Assembly (NCBI RefSeq): GCF_046119375.1
Contig: NW_027362763.1
Coordinates: 108,128,001 to 108,192,000 of the forward strand
DNA length: 64,000 nucleotides
Direction of reading: 5' to 3'
DNA from: Phyllobates terribilis
Taxonomy: Eukaryota
In this document: positions 1-64,000 of the stretch, piece after piece
How positions within the stretch are numbered: position 1 is the stretch's first letter
How the letters are laid out: every line of letters starts with the position of its first letter
The notes under the pieces: model-generated
The model's database searches: none
What the model was told of the DNA's origin: nothing
Seen by the model: the letters and a program-made list of their open reading frames with translations, nothing else
Position numbers and translations under genes: made by a program

Positions 1-307
1 GACGGCATAAAGATGAGCCGAGGTCATGTCCAATGAACTCGGCTCACCTCATGCACGTCACTGACAGCGTGGGAAAATTCTCACGCTGAAGTGCTGAGTG
101 CAGGAGAATTCTCCCACGCTGTCAGTGACGTGCATGAGGTGAGCTCATGTCCAATGAACTCAGCTCACCTCATGCACCTCACTGACAGCGTGGGAAAATT
201 CTCCTGCACTCAGCGCTTCAGCGTGAGAATTCTCCCACGCTGTCAGTGACGTGCATGAGGTGAGCCGAGTTCATTGGACATGACCTCGGCTCATCTGGAT
301 GCCGTCA
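1..307. repeat. Compound palindrome: ~305-bp inverted repeat made of two ~105-bp hairpins
   Basis: gacggcat..gatgagccgaggtcatgtccaatgaactcggctcacc at the start mirrors ggtgagccgagttcattggacatgacctcggctcatc..gatgccgtc at the end. Internal hairpins lie at ~40-145 and ~162-266. Confidence 0.9.
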
Positions 308-1142
308 CAGAGAGACACTGAGGAGCGCAAGCATGCCTGCGCTTCTCAGTGTCTGCGGGATGACAGGCTGGATGGCAGCGTTCTGCTGCGGTCCAGCCTG
401 TCATCTCGATGTAGCAGAGCTGAAGCTGTCGTGGGAACCATGGAAAGGTAAGGATGAGGTTGCTTTATTATTTTATTTTTATTACAGGAGATCGTTGGCT
501 TCAGCTGGAATGGGTGTGATGGTAAGTATGGTTTAATTTAGAACAATAAAGAATTGTGTCTTTATTTCAATTAAAGGACTTTATTCTGGGTGTTTGTGTT
601 TTTTTTAACTTTGACTATGGGGTTAGTAATGGGGGTGTCTTATAGACGCCTCTCCATTACTAACCTGGGCTTGATGTCAGCTGGCATTATAAGCCGACAT
701 CAACCCCAGCCCTATTACCCCCTGCCACCGCACCAGGGCAGCGTGGAAGAGCGAGGCTAAGTGCCAGAATTGGCGCATCCTATGGATGCGCCATTTCTGG
801 GGCGGCTGACGGCTGGTGTTTCTAGCCTGGGAGGGGGCCAATATTCATGGCTCCCTTCCTGGGCTATTAATATCAGCCCCCAGCTGTCTGCCTAGCCTTT
901 GCTAGCTATTAAATTAGGGGGGACCCCACGTCATTTTTTTTGGGGGGGTCCCCCATTTTAATAGCTAGTAAAGGCTATGTATTCAGCTGGGGGCTGATAT
1001 TAGTAGCCTGGGAAGCTCCTTGGGTATTACCCCCTTCCCAGGCTTCAAACATCTGCCCCAGCTGTCTGCTTAACCTCCGCTAGAGCCTAAAATTAAGGGG
1101 TACCCCACGCCAATTTTTTTAATAATAAATCCTTTATTTTAA

Positions 1143-1700
1143 TACTAAATGACAAGTACAGTAACCAACACTATCACTGTACTTCATATATATGTGACTG
1201 ACATGTTTCTATCTATCTAATCTATGTGTGAAGCTCTATTCTGTCTGTTATAAATTGTCGGGTACCGCTGCTGAATTGCCGGCCGGCTTTTTTAAAGAGA
1301 CGGTGCATGAAAACACTAATATTTTTTTTGATAAATCCTTTACACTAAATGACAAGTACAGTAAGCAACACTGTCACTGTACTTCATATATATGTGACTC
1401 ACATGTTTCTATCTATCTAATCTATGTGTGATTCTCTATTCTTTCTATTCTAAATTGTCGGGTACAGATGCTGAATTGCCGGCCGGCTTTTTTAAAGAGA
1501 CGGTGCATGAAAACACTATTATTTTTTTTGATAAATCCTTTACGCTAAATGACAAGTACAGTAAGCAACACTATCACTGTACTTCTTATATATGTGGCTG
1601 ACATGTTTCTATCTATCTAATCTATGTGTGAAGCTCTATTCTTTCGGTTCTAAATTGTTGGGTACCGGTGTATGCCGCTGCTGAATTGCCGGCTTTTCAT
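1143..1700. repeat. ~200-bp tandem repeat, about 3 copies
   Basis: The anchor (a)ctaaatgacaagtacagtaa recurs near 1143, 1344 and 1544. Confidence 0.85.
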
Positions 1701-2499
1701 GTTTCACTGTTGGCACTGTTCCCATCGATTTGGGCAATCACTGTAATGCCACAACCACCATGGCTGCGGCATTACAGTGAGTGGCAGACAATCCCTGCAT
1801 GATTGGTGCTCTAAATAGCGCCAGACATGCAGGACACGCTTTTGGTGCACGGACAGTTATCGAACATAACCTCGAACAGCCGAATTTTTTGCAAATCGTT
1901 CGGGTTCGTCGAACAACTCGAACACCGCCCAAAACAGCTCGAATTTGAGATTGGCGAACAGTTCTAGTCGAACAACGCTCATCTCTAGAATTGAGCTGCA
2001 ATGTTCATGCTCAACTGCTGCTCCATCCATTCCCTGTGGGGCTACAAAGCGCTGTGCTTGGCTTTATCTGACAGCCCCATAGAGAATGATATAGAGGCAG
2101 TTGGGTATTCAACCAGCTGCTCCATTTTGTAACAGGGAAAAAAGTTCCCCACCGGGGATAAAGGTTCCCTTTCTGCCGATTAGTGCTAGACCAAGAGGTG
2201 ACATACCAATGATCAGAAAGTTATCACCTTTATGGCTATTGGTTTGAGTGGGGAAGGAGTCATCATTTAGATGTTAGGGTTATGGGGGCTTTCGCTGCAA
2301 TACCTTGGATGATTTAACTAGTGTATATATTGTTCCCCAGATGGGCTACTCACTCAGCAAGTAATCCAGCCCCTGCCCTCCCACCTAATATATTTCTTTG
2401 TATCTTGTTAATGGTTACAGCTGGCGGTACAATTCCCTACTGCACTTATGGAAAAATCACATATGCGACCATAGATGACTACTTGGTTATGATTAATAG

Positions 2500-3676
2500 C
2501 AGGAGTGTAAATAGAAACCATGGGGCCCCATAGCAGAGGTTCTGCTTTGGCCCCTCCTCCCCAAAAAAATCAAGTAATTATTGGGGTCACAGAAGAGCAG
2601 ATCTCACAAATTTTCAGATTTTACATAGTAATTTTCCTCCTGCTGAAGTCCTAGATTCCTCGTTCATTGCGCCCATAAAGTATTATGCAAAGAAAAGTGC
2701 CCCCAACACAGTATACCCCTATGGTGAATTCCTCCACATTAGCCTCTACATGCACAGTATAATGACCCTATAATGACCCTACTGTACCCCATCTCAACTC
2801 TCAAGGCAAAGTATGGTGACCCCAACATAGTATGATCCCCCAACTGTGACACCCACATAGACCTCCATGCAGTATAATGTATAAAGTATAAGTATAATGG
2901 CCCCACACTGTATAATGGCCCACACTACCCCTCCAAACAGTATAATGGCCCCCACACAGCCCTCCACACAAATCTTCACACTGTATAATTGCTTGCATAC
3001 AGTATAATGGCCCCCACATAGCCCTCCAAATATTATTATGGCCCCACATAACCTACCACATAGTATAATGCACCACCCATTGTCTCCTATATAATGCACC
3101 CCCTTGGTCCTCCATACAATATAATGCACCCCCATTGTCCTCCATACAATATAATGCACCCCCCATGGTCTTCTATACAATATAATTCACCCCCATGGGC
3201 CTCCATACAATACAATGCACCCCCCATGGTCCTCCATACAATATAATGCACCCCCCATGGTCCTCTATGCAATATAATGCACCCCCCATGGTCCTCCATA
3301 CTGTGTTATGGCCACCAGTCACTGATTTAAAAAAATAAATACAATACCCACCTCTCCTTGTTCCACCTGATGCCCGGTCTGTTGAGCCTGTGGTGTGGGC
3401 CTGCTGTAACGACGTCATCACGCCCTCTACTTAGACACATCAGATGCCAAGGAAGAATGATGGGGGTGGAAGGGTCTGCTGACGCTTGCTCCTCCATCAT
3501 TATTGCTTGTGCTGATGGCCGGAGACCCCCTCTGCGAGCTTCCACCCTCATCATTCTGTGCGGGTAGGCGCTGACGGGCGGAGGAGGGTTCCATTGAAGG
3601 TGCTAACACCGGGCACCCACGGCTCACGGGCCCCATAGCAGTGGCGTGGCCTGCCATCATTGGCGGTCTGCCACTG
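2500..3676. mobile_element. hAT-type MITE with 8-bp TSD, carrying a ~32-bp minisatellite (~3070-3300)
   Basis: Identical flanks ATTAATAG at 2492-2499 and 3677-3684; CAG...CTG ends; internal repeat cctccatacaatataatgcacccccatggt. Confidence 0.75.
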
Positions 3677-4080
3677 ATTAATAGTCATGATTTAGACAAC
3701 ACGGTCGAAACACACTGACTAGAATCCTGGACATGACTGTTTCATATATCTATATTTTAAGTGAATAAAGCTGTACATTTTTGCAATCTTCATTTTTCAT
3801 GATTACACATGCTCATGTGTCCATGAAAACGAGATGAGTGGAGAATGGACTGCAATTGTGGTGAAGTGGAAGCATATGGCTGTTATCCCCACAGCAGTAG
3901 TGCCCTCCCTGTGCTTTCAAATAATAATAGAGCCACCTCTGTGCCTCCCCACAGTAGTAGTGTCCCATCTAAGCCAAAAACAAGGAAAAAGTACTTTTGC
4001 ATGATAATCATACCCTCTCTCTACCTCCACATGGAAAAAGTGCCTGTGAAGAATGGCACCAGAGATATCCCGCCACCACT

Positions 4081-4975
4081 TGTGAAGGATCCGCGCCTCG
4101 CCACCCACCTGACGTCACAGTTACGTCAGACAGAACACGTGATGCGGATCGGCCCTTTGTGCCAATGTGACGTTCGAGGGCGCGTAAGGTTAGATTGGTA
4201 CAGTTCTACACAGACACCCCCTGTCCACACGGGTACGGGAAGGCACCGGGAGTGAAAAGAGGTGGCCCACTCAATCACTGATGTGGCACCACACTCGCTC
4301 ACACCCCTGACAGGCTAGGAGAACCCTTCACTAGCCCCAGTGAAGCAGAACCTTGTCAGCCTGGTAGAGCTGTCACCAGTTCCCATTAAATATAATTCCC
4401 ACTAGCGGACCAGGGGATTATATCGGGCCAGGAACCAGCCCCGGTAGCGTGTTTGTTGGACCGAACAACGAACAACAGGATTCGTGGATCGAGATAAAAG
4501 AGCAGCCCAAGGTTAAATTATATATTTAATCACCTTAAGGGCACACTAGACAATACACTATATACATAAGGGTTATACATACATAATGGTCAGAGATGCA
4601 AACACAATGGTAGTGGTACAAGAGTATGCAGATACTAAGAGTCAGTTACCAGTCAGATGAAAGGCATGACTTGGGAGGCCCGCCACATGGGAGGCTAGTG
4701 GGTCCCTCTCTCTTTTCTGTGACTTCCCTCACACGATGTGTCGTCGTGACCTCCCCAGAGAAAAAGACACTGAGCTAGGGCTGCTGAAGCTCTTAATCCC
4801 TCTGGGTCACTCCCCCTCCTGCCCCCTGGCTGGAGCTAAATCTCCACTGGCCTCTCTCAGCTAAAAACTCCAAAAACTAAAATGGGCTATACTTTCTTAA
4901 TGGACGGTCCTAGGGAGCTGGTTCTGGTGTCATCAGATCCAGCTGGGTTCCTGCTATGCGGGGAGACCAAACACA
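4081..4975. mobile_element. Probable LTR-like remnant of a different family
   Basis: Starts TGTG and has LTR-like composition distinct from the flanks. No TSD or second copy found, and the boundaries are approximate. Confidence 0.3.
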
Positions 4976-5384
4976 GTGGCCCTAGGCAGGGTCGGACTGG
5001 GCTGGCGGGGTACCGGAGAAATCCCTGGTGGGCCCTTGCTGCAGAGGAGAGGGGGAAGAAGAGAAGGAAAAAAACAAAAAACTGCTGGTTTAAGGGGCAC
5101 GGGCCCTTTAAAAGCACAGGTAGAGTGTATGCAGGGACGCGCGCACGCGGAGTTCATTACCTGACCGGCCGCGGCGCACGTCCCGATGAAGTTGAAACTG
5201 TGCGTCCGACGTCGCTGGCGTATGACGTCATCGTCATGCGCCTGCTGCGAACGAAAGTCAGCCACCGGCCTCTGCTACCAGCACGCCGGATCTAAGCAGA
5301 GGAGGACAGCACACGGCATCGGGAGCGCACGCAGGAAGATAAGAGGAATCTTTTTTTCTGTATGTGTGTGCGAATGCAGAATGG

Positions 5385-6830
5385 GATGGGGGCCTGGATG
5401 AACTCATAAGGGGAGGCCTGGATGGGTATATGGAGGGGGCCTGGATGGACACATTGGGGCAGGCTGGACGCATGGGGGCAGGATGGACACATGGGGGCAG
5501 GATAGACACATGGGGGGAGGGCCTGGATGGACACATAAGGGGGCCTGGATGGGTATATGGGGGGGCCTGGATGAACACATGGGGGCAGGCTGGACACATG
5601 GGGGCAGGCTGGACACATGGGGGGCCTGGATGGACACATAAGGGAGCCTGGATAGACACATAAGGGGGGCCTGGATGGGTATATGGGGGGCCTGGATGGA
5701 CACATAAGGGGGGGCCTGGATGGGTATATGGGGGGGCCTGGATGGACACATAAGGGGGCCTGGATGGGTATATGGGGGGGCAGGATGGACACATGGGGGC
5801 AGGCTGGACACATAGGGGGGCATGGATGGACACATAAGGGGGCCTGTATGGACACATAACGGGGCCTGGATGGACACATAAGGGGGGGCCTGGATGGACA
5901 CATGGGGCAGGCTGGACACATAAGGGGGCCTGGATGGACACATAAGGAGGGGCCTGAATGGGTATATGGGGGGTCTGGATGGACACATGGGGGCTAGGAT
6001 GAATATATGGGGGCAGGCTGAACACATGGGGCTAGGATGGATATATGGGGGGCAGGCTGGACACATGGGGCTAGGATGGATATATGGGGGGGAGGCTGGA
6101 CTCATGGGGGTTCGGATGGATATATGGGGGGCAGGCTGGACACATGGGGCTAGGATGGATATATGGGGGGGCAGGCTAGACACATGGGGGGGGCAGGCTG
6201 GACATATGTAGGGCAGGATGGATATATGGGGGGGCAGGCAGGATATATGGGGTGGGGCAGGTTGGACACATGGGGGCTAGGATGGATATATGGGGGGGAC
6301 AGGATGGATATATGGGGGCCAGGATGGATATATATGGGGGGGACAGTATGGATATATGGGGGCCAGGATGGATATATATGGGGGGGACAGTATGGATATA
6401 TGAAGGAGGACAGGTTGGACACATGGAGGCCAGGATGGATATATGGGGGGCAGGCTGGACACATGGAGGCCAGGATGGATATATGGGGGGCAGACTGGAC
6501 ACATGGTGGACAGGATGGATATATGGGGGGCAGAGTGAACACATGGAGGCCAGGATGGATATATGGGGGGGCAGGCTGGACACATGGAGGCCAGGATGGA
6601 TATATGGGGGGGGGCAGGCTGGACACATGGAGGCCAGGATGAATATATCAGGGGGACAGGCTGGATACATTTGGGCTAGGATAAATATATGAAGGGGCCA
6701 GGATGGACATATGGGGGCCAGAAGGGATTTATGGGGGGGTTGCAGGATGATATATGTGGGGGGCAGGATGGATATATGGGGGGGCCCAGCTGGAAAAGGG
6801 ACTTAATTACTGTCTGGGGGCCAGATTGAG
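5385..6830. repeat. G-rich ~20-23-bp minisatellite inside the hAT MITE
   Basis: Units such as gggcctggatggacacataagg, gggcaggctggacacatgg and ggccaggatggatatatgg. These explain the many spurious Pro/Gly-rich ORFs at 5258-6692. Confidence 0.95.
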
Positions 6831-7485
6831 GAACATACATTATTAGTTTATGGTGGCGAGTGGGGAACATTATTACTTCTGTAATATAACTTACTTTTTA
6901 GGAAACTGTTTTCCATGGGAGGGGGCAAAAGGGGGAATCCTGTTACTGTGCAGGGCGGCACTATGTCGCTTTTTTTCTTCAACTGGTGTAGTGTAGAAGT
7001 CGGGGCAAAAGTGTGGAATGTAATAATAATGCTATAATAATAAATAATAATAATATGCTCTAGAAGAGATCAGTTATTGATAACTGTGTGTTATTTTCTG
7101 CAGAGTTGAGTCCTGGCTGGAAGAAGTGATGGCGGTCTGTACAAGATGAAGAAGAAAAGCGAAGATGAAGGACTTCACCTAGAGATGTCACTAGTGAGTC
7201 AGTGTATTACATGTACACTTACACTATACACTATATAGTATATACAGAGCTTCTGTGTATAATGGAGCTGGTGGTAATAACAGTGTTATTAGTATTGTGG
7301 TTTGTATTCATGATCGGTATTGTAGTATTTGGTCACTATGTGGTGGTAATATGTGGTCTGGTCATGGTGTGGCGATATTTGTCCCTTTTGTATGTGGCAT
7401 TATTGGTGTTGGTATAGTGGATTGTGTTGTGTATGGCGGTCATTTGTTCTCGCTGATATTAACTAAGAGAAAATTTTTTCCATTA

Positions 7486-7698
7486 GGACACAGCCCCACT
7501 ATCAGTATTTGGTCAGTATTCGGTTAGTATTTTTTCTCACGAGTGGGAGCCATAACCTAGAGTGGGTGATAAATGCAGAATTGGTGACTTGTTTCTATTA
7601 TACCTTTTCTCTGATTGTTCCTCACCTGGTTTTGGCTCCCACTTCTGAGAAAAATACTGACAAAATACTGACCAAACTCTGATAGTGGGGCCGTGGCC
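7486..7698. mobile_element. Palindromic Harbinger-type MITE, nested; further copies at 31267-31460 and 39560-39769
   Basis: GG(A/C)CAC...GTGGCC ends, TTA on both sides, internal cagtatttggtcagtatt / aatactgacc inverted arms. Confidence 0.85.
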
Positions 7699-8749
7699 TT
7701 AGAGATTAAATACTTGAACCAGAGCGGCAGAGATGTACTTACAAGGGTTCTCCGGTGAAAACAAGTAATCGTCTCTCCACAGGATGTGGTAACTTATAAG
7801 TGATAACTTATTGATTGGAGGGGGTCTGACTGCTGGGATCCAATTGGCAGAATGTGGAGCTTTTCTCTCCATTAAACTGGAGCTGCATGTTCGATTCGAC
7901 CACTGATCCAGTCATTCCCTCAGTGGCTGTCAGCGCTGCTTTTTTTTGGAAGCCCCCAAGAGAATGAATGGAGCTGCAGTCAGACATCCCACCTGCAGCT
8001 GCATTTTAAAATGGGGATAAGTGCCCTGTCAGGGATAAAAGTTCCCCATTCTTCCGATCGGTGCAGTTTCCAATGGTCGAACTCAAATGATCAATAAGTG
8101 ATCACCTATACTGTGGAGCCCATGGATCGATGATAACTTGTTTTAACCAAAGAGCCCCTTTAATGCAAACTACCGTAATTGTACATCCCAGTTATAGTGG
8201 CGCACAGTAGATGTGCAGGAGTTGCTTGTGATTTACAGTCGATGCTCCACTATAACAGGGATAGCGGATAACAGACATTTGCATATTGCTGTAGGTGGAC
8301 CCCTAGTGTCAATTCCCCCTGTGGGCCCCAGACACCCCAGTCCGACCCTGGCCCTAGGGGTTTCTGAAAGGCTGTGCAGTGTATATCCTCATCCCTATGC
8401 GTTAGACTGTGCTGGAAGCCAGGGAGACATTCCTCCTGTTCGTGTGATTCCAAAAATCTATTTGGTGTATCACTGGAATGTATCGTATTCCCGTAACTCG
8501 GTATTGAATTATACTTGTCTGACACAAAGGACATGCCACATGGCTGGGGTTCGCAGCTCCACAGCAGAAGATGAGGGTTTTGTCACTCACTGTCTCTCAG
8601 ACCCCTCTCTTCTTGTTTACCTGCAAAAGTGTCCAATTACATCTGTACACTGTAGACGGTTATAATCCCCTGCCAAACAGGATACACTGATTGACATGGG
8701 ATTACATCTACAATATTCTTCACAGTGCCCCTAAACAGTAGTAGTACTT

Positions 8750-9433
8750 TGTTGCGATTCCGTAGTCAGATCACCCAGGGCCAGGGGCTCCTTCCCTGTC
8801 CCTAATGCTAGGGGCACCCTAGCTATCCCTGCTTACCAGATTACTTCTGATGGTGAGACGCCGGGGCCACATACCTTGCTGAACTCCTGAATCAGCCCTA
8901 TATCTGCCCCCTCCCCCACCCAGGAAAGTGGGAGGAATAGTGTATGTTAATACACAAACCAGACAAACAAGGAAGGACGTACAGGGATAAATGAAAATAC
9001 CAATCTTACAAAAATGCACTCACAAACAACAGAGAGGAACACCAGGGAGAAAAGGAAGGGAAAATAAATAGGAGAGGATGAGGATTTGTACACAGCCAAA
9101 ACACCTAGTAACAGTCACAGATAAACACTCCAAACGCCTCTACCAAGAACCGACACCTCCGCTCTTCACCAGGCAGTACAAGACTTAATACTGGCAATCC
9201 AGATTGCTAGAGGCAAGTATATATAGGAGAGGGAAGTGGCCAACACTGAAACGCTTAGATAATCCAATCTGGGAAGCTTCAGAGACTCCAAGCTGAGCAG
9301 ATTAACCCCTGCACTGCTAACAGAAACCTGCTCTGTCTAATATGAAGGGGAAGTGCTTCTGATCAGTGCATGAGTACGTGAAATCAGACTCTGAGGTCTT
9401 CTGGCCCCACTGTGTTGCAATAAACCCGTGACA
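8750..9433. mobile_element. Probable solo LTR (TGT...GTGACA)
   Basis: TG...CA ends (tgttgcgatt ... aataaacccgtgaca). The TSD is not clean. Confidence 0.45.
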
Positions 9434-9779
9434 GTACCCATCTGTCACTCCACACCGTAATACTGCCCCCGTTGTGGCTCTACACAATAAAATTTCCATT
9501 TTTGCCCCAGGACAGTCCAACATTTTTCTCCATACAGTTCTCCTGTGATCCTATGATAAACTTAAACTTATCTCATTCACCTCCTGACCATCTCTGTCTT
9601 CCTCCAACCCGCCACTTATGACCTGATGCAGGCAACACGATGATGTGATGTCATTGTGCTGCCAGACTTCCTTCCAGAGCAAGTGGTGGAGCAGATGCAC
9701 TATATATGCCTTTTCCTTGCATTTGTGCAGCCATACATACATGCATGTAAATATTTTTGGTAGTAATACGGCAGCTTAA

Positions 9780-12339
9780 GGCTATGTGCACACGTAGCGT
9801 TTTTGATGTGGTTTTTCCGCCGCAGAAACACTGCAAAAACACTTGTTAATAGATCTGCCAGCTATAGCAAAGACCTATAGCTGATATGAAATTTCCGCTC
9901 AGGATTACCATTGCGGTAAAAACAGCATCATGACCATTGTGCGGGTGTTTCCACCGCAAATTTGTGCTCATTGATTTGAATTGAACTGCAGCAAAACCAC
10001 AGGTATAATATTTATACCTGCGGATTTTTTGCGTTTCAATTAAAGCCAGCCAATTGTCGCGAATTTGCGGCGGAAAAGCGGTGCGGGTGGTACCTGGGTC
10101 GGGAGAGGAGGACTACTACTCCTCTCATCCGAACACCGCTCCCGCTGATAACAGCGAGAGCGGCACAGCTGCAGGGAGCAGTAGTTTTCCCAGCCAAGCT
10201 GGCGTGCCCGCGCTAAAATATATATATTTTTTTTTAAAAAAAACATATACTCAACTGTCCGGTGCCCCCGGGTGTCCTCCTGGTCCCCAGAGATGCTCTC
10301 TTCCAGGCGGCTGGCGGTACACTGCTGGGAGCGCGCTCACTCCCAGCAGTGTACTGTGCTTTCAGGACCTGCGGTCACGTGAGCAATCAGCTGATCTTCA
10401 GCTGATGAACCCCAGTGACCTCCTGCAGCAATGTATACTGATAGGAGGGATTTTACACTCCTGTCAGTATACAGTGCTGTTTTCTACAGCAGTGACATCA
10501 GTGATTGCTGATGTCACTGCTGTAGAAGTGACCCGGATCGCCGAGGGACAATCATTGGTGGTAATCATGGACTGCGTTGTTGACGGCGGACAGGTGAGGA
10601 ATATGATTGTTTGTTCTTTTACTTTTTTTTTAGAAGATCGTGGGCTTCGCGTTGCGTACAATAAAATTTTTTTTAAAACCGTGTGTTTTTTATTTCATTA
10701 AAATAATTTATTCTGGCCGTGTTTTTATTGAAAAGGTGGCAATAATTTTACTACATAGTTAGTAATGGGGGCCCTCCATAAACGCCCTCCATTACTAACC
10801 TGGGCTTCATGTCAGCCGCCAATACAAGACTGATGTGAACCCCAACCCCACTCACTACCGCTACAGGGCAGTGGGAAGAGCGGAGGCTAAGCGCCAGATT
10901 TGGCACATCTTATGGATGCGCCATTTATGCGACTGCTGAGGGGTGATATTAATAGCTGCGGAGGGGGCTAGTATTCATGGCCCATTCCCTGACTAATAAT
11001 ATCAGCCCGCAGCTGTCTGTTTAGCCTTTTCTGGTTAGATTTTATAGTCAATTTTTTACTGGGGTCTCCCTGTAATCTAGCCAGTAAAGGTTAAACAAAC
11101 AGCTGCAGGCTGATATTAATAGCCAGGGAACATTGTTGGCTAATGGCCCCTTCCCTGGCTACTAATATCAGCCCCCAGCAGTCGGCTTTCCCTCTGCTGG
11201 TTATAAAAATTATGCGAGAGCCCACGCCATTTTTTTTTTTCATTTTAAGCTCTGTGCCCGCGATCCGGACGTAGCAGCGCTTTGGAAGCATATTTTTTGC
11301 TGAGTCCAAAACGTTTCATTCTATTGAATGCAGGTAAATCCACATGTGTTCACTGAACCATGATTATTTACCGCATTCTATACTTTCTAGTGGTCAAATT
11401 TCTGTTTCAGAGAATAACGACTCCGCAAGATAATTTGACATGAAAGACGTGCCGCATGTCGGTGTCCACGGGTGATTCGCAGCCTCTGATGCACGCATAG
11501 TGGACATGGGATTTCTAGAGATCCCATCCACGATGCTGTACCATCTGGACGCTGTATAAACATGCATTGACAAACTGGCCATGGCTCCTGATCGTGGCCA
11601 CGTACCCAAACTCACACGCAGCATGTCAATTTCTGTAGCGGACACGCCAGTCTCTGCTGCAGATTTTAACTGATCGAAGTGTCATTATTTGTAGTGGATT
11701 CACATGTAACGACAACAAAAGTGCGGCATTCGTACATAGCATTTTAGACACAGCAAAAATATGCTGTGTCCAAAGCGCTGCTGAGTGCTGATCGGGGGGA
11801 CGTAGCGCCTAACCAAACAGCTGTGGGCTGTTAATAATGGCCAGGGACCATGTTTGCAAATGGCACCTTCCTAGGCTAAAAATAGCAGCTCACAGCTGCC
11901 GCATAAATTACATGAAAGGAATTGCTAATGAGATTGGGCAAATGGGATTAGCTGACACCTAGCTCTTTTGTTTGGTGATGACAAGGTGTCAATCAGACTC
12001 TTTCATGATGAAACCTAATTAAAGTAAACAGTTAAATAAACACACAGACAAGAGCAAACACTTTATTTGAAATACAACAGACACATTCTTTAATCATTTA
12101 AATTAACCAATATACTCTCCCCAGTTCTGACGGTAATCCAAGGGTTTAAGCAATGTCCTACCAAATAACTTTATTTAGCTCCAAAAAGCATTCATACAAA
12201 GACGCTTCAAAAACCGCATCTAAAAATGCATCAAAAGCGCGTACAAATGTGTGTTTTTTCTGCAGCGTTTTTCCTGCCAAGGAGATGCAGAAACGCTCAG
12301 GAAATTTCTGCTTCAAATCCTGTTCATGCGCACATAGCC
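9780..12339. mobile_element. Composite Harbinger-type non-autonomous element(s)
   Basis: GGCTATGTGCACAC at 9780 after TAA; inverted TGCGCACATAGCC ending at 12339 before TTA. Internal 10600-11240 is homologous to 480-1120. It may be more than one nested element. Confidence 0.5.
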
Positions 12340-14730
12340 TTATTCTATTTTTCTGCTTCCAAACAATGAAAGCCGAACCCCTATACATATTTAACCCCTT
12401 GTTGATTTGACCTTGCTTACATGTAAAATCCCATGCTCAGAGCTCTGCTGTAAAACACATCAACCATTCAAATCCATATGGAAATCCTGTGTATACAGCA
12501 ACATTCATCAACGGCAATGTTTAACAAGAATTAGACTTCATTTGCTTCTAATATGTATTAAAATCAGGGTGGTGTCATTGCGATGGGCTGTGTGTGTAAG
12601 GCAATAGGGCAGTCATGCAGTTGGTGAACAGACCCGGACAATGGTAGGAACTGACCTCTATATATGGAGCATAAGGACTGTCTGTAATAGGAGGTGAGTG
12701 ACCCTTACCTCTGTGATGTTATGCAATGCTATCCTAGAAGAACCATGTATTGTAAATTATTACAATTGGACAAGTCTTCTGTTGTCCACTACTTTTACAC
12801 ACTTTCTTCCAGCTAAGACAGAATGCCAAGGCTGCTGCTGATCAGTTGCAGCGGTCAATTAATTCACTTGACCCTAGTAGAAGAGGCAGTCAGAAGCCCC
12901 CGCGCTGGAAGTGGAAGGCGCTGCTTTTACACACATTCTTCCAGAATTTGGCTGCTGCTGATTAACAGTCGCTGATTGGCTGCAGCAGTCACTTGACGCC
13001 CCCCACCAGAAACGATAGTTTATGATTTTGTTTTTTTGTGCTTTGTTTAATATTGAAAGTGTGTAAAAGTAGTTAACAAACCCTTTAAAATGCTACTGCT
13101 GAATAATGAGAAGCCATAAAAGTTTGCCTTTAAGTTTATAATAAGTTGGGAGAAACTCACAATTTTTTTTTCACTTACTTTTACTATGTTGTTGCAACAA
13201 GTAGGATAACAAAAAGTAATAGTGGTGCCGAGAAAGTTCATATAGTCTGATATTAGTATCCTTAGAGAAAGTGCTGCACATTATACTGTACGGCCAAAAG
13301 TATGTGTACCCCAGAGAGCACAATTCCACTCCTGCAGAGTCTGGTGACAATGTGCTTTACACCACTGCAGCAGATGCTGGGCATTGTGCTTGGTGATCTG
13401 TGGCTTGTTTGCTGCTCCTCAATCATGGAAACAAATTTGCTGCAGCACCTAATGCACCATGTCACTTTCACACACGGTCAGTGATTGAGTAAATAATAGA
13501 TGGCTTTTAACATGTCATTTTCTATGACTCTGAAATATGTGTGGTCTACTGCTACATGGCAGTGATGTAGCATGGGGGGTGATACAGGGTCCTTTGCTCT
13601 GGGCACCAAATTTTATGCAGGCGCCAAATTTGAACCCATCACTCTCACTTTTTCTTAGAGGAGTCCTAGGATGCAGTGACTGCGATCCTGGAAGCCAGTG
13701 TGATAACAGAGCTCTCAGTTCAATGAAGAAAGGTTTTGGTTGCTGCCTATGCAGAGCACAGCAGCCTTAACAATCTCATCACACATTCTGCGCTCTGTAT
13801 AACCAGCAATAATATTGAATCATGAATACTGCACACGTGTTGCACTGTGCTCTCCCATAGCTCTCCTCACACTTACTGCTTTGTGAGGAAAGAAACAGGG
13901 ACCTGTCCCAAACATAGAAAAGTATCTCCTGTAAAAGCAACAACAACAAAAAAAGTATAATAAATTAATATATTAACACTAATATAATACATTTTAAATT
14001 TTTACACTAACTAGGGCTAAGGTTAGGTGCTGGGGTTAGGGATAGAGTTAGGAGCTAGTACTAGAGTTAGGGCTAGGGTAACATTAACAGTTGCAGTCAT
14101 AAAATAATAATTTAAAAAATTAATTTTGAATTTCAGCAAAAAGCAGAAAGTAATTAGAGTGTGAAAAATCAAACTATAATTACATCAGTATTTTATTAAA
14201 ATACAATACATGTGCTAGGGAGATATGAGGGTTCAATACTGGACTGGTGGAAAGAACAAAAGGTTCACAGCTTAAAGGGGCTGTTTAGTCTCGTCACATA
14301 GAATGACTGCAGACTTGTGAATCCTCACAGCGCGCAATGTGCACACTTGTCAGGATTCTACATTGATGGCGCTGGGAGCTGACAGGCGCATGACCCCAAG
14401 TATGTGATGTACATACATGTGATCACGTGCCGTCTAGATGTTTGCACTTGTATTGAGCAAGGCCAGACAAGTCTAGTCGGAATGTGACCGAGTGTATGCA
14501 AATTGCATACTTGCAGTCACATGATCACTCTCTCCCAGAGAATGCTGATAGCACGCACGGTGTGCACTATGAGGATTCACAAGTCTGCAGTTACATAAAG
14601 TGACTGCAGACTTGAGCCCAAAGCTTGGGCAACCCATGTAAGAGAGCACAAGACTTGTCTGCTCTGGGTGCTGGCAACCCACCCTATGCCACTGCTACAT
14701 GGCTGAGGTGATGTTACGTCCACACGCTTC

Positions 14731-15850
14731 TATGGCGCCCCTGCGGGTTCAGTCGCAACACATTCCACTTCAGTGGGGGCAGGGCGAGATTGCTCCTGAG
14801 GGAGAGCACAGTCCCTGGTCCCTAGCTGGAGGGTGGAACCATGTAGTGGGTGTGGGTGGAGGACATAGTTTAGGGGAGCACTTCAGTAGGTGTATAAAAA
14901 GGGGAGCCATCTTGAAAAGTGTGGTCAGTCTGCAGTGAGAGGAGTTGGGAGCAGGAGCTCAGCAGGAGCTCTGCTCAGGAAGAGGGCCTAGAGAGAGGCC
15001 CAGGACCGACTGAAGGAGAGAGGAGCAAGAAGGAAGGCTTCAGGAGGAACGAGGGTATCCTAGGGGTACGGGCAGTGCTGGAGGCCACCCGTACGCCCGA
15101 ATCTGCAGGAACGTGGAAGGATCAAGCTGCAGAGGGAACAGGCCCCTAAACTACTGGAGAACTACAAGGCTTAGCTAGAAACCGGAGGCTTCTGTACTGT
15201 TAGGGTGCAGTTGCCACAGCCACAATTACATCGCCAAAAAGGTGGCCACAGAGGGTTCAGGGGACTGCAGGTAGCCCGACAAGACCCGAGGCTACCGGCT
15301 TGGGACACTGATTGTGAGGCGCAGGGCAGGAGGGTGAGAGCCAGCGCAGAGAGAAGGCACACAGAAGGAGGTCCCGTTAAGTGCCCTTGAATTACTTGAG
15401 GGATTGCTGAACCCCTCCCTGAGTAAGCACAGGACAACGTGGGAAGTTACACCGGTACCTGTAACTTGGATTGCAACAACTGTGAGTAAACTCTGAAGAC
15501 TGCACCCCACTGTCTCTGCGAATTACTACTGCGCCATCACCCCTGCACTACACAGCAACATCCATAACAACTCTGCACAGCCCTGGAGCTAAGCTCAACC
15601 TGTGGAGAGCTAAACCAACTCTGCTGCATTTACACCAGCTCCAGAGGACCTGCTCCGCAGCGGCGGCTCCCTTTAGCCGCATACCACAGGTGGCGTCACG
15701 AACTCTATACAAGAACTATAAATACCCTGTAAATAATATCCCCATTTGATTGACCGTCCTGGGTCACGGACCGGGTCACCGCCACTGTGACATCTCCCCT
15801 GGCAACGACCGACCGGGCACCGAGTACCCCACGGCCCAGGGGGCGTGTCA
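14731..15850 (+). mobile_element. 5' LTR of a Gypsy-group element
   Basis: Starts t(a/g)tggcgcccc and ends gggggcgtgtca. Homologous to the reverse-oriented LTRs at 24966-27309 and 43429-44707. TATA-like gtataaaaag at ~14892. Confidence 0.88.
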
Positions 15851-15853
15851 ACT

Positions 15854-15871
15854 TGGCATCACAAACAGGAT
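15854..15871 (+). promoter_or_regulatory. Primer-binding site complementary to the tRNA-Ser(CGA) 3' end
   Basis: TGGCATCACAAACAGGAT lies 3 nt after the LTR. It is a 16/18 match to the complement of the vertebrate tRNA-Ser(CGA) end ...ATCCTGTTCGTGACG-CCA (recalled sequence). Both mismatches are G>A at CpG. Confidence 0.8.
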
Positions 15872-16067
15872 ATGAACCCACTCATTATCACCGGGTATTG
15901 TGCGCCTAGAGACTGTGTTCTATACTGAATGTGGCGCCCGCCCGAGAAGAACGGGCGCCATTAGGTGCGAGACCAAAGACAACAAGAAACCACCTCCCAT
16001 CGTGGGCCGGGTTCCAGAATGGCGCCAAAAGTGGAACCTGCCCCGAGCATCAGTGACCATGTATGTA

Positions 16068-17700
<1,633 letters not shown>

Positions 17701-17852
17701 TAGATGTATCCATCAAGCTGGGGGGGCCGCTCCAAGGTGTGTTCGACAGCAAGTTGCCATGGAACCGCCCCCGAAAGGGGAGAGGAGAGAAGAAACCTGG
17801 GAGACAGGGCGGAGTCTCCAGCAGTCTAAATAGACCACACCCGGCAGGCAAT

Positions 17853-18987
17853 ATGGAGAGAGGACAGCCTGAAGCTCCGGCTTGTGGTCTGCAGCCCGCA
17901 GCAGAACCCCTCACTGTGGAGGGGATGCTAGCCAAGTTGTCTCTGGAGGACACCAGTTTCATCCGGGACGAAATGCAAGGACTGGGCAGGAGGATGGAAG
18001 AGGCCAAGCGAGCTGCGATTGCTGCCTGGAGGGCAGAGCTGATGGAGAAGTTGGTGACCTGGCAGCAGTCAGCACTGCAAGTGACCAGCAGAGCCACAGC
18101 CCCGGTGGAGCCTGACCAGAACCGGGAGGCAGCGTGCAGCACAGGAGCATCCGCGGGAGCAGGTAAGAGAAGACTCCCTATCCTGGGCGCTGAAAGCGCT
18201 GACCTGCTCCTGGGCCCCCTGTCGGAACCTCCGTACCCGGGCGCGCATGCGCCCGCTCAGCTCCTGGTTCCGGAGCCTTCTACCCCGGGTACTAGTGAAG
18301 AAGACCTGCTCCTAGGCCCCCTTCAAAAGCCATCAGCCCCCACACCCGAATGGGTGTATGGACGTGCGGTCTGGGACTGGTCCGCGGAGGTGAAGACCGT
18401 AACCTCCCGCTGTTACCCGCTCCTGAGTCATCTCCGGGAGGGAAGAGGATCAGTTCCTGTGGGATAACCCTGGGGGGGACCTCATGGGGTTTCCCCGGGA
18501 AACCAGAGCAGAGGCTGTGCGCCGGGTAGAGCACTGCAAGAGGGAGCTGGCGCAGCTGGAAAAAGAGCGGCACCTCCGGCGGGTGAGCTGGAAGAGACTA
18601 GAGGCCCGGAACATGGAGGAGAAGGCCCGGGCCTGCAAAAATAAAGAAGCTGCACATGGTCCCCGTGCCGAAGGGACTGTGGTGAAGTTTAACCTGGATG
18701 GAGGATAGGGATTCATCTGGGATCCATATACCGAGATGGATCTCTTTGTCAACAGGAGGGACGTGGAGTCCCACCTAAAAGAAGGACATCCGGACTGGAA
18801 TCTCTACCCCGGTGATCACGTCACCTACACCAGGCATAGAGGTAAGAGGGGCTGGTATGCCCTGAATGTCCACAGGGTGGTGGAGGAGAGCGAACCCTCA
18901 CCTTCTGGAGCTGATGACATCCGGCTAGGCCAGCCTATAGTGGACAGGAGTTGTTTCCCCAGAGGAAGCACCACTACTAAGCAGTAG
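17853..18987 (+). pseudogene. LTR-element internal ORF: coiled-coil segments plus a C-terminal cold-shock domain (one frameshift, one in-frame stop)
   Basis: 18670-18870 reads EGTVVKFNLDGG*GFIWDPYTEMDLFVNRRDVESHLKEGHPDWNLYPGDHVTYTRHRGKRGWYALNV, fitting the CSD pattern (GTVKWFN..KGFGFI...DVFVH...GD.V.F...G.KG..A.NV). ORFs 18484 and 18736 share a frame. A frameshift at ~18425-18465 links them to ORF 17676. Confidence 0.75.
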
Positions 18988-20171
18988 GTGGAACTGTACT
19001 GTATATAGTTAGTTACCCGGAAGGGTACAGCAGAGACACTGCAAGTTGAAAACCCATGCTACTACCAATATTTGTCTATAGAGATTACATGGCTGTGTGC
19101 TTGATTTTTTGCACCGGTTTTAATGCGATTAGGCTGAAACTTCTGAATTCAGTAAGAGAAAGCTTCACATGCATAAAACCCCGATTCATGATTGCATTTG
19201 CGCCTATTTTTGTCTAGTTTTGTATATTATGACCTTGTTTTTCTCTTGAGCCTCATGCTTCTTATAGTTTGCGCTTTTTTTAAAGTCTATTTTATATACA
19301 GTATGATTGCCTGTTTTTTTCTTATGTTCACTATAGTGGGCAATGTTTGTGATTTCCAAAAGTTTCGGGCTGATTCATAAATTGCAACTTTTAAAAAAAA
19401 CAAAAATGCAAAATTTGGTGCACATTCCACCCTGGAGTAGTTTTGAGTACACCAGGTGTTTTGGCCAATTTTTTTTGCTGCATTTTGCGAAATGTGCAAC
19501 TTTTTGAGCTAAAAAGTCACAAAAACAGTTAGACGGAAGAAAGAGAATTTTTTTTTACTTTACTCAAAATTCATGAACAGAGTGCGCCATTTTGAACAAT
19601 TGGCTCAAAAAATGTCAATAAATACGACAAAATAAGGAAATAAAAAGACATGAAAAAAAATAGTGCAATAGTAATGAAACATTACAATACCGGTACATGA
19701 GTAGCTGCATCTGTATATGGACCAGAAGAGGATCATGATGGCCACACAAGTAAAGGTGCCACTGAATATTACATATTGTAGAGTATTCTTTGTGTTTGGT
19801 GCAGGTGAGATTTATGGGAACAGGTGAATCGAAGCGTCACGTCCACAAAATATCAGTAATGCAAAGTAAATACTTGTAAATACACATATAAAACGTGCCA
19901 ATCAAATATTTACCAACCAAATATATGATGAGGATCGCGAGATGACGGGTGCAGACACATCCCCATAGTTACCCAACGTAGCACATGCTGACGTGAGTCA
20001 CCTAGACATCGTCGTGATCCACATGTGCCATGTAAGGAGCCAGCTACTCGTCTGCAGGTGTCGTAATGTGTCATTTACATTTGACTATGTATATATACCT
20101 CTCCTATATGGCCTGTGTGACTGATGTCCTGATGAAGGTCTCTGAGCAAAATGCATGTTGGGGTGAGGAGC

Positions 20172-20181
20172 TATCTATCTC

Positions 20182-20214
<33 letters not shown>

Positions 20215-20265
20215 TATCTATCTTTCTATCTATCTATCTATCATTGTCTATCTATATCTTATTAT
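20172..20265. repeat. (TATC)n microsatellite
   Basis: Direct reading. Confidence 0.95.
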
Positions 20266-20266
20266 C

Positions 20267-22190
20267 TACACTACATAACCAAAAGTATTTGGACCCCTCT
20301 AGTATTTCATTTATACCCATTGCAAACAGATGCAAGAAAAATCAAGCATACAGTGGTGTGAAAAAGGGTTTGCCCCCTCCCTGATTTCTTATTCATTTGC
20401 ATGTTTATCACACTTAAATGTTTCAGATCACAAAACAAATTTTAATATTAGACAAAGATAACGTAAGTAACCACAAAATGCAGTTTTTAAATTAAGGTCT
20501 TTATTATTAAGGGAAAAAGAAATCCAAACCTACAGGGTCCTGTGTGAAAAAGTGATTGCCCCCTAAACCTAATAACTGGTTGGGCCACCCTTACCAGCAA
20601 CAACTGCAATCAAGCATTTGCGATAACTAGCAATGAGTCCTTTACACTCTGGAGGAATTTTGGCCACTCATCTTTGCAAAATTGCTGGAATTCAGCCATA
20701 TTGGAGGGTTCCCAAGCATGAACCGCCTTTTTAAGATCAGGCCACAGCATCTCAGTCAGATTAAAGTCAGGACTTTGACTAGGCCACTCTAAAGTCTTCA
20801 TTTTGTTTTTCTTAAGCCATTCAGAGGTGGACTTGCTGGTGTGTTTTGGATCATTGTCCTACTGCATAACCCAAGTGCGCTTCAGCTTGAGGTCACAAAC
20901 AGATGGAAGGACATTCTCCTTCAGTTATTTTTTGTAGACAGCTGAATTCATAGTTCCATTTACCACAGCAATTCTTTCAGGTCCTGAAGCAGCAAAAAAG
21001 CTCCACTCCATCACACTACCACCATATTTTACTGTTGGTATGATATTCCTTTTCTGAAATGCTGTGTTACTTCTACACCAGATGTAATGGGACATACACC
21101 TTCTAAAAAGTTCAATTTTTGTCTCGTCAGTCCACAGAGTATTCTCCCAAAAGTCTTGGTGATCATCAAGGTGATTTCTGGCAAAACTGAGACAAGCCTT
21201 TATGTTCTTTTTGCTCAATAGTGTTTTTTGTCTTGGAAATCTGCCATACATGCCATTTTTGCCCAGTGTTTTTTCACACAGGGCCCTGTAGGTTTGGATT
21301 TCTTTTTCCCTTAATAATAAAGACCTTAATTTAAAAACTGCATTTTGTGGTTACTTGTGTTATCTTTGTCTAATATTAAAATTTGTTTTGTGATCTGAAA
21401 CATTTAAGTGTGACAAACATGCAAAAGAATAAGCAAACACTTTTTCACATCACTGTATATTGATGGAGAGAACAATGTTAATACTCTGCAGACTCCATAA
21501 TTGCAGAGTCCAGACCTTCTCTGGTATCAGCACAAACACTGCACCCCCGCCGTGAGCTTCATGGCCGAGCAGCTGCATGCAGCCGTACATCACCAAGCAC
21601 AATGCCGAGAGTCGGGTGGTGTGGTGTAAAGCCGCCACCAGTGGAGGTGACGTGTTCTGTGCAGTGACGGATCGCACTCTGGGTTTGGTGATTCCAGGAG
21701 GACGTTACCCCCTGACTGCATTGTGCCGCTGTACAGATGGTGGAGGAGGATAAGGCTATCGGTTGTTATTGGTAATCAGCCTCGGCCCCTTAGTTCCAGT
21801 GATGAAAAATCTTAATTCTTCAGCAAAAGACATTGTGGACAATTGTAGCTTCAGTTTTGTGGGATCAGTTTGGGGAAGACCCTTTTCTGTTCCTCATGAC
21901 TGTCCCAGTGCACAAGCTTCATACAGATGTGGTTGGGGAAGTTTGTTGGGAAAACATGACCAGACACACAGAGCGCAGACCTCAATCCCATCCAACACCT
22001 ATAACGGAGATTGTGAGCCCAACCTCTCCCGAACATCAGGGTCTGACCTCACAAATGCTATTGTGGATGAAGGGGCAAAAATCCCACAGACGCCACCAAA
22101 ATCTTGTAGAAAATCTTGCAGAAGTTTGGGAGCTGTTCTAACTACAGAGTTGTGTCTCCATATTAATATCTTTGGGTGTAGAATGGAATA
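20267..22190 (+). mobile_element. Decayed Tc1-like element, interrupted by a second Tc1
   Basis: Terminus-like cactacataaccaaaagtatttggac at ~20268. Degenerate transposase-like sequence resumes after 21457 (QW..VL.SD..-like). Boundaries are approximate. Confidence 0.55.
20351..21455 (-). mobile_element. Internally deleted Tc1-like element with long TIRs
   Basis: TA|CAGTGGTGTGAAAAA ... TTTTTCACATCACTG|TA with ~200-bp inverted arms. Minus-strand transposase fragments include LWTDETKIELF and WPSQSPDFN. Confidence 0.9.
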
Positions 22191-22550
22191 TCAGGAAAGC
22201 TCCTGGAAGTGGAATATGGAGGGGTCAGAATAGATTTCCCCATATAGTGTATAATTGGTATGGGTCTCTCATTCAATTGATGAGGGCTTACTTCCAGTAA
22301 AGGATAATAATTTTACACAATTGTCACAACTTTGTGTTAACTCTTTGAGGAAGTTCCTTTCCTATTCCAGTCTGACAGTGCCCAATATGTACAGTCAGTG
22401 AGCTCCATAAAGAAGTGGAGTGATGAGTTTGGTGAGGAGGAACTAGCATGGCTGTATGAATTGGCGTCAGACCTTCTCATTGAACATCTGGAGCTGTCAT
22501 CAAAAATGCTCCTTGGGCTAAATCATGTGATTGTTAATACAGTCTGTGAT

Positions 22551-22832
22551 TAGGGATGATGAGCAGACCCTTGAAAGTTTGGATTCTGGTACCCAACCTG
22601 AACTTTAGTTCAAAGTTTGGTTTGGGCACCCAAACTTGAACCAGAAGCCTATTGAAAACAATGGAAACCCGAACTTTGGAACTGGAAAATATTCTCTCTC
22701 TATCTCGACTTCCCCCGGAACTCCGAACATTGCAACAGACTTCTAGGAGAAGTCCATGTTCGGAGATTTGCAGCGGACACTGAGTGTTCGGTACAAACCC
22801 CAAACTTTTAGGTTCAGGTTTGCTCATCTTTA
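22551..22832. mobile_element. Short hAT MITE (TAGGGATG..AGC family)
   Basis: Inverted ends; flanks TCTGTGAT / ACTGTAAT match at 6 of 8 positions. Confidence 0.75.
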
Positions 22833-23916
22833 ACTGTAATACATTTCTACATTACATGGTGTGGACACATAGGTTACATAATTAGCAAGGCAAAAAGTTC
22901 AGAAAAGGAGCAAACTTTTTGCCCCATGATACCACTGAATCTCACCTAGTTCCAATCATTAGTATTTCTTACGGCACAGTTCTACCTGTGCTCTTTGCCA
23001 TATGTTCCCTATCCTCCTTTTGTAGACTTTCTGGAATTTTTATGAAATCTAAAGTAAAACTCTGCCCTAAGTTTTAATATTTTTGGAATTTATGTGAGAT
23101 TTCTGCCTCCCTTTAAATGAAAATCATCGTTTTCCTATTCACTCAACATTTATTTGGAAGTTGTACAATATTAAACTACAGAAGCCCCTCACCCCCCCCC
23201 CCCCAATTTTTTTTTTTTACTAGTGGTTTTTAATGTTCTGTAGTTTCAATGTACAAATGTGCAGTAAAACTGTGACAGGGCAAAGACCAAAAGAATGGCA
23301 AAATAAAATTTGTTCAAGCCGGTTATCTATGAGAGTTAAAGGGGTTATCATTGCTTTTTTCTTTTAGGAGGGTCAGCCAATGACAAGTTGATCAATCAGC
23401 TTTTAATCTAACAGAAAGTGTTTCAGTTTCCTGCAGCACTCCCGCAGGAGAAATGAAGAATTACACATACACTAAGAGAAGTTGAAATTGGTAGCTGCTC
23501 TGGCTAAAATATCATAATTTAGAAAATTCTATTACCTCTGAAATGTCAGGACCAAATGTGTTTGAAAATGGGTTATTTAAAGCAGAAAACCCCTTTATTT
23601 CATATGTTATGTCTCAAAAAAAAAAGTCTAAAAATTATCTTCAATAGCAGCATCAATAACCAGCTTGCTCCTCCTAGTTAAAGTTTAGGAAAGGCAATGT
23701 GTTGGCGCTGACAATTGGGGACACACTGCTGGCAGTATTATTTATGGGGAACAGTTGGCGGTGCATGGCTTATGCTGGAACTGGAAGGTGGTAAGAGATC
23801 TTGGTGGCCGATTTTCTGGCACTGCTTATGGGGGTCACTACTTGTACAGGTATTTTGCTGAAACAGTCTTTATTTAAAAAAAATTTAACTTTAAGACTTA
23901 TTTGCTGTGATTCAGG

Positions 23917-24018
23917 ATGAGAACCGCTCTTTCAGCATTATTCCTGTATCTGATGATTGGAAGAAGCCAAGGTTACTGGAACAATGGAAAGCAGCAGAGT
24001 CTATCATCTCACGACCAG
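23917..24018 (+). CDS. ADGRF-family adhesion GPCR, first coding exon (signal peptide)
   Basis: ttcag|G-ATG start; MRTALSALFLYLMIGRSQGYWNNGKQQSLSSHDQ has a hydrophobic signal peptide; donor CAG|gtaag, phase 0. Confidence 0.8.
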
Positions 24019-24965
24019 GTAAGAACATAATATCCCGTACTTCACATGTAATTATACCTGGCCACGTAACGTGCCGCCACATGACTGCCACTGGTGGCTC
24101 TAAAGCTGCAAATCTCAGTATACTTCACTAAACTTCAGGCTATCAGGGCATCCTGAGAAATGTAGTTTCTCGACATTACATGTCTACGCGGTGGATTAAT
24201 AAAAAATTACAGTAATCAGATTTATAGAATACTGGTCCCACTTGCCATTTGTAACCCTTCACGTTTTTTTTTTTGCCAATTTTCATTTTTGTGCTTTCAT
24301 TTTTTCCTTCCCTTCTTCCGAGAGTCATAACTTTTTTGTTTTTCTGACTATATAGCCATGTGAGGGCACGTTTTTGCAGGAAAGTTGTAGTGTTGAATGA
24401 CACAATTTATTTTACCATATAATGTACTGAAAAATGGGAAAAAAAATTCCAAGTAAAGAGAAATTTTGAAAAAGATGCAATTCCGCCATTGTTTTTTTTT
24501 GCATTGATTTTGTCTAGTAATTTTTGGTATTTTTCAACCAATAGAGCTGTGTGTTAGCTTGTTTTCTTGAATGACAATCTGTACGGTAGTTTTCATTGGT
24601 ATCATGTTGGGGTTTTTGGTGGAGATGCGGTGACCAAATAGCGGAAATTGTGGCATTTCAATTTATTTTTTTTGCTTTCCAGTGATCTTTATATGGGTTA
24701 AATAATTTAATAATTTATTTATTTTGATAGATCGGGTTTATGGGGATGTTGAGTCACTGAATATATTTATTTTTAATCTCTTTATTTTTAACTTTGCAAA
24801 AAGAAGTTGATTTGAATTGAATTTTTTTATGTTTGTTTTTGTTTCTTGATTATCTATAAAAAGTTTTTCTTTGTATATTTTCGTGTTCTATGGTTTTGCG
24901 CTCCCCTTGGGGACTTGAACTTGTGATGGTTTGATCACAATAGTGTATTTATATTGTGAATTATA

Positions 24966-27309
24966 TGACGCGCCCCCAGGGCCGTGGGGTACTCGGCAGC
25001 CTGGCCTCGATGGATGCCGGTGGGGGATATCACGGTGGCTGACCTGGTCCATGGCCCAGGGCGGTCAATAAAAGGGGGGGTTCTTTATAGGGGATTTGTA
25101 AGGTTTTCATGACGCCACCTGTGGAATGCGGCTAAAGGGGGGGCCGCCGCCGGAGCAGTCCTCTGGAGCTGATGCTACGGCAGCAGGGATGGTGTGGCTC
25201 TCCACAGGTAGAGCTAGCTCCAGGGCGGTGTAGGTAGTGTAAGTTGCTCTGGGCGTTGTAGTGCCGGGAGGGAAGGATGGCACAGATGAAAGAATGGACG
25301 GAGGCAGTGCGGTGCAGTCATCCGAGTTTTTACTCACAGTTCTTATGACAGTTCCACCGGTGCACTGTACGGGTGCCAGCCTCCCACGTCGCGCTGTGTT
25401 CACCAGGCAGGGGTTCAGCACTTCCTCAGACAGATTAGGAGCACCTGACAGAACCCCACTTTCTTGTGTTCCTAGCTACACCATCTTCACGCTGGGTCTT
25501 TCTCCCTCCTCTCCTGCGCTTCCCACACTCAATCCCGCTCGGGTGCTCTGAAGTCCCTCTTGTCTTGTTGGAGTTCCCGGACCTGCTTGACCCTCAATGA
25601 GGCTTCAGCAACTGACTATATAAGCCAGAAGCCTCCGGTTTTCCCAGCCGAGACTTAGAGTAACACGGCTGGACCAGGGGCGGGTCCCCATCTTGCGGCC
25701 TACGATCCCTATGTCTTTTGACAGATTTGGGGCGTACGGGTGCCGTCCCACACTCGCCGTACCCCCTAGGATCCCTTCTTTAGATCGGAGCCTACTCCTC
25801 TGCTCCCCTCCTGGGCCTCTAGGACTGGGCCCTGCTTGTGGAGCAGAGCTCCTAAAGAGACTCTGCTCCCTGACTGTTCTCCACTGACTAATCTCTCTGC
25901 CACCCTAAGATGGCCTCCATGTTTATATCTCACTCTGTAGTGCTCCTCTAAACTGCTTCTGACGCGCCCAGGGGATGGGGACGACTCGGCGCCCGGGCCT
26001 TGCTGTTAGATTTGGGGATGCCGCGGTGGCCGGCTCCCGGGGCCGTACTGTGGGGTCACTCTTAAAAACAAGGAATGGGGGGAAAGGTGTATGGAAAGGG
26101 GAAAGTTCGTGACGCCACCCGTGGTGTCTGGTGAGGATCACCAGCGCTGCTACAGTCCTCTGAGGCCGGTGGTCAGGCAGCTTAGTTGGTGCAGCTCCCC
26201 ACTGGTGGAGCGGGGCCTCAGGGCAGCGTAGGAGAAGGGATGCAGGACAGAGGGGACCCAGCCGGGTCAGAGGAAGAATAGGCACACTCACAACAGTTCA
26301 CTTCAGTACCTTTACTGGTGGTGTTTCAGGCACGATCCAGGGCACTGTAGGGTGAAGGGTGCATTTCAGGACTCTCCCCAGTGAGCGGATGTGGGGCCTC
26401 CTGTTTCTTGCCTTTTCCTGATAAGTTTATGACCTGCCTGGAGCTAGGCCTAACTTGGTGTCTGTCTTCCAATGGCTGACCTGGTGGTAGGGCCTTCTGA
26501 TGGAGTTCACACTCCCTGGTCTATTGGGCCTCAGTGACTCCTGACCCTGGTATATCAGTCAGCTTTTGGTGTTCCTAGGACATATAGTTCGCCAGGGGTT
26601 CCGGTAGTTTCTGCTGGTCATAGAGATCCCTGCAGACGCGGCCCCGGTGTCCAGTATATGATCTTGGGGTGAGCTGGCTAAGCTCCTCTGCCCCCTATGT
26701 AGCTCGCTTACTCCACTTGCCTTCGGCCGCGCTCGGTGGCCCTCACTAGGCTTCTCACTGGCAGTAGGCCTCGCTACTCTTCACCGCTCTTATGGCGTCG
26801 GCACGCCTTAGGCTCACTAGTCTGAGCTTTATGAGTCTGAACTCTCTCTAGAGGGACTGGAACTACCTCTGTCCCCTGAGGATAATGTTCTCTAGACTGC
26901 ACTGCCTAGCTCCAACCTCCCTATTTTTATCCCTATCCGGGCTCCCTCTGGTGGTCTGAGGTGGAAGGTGGAGGTGTGTGTATGCTATGAGGGCCTCTTG
27001 TGGAGGAATCCATCCATGCACCCCTCTAGGATCTGTGGCACCAATGTGCAGCAGGGCGCCACACTTCCTCCACCCACACCCACTACTGGTTACCCCCTAC
27101 CTCTGGGTTCCCCCCACTCCAGCCAGGGACAGGGCTCAGCAGCTACGCACGAGCATGTTGCCCTTTCAGCCGGCCTGGAGCAGTGTAGTGTTGGATGCAG
27201 GTGTTGGGGTTCCGGGCAGCACTCCCTTTTTTACCTGAGAGAAGGAGATACCATACCTCTGGGTGAGATACAGTACCTCTGTGGCGACTGAACCCTCAGG
27301 GGCGCAACA
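24966..27309 (-). mobile_element. Solo Gypsy LTR (outer), split by a nested solo LTR
   Basis: tgacgcgccccc at 24966 and ggggcgcaaca ending at 27309; flanks TATA / TATG. Once the insert is removed it is collinear with LTR 43429-44707. Confidence 0.85.
25960..27063 (-). mobile_element. Solo LTR of a related subfamily nested in the outer LTR
   Basis: tgacgcgccc ... gggcgccaca with an exact 4-bp TSD CTTC at 25956-59 and 27064-67. Confidence 0.9.
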
Positions 27310-29612
27310 TATGCTATCTCCGGGGCTTCATAGAAGCACAAAGATAATGATAATGGGGGTTTTCAAAAGGCCACCCATCGGGTCAAAGGGCACTTGCATC
27401 TGCGCATCACTGAGAACGGTATCAGTTTATGACTGCAGCATTTAGGGGGTTAAACAGCAGAGATCGAAGTTACCTCTGATCACTGTTAGAGGCAGATGCA
27501 GTCTGTATAATACAACCAGCTCACTCACCTGCACCAAACATGTTTATCCATAAAGCATTAAGATAATACTGTCATATACAACCCATGTAACACCACCATA
27601 CAGTGGGTAAATAATCTGTAGAATCCTAGTAACACTCTCTAAGGCTATGTTCACACATTGCGTTTTTTCAGCATTTTGCTTCTGCAGCAAAACCTGATCT
27701 CTTGGCAGGAAAGAAGCTGCATCAAAAACGCAAGTTTTGGTGCGCTTTTTGATGCGTTATTCAGGATCCCAAAGTTCAGCTTTGCTTTCACCACAAAAGC
27801 ATGAACACAGGTCACCAATGCAAGACATATGTGAAACAATATTAACCAGAATTTCAAATGTAACAGTGGAGGGAAGTGAATTGTTCAGGAATAGTTTTTC
27901 TAAGACACTGGCAGTACATTGAGTTTGTATGACACTATTTACTTTCACACTATGATCTGCCATTCAGTTGCACAGGCATTGTTCAGTTTCACACTTCCGT
28001 GGGCCACAGGTATTGTTCAATCTCACATGTAGCTCAGCCAATGTTTACACTCTACACATCACTAATTTAATTAAACTGTCCTAATCCCAACTGTCATCTC
28101 AGGTGACCAAGACAAGATGGTAAAATCACAAAAATAAATGAGTTTCACATATGGCTGTATTTGCTTATTTTCACTAAACCGCAGCAAAACCTGATAGCTA
28201 TAGTCACACTAGGTGTTTTTTCATCATTTTTTTACTACCCATTACTTCCAATGGGTGAAAAACGCTGAAAAAACACTGAAAGAAGTGACATGCTCTGTTT
28301 TGCAAAAAGCATGCAAAGCACAAAATCCTGATAAAAAAAACCAAAATGTGTGCATGAGATTTCTGGAATCTCATAGACTTTGCTGGTACTGTAAAACGCG
28401 GCTGCAAATTTGAATAAAAAAAAGCAACAAAAAAACGCTGAAAAAAACAAGATATGTGAACATAGCCTAAAAGGGAATCTGTTGGTAAGATCTACATCCA
28501 CAATCAGCATATATTGGCATGCAGGTGTTTGAATGCTCAATCCATCACCATCTTTATATCTTTTATATGTTGCTGCATTCCTATGTAAATAGCATTTTAA
28601 TTCACATGTCAATGAGGTGTTAAGTGCTCTGGGCATGATAGAGTACTTCTGGAGCCTATGCCGTCTGAGGTTATTTCCCCGCCCAGCACTAGCCTCTTTA
28701 GCTTTATTGATAGCTCACTGTCTGTGTGACATCAGGCTGCAGGGAAGGAAATCAGACAGTGAGCTATCAATAGACTCACAATAGACTGTGGTTCTAACAA
28801 ATGTTACACGCACGCCGCTAGGTTCAGATAGGGCGAGACGGGTTTCATGAATTCTTTGGAATCCTGGGGGAACCGTTACTCAGGGCGACCATAGGATGCA
28901 GCTTCTCTCAGGCACACGATGGATTCAGTTGCTGACCAGACACATCTGACAAGAGTCTTTTTCAACAGTTTAACAGTGGAATTTAATCTGAAGCACGGCC
29001 AGTGTAATTCAGGGATATTACAGCAACAATCTTCATTACAGTACAATCTGAGTTTCTTGAGCAACCATCTCCAGTAACAATACAGTAGTTTCTTCACAAG
29101 GCACAGTATTACAGTCTCTTCAGTAGCATAATTCAGCATAGATTAGATCTCTTAGCAGCACACTTCTATGCATACACAACCACAGGCTTTTCTTTCACAA
29201 GGACACAATAGTACACAGAATTATTTATCCTGCATGAAGATGGCAAAGGGGAGGGTTTGATGAGGGAGATGATCCCCGTGACACAATTCCTTCCATTACT
29301 TATCTTCCTGCCTGATAAGACTGCACTGTTAGTTCAGGAAGTTTATCTGACCTGTGTTTAGTTTCTCTTCTGATCTGAATCCTGTTCAGTTGCCTTCTGT
29401 CAGATCCAGATAACACACCACCTTTCTCTTCGGCTTCAGCCAAACTACAATAGCAAGTTCCCCACAATCCCCTTGGGGCTCTGGTAAAACACTCCCTGTC
29501 TCCTGTGACTGTGTTAACCCCTCTAGTTGCTTCATGCTTTTGAAGCAACAGCACTACTTCTGCATGTCACACAAGGGACTCAAATTAATCCTTATATTTT
29601 ATTTTCAAACAG

Positions 29613-29655
29613 GAGAAGGAATTTGGTAAAGAAAGAGTTCCAAGGGCGGTGCCTT
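29613..29655 (+). CDS. ADGRF-like exon 2 (43 nt, EKEFGKERVPRAVP)
   Basis: ttttcaaacag| and |gtaagt; phase 0 to 1 exactly bridges the neighbouring exons. RVPR-AV parallels the RQKR-AV furin site of ADGRF5. Confidence 0.8.
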
Positions 29656-29743
29656 GTAAGTATTTTCATACATTTTTCTAAATTAGAAAAGTTTAGAATA
29701 AATCAATATGAATCAAATAAAAGGGTGTTCCATTGCTGACAAC

Positions 29744-30048
29744 TAGGGATGAGCGGACCTGTGGAAGTTCGGGTTCTGGTACCCGACCGAATTTTAGTCT
29801 GAAGTTCGGTTCGAGTATCAGAACTGTCCCGAACTTGAACGTGAACTCGAACCTCATTGAAATCAATGGGGACCTGAACTTTGGAGCTGGAAAATCTCTT
29901 CTTCTCTCTGTCGCTCTTTGTCTTTGTCTCTCTCCTTCCCGAACTGTAAAATGGACTTCCGGGAGAAGTCCATGCTCAGAATTCAGCATCAGACAGTAGG
30001 TGTCCGGTACAAACCCCGAACTTTACAATTCGGGTTCGCTCATCTCTA
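29744..30048. mobile_element. Short hAT MITE (TAGGGATGAGCG...CGCTCATCTCTA)
   Basis: TIRs present; flanks CTGACAAC / TTGACAAT match at 6 of 8 positions. Confidence 0.85.
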
Positions 30049-31041
30049 TTGACAATGCCTTATTTGGCAATCAGGTACTGTTTTTTGACTAGGTAAATTG
30101 TCCGGGATGGGGGCAGATGCTGAGGATGTACTGTTAAAGTGATGCATTAAAAGGAATCTGTTGCCAGTTTTTTGCTGCTTTATCTGAGAGCAGCATGATG
30201 TAGGGGCAGAGACCCTAATTCCAGCGATGTGTCACTTACTGGGCTGCTCAATGTAGTTTTGATACAATCACCGTTTTATCAGCAGGAAATTATCACAAAA
30301 GGACTAGTAAACCTGCTGCTAGGTAGTCCAACCTCGCCCCCCACTACTGATTGGCAGCTTTCTGCCATTGCACAGTGTACGCAGACAGCTGCCAATCGGT
30401 GGTTATCTAGAGCTCAGCATTCAGACAACTGGTAGATCTGCAGCAGATAAAAGAGTGATTTTTTAAAAACTGCCCAATAGGTGATACATTGCTGGAATCA
30501 GGATCTCTGCCCCTACATCATGCTACTCTCAAATGTGACAGCAGTCTTCAGTCTTCACGGGCGAGCAGCGATGGTAGGGTGGAATGACGTGCCCGTCTGT
30601 AAGTGTACGTCATATGTTGTGAAGGGGTTAAATCTTGTACAAAAACTTTTTTTTTTACAGCTATTATCTTGCAGAGCGACCACCACTGCTATAGCCAGCA
30701 GAAGTTGTGCAGTGCTTACAAGCTCTTTTCTATTGAACTTGTAAGCGCTGTTTTGAAGTTGAAGCGCACTGTTACCTCTTAATCTCGGCCAGCTTCATGG
30801 CAGTGTTTTGTTTACAAGTTAGATGGCAGCGGTGGTCGGTCTCTAAGGCGAAAAGTCGTAAACAGAAGGAAAAAAAAAGTTGATATTTCAAGAACGGCTG
30901 CAAATTTTAATACTCAGTAAATTGTAAAAGTGCTTGTTTTTACAAGTTCTATCCGACAATATCCATCTATAAAGAAAGGAATAAAGGGAATAACCTTTAA
31001 ATGAACAGGCGCATGTAATATCTCATTTTTGATTATTGCAG

Positions 31042-31206
31042 CTGTACAGAGTGTATATCAGTATGTGTATTACACGGACCTCACCCTGGAAGGATACGCC
31101 AGTGCCGCAGCTGAAGCTTATTTTATGAGCCCATTAATAGTACCAATCACTGTCTATTTCAATTCTACATTAAGCATGAGCCTGACAAACCTCGCCATCA
31201 CAACAG
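31042..31206 (+). CDS. ADGRF-like exon 3
   Basis: ttgcag| ... G|gtaaaa, phase 1-1; VQSVYQYVYYTDLTLEGYASAAAEAYFMSPLIVPITVYFNSTLSMSLTNLAITT aligns with the ADGRF5 N-terminal YTVNIEI...INVTT segment. Confidence 0.85.
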
Positions 31207-31609
31207 GTAAAAACTTTTAAACATTATCTAAAATGATAAGTTGGTCAAATTTTTAAATCAGCTTTAGGCCACGTTCACACATTCAGTATTTGGTCAGTAT
31301 TTTCCATCAGTATTTGTAAGCCAAAACCAGGAGTGGAACAATCAGAGGAAAAGTATAATAGAAACACGTCACCACTTCTGTATTTATCACCCACTCCTGG
31401 TTTTGGCTTACAAATAATGATGTAAAATACTGACCGAATACTGAACGTGAGAACGTGGCCTTAATGATGGAATCATGAAAAGTCATGAATAGTGTAAAAA
31501 GAAACTCCTTTATAAATCAATAAAGAAAAAAAAAAGTAATTGATTATATTGGGTGTGTCGTATCTGTAATAGCTCTTGTTAAAAAGGAAATCATTATTAA
31601 AATGCTTAA

Positions 31610-32510
31610 AGGGAATCTGTCAGCAGGTTTTTGCTACATAATCTGAAAGTAGCATGGTGAATGGGCAGAGACCCTGATTCCGGAGATGTGTCACTCACTG
31701 TTCTGTGTTTTTGTTTCAATACAATCAGTGTTTTATTAGCAGGAGATTATCACTACAGGACTAGGTGTCTTGTGCCTCCTAGTCCTCCTGCTCTGTGTAA
31801 CCCAGTCCCCACCAGTGATTTGCAGCTTTCTGTCAATATACAGTGTACACAGAAAGCAGCCAATCAGTGGTGGGGGCGGGGTTATACAGAGCTCCACATT
31901 CTGAGCTCTGCTAGATCTGCAGCAGAAAGAACAGTGATTCTATAACAACTGCTGCACCCAGTAAACTAAGTAATATATCAATGGAATCAGGGTCTCTGCC
32001 CCTACATCATGCTGCTGTCAGATTACATAGCAAAATATCTACTGACAGATTCCTTTAAAGGAGATTTCCATTGTTCTTTACTGCCCCTTCTTGGGTCCAG
32101 CACCGAGTCCCGGTGGCTGTTATTGTCTGCAGCTCTGAGGTCACATCGACAATGCTGCAGCCAATAAGTAAGCTCAGCGCCTGTGCCCAGGTTGGCGGAA
32201 CTTAGAGCCTGCAGCGCTGTCAATGTGATGGCAACACGGCAGACAATATCAGATTCCAGGAGCCGCGGCAGAGACTCAGATCTGGACCTGGGGAGGATGA
32301 GCAAAGCTCAGTGCGTTTTTTTTTAAACAAATTGTATCCAGGAAACAAGAGTTTTTTTGATAGTGGAAAACTCCTTTAAGGCTATGTGCACACTGAGTCT
32401 TTTTGCAGAGCTTTTGAAGTGGAAATTCCATGTTTTTGAGTTTTGCAAGGAGGATTTTGGAGAGTTTCTGATACAAAAACTCAGCAAAAAGACTTGGTAT
32501 AAACACACCC
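31610..32510. mobile_element. Chain of three MITEs: T2/Kolobok-type 31610-32054 and 32059-32375, Harbinger-type 32380-32510
   Basis: TTAA|AGGGAATC...GATTCCT|TTAA|AGGAGATTTCC...GGAAAACTCCT|TTAA|GGCTATGTG...CACACCC|TAA. Confidence 0.85.
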
Positions 32511-33201
32511 TAAAATAGACTGTGACAGATACCTAGGGGTATGGTTCACACTGAGGTTCTTTGCTTAGTTTTTGGTGCAGAAAATCTCCAAATACACAAG
32601 GAGTTAAAAAAAACACGAGTTTTGATTAGAGAGTTGGAGAGTTTCAATTCCGAAAACTCAGCAAAAAAATATTTCAGTAATAATTTCCCCAAACTTTTTT
32701 TTAAAGGGATTGTCCGGTCATATGATAATGATGGCGTATCTTTAAAATAAGTTAGTTTTAGGCGTGAGCTGATCAATCAGCAGAGGATCAACTTTATGGC
32801 ATCACATGGTTGTAGCACAGCCAATCATGGGGGTTTTACCCGTTCCAGTATAAAAGATAAGTGCCGGCCAAGCAATGCTATTTAATCCTTTTACACGAAG
32901 GGATAGGAGATCAGAGCGCACATTGGCACAGAAAAAGGCCTAATCTGACTCTGGTGTACTGGCGTTGTGGGTGTTTTTTACACTTTTTTTTATTAAAACA
33001 ATGTTAACTAAATACCCTATGTTATTTTCATACACTATTACTATTTATTTACAAGGTATTTTCTCATTTTGTTTTTTTTGTTAGGTTCTGTCTATTAAAA
33101 GGCCACAGTGTGAATGCACACCAATGCATTCCACTTATACCAACATATGCTCCTTCTCATTTTTTTGGTCTTGTTGAGACCCCACTGTTGACATTATACA
33201 A

Positions 33202-33632
33202 CATCACTAAGCTGTGTGACTGTGAGTCCAGCACTGATGACATCATGCAGCATCACTAAGCTGTGTGACTGTGAGTCCAGCACTGATGACATCATACAGC
33301 ATCACTAACCTGTGTGGCTGTGAATTCAGCACTGATGACATCATACAGCATTACTAACCTGTGTGGCTGTGAATTCAGCACTGATGACATCATACAGCAT
33401 TACTAACCTGTGTGGCTGTGAATTCAGCACTGATGACATCATACAGCATCACTAAGCTGTGTGACTGTGAGTCCAGCACTGATGACATCATACAGCATCA
33501 CTAACCTGTGTGGCTGTGAATTCAGCACTGATGACATCATACAGCATTACTAACCTGTGTGGCTGTGAATTCAGCACTGATGACATCATACAGCATCACT
33601 AAGCTGTGTGGCTGTGAGTGCAGCACTGAAGT
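33202..33632. repeat. 49-bp tandem repeat (~9 copies); two more units follow at 38864-38965
   Basis: Unit catcactaagctgtgtgactgtgagtccagcactgatgacatcatacag, starting at 33202, 33251 and onward. Confidence 0.95.
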
Positions 33633-36600
33633 TGACGCGCCCCCTGGGCCGTGGGGTAACCGGAGCCGGGCCTTGTGGATGCTGGGGGTTGTAGTTGACG
33701 CGCCCCCTGGGCCGTGGGGTACCCGGAGCCGGGCCTTGTGGATGCTGGGGGTTGTAGTCACCGTGGCGGTGACCAGGTCCGTGACTCAGGGCGGTCAAAC
33801 CAGGGTAGTCTATGGGTGTCTCTGTTATATATAGTCCGACTACGCCACCTGTGGGATGCGGTTATTGGGAACCGCCGCTGCGGAGCAGTCCACTGAAGTT
33901 GGTGGTATGTGCAGCAAGGTGATGTGACTCCCCACAGGAAGTGTGGAGCTTCAGGGCAGCGTGTATGGATGATGGTGGTGATAGTGCCGGGATCAGTAAT
34001 GATAACACAGAGTCGTTGCAGTGCAGTCCTAGGGTCTTTACTGGTGGGAATTATATGGGCCCCAACGAGAGTACCGGCTAGTGATGAGGGCCTGGTCAGT
34101 CTGGGAGCAATCCTAGAATCCTCCTGGCCAGGTGGAGTTGTAGGCCTGCCGTTCTGACTGTACTCTTTGGCTATCCCGCTTATAGTCGTGTTGTAGCCCA
34201 CGTCCCTGAGTGTAACGTGCTGTGCTCACCCGTATGGCTGGCGACTCGGACCTTGTGTATTCCTCGCTCCTCTGTGGCAGTACGGGTCCTTTCGTGTGGC
34301 TGAGCCTCCGGGCTTCTGATGGGCCAGGAGACCTACAATCTCCTGCCGTGCGGTTTCTGCTGCTGGATATACAATCCCCACAGACCCGGTGTCCGGTTCA
34401 ATGTATATACTCCTGCTAGGACGAGCTCTGCCAGCTCCAGTCCTCAGCTCCTTGCTCCTTCGTGTCCTACTTGACTCCTCACACTAGACTCTCACTAGAC
34501 TAACCTAACCCCGCCTCCAGACCCAGTTATAAAGGGCAGGATCCTCCCCTTTCTGGTCTGGAGCAGGAGGTGTTGCATGTAATGTCTTCCTGACCAGGAA
34601 ACTCCTGTTTTGCTCCCAGACATGGTATTACTACCACTGTGGCAACCAGACCCTCTGGGGTGCCCCATTCCCCCCTAGTAAATTTCAGTACTCGGGGACT
34701 GAACATATTTTTCAAAATAACAGGTAACAATAAACAAGGTACATTAGAATATTACAAACATTACAGTCTTTAACAGGTTACAGTATGATCTGCAACCAGG
34801 TGTCCATTCCACTGAAACAAAGTGCAATCTGAGGGACCCGTCCCAAACCCTCAACGTAGGCCCTGGGGTGGCTGCAGGGCATAGATGATCCAGGCATTGG
34901 ACCACGTCTTCGGCCTCCTCCAACGGGTTTTCGTTCAGTGGTCTGTCACGAAGGGGCACTTTTACAAGTGCAACTATTTACAGGACAGTTTTTGGGCTGC
35001 TCACAGTCCTCAGCCACTGGGTCTTTTATATATATACCCCTACGGGTAACTAAATGCAACAGGAAGAGTGTCCAAGTCACCTAAATTGTCCATTGTAAGG
35101 CAAAACACATCAATAATTAAATACATGAAAATCGCACAAGAATAATATACCCCAGGGGCAACTATTTATACTATTGGTATTTCTAATTATTCACTGAACC
35201 TGACAGGGGCCTTGCCTTTGGTGCTACGTGTTGATCTGCATAGTACGGGAGTGTGGATGGTATCTATTTCTGCACTATCTGCTACCCTGTCAGTCCTACG
35301 TGTGGGTAGATTGTAAAACTGCCTTAACCTCTCCATGGAACTGACAAGTGTATCATTGGCTGGGCCTTCTTGCTCCACTCCAGCCGGGGATCCTTCTTCC
35401 GGGGATTCTTCTTGAGCAGGCTCTTCTGGGGCATTTACAGGTTCTACTTACTGTGGAGGGTCTACTGGCGTGGGTACGACAGGTTCACTGTTAGCAGAGG
35501 GTAGATTCTCCGGGTCTGCTGTTGATGAAACTTCTGCCTCCGGGGCCAAATGTTCTTCCAACTCTACTGGGACTTCTGCAGCTTCCTGCGGGGCTGGTTG
35601 GAGAAATGTAAGGACTGGCACAACTATTGCATTATTCACTTGCGTCCATGACCAAGGAAATTCTCAGAGTACGTGCTGACCATTTATTCCACTTCCTCTG
35701 CGGGTTGAGGGGTATCTTGGCCTTCTTCAGCATGCTGTAGCTGCTTGGGACATTTCTTCAGGTGGTCTCTGGAAACTGTTGCTGTCATTTCTCCTCCATC
35801 CTTACTTATGAGGTACACCTTGGTGTTGGCATGACTTGATGGTAGAATGGTGTACGGCTCTTTTTCCCACTGGTCATCCAATTTATGGAGCCGCCTTTTT
35901 CTCTTTGGGACATGCTCTCCAGGTGACAAAGGGGCAGCATGTTGATTGTAAGTCTTCTCTTGCCTTTCTCTTGCTTGGGACAGACTTCTTTCAACATTTT
36001 CTTGTACCTTACAGTATTGCTGTTGCCGCTCAGTGTCCCAATCCGCATCTGGTGAGGCGTCCTCTGGTGTCAGAACTCCCATATACAGACCGATGGGTAG
36101 CTTTCCAGGCCGTGCTCTCATCAGGTAAGCAGGTGTGCAGTTGGTGGAATTCACTGGGATATGATTGTAGAGGTCCACCAGGTCTGGAAACTTTTCTGGC
36201 CATAGGCTGCGTTCCTCCAGGGGCAACGTCTTCAGTAGGTCTATCACCACTTGATTCATCTTTTCACACATTCCGTTGGTCTGGGGATGATAAGGCGTTG
36301 TACGGAGTTCCTTGCAGCCGTACAGGTTGCAGAATTCCTGGAATACTTCCGCTTCGAAGGCCGGACCTTGGTCAGTTAGCACACGTTCTGGGTAACCATG
36401 CGGGCGGCAGAAGTGCTGTTGGAAAGCTCTGGCTGCTGTCTGAGCCATTTGGTCCTTGACTGGCACTACTACCAGGAACCGGGAGTAGTGGTCTACAATG
36501 GTGAGAGCGTAGACATAGCCTGACCTGCTCGGGGATAGCTTCACATGGTCTAGGGCTACCAGTTCGAGTGGCTGCTTGGTGATGATGGGCTGCAGGGGAG

Positions 36601-38863
36601 CCCTCTGGCCGTCACGGTCTTTTCTTCTCAGGTTGCATGGTCCGCATTCTCGACACCACCTCTCGAATGCTTTCCTCATGCCAGCCCAATAGAACCGTTC
36701 ACGTAGCAGGACTTCCAGCTTCTTCCATCCGAAGTGTCCTGCTCCATCGTGGTACGCTTCCAAGACCATTGACGCATCCCGCCTCGGGACTACCACCTGC
36801 CAGACCAGCTCATGTGTCCGGGAGTTGATGGCTCTTCGACACAGCTTCCCTTCATAGATGAACAGCTTGCCTTTTTTTTTCTACAGCTGCTTGGTCTCCT
36901 CAGTAGCATCTGGATCAGGGTGTGCGTCAGCTCGGGTCAGCAACTCTTTGACAAGGAGGACAGCCGGGTCACTGTCTTGTGTTTCTGCCCATCCATGGTG
37001 GGGCAATAGATTAAATGTGGCCTCCCTGTTGGCAGAGCACCTGTTCTTCACACAATGGGAGCACTGCTTTATCCCATGGCGGTGGAAAGAGGGGATCTCT
37101 ATCTCTTCCAGCTCCTCGAGGTCTTCTCCCCCGTCTGGCAAGTTAGGCATTCTGGACAGCGCATCTGCGTTTGCATTCTTGTGCCCAGCCCGGTACTTGA
37201 TGGTGAATTCGTAATTAGACAGTCGTGCCATCCATCTTTGTTCCAGGGCACCAAGTTTTGCAGCGTCCAGGTGTGTCAGCGGGTTATTATCCGTGAAGAC
37301 GGTGAATTTGGAGGAGGCGAGATAATGCTTGAAGCGCTCTGTCACGGCCCAGACTACGGCGAGGAACTCCAACTTGAAGGAGCTGTAGTTCTCTGGGTTC
37401 CTTTCTGTGGGCCGGAGCTTCCTGCTGGCATAGGCTATTACCCTTTCTCTGCCTTGTTGGATCTGGGACAGCACCGCTCCCAGTCCCACGTTGCTCGCGT
37501 CCGTGTGAAGGATGAAGGGCTGTCCATAATCAGGGTAGGCCAGGACCTCGTCTCCTGTGAGAGCCATCTTCAGCCTGGTGAAGGACTCGTCTTCCAGCTT
37601 GTCCCAATTGAATGGGGGTTTCTGGTTCTTGGCCTTTCTGGACTGGCCTATCAGGAGGTCCTGCATGGGTGCCGCCATCTTGGTGAAGCCTGGTATAAAC
37701 CTTCGGTAGTAGCCTACCAACCTGAGGAACTGCCGCACTTCTTTAATGGTGGAAGGTCTCGGCCAGTCCTTGATTAGGGTGATCTTGACGGGGTCTGGTG
37801 CTACACCGTCAGCGCTTACCACATGTCCTAAGTACTGTACTTTGTGCTTCAGCAGGTGGCACTTTGATGGCTTCACCTTCAGGCCAAAGCCAGCCAGGGC
37901 TTCAAACACTTCCGCCAGGTGCTTCAGATGATCCTCATATGTCTTGGAGAATACTATGACGTCATCCAGGTACAGGAGGACTGTCTCGAAATTCTTATGT
38001 CCTAGACAGCACTCCATGAACTGCTGGAAGGTTCCTGGGGTGTTGCAGAGCCCGAATGGCATGCAGTTGAACTCGCTGAGGCCCATCGGGGTGGTGAATG
38101 CGGTCTTTTCCTTATCTGCCTCTGCTACAGGAACCTGCCAATACCCACTAGTAAGATCCAAAGTAGAGAAATAAGTAGCAGATTTTAATGCAGCTAGTGA
38201 CTCCTCTATCCTGGGTAGCGGGTATGCATCTTTATGAGTTATGCGGTTGATTTGCCTGTAGTCTACACAAATTCTCATTGTGCCATCCTTTTTCTTTACA
38301 AGAACTAATGGAGCTGCCCAGGGGCTACAACTATCTCTTATTACCCCAGCCTCCTTCATCTCTCGTAACATCCCCTTGGCATTCTGATAGTGTGCTGGCG
38401 GTACAGGCCGGTACCTTTCTTTAATGGGTGGATGGTCTCCCGTGGGGATATGGTGTTGAACCCCCTTTACCTGCCCGAAGTCGAGTGGGTGAGCCTCCGG
38501 GCTTCTGATGGGGCCAGGAGACCTACAATCTCCTGCCGTGCGGTTTCTGCTGCTGGGTATGTAATCCCCACAGCCTCGGACTCCGGTGTCCGGATCTCTG
38601 TATGTACTCTGGCCAGGACGAGCTCTGCCAGCTCCAGTCCTCAGCTCCTTGCTCCTTCGTGTCCTACTTGATTCCTCACACAGAACTCAACTCTAGACTC
38701 ACTAACCCCGCCTCCAGACCCAGTTATAAAGGGCAGGATCCTCCCCTTTCTGGTCTGGGCAGGAGGTATTGCTTGTAATGTGTTCCTGACCAGGAAACCC
38801 CTGTTTTGCTCCCAGACATGGTATTACTAACACTGTGGCAACCAGACCCTCTGGAGTGTCACA
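33633..38863 (-). mobile_element. Gypsy LTR retrotransposon, gag/protease/PBS deleted: partial 5' LTR (38494-38863), pol, PPT (34668-34675), 3' LTR (33633-34667)
   Basis: RT-RNaseH-integrase order; purine tract AGGGGGAA directly before the 3' LTR on the minus strand; 38494-38863 is homologous to 34306-34667. Confidence 0.93.
35187..38493 (-). pseudogene. Gypsy pol (reverse transcriptase, RNase H, integrase)
   Basis: RT motifs SPWAAPLVLV, CVDYRQIN, LDLTSGYWQ and YLDDVIVF; RNase H TDASNVGLGAVL; integrase H-GHFG...C..C, LDHVKL, TDQG and YHPQTNGMCE. One in-frame TAG at 36881-83 separates the two large ORFs, and the C-terminal tail ends RSTRSTKGKAPVRFSE. Confidence 0.95.
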
Positions 38864-39812
38864 ATGACATCATACAGCATCACTAAGCTGTGTGACTGTG
38901 AATGCAGCACTGATGACATCATACAGCATTACTAAGCTGTGTGACTGTGAGTCCAGCACTGAAGTGAGATAAAACATTTGCCAGAAGCTGCAGAAGATCT
39001 GCCTTCGTGTGCCTGGCCTCTCACTATGATGAACACTCCTTACTCCTTTTCTCCCTCCATAAAGTTTAATAAATGGCTATACATGACTCTTTAGTAAGCT
39101 GGCAATACGTTTTGCTTTGGCCAAGATGTATTTCAGCTATTTTTAATGATAATAGTTAATAATCAGTTCAGAAGGTGAAAGGTGGAGAAGAAGTGGCTTA
39201 TAGTGGAGAAAGAAACATATTTCTCACAAAAGATATATTACATAGCAACTCTTTAAATCTTCTTTCCTGCCCTAATAGTTTGTTACAATGTATCAATGTG
39301 GTTAAATTTGGTGTCCAAACTCTTTTAGCTTACAGGGGATTGCCTAAACTGGATAAAATGGTAACAATCCTTCAGCTGTGGGTAGAAATAGGCCAGCATA
39401 TTTTGCTATTCACTAAGAGCAAGCAGAGGTCCAAAAATAGCTAGTATTAAAATCTTGAGGCTATTAAAAACATTTTCTAAAGCGATATAAAAGTTGCAGG
39501 ATGGTACAGAAACAATGAAGGTATCTATACATTGTTGAGGAATCAGTAACAAAGCGTAAGGCCACGGGCCCACTATCAGTTTTTCATCAGTATTTGGTCA
39601 GTATTTTTTCTCAGGAGTGGGAGCCAAAACCAGGAGAGGAACAATCAGAGAAAAGGTATAATAGAAACAAGTCACCAATTCTGCATTTATCACCCACTCC
39701 TGGTTTTGGCTCCCACTCCCCACTCCAAAGAAAAAATACTGACCGAATACTGATAGTGGGGCTGTGGCTTTAGAAAGGCAATCCTCAGTGATATGACTGT
39801 CTCTTGTTCTAG

Positions 39813-39992
39813 AGTGTAATGTGACGGATACGGGAAAGATGTGCGCCTGCAAGAGCGGATACACATGGAACATCACTGTGTGCTACACCTATCGTCCCTG
39901 TAGCAATTCCTCCTCTTTTTGTTCATGTCTGATTATCCTGGATGACAATATTCCCTACTGTGAGAGTCCTCGAAACATCTCTGACTACAGAG
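39813..39992 (+). CDS. ADGRF-like exon 4 (Cys-rich module)
   Basis: ttctag| ... G|gtaagt, 180 nt, phase 1-1; ECNVTDTGKMCACKSGYTWNITVC...CSCL...PYC has the cysteine spacing of ADGRF5 (VC...CSCETGYGW...C...CSCL...PFC). Confidence 0.92.
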
Positions 39993-40101
39993 GTAAGTCA
40001 GTACAGGGCACAACTACCATCAGAGCAGAAAAAGAACTATACTTTTTGTCTAAATGATTGTTTGTGAAAGGTACTGTAGACTGAGACTTAGCTGGTTTTA
40101 A

Positions 40102-40529
40102 AGGGGTTGTCCACTACTCAGACAACCCCTTTTCAATCAGCATATATCCCCCTTGTAAAGTCAAACCTATACTCACCTCCAATGCCGGCGTTGTTCCAGC
40201 GGAGTCGGCACTGGATCTCCCGTGGATCGCCTGCGGCCAATCAGTGGTCACTTAACTCTCCCTTCCTTCGGACGTACCATAATTGACATAAGGAGGAAAT
40301 AAGATCTGTGGTTGCCCTCTCACTTCCTTCTGTCTGATTTGTCCAAAGGCAGGGTAAGTGAAGCAGCCTTTGATTGGCTGCAGGGATTGCGTGACATAAC
40401 AATGTCATGCAATCACCGGGACAGCCAGTGCCAATACTGCAGACACCGGAGGTGAGTATAAATGATATTATATTTCAAGGAGAAAACATAGGGATTGAGA
40501 CAGACTTTTCCGAATTGTGGACAACCCTT
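40102..40529. mobile_element. T2/Kolobok-type MITE
   Basis: TTAA|AGGGGTTGTCC ... GGACAACCCTT|TTAA. Confidence 0.85.
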
Positions 40530-40533
40530 TTAA

Positions 40534-41898
40534 CCTCTTAAGGAGTGGTCCATTTTTCATTCTATTTTCCTCCAAAAGGCATATATTTTTTATCTTTCCT
40601 TGGATATAACGAGATCTCTTATTTTTTGCATGACAAGCTGTAGTTTTGAATGACACAGTTCATTTTACCACACAAGGTACTTTAAAATGGGGGGGGGGGG
40701 GGAAATCCATGTCTCGTGAAATTGAAGAAAAACTGAAAATGTCTCCTCTTTCAAAAAGTTAAAGGTGTTTTCCAGTTTTGGAAAAACCTGTTCCCCGGCT
40801 GCAGTTTGTTTTAAAAACCTAAATAAATCAAAACTGTCCTTTTCTCACCCTCACCAGGTCAAGCACTTTGTCTCCACCGCTGCTCCGGGTTTCTGTTATT
40901 ATCTACAGTGCTGACGTCTTGTCGACAGAGCTGCAGCCAATCAGTGAGCTCAACAGCTCTGCCTGAGCTGATGGCAGGAGACGCTGAGCTCACTGATTGG
41001 CTGCAGCTGTGTTGACGAGACATCAGCACTGCAGACAATAACATAAACCGGGAGCAACAACTGAGATCCAGCGCTAAACCTGGGAAGGGTGAGTAAAGAA
41101 CAGTATGATTTTTTTTAAAACAAAACTGCAGCAGAAGGACAGGGGTTTTCCAAAAATAAAATAATAAAAATTTCCCCAAAAATTTGGGCTTCAGTCATGA
41201 TATTTTGTGATTCATAATTTTTTTACATTTTTTAGTCAATAGAGGGTCTTGTTTTTTGCATAACGAGCTGTAGTTTTTATTGGAACCATTTTGGTGTCAA
41301 TGCGACTTTTTAATCTCGTTTCATTTCAATTTTAAGGGCATAAAACATCACAAAAAAAAACAGGGATTTTGCCATCTCAAATTTTTTTGTTTCGGCGTTC
41401 ACCATGTGGGAAAAATATTTTATTAGTTCGGGCAGTTACACATGCAGCAGAACCAAATGTGTACATTTTTTCTTAATTTTTAGTTTTTGCAATTCATGTT
41501 TGGGAAAAAGTATGGGGTGATTTAAATGGTTATATAGATTTTTTTAGGGTAAAAAAAATAGTTTTTAATTTTTTATAAGTTTTTTTTTTTTAGTATCCTT
41601 ATGAGACTTAAACCTGCTTGATCAAATATAAAATAAACTGCAATACTGCCATAGGCTGGGCTTCTTCACAGGCCATGGGAACCGACTGGCACATCGTGAT
41701 CTAGTCATGCGGGTGGCCGATGGCCTCTGGAGTAACGGTTGCCATGTTGGAAGCCTTTTAAATTCCGCTATCAAGAATGGCAGCAGCAATTAAAAGGTTA
41801 AACTGCTGTGATCAGCGCTCTCTCCCATGGCACTAGTAATTAATCTGCGGTGATGATGCACGTCCACCATACATGTACGGCGGCAGGGATCAAGGAGG
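40534..41898. mobile_element. TTAA-flanked piggyBac-like non-autonomous element containing a nested palindromic MITE (~40760-41155)
   Basis: TTAA|CCTC ... GGAGG|TTAA; similar T-rich internal sequence at ~24250-24960. Confidence 0.55.
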
Positions 41899-43428
41899 TT
41901 AAAGAGACATGAAACTGTCTAAAAGAAGAATTCTATGTGTTGCCTATAGCAACCAATCATGTTTCAGCTTTCATTTTTCAGCAGCACTGAGAAATGAAAG
42001 CTGCGCTGTGATTGGTTGCTATGGGCAACACAGACAGCTCTTCTCTTAAACAGTTTCACGAATCTCTCCATTATGTATATACGATATATACACATTCTGT
42101 CGGAACTATTATATAAACTATTATAATTTTAGGGACAGATATACACAACTTAGGGCCCCTTTGCCAAATCAGTGTGTGTCCCCTTTAATTAAAGGGTTAT
42201 TCCAAGACTGCCAATATTTTTCACAAAGCAGTATCTACATGACTAGAATAATTATACTATACAAGCCCATTATAAAGCTTCTTTTTTTTGTGCCATTATC
42301 TCTTTTTTTCATCTGTGATCCAGCTGCACAGAACTGAATGGGCGGTCCTGTTCTTACCTGCTAAAACTACATTTCCCATCACACCCTGCTTCTCCTCAGT
42401 AAAAATGCTGAGTGAACGGCTCACAACTGAGCCCATTGCAGATGAAACGAGTGCAACCCACCATTGCTGTGCCATTGCGGCACAGCTGGAACTTTTCCAT
42501 TTTCTGAATGCCACCGCCATCCCATCCTTAAACTAATGGGTGGAGGGTTGCAATGGACAACGTCTATGGTGAACGTCAGTCATAAGCGTGAAAACCGCCA
42601 ATCAGTACCACAGGAAGAACGAACCACTCACCAGTGGAATAGGGGATGGGTATGACGCCCCTGGTGACGTGCGGATCATCATGGGTCATAAGGGGGCACA
42701 TATGAATCACCCCCATCTCTTTGCCCTCAGCGTGTGCTGGGCCATCCCCTGTGCTACATCATGGTGGAGGCATCACCACTTCTTTTGTCTTGAGCAGTAA
42801 AGGGGTTAATAGTAAATTCATTAGGGGTCTAGGAATTTGATTTGGGGGCCTTCAGTAACCCCCCAAATATATATAGAAAAAGGCGGGCATAACCCAAATT
42901 TTTTATAGAAATCAACCTATTGCATTCGCGACAAACCATTTGAGAACACAAGAGAAAGAGTATGCAATACACAGGGATCTCTAAGAAGTCCCAACATTTA
43001 TTGATATAACAACAAACAAAAAAAGAAATATAAAAACATTTAAAAAGCCAAAAGGCTAAAAAAACAGCTTATAATAAAGCATGGGCATTTTCTGCTCCTG
43101 AAGAAGCCACACTTGTGGCGATACACGTGGGGTCTGTTCCACCTGCTACTTTAGTATCGCTGGCACAGGTCTTCAACGCATTGTCCTTTTTGGACCTGTC
43201 TACTTTGGTTCCATATTGAATTCCCTTTAAATGTGTTGCCTTATACGCAGTGTTGTATTTGGGCATTACAATAGAGTATTCACTCACTGTTATTTTTCAC
43301 TTTAATAGGCTGATGTTTCATCATGCCCATTTATTCATCTTCATATACACATTGACAATTTAATAATAATGTGTATATATGTGATCTTGTGTGATCTTAT
43401 TTAATTATGGTGTTGTATATGACTAAGG

Positions 43429-44707
43429 TGATGCGCCCCCTTGGCCGTTGGGTACTCGGTAGCCAGGCCGGTCGGTGCTGGGGATGTCACGGTGGCAGTG
43501 ACCTGGTCCGTGACCCAGGGTGGTCAATTAAAGGAAAAGGTAAAAGGGGAATAAAGTTTTTAGAGATAATGTTCGTGACGCCACCTGTGGTATGCAGCTA
43601 TATGTGGCCGCCGCTGCGGAGCAGGTCCTCTGGAGCTGATGGTGACGCAGCAGAGTTGGTTCAGCTCTCCACAGGCAGAGCTAAGCTCCAGGGCAGTGTA
43701 TGATGAATTGTGCAGGTAGATGTTGTTGGTGCGGTGAAATGCAGGACTGGTGGCACAGCAATTATTCACAGACACAGTGGGGTGCAGTCTTCAGGTTTTA
43801 CTCACAGTTCTTAAGGTCTCCAAGTTACAGTCAACGGTGTGCAACTGCCCACATCGTCCTGTGTCCTCCGGGGTAGTGATCCAGCAAACTCTCAGGCATT
43901 TCAGGAGCACTTAGACGGGACCCCGTTCTATGTACCGTTCCTGGTCGTCTCACTGTGCTGGCTCTCACCCTCCTGCCCTGCACCTCACAATCAGTGTCCC
44001 AAGCCAGTGTACTCGGGCTTGTCGGGCGACTTGCAATCCCCTGGACCCTGTGTGGCCACCTTTTCAGCGATATAATTGTGGGTTTTGGCTGCAACACCTT
44101 GAAAATGCTGCAGCCTCCAGTTGGCTAGCTGAGTCTGGTTGTTCTCCACTAGTTTTGTGGCCGGTCCCCTTCTGCAGCCTGATCCCTCCACGTCAGCGTG
44201 AATTGGGGCGCACGGGTGGCTTCTGCACTCACCGTGCCCCTGGGATCCCTTCTGTCTCTCTGGAGCCTGTCCCACTGCTCCTCTCTCCTCTTTCCTCACT
44301 TTCCTCCTGGGCCTCTCTCACTAGGCCCGACTCCTCTCTCTCTACTGAACTCCTGCTCCAAGCACTGGAGCCAGGAGCATGGACCCTTCTGCACTGCTCT
44401 CCCAAGCAGGACTGGAACCTTCTAAATGTTTCTCTCTGTCTTTTATACCCTTTCTGTCTGTGCTCCACTCAACTTCTTCCTCCACCCACACCCACTACAT
44501 GGTTCCCCCTCTCTTGGTTCCCCCCCTTCTAGCCAGGGACAGGGCTCAGCAGTGGACAAGTGCATCTTGCCCCTCCTGCTGGTCTGGAGTGGTGTAATGT
44601 TGGATGTAGGTGTGTGGTAGTACTCCGTCCTTACCTGAGAGTGGGGTACCACACCCCTGGGTGAGATGCAGTACCTCTGTGGCAACTGGACCTGCAGGGG
44701 CGCCACA
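43429..44707 (-). mobile_element. Solo Gypsy LTR (1279 bp)
   Basis: TGATGCGCCCC ... GGGGCGCCACA with an exact TSD AAGG at 43425-28 and 44708-11. Confidence 0.95.
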
Positions 44708-45441
44708 AAGGCAATCATTGCATTTCTGTGAGGGTTTCATTGCTTGTTCTTTTATCCTTTGGGGTTTTTAAATGTTTTTATATTTCTTTTTTTTGTCTTG
44801 TTGTTATATCAATAAAATTGTGTGACTTTTTAGAGATTCCTGTGTATTGCATACTCTTTCTCTTATGTTCTCAGAAGGCCCCCAATCGTCACTATCTTGC
44901 TGTTTGTCCCCATCCTTCATAGTCGAGGACAGTAATGAATACCATTCCTGGTGGTAAAGGGGTTAAAAGTAATGCAAAATCTTATAAATGTATGACAAAT
45001 GCTAAATAGCATAACCCAATAAGGCCCCTAATAGGCATTTCACGTATTTTTATTTCAAGTCAAAGTTTGGACCACCAACAATTTAAAAAAAAATTAGAAG
45101 CCCTGGAAAAAAACGTAAAATAAGAGAAAATACTAGACTTGTTTGGGGTTTTTCTTATAAGAGTGTTTCAAAGTCAGACCTCAAAAATGATCATGGACTA
45201 TCTTACCCCCTTCAGTTGCTATCAAATTTCTAGGATACCTGACCAAAGACTTCCATGATACCATCCACTGTGCCTGGTATAACACAAGGTCTGGTTGTCC
45301 ATACATCCAAGTAAGATTTACTGATGACCTAAAGAGTGGTCACTTCCAATCAAAATTGGTTCAAATTTACCTTTAAAAGTTTTACAATATTTTTTTTACA
45401 TGTTTCATAAACATGAAATTGTATTTTTTTTACTTCTCCAG

Positions 45442-45545
45442 TTAACATAACGGGGTCAATTACCTTGAATGAAACCTTTACAACAGATCTTCTAGACCCA
45501 ACCTCGGTAAAGTACCAAGGGATGTCAACCAATATAACGCTTTCA
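45442..45545 (+). CDS. ADGRF-like exon 5 (SEA domain, N-terminal part)
   Basis: ttctccag| ... |gtaagt, phase 1-0; VNITGSITLNETFTTDLLDPTSVKYQGMSTNITLS fits the SEA pattern L...F...L....S..Y. Confidence 0.92.
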
Positions 45546-46199
45546 GTAAGTATCTCCAACCTTATCCTGATTCCAGGAATTGTTGGTGCAAAAACGCCAA
45601 ATTTGTGCCGCCTACAAGGTAACCTCTCAGTATCACCAAAACAAAGTCAGCCATGAGGACCAGTTTTGGTGGTTGAGCTGTTGCAGGTATGACAAGACAT
45701 CGTATAAATGTCCTAAGTTGTCTACAATTTTTAATATACAATATTATACTTTTGCGAAATTGAAGAGCTTAAAATAGTAGACATGTCCACATTTCTTAAA
45801 GTGATTTTCTATCAAAATGTATTTTTAGAAAAATCTTTTAAAAGCACAGCATATGGATGACTTCTGCCAAGTTGTTTTTAGCAGTATCTGTACAGCCAGG
45901 ACACAGATGCCAATAATATAGATTTTGCTTGGACAATCCCACCAATTTAGCTAAAAGGGGTTTATGCAACTCTACCCTCGAAATGTCCATTCTTGGGGTC
46001 AATTCCGTAAGGATAGAGCTGAAATGTCTGGAATTTTTTTGAAGTATAAAAGTCTGGTTGCTGGAAATTATGTTAAATAAAATGGAAAAAAAATTGCCAT
46101 ATTTTTCTTAAATAGATTGACTATTTTACAATAGTTGGTAATTATTGGACATTCCAATATAGAAAAAAGTTTAACTTAGATTAAGGAGGGAAAGGAGAG

Positions 46200-47540
46200 A
46201 TTCTAAAAGGCAACATCTATGGGGTGTGATTTGGACACTGCTCATGTGGGCAGCATAACCTAGAGCTCCTGATTTCAAACCTCAAAGCGACTGAATTTCC
46301 AACATTAAGAAGAGAATAATTACATCTATGTGCATGGGAATCCCTAAGGAATCTTAAGATGAACTCGGCAGAAGATAAGGAGAAACAGCAGAGAGGGACT
46401 CCACACAAAGCAAGACAAGTGCCAAAAGTGACCGGGCACAACGTAAAGAGCTTCAGCAGAAACACAAGCTGAGTGCCATCTCTCCCATGTTGCCAACATC
46501 ACCTGAAAGTGAATCGGCCAACGCTCAGCAAGCCATGAGGTATCTGTCATCAGAAGAGAGTGGTACATGCAAATTTTGTAAAATGACAGAGAAACAAAAA
46601 GGACATGAATCCCTCTTCGGGTCCATTAAGGAAACAGACACAGATCTAGTTCAGACAATGACTCACCCTTTCCATCAAAAATCCAAAATAAGCAACTTTC
46701 CAGATGGGACAAAATAAAGGTTTTTAAAGAGGCTATGCAGATGGGCTTAAGCAATGTAGTGCATTAGAAATGGCCATTGAATCCATTAATCATAGAATGG
46801 ATAAAAATGAGAACAAAATCGACTAGCTCTTAAAGACAAGTGACAATATCACCAAAGACCAATATTCCCTGAAAAGAGGAGACCAAAGAACTGAGGTATC
46901 AGGTAGAGGATTTAGAGGACCACAACAGGCGCAACAACATCAAACTGATTGGGATCCCTGAAAGGGTATCACAGAGTAATTGGCTGAAATTTGCCAAGAA
47001 CTTACTAAAAAAGCTATCCTTGACATAGAAGACAGGGCTGACATAAATGACAGAATCCATCGCACTTCATTTCAAAGGAAATTACCTAAGGACGTGATCC
47101 AAAGACTCCACTACTTCCAGACAAAATTCCTCATTCTTACATTAAAGAAAATAGCCATCCACCAGCGCCATTACAAATCAGTCACCTGCACCACATTACA
47201 CGAGACTCATTACAGAGTAGTATCTAGGTGGTACTTCTTACCTATTAAAGTCCATAAAGCCTTCCCAAACCAATCCCACTGATGTTGGAGAAATTTTGTC
47301 CATCAAGGAGAAATACTCCACATTTTCCAGGAATACCCAACCCTCAATACCCTCCATATCAACACTGATTATGAGACTAACAACAAACAAGATAAAGCTC
47401 TCTAGACAAATGGTTCTTCTCTCCATGAGTCTTGAACACCTGACAGAAAAATCTAAATTAATCACTGTACATATACTTCTGGTGATAAAACACATCATTA
47501 CCACTACGTGGGGAAAAAACAGATCCATCAACTATCTCTG
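46200..47540 (+). mobile_element. Decayed L1 LINE 5' region with an ORF1 remnant
   Basis: ~46885-46970 translates LRYQVEDLEDHNRRNNIKLIGIPE, matching the L1 ORF1p motif LE(N/D)RSRRNNI...GIPE. Boundaries are approximate. Confidence 0.75.
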
Positions 47541-47589
47541 AAGTTGTTGATAAATTATTATTATTAACGGTCTTCAGCTTGATCTCGAG

Positions 47590-47905
47590 CCATGATGACT
47601 TGCTGGATGAACGATCTGTTAGATGATCGACCTTGTGCAAGCCTAGATAGGTCCACCAGGGTCTTCTCCGCTGTTATCATGACTGTATCAAGACATTAGG
47701 TTGCTGGTCTTCCTCTTCACCTTGTTCCTTCTATTCTTCCAACCATAATGGTGATCCTTGCTTCCAGTGACATGTCTGGCTTGATTTTTTCCAAAATTGG
47801 TTTGTTTGTTCTTCTTGCCATCCATGGTATTGATGACATCCTTCTCCAGCACTACAATTTGAAGGCGTTGGTTCTTCTTCTGTCTTGTTTCTTTATCGTC
47901 CAGGT
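47590..47905 (-). mobile_element. RTE/BovB-like LINE 3' fragment
   Basis: The minus strand gives RRTNAFKL*CWRRMSSIPWMARRTNKPILEKIKPDMSLEARI...GRIEGTR*RGRP, typical of the RTE RT C-terminus. Confidence 0.75.
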
Positions 47906-48394
47906 TTCGTTGATAAATTATCTCTACATAATTCTTATGAATTCAACAATGCAATAAATAATAGGTGGGAATTTTGGAATAACTGCTTCCCAATTAAGGT
48001 CTTTAAACGTTTCATGAAACAAAGAATTCAATAAACAATAAGATACATAAGATACATAAATACCAAATACTTTACCTATTCTATCAACTACCCAAAATGA
48101 CGTGAAACTATCCAAATGTACCATAAATTTCAAGTTTAACTATTGCATGCTGTTATCCATAGCAAATGAATTGTAATTATTGGTGTCAGACCTTTCTTTG
48201 CTGTTACATTCCCCCTATCCTTACCATTTCTTTGCTTATTCTGTGTACCTTATCCTCCTCTGCCACTCGAATCCCACCTTGTTTCCAGTTTATTATTAAA
48301 ATCAATTAAAATGATTGCCACAATAAAAGGCAACACCCAACTGTTGGTCCACAAATGCTGATTTATCACCCTATGCCCCTGGTGTCTCTTGCAG

Positions 48395-48453
48395 CTCCTG
48401 AATGCCTATACAAAGATCTGCAATCCTCTAAATGTGTCTGTGCTTGGTTTCAG
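48395..48453 (+). CDS. ADGRF-like exon 6 (SEA domain)
   Basis: tcttgcag| ... AG|gtaaaa, phase 0-2; LLNAYTKICNPLNVSVLGF. Confidence 0.9.
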
Positions 48454-48540
48454 GTAAAAAAAAATATAAAAATAAGAAATAAATGGCTCCAAAAAAGTTA
48501 ATTGATGTTGTTTAAAGATGTATACTGCTACTGTTCTAAG

Positions 48541-48671
48541 TCCAGGAAGCGTGGTTGCAATCTATAGGATGGTGGTTTCAGGTGCACTGTCCGCGTCTCA
48601 GATGTCATCAAGCAACACTATGGCTATACAATCAATTCCAGGCGCCATTTCATCACAGCTCTTAACAGCAG
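48541..48671 (+). CDS. ADGRF-like exon 7 (SEA GSVV motif)
   Basis: ttctaag| ... G|gtaaag after an 87-nt intron, phase 2-1; (S)PGSVVAIYRMVVSG... Confidence 0.92.
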
Positions 48672-48830
48672 GTAAAGACTGCAGATCATAGGCATTGGTA
48701 AAGCTTCAATTCCCCCTGTGAATAAATTCACTAAACGAGCTTCAAAAATTATATTACTTCACAAAACTAATATAATACATCATAGTATGTACATAATGAC
48801 TGCAAATGCAATACTCACTCTTTATACAAT

Positions 48831-50977
48831 AATATAACTACTATAATACTGCCCCTATGTCCAAGAATATAACTGCTATAATACTGCTCCTATATACAAA
48901 AATATAACTACTATAATACTGCCCCCTATGTTCAAGAATATAACTACTATAATACTGCCCCCATGAACAAGAATATAACTACTATAATACTGCCCCTTTG
49001 TACAAGAATATAACTACTATAATACTGCCCCCTATGTTCAAGAATATAACTACTATAATACTGCCCCCATGAACAAGAATATAACTACTATAATACTGCC
49101 CCTTTGTACAAGAATATAACTACTATAATACTGCTCCTATGTACAAAAATATAACTACTATAATACTGCCCCCTATGTTCAAGAATATAACTACTATAAT
49201 ACTGCCCCCATGAACAAGAATATAACTACTATAATACTGCTCCTATGTACAAAAATATAACTACTATAATACTGCCCCCTATGTCCAAGAATATAACTAC
49301 TATAATACTGCCCCCTATGTCCAAGAATATAACTACTATAATACTGCCCCCTATGTACAAGAATATAACTACTATAATGCTGCTCCTATGTACAAGAATA
49401 TAACTACTATAATACTGCTCCTGTGTACAAGAATATAACTACTATAATACGGCTCCTATGTACAAGAATATAACTACTATAATACTGCTCCTATGTACAA
49501 AAATATAACTACTATAATACTGCCCCCTATGTTCAAGAATATAACTACTATAATACTGCCCCCATGAACAAGAATATAACTACTATAATACTGCTCCTAT
49601 GTACAAGGATATAACTACTATGATACTGCTCCTATGTACAAGAATATAACTACTATAATACTGCTCCTATGTACAAGAATATAACTACTATAATACTGCT
49701 CCTATGTACAAGAATATAACTACTATAATACTGCCCCTATGTACAAGAATATAACTACTATAATACTGCCCCTATGTACAAGAATATAACTACTATAATA
49801 CTGCCCCATATGTACAAGAATATAACTACTATAATACTGCCCCCTATGTACAAGAATATAACTACTATAATACTGCCCCTATGTACAAGAATATAACTAC
49901 TATAATACTGCCCCATATGTACAAGAATATAACTACTATAACACTGCCCCTATGTACAAGAATATAACTACTATAATACTGCCCCTATGTACAAGAATAT
50001 AACTACTATAATACTGCCCCATATGTACAAGAATATAACTACTATAATACTGCTCCTATGTACAAGACTATAACTACTATAATACTGCCCCTATGTACAA
50101 GAATATAACTACTATAATGCTGCCCCATATGTACAAGAATATAGCTACTATAATACTGCTCCTATGTACAAGAATATAACTACTGTATTCCTGCCCCTAT
50201 GTACAAGAATATAACTACTATAATGCTGCCCCATATGTACAAGAATATAACTACTATAATACTGCCCCATATGTACAAGAATATAACTACTATAATACTG
50301 CCCCCTATGTACAAGAATATAACTACTATAATACTGCCCCTATGTACAAGAATATAACTACTATAATACTGCCCCATATGTACAAGAATATAACTACTAT
50401 AATACTGCCCCCTATGTACAAGAATATAACTACTATAATACTGCCCCTATGTACAAGAATATAACTACTATAATACTGCCCCATATGTACAAGAATATAA
50501 CTACTATAACACTGCCCCTATGTACAAGAATATAACTACTATAATACTGCCCCTATGTACAAGAATATAACTACTATAATACTGCCCCATATGTACAAGA
50601 ATATAACTACTATAATACTGCTCCTATGTACAAGACTATAACTACTATAATACTGCTCCTATGTACAAGAATATAACTACTATAATACTGCCCCTATGTA
50701 CAAGAATATAACTACTATAATGCTGCCCCATATGTACAAGAATATAGCTACTATAATACTGCTCCTATGTACAAGAATATAACTACTGTATTCCTGCCCC
50801 TATGTACAAGAATATAACTACTATAATGCTGCCCCATATGTACAAGAATATAACTACTATAATACTGCCCCATATGTACAAGAATATAGCTACTATAATA
50901 CTGCTCTTATGTACAAGAATATAACTACTATAATACTGCTCCTATGTACAAGAATATAACTACTGTATTCCTGCATA
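48831..50977. repeat. 35-36-bp intronic minisatellite (~60 copies)
   Basis: Unit aagaatataactactataatactgcccctatgtac. Confidence 0.97.
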
Positions 50978-51029
50978 TGATAAGATCTATCACATTCTTG
51001 ACCAAACTTAAGCTTTATTTTTTTTGCAG

Positions 51030-51257
51030 GAGTTGCATATATGGAGACTATTAACCAGGAAGTAAAATACTGGGACCCCATCCAGCTTATCTGTCAAATT
51101 AATGAGTCAATCAGTGCCGTGAACTGGTTTCTGACCGCCAGTAATGTCACCAATATGATTTATAGTGGTGGGAAGAACGTGAACATCACAATGCAGGTCC
51201 AGTTAGATAAGACCATCTCTTTTCTCATCATTAATAAGGCGGATCAATGGTGGGAAG
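51030..51257 (+). CDS. ADGRF-like exon 8 (Ig-like domain, first part)
   Basis: ttttttgcag| ... G|gtcagt, phase 1-1; IQLICQ...VNWF...LIINKADQWWEG contains the Ig C, W and L.I...D..G motifs. The second Cys is expected in the next exon, beyond the window. Confidence 0.88.
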
Positions 51258-51466
51258 GTCAGTGGCTACACTACATTTTTACACCCGACCCAAGTAACAG
51301 CCTAGTATAGTAGTCCCTGTGAATACTAAGGGTTGCTGGGGACCTTGAGACAGATTAGATCTGCTAAATTGTAATATTAGTTATATAAGAAGCATCTGGT
51401 TGACCACAGACGTGAACATCCAAGGTTAGTTCAGGAAGCTTTTTGGGACTACCGAAGTTACATAGG

Positions 51467-52150
51467 TTGAAGTAAGACATAGGTCCATCACGTTCAACCT
51501 TTCTCCATCAATTATACATTTTCTATTGCTAGATTATCTATAGCACACAATGCCATTGTTGTGAGAAAAGCATCCAGCCCTTACCTAAATATTGACACAC
51601 AGTAGTATCTGCCATTACTACCTCTTGTGGTAGGGTATACCACAGTCTGACTGCTCTCTCTGTAAAGAACCCTTTCCTATTTAACTGCCAAAATCACTTT
51701 TCCTCCATATTTAATGAATGTTCCCTGGTCCTGTGTAAGATCCGTAGAAGGAATAAATCATGTGGCAGTTCTTTGTATTGACCACACATGTATTTATACA
51801 TATAAATGAGATCCCCTCTTTGGAGTCTTTTTTTATAAGCTAAATAAAATAAATCAATCCAACTTTTCCAACCTCTCATCATATGAGAGACCTCCATCCC
51901 TAATCTAGTTGCCTGCTTTTAAACTGACTCTAACTTCCCAATATCCTTTTTAAAATGTAGAACCCAAAACTGGATTCCATATTCAAGATGTGATCTCACA
52001 AGGGATTTATTGAGGGTTAAACATTTATATTACAGGACTTTCTCTCTATTTTTTGTACACCCTAAAAATCTTGTTTGCTTTTGCAGCTACCGCCTGACAT
52101 TGAGCACCGCTGTTTAGCTTACTTGTAAGCAGATTACCCAAGTCCTTCTC
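51467..52150 (-). mobile_element. CR1 LINE 3' fragment
   Basis: ORF 51694-51897 reads QRGDLIYMYKYMCGQYKEL...TREHSLNMEE, like the CR1 ORF2 C-terminus RGDLI..YK....TRGH.L.LE. Confidence 0.8.
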
Positions 52151-52249
52151 CTTAGATGTCCTAGGTGTCCTTTAAGAATTGGATTTCACTAAATATGTGG
52201 TGGTGCCTAAATGTAGCCCCACAACTTAAATTGCAAAACTCCTTTTTCA

Positions 52250-52560
52250 TATACCCAAAATGTTAAGGAAGAAAAAAGTGGGCTATCTCGTGCCACTTAT
52301 TAGAGTTAGCTACCATAAAATTCTTGGTACTGGATTGTCCCCCACAGTCACCAGACCTCAACCCAATTGAACAATTGTGGGTAGAGTTGAAGAAAAAATT
52401 GTATACATACCCAAGTGAGTCGACCATGCACCAACTTTGGGAACGTGTAGAAGAGACCTGGGATCAGATTTCGGTGAGACATGTTTGAGTCTGATCGAGA
52501 TCGTGCCCAGAAGGATTCAGGCAGTGTCGAAAGCCAAAGGTGGATTTACAAAAAACTAAC
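52250..52560 (+). mobile_element. Tc1 transposase C-terminal fragment
   Basis: [18 protein letters not shown] ... PRRIQAVSKAKGGFTKN*. Confidence 0.8.
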
Positions 52561-53526
52561 GAAATAATAAAAATTAAAATTTAGGTTTTTAGGAGCAAAA
52601 CAGTAATAATGCAGTGACATGACAAGAATCTGCATAACTAATCATATGCTAAATAGTTGAAAGTCAAATTTATGTATGAGATAGCCAAGATGATGTCTAT
52701 AACATGATTGTAGTCTCAAGTTGGAAGCAGTAGTGGATGGTGAGATATGGAGCCTGAAAGTCAAAAGTTCAAAGCATTGTTACTACTGTTGAGCGAGCAT
52801 GCTCGACACTGCTCGGTACTCGCCCGAGCATCACGCTACTCGGGATGTTCGGCGAGCACCGAGCATTTCCGGGTTACTCGGGCGGGAGCTCGGGTCTCCG
52901 CCCTGCATGTTTGGCGCTCTTTACAGAGCCAATGAACATGCAGGGATTGCCAGCCAGTCACTGTAATGCCGCAGCCATGTTGCTTGTGGGCATTACAGTG
53001 ATTGGCTGGCCGCACAGCGTCACCTCGAGTATTTAAAACCGGGCGCCGCCATCTTGGACACAGTCGCTCCGGATTAGACAGTGTAGGGACAGCGCTGCTG
53101 ATTTAGGGAGAGATATAAACTGCGAAATAGTTAGTGTAGGGTCTGTAAAGGCTGCCAGAACAAACAAACAGTCCTTTTCAGGACTAATATCCATCCCAGA
53201 TATCAGGCAGGCAGGCTGTATAGGACAGTGGTCCCCAACCTTTTTTGCACCAGGGACCGGCTTGAAGCAAGATCATTTTTCCATGGCCCAGCAAGGAGGG
53301 GGTGGGGTGGGCGGGGCTTTGGTCATATGGGGGCGGGGTAATGGAGGGATTTGGAGTTTAGTGCATACTTATCATATAGTGTAGACCAGGTCCCCGCCAG
53401 GAGCTATGCCAGGAGCCCCACATAATGTGCTGTGCCAGGAGCCGCATCACTGAGGCCCCATCACGCCCTGCAGCAGGACAGGGCAGCTGTCCTGACAGCT
53501 GCTGTTCAGCTGCATTTACTTCATCC

Positions 53527-55103
53527 CAGGGGCGGACACAGACTGTAGTGGGCCCCTGTGCAAGAAATTTTTGGGGGCCCCCCCCGCCCTTCATAAGGCA
53601 ACAAAGTTATGTAAACATAACCCCCCCCATGTGCATCTCTCACCCCCCTATGTGCAGCTCACCCCCCGTGCATCTCTCATCCCCCTCCGTGCATCTCTCA
53701 CCCCCCCGTGCATCTCTCATCCACCCCCCGTGCATCTCTCATCCCCCCCGTGCATCTCTCATCCACCCCCCGTGCATCTCTCATCCCCTCCGTGCATCTC
53801 TCATCCCCCCCGTGCATCTCTCATCCCCCCGTGCATCTCTCATCCCCCCCGTGCATCTCTCATCCCCCCGTGCATCTCTCATCCCCCCCGTGCATCTCTC
53901 ATCCCCCTCCGTGCATCTCTCATCCACCCCCTGTGCATCTCTCATCCCCTCCGTGCATCTCTCACCCCCCCGTGCATCTCTCATCCACCCCCCATGCATC
54001 TCTCATCCCCTCCGTGCATCTCTCATCCCCCCCGTGCATCTCTCACCCCCCCGTGCATCTCTCATCCCCCCCGTGCATCTCTCATCCCCCCCGTGCATCT
54101 CTCACCCCCCCGTGCATCTCTCATCTCTCCCCTCCCCCCCATGTGCATCTCTCATCTCTCCCCTCCCCCCATGTGCATCTCTCATCTCTCCCCTCCCCCC
54201 ATGTGCATCTCTCATCTCTCCCCTCCCCCCATGTGCATCTCTCATATCTCCCCTCCCCCCATGTGCATCTCTCCCCTCCCCCCATGTGCATCTCTCATCT
54301 CTCCCCCCCATGTGCATCTCTCATCTCTCCCCTCCCCCCCATGTGCATCTCTCATCTCTCCCCTCCCCCATGTGCATCTCTCATCTCTCCCCTCCCCCAT
54401 TTTTATCTCTCATCGCTCCCCTCCCCCCATGTGCATCTCTCATCTCTCCCCTCCCCCCCATGTGCATCTCTCATCTCTCCCCTCCCCCCATGTGCATCTC
54501 TCATCTCTCCCCTCCCCCCCATGTGCATCTCTCATCTCTCCCCTCCCCCCATGTGCATCTCTCATCTCTCCCCTCCCCCCCATGTGCATCTCTCATCTCT
54601 CCCCTCCCCCCCATGTGCATCTCTCATCTCTCCCCTCCCCCCCATGTGGATCTCTCATCTCTCCCCTCCCCCATGTGCATCTCTCATCTCTCCCCTCCCC
54701 CCATGTGCATCTCCCATTCCCCCCACTCCTAGTTAATTGTATTTAAAAAAAAATAAAACTTGTTATACTTACCCCCATGCGATCCCTGCAGAATCCTGGC
54801 GCTCGTCCAAATCGCTGACACCAGGTTCTCCTGCCTTCCGGTCATGTGACGGCGCCGTCACATGACCGGAAGTCAGAGGAATTATGAGATGTCCTGGACC
54901 CGGCGCTTTGCATGGGGCCGGGGGCCCCATGAGGAGAGAGACGCACAAGAGGGGGGCTCCGAGGGGGCTCCTACCGGCCGGGCCCCATACTGGAGTCAGG
55001 GCAGTCATGCCCTGATGGCGGCCCTGCTGGAGGCTGGAGGGGACCCTCTCCCTCAGGGCCCCTGTTCAATGAACTGGCTGCACGGGCGGTAGTTCCGCCC
55101 CTG
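53527..55103. mobile_element. hAT MITE (CAGGGGCGGA...TCCGCCCCTG), third nesting level
   Basis: Exact 8-bp TSD CTTCATCC at 53519-26 and 55104-11. Confidence 0.92.
53620..54725. repeat. C-rich minisatellite (~20-bp units grading into ~31-bp units)
   Basis: cccccccgtgcatctctcat, then ctcatctctcccctcccccccatgtgcatct. This is the source of the spurious Pro-rich ORFs. Confidence 0.95.
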
Positions 55104-56169
55104 CTTCATCCTGCTTCAGGACCTGTGGTGACATCACAGTTATGTACCTTGATGTCATCACAGGTCCTCTACAGGTCTACCCTGCGGGAGTCTAGAACAG
55201 GGGGCAGCATCCACCCCACACAGTGTGCTCTGAGCCACCGCAGACCAGAGCACACTGTCAATGTTTAGTGATTGTCTGTGGCGGTGCCGCGGACCGGCTG
55301 AAAAACCCCAACGGCCCGGTCCTGGTCCGCGGACCGGCGGTTGGGGACCTCTGGTATAGGAGACACAGTGGTTATACCAGCAAACGTTGCACTACAGTCC
55401 TGTGTGCTCCTGTTGCTGAAATTGCTGGACTTAGCACCAGGTGTCGGGGGCCAGGAAAAATCCTTTTTTTTTCATCTAAATCCTCCTTTTTTTTTCCTCC
55501 TTCACACTGTACAAATACCCGTCTTATTAACCTTTTGGTGTGTCCCCCCCCCCCAAAAAAAAGCGTGTCTCTGATTTGTCAGACACAAATATAACTGTTG
55601 AAAATAGTCTGGTGTAGGCTAGAGAAACAGAAGTGTTGTTTTGCACTTCCACGGTTCAAACCTCTGTATTATCCATTTTGGGCCATTTGTATCTAAAAAA
55701 AAAACAGTTTGAGTGTGTCGCTCACTGTTCAGCCGCAAATATCTCTATTTAAAAAAGTGTGGTATACCCCAGTAAACAATAACTGTGGTTTTGCCATCCC
55801 ACGGTAAAAAATCTCTATTATTCAGCTTTTGGTAGTTTTTTCCGTAAAGAAAAACAGTAGTGTCTCCTGACTGTTGTGACACAAAAATATATCTGTTGAA
55901 AATAGTCTTGTGTAGGCCCGACATCCCAGTGTGGTTTCGCAGTTCCACGGGTCAAATCGCTGTACTATCCAGTTTTGGGCCTTTGGTATCTAAAAAAAAG
56001 CAGTTTGAGTGTGTCGCTCACTGTTCAGCCGCAAATATCTCTATTTAAAAAAGTGTGGTATACCCCAGTAAACAATAACTGTGGTTTTCCTCTTCCACGG
56101 TTCCAATCTACTCTTTATTACCCTTTTTCCATTGATAGTGCAAGTGTAAGCTATTTTACTTCATTTACA

Positions 56170-59100
56170 ATGGGCAAGGCGCGTGGCAAGGGACGTGGAA
56201 GTGGACGTTCTGGTGATGGTTCGTGCAGAGGACGGGGCCGTGGCCAAGGTGAAAATGTGCCACAACCAACAGCCACATCTTCTCGCTCCCACTTTTTGAC
56301 CGAATTGCTAGGGAAGCACAGAACAACACCAGTATTGAGAACTGATCAGTGTGAACAGGTTATTAATTGGATAGCAGATAATACTTCCAGTTACCTGGGC
56401 ACCACCACCTCCGGTCTGTCTTCCACACGGTCAACTCTTAGTAGCCGTGAGTCTCGACCGCATACTCCTCCTCACCCTGATGCTCCTTCCTCCCACCTTG
56501 CTGAGTGTCGTCAGACAGCAAGTGATCCCACACTTGGACACGCTGAAGAGCTGTTCACTGGTCCATTTCCATATTTGGGCCCCTCGCCTGATACGCTTGA
56601 AGTGGTGGAAGAGGAGATCCCATGTTGCGATGCCCAAATATTTGAACAGCCACGGCCACAGGAAGTCGACATTGGCAATCTGTCACAAGAGGTAGACGAT
56701 GACGAGACACAATTGCCAGGAAGTGAGGAGGAGGATCGTGGTGCGCAAGTGGAAGAGGAGGAGGTGGTGGATGATCTAGTAACTGACCCAACGTGGAAGG
56801 AGGACATGCAGAGTGAGGCCAGCAGCACACAGGGGGAGGGAGGCAGAGTACCCCAACAGGCAGGAAGAAGCAGTGTGGTGGCCGCTGACAGAAGGCAGGC
56901 AACCGTTCCCCGTAACACCAACACGAGGGACGTTGCCAGTACAAGCGGTAGATCTTCCAGAGTCTGGAATTTTTTTAAAGACTCTGCTGATAACCCCAAA
57001 AAGGCCATAGTTCCACCATCCATGCCAGCATCGGCAGGGGTGACAAAACTACCAGCCTGACCACCACCAGCATGATCAGGCACATGGCAGCAAAGCACCC
57101 GACTTTGTGGGGCGAAACCCAGGGTCCACGACCAGTGTCAGCGGGTGTCACCACTGCTTCTTCCACTGTTGTGCGTGCAATAGAACCCCCTGTTGTGTGT
57201 GCAAGGCAATCCCCTGTCCATACTGCATGTAAAGATGCCCCCTCCTCTCAGTCTTCACTTGTTATGGCAGTTTCTCAAGAAACGGCATCAACGTCCACGT
57301 CCACGTCCCATCGCAGGGTTCAATTGTCCATATCCCAGACCTTTGAACGAAAGCGGAAATTCGCAGCTAACGCCCCGCAGGCCACAGTCCTAAATTCGCA
57401 CATTTCACGACTGCTTGCGTTGGAAATGCTGCCTTTTTGGCTGGTGGAGACGGAATCCTTCCGCAATCTTATGGCGGTTGCCGTCCCTCGGTACTCGGTC
57501 CCCAGCCGACACTATTTTGCCCGGTGTGCCATCCCCGCACTACACAAGCACGTGTCCCAAAGCATCTGCCGTGCCCTCAACAACGCAGTTACTGGGAGAG
57601 TCCACCTGACAACGGACACGTGGACAAGTGCTTGTGGCCAGGGATGGTACATCTCTCTGACGGCACACTGGGTAAACATAGTGGAAGCCGGGACCCAGTC
57701 GGACCTTGGGACGGAACACATCCTCCCCACACCGAGGATTGCGGGCCCTATGTCAGTCAGAGTTGCCCCCACAGTGTACAGCTCCTGCGCATCCTCCTCC
57801 TCCTCCTCATGTTCAGCCTCCATCTCAGATATCACCACATCAGTTACAAGCTGGAAGCATTGCAGTACTGCCTCCGCCAAGCGGCAACAGGCTGTGCTGA
57901 AACTCATAAGCTTAGGTGATAAACCTCACACTGCTTGTGAGTTGTGGACAGCTGTGAAAGAGCAGGCAGATCTGTGGCTGAGACCGCTGAACCTACATCC
58001 AGGCATGGTCGTGTGTGACAATGGCCGTAACCTGGTGGCGGCTCTGAGGCGAGGTGAGATCACACACGTACCATGCCTGGCTCATGTGCTTAACCTCGTG
58101 GTTCAGCGGTTTCTTAAATCGTACCCCGAGTTGCCAGATCTGCTCGTGAAAGTACGCCGCCTGTCAGCTCATTTTCGCAAGTTGGCTACAGCTTCCGCCG
58201 CCCTTGCTGTGTTGCAGCAGCGTTTGCAGCTTCCGGCACACCGACTGGTGTGTGATGTCCCCACACGTTGGAACTCTACCCTCCACATGTTGCAAAGGAT
58301 TTGTGAGCAGAAGAGAGCAGTTGTGGAGTACCAGCTGCAACAAGGCCGTCGATATTCAGGTCAGACTCCACACATAAGACCTCAGGAGTGGACCTGGATG
58401 TCTGACATATGTACCATCCTGACAAACTTTGAGGAGGCCACCAAGATGGTGAGTGGCGATGACGCCATCATTAGTGTCAGCATTCCACTTGTCTGTCTTT
58501 TGCAACACTCTCTGCAGAGAATTAAAGAGGAGGCATTGCAGCCAGAGTATGATGAGATGGATCAAGAAGCCGTAGCGGGCGATTACACACAGCCCAGCCT
58601 CATCTCATCCCAACGTGCATTGGGGGACAATGAGGGAGAGGAGGAAGAGGAGCAGGAGGAGGAAGAACAGGAGCTGCTATCATGCGTTGTAGACGGTAGT
58701 ACCTGTACAAGTGTCATACCGTCGGTTCAGCGTGGGTGGCCTGAGGACAGGGGGGAGGAGTAAGAGGAGGAGGAGAGCATGGTCAGTCGTCATCTTGGTG
58801 AGGACACGGAAATCTTGCCCGTTACCCGTCTGGCACGCATGGCTGACTTTATGTTACGCTGCCTTAACCGTGACCCTCGCGTTGTCAAAATGTTGGGTGA
58901 CAGTCATTACTGGTCGGTGACACTTGTAGACCCCCGCTACAAGGAGAACTTTCACTCTCTTATTCCTGAGGTGGAGAGGTCTACAAAAATGGGGCAGTAC
59001 CAGAAGGCCCTTGCTGCAGAACTCTAAAAAAAATTCCCATCTGAACACGGTAACGGCAGAGGTCACAGTTCGTTGCCTAAGGAGTACAGGCTAGAGAGAT

Positions 59101-59527
59101 GCAACTCCAGTCCAGCAGAGGCAGGGTAACACTGTCAATGTTCTGGGACGGTTTTCTGACACCCGCCCAGCTTACAGGCCCTGAGGCGTGGGGTACTCTC
59201 ACAAGGAGTGGAAAGTTTCAAAAGATGGTGAGGGAGTACCTTGCCGACCGTACCAGCGTCCTCCGTGATTCCTCTGTGCCTTTTAATTATTGGGTATCCA
59301 AGCTGGACACTTGGAATGAACTCGCTCTGTACGCCTTGGAGGTCCTGGCCTGCCCTGCCGCTAGCATGTTATCGGAACGTGTTTTTAGTGCCGCTGGGGG
59401 AATTACAACTGATAAGCGCACTCGCCTGTCAACTGACAATGCTGACAAGCTGACCCTTATCAAAATGAACAAGGGCTGGATTGGGCCAGACTTCTCATCA
59501 CCACCAAATGACAGCAGAGTGACATAA
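56170..59527 (+). pseudogene. hAT transposase (BED finger, DDE, dimerisation domain), disrupted
   Basis: VWNFF...RHMAAKH (BED), HLTTDTWTS, VVCDNGRNL, PCLAHVLNL, CDVPTRWNST and ACPAASMLSERVFS. Frameshift at ~57010, in-frame TAA at 58761 and a stop/frameshift at ~59027. Confidence 0.93.
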
Positions 59528-59669
59528 AGTCAAATCCACTGTGTTATTTCGGGAGGTGTATTCACATGCACCGCTTCACACCCACACATGGGTATACGCT
59601 TCCTCGTTTCGGCTGTTTTATCTTCTTCTCCTTATCCTCAGCCTCCACCACCACTATACCATCAGGGTG

Positions 59670-62600
59670 CCAGCATTGCAAGTTCCTCCGTCCTTATTTT
59701 TGGCAGCTTTTGCTTGCAAGGCATAAGGAAATACTATGGGACACCCACTCCCCAATAATGGGACTTATGTTTGTAATATGCTGTACTGCATGGCTCTTGT
59801 AAGGGGCATTGCAAGTTGCTCCGTCCTAATTTTTGGCAGCTTTTGCTTGGAAAGCATAAGCAAGTACTATGGGAGACCCACTCCCCAATAATGGGACTTA
59901 TGTTTGTAATATGCTGTACTGCATGGCTCTTGTAAGGGGCATTGCAAGTTGCTCCGTCCTAATTTTTGGCAGCTTTTGCTTGGAAAGCATAAGCAAATAC
60001 TAGGGGAGACCCACTCCCCAATAATGGGACTTATGTTTGTAATATGCTGTACTGCATGGCTCTTGTAAGGGGCATTGCAAGTTGCTCCTTCCTAATTTTT
60101 GGCAGCTTTTGCTTGCAAGGCATAAGCAAATACTATGGGACACCCACTCCCCAATAATGGGACTTATGTTTGTAATATGCTGTACTGCATGGCTCTTGTA
60201 AGGGGCATTGCAAGTTGCTCCGTCCTAATTTTTGGCAGCTTTTGCTTGGAAAGCATAAGCAAATACTATGGGAGACCCACTCCCCAATAATGGGACTTAT
60301 GTTTGTAATATGCTGTACTGCATGGCTCTTGTAAGGGGCATTGCAAGTTGCTCCATCCTAATTTTTGGCAGCTTTTGCTTGGAAAGCATAAGCAAATACT
60401 ATGGGACACCCACTCCCCAATAATGGGACTTATGTTTGTAATATGCTGTACTGCATGGCTCTTGTAAGGGGCATTGCAAGTTGCTCCGTCCTAATTTTTG
60501 GCAGCTTTTGCTTGCAAAGCATAAGCAAATACTATGGGACACCCACTCCCCAATAATGGGACTTATGTTTTAATATGCTGTACTGCATGGCTCTTGTAAG
60601 GGGCATTGCAAGTTGCTCCGTCCTAATTTTTGGCAGCTTTTGCTTGCAAGGCATAAGCAAATACTATGGGAGACCCACTCCCCAATAATGGGACTTATGT
60701 TTGTAATATGCTGTACTGCATGGCTCTTGTAAGGGGCATTGCAAGTTGCTCCTTCCTAATTTTTGTCAGCTTTTGCTTGCAAGGCATAAGCAAATACTAT
60801 GGGACACCCACTCCCCAATAATGGGACTTATGTTTGTAATATGCTGTACTGCATGGCTCTTGTAAGGGGCATTGCAAGTTGCTCCGTCCTAATTTTTGGC
60901 AGCTTTTGCTTGCAAGGCATAAGCAAATACTATGGGAGACCCACTCCCCAATAATGGGACTTATGTTTGTAATATGCTGTACTGCATGGCTCTTGTAAGG
61001 GGCATTGCAAGTTGCTCCGTCCTAATTTTTGGCAGCTTTTGCTTGGAAAGCATAAGCAAATACTATGGGAGACCGACTCCCCAATAATGGGACTTATGTT
61101 TGTAATATGCTGTACTGCATGGCTCTTTTAAGGGGCATTGCAAGTTGCTCCGTCCTAATTTTTGGCAGCTTTTGCTTGGAAAGCATAAGCAAATACTATG
61201 GGAGACCCACTCCCCAATAATGGGACTTATGTTTGTAATATGCTGTACTGCATGGCTCTTGTAAGGGCCATTGCAAGTTGCTCCGTCCTAATTTTTGGCA
61301 GCTTTTGCTTGGAAAGCATAAGCAAATACTAGGGGAGACCCACTCCCCAATAATGGGACTTATGTTTGTAATATGCTGTACTGCATGGCTCTTGTAAGGG
61401 GCATTGCAAGTTGCTCCTTCCTAATTTTTGTCAGCTTTTGCTTGCAAGGCATAAGCAAATACTATGGGACACCCACTCCCCAATAATGGGACTTATGTTT
61501 GTAATATGCTGTACTGCATGGCTCTTGTAAGGGGCATTGCAAGTTGCTCCATCCTAATTTTTGGCAGCTTTTGCTTGGAAAGCATAAGCAAATACTATGG
61601 GAGACCCACTCCCCAATAATGGGACTTATGTTTGTAATATGCTGTACTGCATGGCTCTTGTAAGGGGCATTGCAAGTTGCTCCGTCCTAATTTTTGGCAG
61701 CTTTTGCTTGCAAGGCATAAGCAAATACTATGGGAGACCCACTCCCCAATAATGGGACTTATGTTTGTAATATGCTGTACAGCATGGCTCTTGTAAGGGG
61801 CATTGCAAGTTGCTCCGTCCTAATTTTTGGCAGCTTTTGCTTGGAAAGCATAAGCAAATACTAGGGGACACCCACTCCCCAATAATGGGACTTATGTTTG
61901 TAATATGCTGTACTGCATGGCTCTTGTAAGGGGCATTGCAAGTTGCTCCGTCCTAATTTTTGGCAGCTTTTGCTTGGAAAGCACAAGCAAATACTATGGG
62001 AGACCCACTCCCCAGTAATGGGACTTATGTTTGTAATATGCTGTACTGCATGGCTCTTGTAAAGGGCATTGCAAGTTGCTCCGTCCTAATTTTTGGCAGC
62101 TTTTGCTTGGAAAGCATAAGCAAATACTATGGGAGACCCACTCCCCAATAATGGGACTTATGTTTGTAATATGCTGTATTGCATGGCTCTTGTAAGGGGC
62201 GTTGCAAGTTGCTCCGTCCTAATTTTTGGCAGCTTTTGCTTGCAAGGCATAAGCAAATACTATGGGAGACCCACTCCCCAATAATGGGACTTATGTTTGT
62301 AATATGCTGTATTGCATGGCTCTTGTAAGGGGCATTGCAAGTTGCTCCGTCCTAATTTTTGGCAGCTTTTGCTTGCAAGGCATAAGCAAATACTATGGGA
62401 CACCCACTCCCCAATAATGGGACTTATGTTTGTAATATGCTGTACTGCATGGCTCTTGTAAGGGGCATTGCAAGTTGCTCCATCCTAATTTTTGGCAGCT
62501 TTTGCTTGGAAAGCATAAGCAAATACTATGGGACACCCACTCCCCAATAATGGGACTTATGTTTGTAATATGCTGTACTGCATGGCTCTTGTAAGGGGCA

Positions 62601-64000
62601 TTGCAAGTTGCTCCGTCCTAATTTTTGGCAGCTTTTGCTTGCAAAGCATAAGCAAATACTATGGGACACCCACTCCCCAATAATGGGACTTATGTTTTAA
62701 TATGCTGTACTGCATGGCTCTTGTAAGGGGCATTGCAAGTTGCTCCGTCCTAATTTTTGGCAGCTTTTGCTTGCAAGGCATAAGCAAATACTATGGGAGA
62801 CCCACTCCCCAATAATGGGACTTATGTTTGTAATATGCTGTACTGCATGGCTCTTGTAAGGGACATTGCAAGTTGCTCCGTCCTAATTTTTGGCAGCTTT
62901 TGCTTGGAAAGCATAAGCAAATACTATGGGAGACCCACTCCCCAATAATGGGACTTATGTTTTAATATGCTGTACTGCATGGCTCTTGTAAGGGGCATTG
63001 CAAGTTGCTCCGTCCTAATTTTTGGCAGCTTTTGCTTGCAAGGCATAAGCAAATACTATGGGAGACCGACTCCCCAATAATGGGACTTATGTTTGTAATA
63101 TGCTGTACTGCATGGCTCTTGTAAGGGGTATTGCAAGTTGCTCCGTCCTAATTGTTGGCAGCTTTTGCTTGGAAAGCATAAGCAAATACTATGGGAGACC
63201 CACTCCCCAATAATGGGACTTATGTTTGTAATATGCTGTACTGCATGGCTCTTGTAAGGGCCATTGCAAGTTGCTCCGTCCTAATTTTAGGCAGCTTTTG
63301 CTTGGAAAGCATAAGCAAATACTAGGGGAGACCCACTCCCCAATAATGGGACTTATGTTTGTAATATGCTGTACTGCATGGCTCTTGTAAGGGGCATTGC
63401 AAGTTGCTCCTTCCTAATTTTTGTCAGCTTTTGCTTGCAAGGCATAAGCAAATACTATGGGACACCCACTCCCCAATAATGGGACTTATGTTTGTAATAT
63501 GCTGTACTGCATTGCTCTTGTAAGGGGCATTGCAAATTGCTCCATCCTAATTTTTAGCAGCTTTTGCTTGGAAAGCATAAGCAAATACTATGGGAGACCC
63601 ACTCCCCAATAATGGGACTTATGTTTGTAATATGCTGTACTGCATGGCTCTTGTAAGGGGCATTGCAAGTTGCTCCGTCCTAATTTTTGGCAGCTTTTGC
63701 TTGCAAGGCATAAGCAAATACTATGGGAGACCCACTCCCCAATAATGGGACTTATGTTTGTAATATGCTGTACTGCATGGCTCTTGTAAGGGGCATTGCA
63801 AGTTGCTCCGTCCTAATTTTTGGCAGCTTTTGCTTGCAAAGCATAAGCAAATACTATGGGACACCCACTCCCCAATAATGGGACTTATGTTTGTAATATG
63901 CTGTACTGCATGGCTCTTGTAAGGGGCATTGCAAGTTGCTCCGTCCTAATTTTTGGCAGCTTTTGCTTGCAAGGCATAAGCAAATACTATGGGAGACCCA
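59670..64000. repeat. 133-bp satellite array (~32 copies visible, runs off the window)
   Basis: ggacttatgt at 59761 and 59894 gives a period of 133; units are highly homogeneous. Confidence 0.98.

Follow-up and report, generated by a model that had tools for sequence, protein, structure and literature searches.

In FIV, the nucleotides at the very 5' end of the primer tRNA are reported to pair with an inverted-repeat stem-loop in U5 (Miller et al. 2001, as cited in PMC12509431). In HIV-1 and HIV-2, a primer activation signal and an A-rich loop are described as pairing with the T stem or the anticodon loop of the primer (PMC3185550, PMC11181671). The accounts in PMC5371799 and PMC1635307 give Ty3 and Ty1 a bipartite PBS and Drosophila gypsy two PBSs. 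Helenus and TRIMp3 are short non-coding elements that keep Pol III A and B boxes, and the tRNA-like part of Helenus, where that paper treats it, has no complementarity to the element's own PBS (PMC10886601). The debate over contacts outside the PBS in primer choice has relied mostly on engineered HIV mutants, and the models conflict. A natural lineage of at least 59,256 PBS-bearing copies (counted as LTR-end plus PBS matches across all subfamilies), which likely switched primer twice and re-matched two distant LTR sites at each likely switch, supplies natural RNA-tRNA pairs, both matched and mismatched, on which a direct test can be made.

These two sites, which we call M1 and M2, lie in the LTR of a Gypsy retrotransposon of the frog Phyllobates terribilis. 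M1, 11-14 nt long, repeats the start of the PBS and lies 133-186 nt upstream of the genuine site. M2, which is complementary to primer tRNA nt 1-12, is 60-100 nt away from the PBS. As in FIV, M2 is a site in the predicted U5 that is complementary to the 5' end of the primer tRNA and is predicted to lie in a loop; unlike the FIV site as it has been described, it belongs to a Gypsy retrotransposon, matches tRNA-Ser over up to 12 nt at that distance from the PBS, and is accompanied by an internal PBS copy (M1) and by natural co-switching. The likeness to HIV-1 and HIV-2, as those systems are presented in the papers cited, lies in sites outside the PBS that need adaptation along with it for a primer switch, but the best-bound part of the tRNA here is nt 1-12 and not the T stem, and the switches are natural where those of HIV were engineered. 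With Ty3, Ty1 and gypsy the frog element shares the state of an LTR retrotransposon with more than one tRNA-binding segment, putatively so for M1 and M2. The second sites of those elements are described as binding other parts of the tRNA, namely the T and D arms and the anticodon stem, and those of Ty3 and gypsy lie near the RNA 3' end, whereas M1 repeats the same 3'-end match and sits in the predicted U5; a predicted polyadenylation signal ~200 nt upstream of M1 argues against a second site at the RNA 3' end. Helenus and TRIMp3 likewise hold tRNA-related sequence within the LTR, but in the frog element the match is confined to the two ends of the tRNA and changes with the PBS. An identity with these elements, as described, was rejected, since there is no tRNA body with Pol III boxes and the element is ~8 kb with pol, not a non-coding one of under 1 kb.

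The window, the whole 64,000-nucleotide stretch of DNA analysed, contains at 33,629-38,863 a Ty3/Gypsy retrotransposon on the minus strand, with pol frames in the Gypsy order of RT, RNase H and integrase (Table 1). Because pol is on the minus strand, the LTR motifs are read on that strand and are complementary to tRNA in the element's RNA. The closest named proteins to its pol are anuran (70-89%) and fish (46-57%) Gypsy-type pol. This copy is internally deleted, has lost its own PBS, with the 5' LTR fragment abutting pol, and shows no clean target-site duplication; it may have been captured without integrase. It sits inside a 49-bp host tandem repeat. All three two-LTR relatives that we analysed have TG...CA LTRs, a PBS, a PPT and 4-bp target-site duplications, their LTRs being 95.7-97.7% identical and their pol 91-93% identical to that of the window; the LTR is ~970 nt and the whole element ~8 kb including pol. 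The 3'-side LTR of the window copy is 92-94% identical to their 5' LTRs over ~980 aligned nt. Between LTR end and PBS, this lineage has a spacer of 3-8 nt, where 2 is usual, and the 3' LTRs still end cleanly at CA, which implies unusual end trimming. An AGTAAA or ATTAAA hexamer is found 195-229 nt upstream of M1 in 15/15 LTRs. Because this predicted polyadenylation signal lies upstream of both motifs, M1 and M2 would belong to U5, and the signal is the one basis for that placement.

Table 1. Features of the Gypsy element in the window, in window coordinates.
Feature	Position	Strand	Remarks
63-nt duplicate of LTR end, then 4-nt spacer typical between LTR and PBS	33629..33695	(-)	
3'-side LTR	33696..34667	(-)	TG start at 34667, CA end at 33696
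M2, complement of tRNA-Ser(AGA) nt 1-6 + 7-11, 3-nt bulge	33754..33767	(-)	
Second GACTAC	33805..33810	(-)	local pairing with M1 possible in AGA-type subfamilies; absent in CGA-type
M1, 12-nt copy of PBS start, complementary to tRNA-Ser(AGA) 3' end	33836..33847	(-)	
Hairpin immediately upstream of M1, compensatory changes	33858..33875	(-)	alignment fold
Predicted polyadenylation signal AGTAAA	34037..34042	(-)	~195 nt upstream of M1
TATA-like box, probable U3	34526..34533	(-)	sequence
Polypurine tract	34668..34676	(-)	comparison with two-LTR relatives
Pol fragment	35687..38479	(-)	gag + protease region absent
Integrase	35687-36880	(-)	frame differs from RT/RNase H
RT + RNase H	36884-38479	(-)	part of pol fragment
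5' LTR fragment, first ~380 nt	38481..38863	(-)	fused directly to pol

The primers were identified from the frog's own tRNA genes. A tRNA/PBS pattern search of the genome gave 195 matches, and ARAGORN, run on 20 of these loci, called L098 as Ser(CGA), L106-L110 as Ser(AGA), and a retrotransposon locus (L094) spuriously as Ala. The ends of these Ser(AGA) and Ser(CGA) genes agree with the tRNA-Ser ends that an earlier note on this DNA had given. The Ser(AGA) genes form a cluster at G000:C3 ~7.08-9.27 Mb (L106-L120), some of them beside Gly or Arg tRNA genes. The 18-nt PBS of the window subfamily matches host Ser(AGA), and that of sister subfamilies Ser(CGA); for the window subfamily a Ser(TGA) gene with the same ends may also fit. 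The same note had predicted a PBS of Ser(AGA/TGA) type for full-length relatives, and a Ser(AGA) PBS is what follows the 5' LTR in 13/30 loci most like the window LTR, the rest running into flanking DNA, and in 3/3 two-LTR copies with 0-1 mismatch. A Ser(CGA) PBS follows an LTR of the window subfamily in 0/30. Two queries with the CGA motif returned 60 loci, 14 of them with a PBS, which is Ser(CGA) in all 14. We found no third primer type among the 100 listed of 488 variant-PBS matches; those 100 are decayed forms of the two PBSs already known, apart from one that is likely flank. A tRNA-Ser variant fitting the commonest PBS variant has 0 matches in the genome, so the PBS variants were treated as decay and as uninformative.

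M1 follows the PBS type throughout. In the window LTR it reads CCGACTACGCCA and is followed by CCTGTGG, as the earlier note had it, and homologous LTRs in the window carry TTCGTGACGCCA instead, at 43572, 26106 and, on the reverse strand, 15691. Many of the tRNA-pattern matches proved to be LTR elements whose PBS runs into the T loop, so the sample for tabulation was picked by PBS alone: 59 of the first 100 listed matches, with clustered tRNA genes left out, plus a duplicate of L002. Dropping that duplicate and two tRNA-like copies without CCA left 57 loci. M1 is present 133-186 nt upstream of the PBS in 50 of these, of which 27 are AGA for both M1 and PBS, 23 are CGA for both, and none is discordant; among the other seven, M1 is displaced by a duplication in L171 and missing from six. 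Adding 27 loci from the LTR queries, M1 type equals PBS type in 77/77 unique loci of this one genome that carry both. The motif is shared by other loci of the window subfamily and is not private to one copy. By chance, an 11-mer with at most 1 mismatch to the PBS start arises in 361/102,000 shuffles of the 250 nt upstream. Identity between M1 and PBS holds at positions 1-11 in 20-23 of 23 CGA loci and 24-27 of 27 AGA loci and falls to 0-1 loci at positions 15-16, and PBS positions 1-11 are the acceptor-stem strand plus NCCA. Many copies (among L091-L105 and L121-L179) have tRNA sequence past the 18-nt PBS, through the T loop, to ~50 nt, and this is read-through past the normal stop on the primer. 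M1 can mislead tools that place LTR ends by PBS.

The window LTR has GTAGTC at 33754-59, within M2, and again at the second site listed in Table 1. The earlier note had placed the first at the homologous 5' position; its homology to GTCACG holds when the alignment is anchored on the LTR-end side and fails otherwise. A 3-nt insertion gave rise to this GTAGTC, so that GCCAC next to it is shifted out of register by 3 nt. The second GTAGTC, which the note had held equally able to pair with GACTAC, is not general, for the CGA-type subfamilies have no equivalent. When binding was scored over positions 40-125 nt upstream of the PBS in 50 loci, nt 1-7 of the cognate tRNA were better bound than those of the other tRNA in 48 (25/27 AGA, 23/23 CGA), and nt 1-12 in 23/27 AGA and 22/23 CGA. 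Along either tRNA, nt 1-12 is the best-bound 12-mer, and the tRNA interior is not above background. In the AGA lineage of the window, with its bulged M2, the cognate advantage over nt 1-12 is small (mean -16.8 vs -14.6 kcal/mol, 23/27). M2 is weakened in L133, L138 and L142, and most variants still pair by way of G-U pairs or with a bulge of 2-5 nt. The in-register scan sometimes broke ties in favour of a neighbouring site, and its word list gives no clean count. The predicted fold places M2 in a stem's loop; the flanking-helix count of 46/50 is a raw figure without a null control. Opening M2 with the PBS occupied is predicted to cost 3-6 kcal/mol, and tRNA binding to be net favourable in 53/55.

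M2 is complementary over its last 6-7 nt to PBS and M1 alike, which raises the possibility of an intramolecular switch, in which M2 would pair with the PBS or M1 in naked RNA, masking or freeing the PBS with no extra tRNA contact. Such pairing has a probability >0.5 in 5/55 single copies, and in AGA subfamilies a local anti-M1 segment is predicted to pair with M1 at a mean of 0.35. We nevertheless regard this switch as highly unlikely, because mean M2-M1 and M2-PBS probabilities are only 0.03-0.05 and the two halves of M2 stand in the order expected of a match to the tRNA, not of one to M1 or the PBS. The run goes on with GCCA, in agreement with tRNA nt 8-11 and at odds with PBS 12-15, and the base opposite tRNA G7 is C in 26/26 in-register CGA matches, where pairing with the PBS would require U.

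The earlier note had read the two motifs as halves of an opposite-strand tRNA-like element, its acceptor stem kept by compensatory change, and on the plus strand of the window the order is indeed that of a tRNA 5' end, ~80 nt, and a tRNA 3' end with CCA. As an isolated 94-mer the acceptor-like stem forms with a probability of 0.17 as RNA. In context, this falls to 0.000 as RNA and 0.006 as DNA, and among 50 relatives the opposite strand exceeds 0.5, with any partner in the M2-containing region, in 8 as RNA and 6 as DNA. In sense RNA, M1-M2 pairing is predicted at a mean probability of 0.03 (30 AGA) and 0.05 (25 CGA). The two halves are thus not predicted to pair on either strand; folding of the alignment found no M1-M2 pair and instead a covarying hairpin upstream of M1, with compensatory changes in 2-17/35 rows per pair at 5/6 pairs. 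ARAGORN called no tRNA in the window, and Rfam, searched over the LTR, gave no tRNA match up to E 10; a tRNA gene or known RNA family inside the LTR was ruled out on these grounds. We judge the tRNA-like element to be the most improbable of the readings weighed here. As far as sequence can tell, each half matches the tRNA itself rather than the other half. Further conserved stems without an Rfam match lie in the 150 nt upstream of M1, as does a long-range helix that ends right before M1 and has apparent compensatory changes.

A survey of 35 loci with other LTR ends shows M2-like sites apart from M1. One LTR family, unrelated in U5 and without M1, perfectly complements tRNA nt 1-10 at -31 in 6 loci, a match equalled in 0-4/100 shuffles. 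This complement of the tRNA-Ser(AGA) 5' end, ~31 nt upstream of the PBS, is seen in L228, L232-L234, L251 and L252 and, with one mismatch, in L147. Both motifs are missing from other Ser(AGA)-primed LTR families, in clusters of 14 and 8 loci, so M1 and M2 are not a general requirement.

To count primer changes we used a U5 tree of 56 regions and 198 columns, with M1, M2, spacer and PBS excluded and with near-duplicates and two rows poorly aligned upstream omitted. This tree needs 2 primer-type changes in 200/200 bootstrap trees, and a single AGA clade is rejected (p-AU 0.024). M2 was re-matched by in-register substitutions in an AGA group of 3 rows and by a 3-nt insertion in the other AGA group, of 27 rows, which includes the lineage of the window and in which, with a midpoint root, the window subfamily branches first. 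A tree of the upstream LTR gives 4 changes and is mosaic, so recombination blurs the switch count, and it was left unused for counting events. It is likely, from these sequences, that two separate primer switches lie behind the rewriting of M1 and M2 in one genome with two tRNA-Ser species. The proposal that both halves changed together is borne out in that M1 and M2 follow the PBS type, through two likely independent switches; coupling to primer choice stands as co-variation with PBS type, without the tRNA-like-stem framing. By comparison of the copies, M1 and M2 are general across a very large lineage and coupled to primer choice.

Some copies preserve traces of templating from PBS to M1. 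In L047, L171 and L214 an 18-nt PBS is joined to post-M1 sequence, with the joint no more than 2 nt from PBS position 18, and L220, from the same element as L171, has an extra piece on the 5' side only that is unlike both LTRs, as would be expected if a plus-strand strong-stop end had landed on the M1 complement of another template. The M1 of L218 is 18 nt long in the 5' LTR and short in the 3' LTR. Priming at M1 would be one reading of L216 and L217, in which M1 runs straight into the internal region; the 9.9 kb covered there showed no 3' LTR. Templating would give M1 a one-step route for following a primer switch, and the contention that the joint change is hard to explain by drift is weakened to that extent: a single templated event can, albeit rarely, overwrite M1 with PBS sequence. 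Only 3 exact 18-nt M1 sites exist genome-wide, two of them M1-to-PBS deletions, and joints of PBS to post-M1 sequence number 2 for one CGA subfamily pattern against the 59,256 matches across all subfamilies. Such events seem too rare for neutral upkeep of the M1 match, and M2 cannot be templated from the PBS, so templating fails to explain it.

It is accordingly very improbable that the motifs are a neutral by-product, with M1 repeatedly overwritten from the PBS in reverse transcription and the M2 match a matter of luck. L218 does show that templated rewriting occurs, but its rarity largely refutes this account, M1 is held at 11-14 nt and not 18, and M2 tracks in both switches. A role at the DNA stage, the main rival, is unlikely, though less so: the M1 complement in minus-strand strong-stop DNA would guide strand transfer, either by pairing with the second packaged RNA at its free PBS or by receiving the plus-strand end. 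The joints in L047, L171 and L214, together with L220, indicate that the M1 complement can accept a plus-strand end. Piekna-Przybylska, in 2010, is said to have described a tRNA-Lys3-like sequence in HIV-1 U3-R that promotes minus-strand transfer. That sequence, like M1 and M2, is a primer tRNA complement embedded in an LTR; as reported, it differs from the frog motifs, which lie in the predicted U5, match the two tRNA ends only, and track two primers. The joints are nonetheless rare against 59,256 matches and resemble errors, and a DNA-stage role leaves unexplained the fit of M2 to tRNA nt 8-11 and the M2-like sites without M1.

We lean towards the reading that M1 and M2, matching both ends of the primer tRNA, serve as extra tRNA-binding sites in the predicted U5 of a Gypsy RNA. 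Annealing of the tRNA 3' end to the PBS would open the acceptor stem, and M2, exposed in its loop, would pair with the freed tRNA 5' strand and stabilise the initiation complex; on the modelled folds and energies we consider this step fairly probable, and by analogy anchoring of the primer's freed 5' strand, as proposed for FIV, is most likely what M2 does. The part given to M1 is possible and is put forward tentatively: it would dock the tRNA 3' end over the acceptor arm only, as a short capture or hand-off site out-competed by the longer PBS. After a primer switch, M1 would be rewritten by PBS templating and M2 by small mutations, and selection would then keep both matches. More doubtful is a complete second tRNA dock in U5, made of M1 plus M2, that would prise open both acceptor-stem strands and capture the tRNA. 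The tRNA 3' end would then be handed to the true PBS, or the second packaged RNA tethered, and the dock would be kept short of a full PBS and reprogrammed by PBS templating at each primer change.

In the literature outside subscription journals and repeat databases, we found no mention of a truncated PBS copy conserved in U5 and none of natural co-switching in a Gypsy lineage. A metagenome scan for relatives gave 3 unrelated chance matches, and scans of viral collections gave no relative and one PBS-like match (L224).

Other features were recorded along the way. At 15840-15871 (+) of the window, a 5'-type LTR end precedes a Ser(CGA) PBS that has decayed, and the M1 of this LTR is at 15691. In L180, a copy of the window subfamily, a different Gypsy element is apparently nested from ~1,300 nt past the PBS, and its pol is 39% identical to that of the window. 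The window also has tandem arrays at 59540-64000, 48765-50974, 5386-6794 and 53622-54724, with units of 133 bp and ~35/71 bp and two others more degenerate. Two long open frames of 384 and 589 codons lie at 55906-58763 (+) and are unrelated to the LTR finding.

What the first reader, a model, noticed from the sequence alone, without database searches (positions are those of the whole stretch)
43486..43583. Gypsy LTRs encode a tRNA-Ser acceptor-stem + CCA mimic (second PBS plus tRNA 5'-end match) inside U5
Seen: on the LTR antisense strand, GTCACGGTGGC (43486-96) is followed about 75 nt later by GTTCGTGACGCCA (43571-83). The same pair recurs at 25029/25106, 26020/26105 and, in sense orientation, at 15691 (TGGCGTCACGAAC) / 15781. 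The spacer between them varies freely in length and sequence. Recalled knowledge: vertebrate tRNA-Ser(CGA) begins GTCACGGTGGCC and ends CCTGTTCGTGACG+CCA, and the element's own PBS (15854) is complementary to it. So each LTR holds a 13-nt copy of the PBS and an 11-nt match to the primer's 5' end. Antisense, these pair into the exact 7-bp acceptor stem with discriminator G and a DNA-encoded CCA, but with no D, anticodon or T arms. Inference, three options: (a) a self-encoded primer or RNase P/Z substrate from antisense LTR transcription; (b) a bipartite, extended tRNA-capture site, analogous to the Ty1/Ty3 extended PBS interactions; (c) a decoy for 3'-CCA tRNA fragments, which are known to silence LTR elements through the PBS. 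I am not aware of this arrangement being described.
Basis: partly seen in the sequence, partly recalled or inferred. Interest (0 to 1): 0.85.

Follow-up and report, generated by a model that had tools for sequence, protein, structure and literature searches.

The report
Primer-tRNA docking motifs in Gypsy LTRs
Five LTR copies of a frog Gypsy retrotransposon carry, inside U5, a short spare copy of their tRNA-Ser primer-binding site and the complement of that tRNA's 5' end; this most likely helps to dock the primer, much like known extra tRNA contacts in HIV-1, Ty1, Ty3 and Drosophila Gypsy.

Summary
The motif pair is real. [quoted passage not shown] About 75 nt further on lies the complement of the first 11 nt of the same tRNA-Ser.

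Published tRNA fragments confirm both tRNA ends. The true PBS after the only 5' LTR (15854) matches the same tRNA. An invariant AGTAAA poly(A) signal places both motifs in U5. They are among the best-conserved LTR segments, though not uniquely so, and half of the 'free' spacer is conserved.

The fifth copy has switched its inner PBS to another tRNA-Ser (12/12), and its partner motif has shifted the same way.

No tRNA body lies between the motifs, and consensus folding prefers a helix that buries the 'CCA'. An antisense tRNA mimic is therefore unlikely.

Best reading (about 0.45): a multipartite primer-docking site. U5 captures the acceptor 5' strand displaced when tRNA-Ser anneals to the PBS, and a spare upstream PBS sits beside it, possibly born from read-through copying of the primer. 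I rate it a new variant of a known kind. The evidence comes from five related copies only.

The parts
43429..44707 (-). LTR copy c2, a solo LTR of 1279 bp. Sense is the minus strand. It holds the finding's coordinates.
   Evidence: It starts TGTGGCGCCCC and ends GGGGGCGCATCA, an imperfect terminal inverted repeat. It is flanked by CCTT on both sides. It is 78% identical to c1.
43425..43428 (.). Target-site duplication CCTT of c2. The second copy is at 44708-44711.
   Evidence: Read directly.
43570..43583 (-). Inner PBS copy ('PBS1') of c2. It is complementary to the last 14 nt of tRNA-Ser(CGA), including CCA.
   Evidence: 14-nt uninterrupted complement of the published human tRF-Ser-CGA-013. 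The 13-mer is exact in 3 copies against 0.01 expected.
43486..43503 (-). Complement of the tRNA-Ser(CGA) 5' end. GCCACCGTGAC (43486-96) pairs with tRNA nt 1-11. The GGTCAC just upstream (43498-503) can pair with tRNA nt 15-19 across a small bulge.
   Evidence: 11-nt exact complement of the mouse tRF5-20-SerCGA-2. RNAduplex gives -27.9 kcal/mol with the tRNA 5' 20-mer.
43579..43589 (-). 5' strand of 'helix A' (CACAGGTGGCG). It overlaps the first 5 nt of PBS1. Its partner strand is 43488-43497.
   Evidence: RNAalifold predicts a 10-bp helix with every pair kept in 3-5 of 5 copies and no compensatory change.
43498..43527 (-). Conserved U5 block between the motifs. It contains GTCACGG (43508-14), identical to tRNA nt 1-7 and able to mask the 5'-end complement, and a small TGACC/GGTCA hairpin.
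   Evidence: Mean pairwise identity 0.85 in four copies. Hairpin pairs show changes on both sides in c4.
43797..43802 (-). Putative poly(A) signal AGTAAA of c2, marking the R/U5 border about 20 nt downstream.
   Evidence: Invariant in 5 of 5 copies at -347 to -374 from the LTR end and followed by a GT-rich stretch. The border is inferred, not mapped.
14733..15850 (+). LTR copy c1, the 5' LTR of element A. PBS1 is at 15691-15703 and the tRNA 5'-end complement at 15781-15791 (1 CpG-type change).
15854..15870 (+). True PBS ('PBS2') of element A, 3 nt (ACT) after the LTR end.
   Evidence: 15/17 to the reverse complement of tRF-Ser-CGA-013; both mismatches are CpG to CpA. Similarity to a tRNA-Ser T loop continues to about 15878, judged against other human tRNA-Ser.
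24966..25957 (-). LTR copy c3, truncated at its 5' end by c4. PBS1 is at 25105-25117 (2 changes) and the 5'-end complement at 25029-25039 (1 change).
25960..27309 (-). LTR copy c4, the most diverged subfamily. PBS1 at 26105-26117 is exact. The partner motif at 26020-26032 is complementary to tRNA nt 5-13 instead of 1-11.
33696..34667 (-). LTR copy c5, the 3' LTR of Gypsy element B. Only its last ~270 nt align with c1-c3.
   Evidence: A purine-rich tract lies just upstream of its start.
33836..33847 (-). PBS1 of c5, TGGCGTAGTCGG. It is a 12/12 complement of the 3' end of human tRNA-Ser-AGA/TGA, a different acceptor stem from c1-c4.
   Evidence: RNAduplex gives -24.0 kcal/mol with the AGA/TGA 3' end against -15.1 with the CGA 3' end.
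33754..33767 (-). Partner motif of c5, GCCACGGTGACTAC. GCCACG and ACTAC together complement nt 1-11 of tRNA-Ser-AGA/TGA, interrupted by 3 nt. It differs from c2 at three positions, and all three move towards that tRNA.
   Evidence: The duplex with the AGA/TGA 5' 20-mer is -19.6 kcal/mol against -10.7 to -18.4 in the other copies, though c5 still scores -22.4 with the CGA 5' end.
33633..33695 (-). Tandem second copy of the last 63 nt of the c5 LTR. The repeat runs from inside GACTAC, the 3' edge of the partner motif, to the LTR end.
   Evidence: TRF reports period 63, 2.0 copies, 98%. Read.
35684..38482 (-). pol remnant of element B (RT, RNase H, integrase). It has one in-frame stop in 933 codons and no frameshift in this stretch. 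gag, protease, PBS and the R-U5 part of the 5' LTR are missing through one deletion.
   Evidence: Pfam RVT_1, RT_RNaseH, Integrase_H2C2 and rve. tblastn with the pol of L065. Stop count.
38481..38863 (-). U3 part of the 5' LTR of element B, fused directly to RT.
   Evidence: 91% identical to 34292-34662. Read.

Best explanation
The two motifs form a multipartite docking site for the element's own primer, tRNA-Ser, on the sense-strand genomic RNA.

Shown:
- The LTR ends at ...GTCA.
- A PBS for tRNA-Ser follows 3 nt later in the one 5' LTR present.
- U5 contains, about 60 nt upstream of that PBS, an 11-nt exact complement of the tRNA's first 11 nt, rising to 16 pairs when the adjacent GGTCAC is included.
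- About 75 nt further upstream lies a 12-14-nt second copy of the PBS.

Inferred mechanism. When the tRNA's 3' end anneals to the PBS, its acceptor stem is unzipped. The freed 5' strand is then captured by the U5 motif. This stabilises the open primer and places the 3' OH for initiation. The logic is that of the HIV-1 primer activation signal (PAS), but it acts on the acceptor stem and not the T arm.

Before the tRNA arrives, the U5 motif is probably masked by tRNA-like sequences of U5 itself: helix A with CACAGGUGGCG, or the local GUCACGG hairpin.

The inner PBS copy is a second site for the tRNA's 3' end. It may be an alternative or holding site. Together with the 5'-end complement it is plausibly the two surviving ends of a read-through copy of the whole primer made during plus-strand synthesis.
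For: (1) Identity. Both motifs match published tRNA-Ser(CGA) ends, and the PBS at 15854 matches the same tRNA.

(2) They lie in U5, upstream of the PBS, where known extra tRNA contacts of retroviruses lie.

(3) Conservation. Mean pairwise identity is 0.82-0.83 for the two motifs and 0.94 for the 7 nt before the inner PBS, against 0.36, 0.52 and 0.55 for the adjacent segments. The U5 module is the only part of the LTR that still aligns between c5 and c1-c3.

(4) Primer tracking. c5 carries a 12/12 match to a different tRNA-Ser at the inner PBS. Its partner motif differs from c2 at three positions, all towards the 5' end of that tRNA. HIV-1 shows the same kind of PAS adaptation after a primer switch.

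(5) Position 7:66. On the sense strand the two motifs face each other as A x C, and on the antisense strand as G.U, exactly as in the tRNA. Each motif is therefore a Watson-Crick complement of one tRNA strand and is not tuned to pair with the other motif on the RNA.

(6) c4 keeps the core but extends its complementarity to tRNA nt 12-13 in place of nt 1-4.

(7) The motif:tRNA duplex (-24 to -28 kcal/mol) beats the internal mask (-15 to -17).

(8) Relatives use three different tRNA-Ser acceptor types as PBS (L065-L067), so primer switching within tRNA-Ser is usual in this clade.

(9) Precedent exists for extra tRNA sites in Ty1, Ty3 and Drosophila Gypsy.

(10) The 63-nt duplication in c5 runs from the 3' edge of the motif to the start point of minus-strand synthesis. 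That is what a stall at a tRNA:motif duplex followed by a template switch would leave.
Against: - There are only five copies, all from one window and related by descent. The primer switch is a single lineage.
- c5's true PBS is deleted, so its primer is not known.
- c5's partner motif still pairs better with the old tRNA (-22.4) than with the new one (-19.6).
- Other U5 blocks are equally conserved (0.79-0.81).
- The motif is also explained, in two halves, by internal pairings: helix A and the GTCACGG/CCGTGAC hairpin.
- Helix A shows no compensatory change, so neither it nor the masking idea is demonstrated.
- No role for the inner PBS copy follows necessarily from this model, and a PBS copy inside the LTR should promote faulty strand transfer.
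- No comparable motif was seen in the leaders of L065-L067. Their U5 was not available.
- The host's tRNA-Ser genes were not examined.
Confidence: 0.45

Rival explanations
1. Relic only. The region from the inner PBS to the partner motif descends either from a reverse-transcribed full-length copy of the primer (read-through of the tRNA in plus-strand strong-stop synthesis) or from an older PBS. It was swallowed into U5 when priming moved to a downstream PBS. It persists because it has become part of the U5 RNA fold, and it has no present contact with tRNA.
For: - The order and orientation are those of a complete antisense tRNA copy: complement of the 3' end first, complement of the 5' end last.
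- The span of 89-103 nt compares with 85 nt for tRNA-Ser plus CCA.
- Different subfamilies keep different parts of the tRNA's first 19 nt.
- A 13-nt PBS directly after the LTR is the norm in relative L067, and the inner PBS is preceded by CCACA+GG, which looks like an LTR end plus spacer.
- U5 is a structured domain with three helices that show compensatory changes.
Against: - Nothing tRNA-like is left in the interior.
- The inner PBS switched to a perfect 12-nt match with another tRNA-Ser after the extension. That is hard to explain without continued templating or selection by tRNA.
- The present LTR ends form a good terminal inverted repeat, whereas CCACA shares only 5 nt with it.
Confidence: 0.22
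2. Plain U5 structure. The motifs are strands of conserved intramolecular helices of the leader RNA or of strong-stop DNA. Their likeness to tRNA ends is a by-product: any sequence able to pair with a PBS must resemble the acceptor stem.
For: - RNAalifold places GCCACCGTG in a 10-bp helix with CACAGGTGGCG, kept in all five copies.
- CCGTGAC also has a perfect 7-bp local partner, GTCACGG.
- CCACAGG has a further partner, CCTGTGG, about 95 nt upstream.
- Neighbouring helices show real covariation.
Against: - The 11-nt run is one uninterrupted complement of the tRNA, whereas the internal helices each explain only part of it.
- The 7:66 position is mismatched on the sense RNA.
- The inner motif matches the PBS at 13-14 of 13-14 positions, including positions that tell a PBS from a copy of the tRNA's 5' strand.
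- c5's change weakens helix A (G-G at one pair) while improving the fit to the new tRNA.
Confidence: 0.15
3. An antisense LTR transcript folds into an acceptor-stem minihelix with an encoded CCA. It serves as a self-made primer or as an RNase P/Z or CCA-enzyme substrate. A variant: the same hairpin forms in minus-strand strong-stop DNA, which physically is this strand.
For: On the antisense strand the 7:66 pair is G.U, as in the tRNA, and c2 has the exact 7-bp stem, G discriminator and CCA. The antisense strand does exist as single-stranded DNA during replication (established knowledge of reverse transcription).
Against: - No D, anticodon or T arm, and no hit with ARAGORN or Rfam even at E up to 10.
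- The stem is absent from every minimum-free-energy fold.
- The consensus antisense fold pairs GGUGGC with GCCACC, burying the CCA.
- Only one of five copies has the intact stem.
- No A/B-box-like internal promoter is visible.
- The true PBS matches at least 17 nt of a real tRNA.
Confidence: 0.05
4. The inner PBS copy is a decoy that soaks up 3' tRNA fragments which would otherwise silence the element through its PBS.
For: 3' tRFs ending in CCA do target PBS sequences of LTR elements (review PMC7472051, listed). The inner copy offers 12-14 nt of complementarity.
Against: A site on the same RNA adds a target and does not protect one. The model does not explain the partner motif or its position. 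Nothing in the sequence speaks for it.
Confidence: 0.04
5. DNA-level regulatory sites. The conserved block is a cluster of nuclear-receptor half-sites (TGACC, GGGTCA, AGGTCA). GGTCACGGTGGC resembles the imperfect oestrogen response element of TFF1.
For: The literature search for the 11-mer returned ERE papers (e.g. PMC4027214). Several half-sites are visible.
Against: - The sites lie about 800 nt downstream of the conserved TATA box, in U5.
- c4 changes the half-site letters but keeps the pairing.
- This does not explain the 13-nt PBS identity or the switch in c5.
Confidence: 0.04

Closest known systems
HIV-1 primer activation signal (PAS) and anti-PAS
   Same: A short motif in U5, upstream of the PBS, complementary to a part of the primer tRNA that is freed when the 3' end anneals. 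It is masked by pairing within the leader and adapts when the primer is switched (PMC1865047).
   Different: The PAS has 8 nt and pairs with the T arm. Here 11-16 nt pair with the acceptor 5' strand and the start of the D arm. No experiment exists here. HIV-1 has no second PBS copy.
Ty1 bipartite or extended PBS
   Same: A short PBS (10-13 nt) supplemented by further tRNA-complementary segments near it (PMC5371799; PMC3592414, listed).
   Different: By my own knowledge the Ty1 boxes lie downstream of the PBS and pair with the T and D arms of initiator tRNA-Met. Here the extra sites lie upstream in U5 and pair with both acceptor strands of tRNA-Ser.
Ty3 5'-3' bipartite PBS and the two tRNA-Lys sites of Drosophila Gypsy
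   Same: Same superfamily. One tRNA has two separate binding sites on the genomic RNA.
   Different: There the second site lies at the 3' end of the RNA and pairs with a different part of the tRNA, bridging the two genome ends. Here both extra sites lie in U5, and one of them repeats the PBS itself.
Tf1-type self-priming
   Same: An upstream sequence of the same RNA is complementary to the PBS.
   Different: Tf1 uses the first 11 nt of the transcript and no tRNA (my own knowledge; mentioned). Here internal complementarity to the PBS is only 6-7 nt, and the PBS matches at least 17 nt of a tRNA including CCA.
HIV-1 tRNA-like element near the PBS
   Same: A piece of the leader imitates part of the primer tRNA (PMC5113203, PMC5689005).
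   Different: That element imitates the anticodon arm and binds the synthetase. Nothing here was tested for protein binding, and the likeness here is to the acceptor stem.

Membership tests
Ty3/Gypsy LTR retrotransposon | pol domain order RT, RNase H, integrase | tested here: met
   Pfam RVT_1, RT_RNaseH, Integrase_H2C2 and rve on 38371-35684, minus strand. The best relatives are anuran Gypsy-type proteins.
Ty3/Gypsy LTR retrotransposon | LTRs with TG...CA ends, terminal inverted repeat and target-site duplication | tested here: met
   The ends are TGTGGCGCCCC... and ...GGGGGCGCATCA. c2 has the 4-bp duplication CCTT. c4 and element B lack a duplication.
Ty3/Gypsy LTR retrotransposon | tRNA PBS just after the 5' LTR and a polypurine tract before the 3' LTR | tested here: met
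   The PBS is at 15854, 3 nt after c1. A purine run precedes c5. Each was seen once only.
Ty3/Gypsy LTR retrotransposon | gag and protease | tested here: not met
   They are deleted in element B. tblastn with the gag of relatives finds nothing in the window. They are absent from these copies, not necessarily from the family.
tRNA gene or tRNA-like structure (antisense strand) | Cloverleaf with D, anticodon and T arms | tested here: not met
   ARAGORN finds 0 genes. Rfam gives no hit at gathering score or at E up to 10 on 43420-43620 and 15660-15960.
tRNA gene or tRNA-like structure (antisense strand) | Acceptor stem with a free 3' CCA in the favoured fold | tested here: not met
   It is in no minimum-free-energy fold. 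The consensus fold pairs the CCA.
Multipartite PBS / PAS-type primer contact | Complementarity to the primer tRNA outside the PBS | tested here: met
   11 nt exact, up to 16 pairs, to the tRNA-Ser 5' end, plus a 12-14-nt second site for the 3' end.
Multipartite PBS / PAS-type primer contact | Located on the genomic RNA near the PBS (U5 or leader) | tested here: inconclusive
   U5 is inferred from an invariant AGTAAA and a GT-rich element. Transcript ends are not mapped.
Multipartite PBS / PAS-type primer contact | Changes together with primer identity | tested here: inconclusive
   One lineage (c5) switched at both motifs. Its true PBS is missing.
Multipartite PBS / PAS-type primer contact | tRNA annealing to the site and an effect on initiation | not testable with these tools
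   Needs biochemical data.
Tf1-type self-priming element | At least 11 nt of the transcript's 5' end complementary to the PBS, with no tRNA match | tested here: not met
   The PBS matches tRNA-Ser at 15/17 including CCA. The best internal complement is 6-7 nt.

The most novel reading that the evidence does not exclude
This Gypsy lineage initiates reverse transcription by unzipping the acceptor stem of tRNA-Ser and holding each strand on a separate site of its RNA. It also keeps a spare, working PBS inside U5. Initiation could then start at either PBS, giving two LTR lengths, and the inner site would act as the place where new tRNA-Ser isoacceptors are tried out. That would explain the frequent primer switches in the clade.
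Probability: 0.2. Interest if true: 0.75.

Novelty: new variant of a known kind. Interest (0 to 1): 0.55.

Why it matters
Extra contacts between primer tRNA and template are known from a handful of model elements: HIV-1, RSV, Ty1, Ty3 and Drosophila Gypsy. They always involve the T, D or anticodon arms.

A vertebrate Gypsy family whose U5 carries complements of both acceptor-stem strands, one of them a duplicate of the PBS, would add a new geometry for opening the primer. It would also give a natural system, rich in copies, in which co-evolution of primer and template can be read from genome sequence alone.

It also warns annotators that a PBS-like match inside an LTR need not mark an LTR boundary.

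Tried and rejected
(1) More copies. One scan of metagenome contigs with an 18-nt LTR pattern that left the acceptor part free gave 63 loci. All were unrelated bacterial coding sequence. One viral-contig scan gave a chance hit.

(2) A protein search with a spurious 200-aa ORF of the LTR, meant to pull in LTR DNA, found nothing.

(3) The closest pol and integrase relatives are in dendrobatid and other anuran genomes, but their DNA could not be fetched because the files are too large.

(4) Logan and ENA contigs of more distant relatives (L065-L068) gave PBS types but no U5. L068 was too rearranged to use.

(5) tRNA origin of the interior. ARAGORN and Infernal were negative. I did not align the interior to a full-length tRNA-Ser, because that would have meant pasting a long string that has no reference.

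(6) TATA-like words in the variable spacer first suggested that the inner PBS might lie in U3. I rejected this because a conserved TATA box lies about 960-1020 nt before the LTR end in c1-c3, with a TTTATAAC at -838 in c5 and none found in c4. An invariant AGTAAA lies at about -360 in all five copies.

(7) CTCF or E-box readings of CCACAGGTGGCG were considered by eye only and dropped.

(8) I ran no random-mutation or reverted-state null model for c5's three changes, because that would have meant making changed or ancestral versions of the element.

(9) A literature search for 'second PBS' was swamped by phosphate-buffered saline.

Every tRNA string used in scripts was copied.
Full report
WHAT IS THERE

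The window is repeat-rich anuran DNA. The one intact pol stretch (38371-35684, minus strand; RT, RNase H, integrase) is closest to proteins of Phyllobates, Ranitomeya and Bufo.

Self-comparison and reading of the ends give five LTR copies of one Gypsy lineage:
- c1, 14733-15850 (+): a 5' LTR followed by ACT and a PBS at 15854.
- c2, 43429-44707 (-): a solo LTR with target duplication CCTT. It holds the finding.
- c3, 24966-25957 (-): truncated by c4.
- c4, 25960-27309 (-): a much diverged subfamily.
- c5, 33696-34667 (-): the 3' LTR of element B, the element that carries the pol.

All five start TG and end CA, with an 11-15-nt terminal inverted repeat, so the LTR 3' boundary is firm.

THE OBSERVATION

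The 13-mer is exact in c1, c2 and c4 (0.01 expected) and has two changes in c3. The 11-mer is exact only in c2. It has one change in c1 and c3 and two in c4. Most changes are CpG-type transitions. The copies are related by descent, so the recurrence is inheritance, not repeated chance.

THE tRNA

Full-text searches for the window's own letters found these published sequences:
- the human fragment tRF-Ser-CGA-013, TCCTGTTCGTGACGCCA;
- the mouse fragment tRF5-20-SerCGA-2, GTCACGGTGGCCGAGTGGTT;
- complete human tRNA-Ser-AGA/TGA sequences.

The PBS after c1 matches the reverse complement of the CGA 3' end at 15/17, and both mismatches are CpG to CpA. The host's own tRNA genes could not be examined.

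WHERE IN THE LTR

TATA-like words in the variable spacer made me doubt U5. Two features settle it in favour of U5. A TATA box lies about 960-1020 nt before the LTR end in c1-c3. An AGTAAA hexamer is invariant in 5 of 5 copies at -347 to -374 and is followed by a GT-rich stretch. This puts the R/U5 border at about -340. Both motifs then lie in a U5 of about 330 nt. This is inference from signals, not mapping.

CONSERVATION

Mean pairwise identities in alignment A1:

| Segment | Identity |
|---|---|
| 7 nt before the inner PBS | 0.94 |
| Inner PBS | 0.82 |
| Partner motif | 0.83 |
| Segment before the inner PBS region | 0.55 |
| Variable half of the spacer | 0.36 |
| Segment after the partner motif | 0.52 |
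| Upstream U5 blocks | 0.70-0.79 |
| LTR end | 0.81 |

The second half of the spacer is also conserved (0.85 in four copies). The motifs are thus conserved above their neighbours but are not unique peaks. The last ~270 nt of U5 are the only part of the LTR that still aligns between c5 and c1-c3.

THE SWITCH IN c5

c5's inner motif is TGGCGTAGTCGG, a 12/12 complement of the 3' end of tRNA-Ser-AGA/TGA. Its partner motif differs from c2 at three positions within 16 nt. Each change moves towards the complement of that tRNA's first 11 nt, which is then present in full but interrupted by 3 nt.

In energy terms the fit to the new tRNA rises to -19.6 kcal/mol, against -10.7 to -18.4 in the other copies. 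The fit to the old tRNA remains -22.4 kcal/mol. This is one lineage, and c5's own PBS is lost, so I call it suggestive.

It is still hard to explain unless the inner site stayed in contact with tRNA after it became part of the LTR. Relatives L065, L066 and L067 have PBS sequences for three different tRNA-Ser acceptor types, so such switches are common in the clade.

WHICH STRAND, WHICH PARTNER

- No tRNA body lies between the motifs.
- The acceptor-like helix is in no minimum-free-energy fold of either strand.
- RNAalifold on U5 gives three helices with compensatory changes, so U5 is a structured domain. It also gives an invariant 10-bp helix A between CACAGGUGGCG, which overlaps the first 5 nt of the inner PBS, and CGCCACCGUG. 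On the antisense strand this helix buries the 'CCA'.
- Where the tRNA has G7.U66, the two motifs face each other as A x C on the sense RNA and as G.U on the antisense strand. Each motif is therefore an exact Watson-Crick complement of one tRNA strand and is not tuned to pair with its partner on the RNA.
- The inner motif has the PBS letter, not the letter of the tRNA's 5' strand, at the discriminating positions.
- The complementarity to the tRNA's 5' end extends across a small bulge into the conserved GGTCAC. The total is 16 pairs and -24 to -28 kcal/mol, stronger than the internal mask at -15 to -17.
- c4 keeps the core but extends towards tRNA nt 12-13.

MECHANISM

I favour a multipartite primer-docking site, with confidence 0.45.

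Shown: the complementarities, their position, their conservation and one co-switch.

Inferred: annealing of the tRNA's 3' end to the PBS frees the acceptor 5' strand. The U5 motif, about 60 nt upstream, then captures that strand. Before that, the motif is masked by tRNA-like sequences of U5.

This is the logic of the HIV-1 PAS, which is masked in the leader and adapts after a primer switch. Extra tRNA sites are documented for Ty1, Ty3 and Drosophila Gypsy.

The inner PBS is a second site for the tRNA's 3' end. Its order, orientation and distance relative to the partner motif (89-103 nt, against 85 nt for tRNA-Ser with CCA) are those of a complete read-through copy of the primer. That origin is plausible but unproven.

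The copies seen here must all have been primed at or beyond the LTR end, because the inner PBS is present in a 3' LTR and in a solo LTR.

A FOOTPRINT

The last 63 nt of c5 are duplicated in tandem. One boundary lies inside GACTAC, the 3' edge of the partner motif. The other lies at the LTR end plus ACT, the point where minus-strand synthesis starts. A stall at a tRNA:motif duplex followed by a template switch would leave exactly this. It may also be coincidence.

RIVALS
- A relic kept only as part of the U5 fold (0.22).
- Plain intramolecular structure, with a tRNA likeness that is a by-product (0.15).
- An antisense minihelix or strong-stop DNA hairpin (0.05).
- A tRF decoy (0.04).
- Nuclear-receptor sites (0.04). 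The 11-mer resembles the TFF1 oestrogen response element.

LIMITS
- Five related copies in one window.
- No host tRNA set.
- No U5 from relatives.
- No further frog DNA could be fetched.
- I searched the held literature only briefly and found no description of this arrangement.

I also declare a slip. I recalled some tRNA-Ser letters from memory in my reasoning before retrieving them from papers.

Noticed in passing
window 33183-33629 and 38864-38962: The same 49-bp minisatellite lies on both sides of Gypsy element B (9.1 copies on one side, 2 on the other). The element therefore sits inside the array. There is no target duplication, and the 3' LTR is followed by ACT, the same 3 nt that separate LTR and PBS in c1. 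It looks as if the ends were joined unprocessed.
   Followed up: partly
window 33630-33758: Tandem duplication of the last 63 nt of the 3' LTR of element B (98% identity).
   Followed up: yes
window 59673-64000: 133-bp satellite with 32.6 copies at 96% identity, running off the window end.
   Followed up: no
window 48810-50964: AT-rich tandem array with a 35-bp unit (also 71 and 106 bp) and about 61 copies.
   Followed up: no
window 16063-17705: Tc1/mariner-type transposon with terminal inverted repeats of about 141 nt, inserted about 210 nt after the PBS of element A. It carries Sleeping-Beauty-like HTH and Tc3 transposase domains on the minus strand, and the transposase is in several pieces.
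   Followed up: partly
window 5388-6783 and 53620-54724: G-rich (20-22 bp) and C-rich (20-30 bp) minisatellites. The long ORFs listed over them (e.g. 53425-54732) have no Pfam match and are probably artefacts of the repeats.
   Followed up: no
window 7485-7701, 31283-31444, 39557-39766; also 1-306, 20382-21439, 40776-41155, 41910-42058: A short repeat family with palindromic structure (MITE-like) and several large inverted repeats.
   Followed up: no
window 42941-43066 and 44745-44873: Solo LTR c2 lies between two arms of a 90% inverted repeat, so it probably inserted into another foldback-type element.
   Followed up: no
window 25957-27335: LTR c4 sits inside LTR c3. c3 resumes just beyond c4 with what looks like its first ~20 nt. 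About 110 nt of c3 are missing and c4 has no target duplication.
   Followed up: partly
L067:1-100 and L066:100-125: Relative L067 has a 13-nt tRNA-Ser-AGA/TGA PBS right after its LTR. About 55 nt downstream it has a degenerate second PBS-like stretch preceded by CCCACAGT, much like the context of the inner PBS in the window. L066 has a tRNA-Ser PBS-like 17-mer inside the called gag ORF.
   Followed up: partly
window 43486-43527 and homologous sites: The conserved U5 block holds several nuclear-receptor half-sites. GGTCACGGTGGC equals the first 12 of the 13 nt of the imperfect TFF1 oestrogen response element found by the literature search.
   Followed up: no
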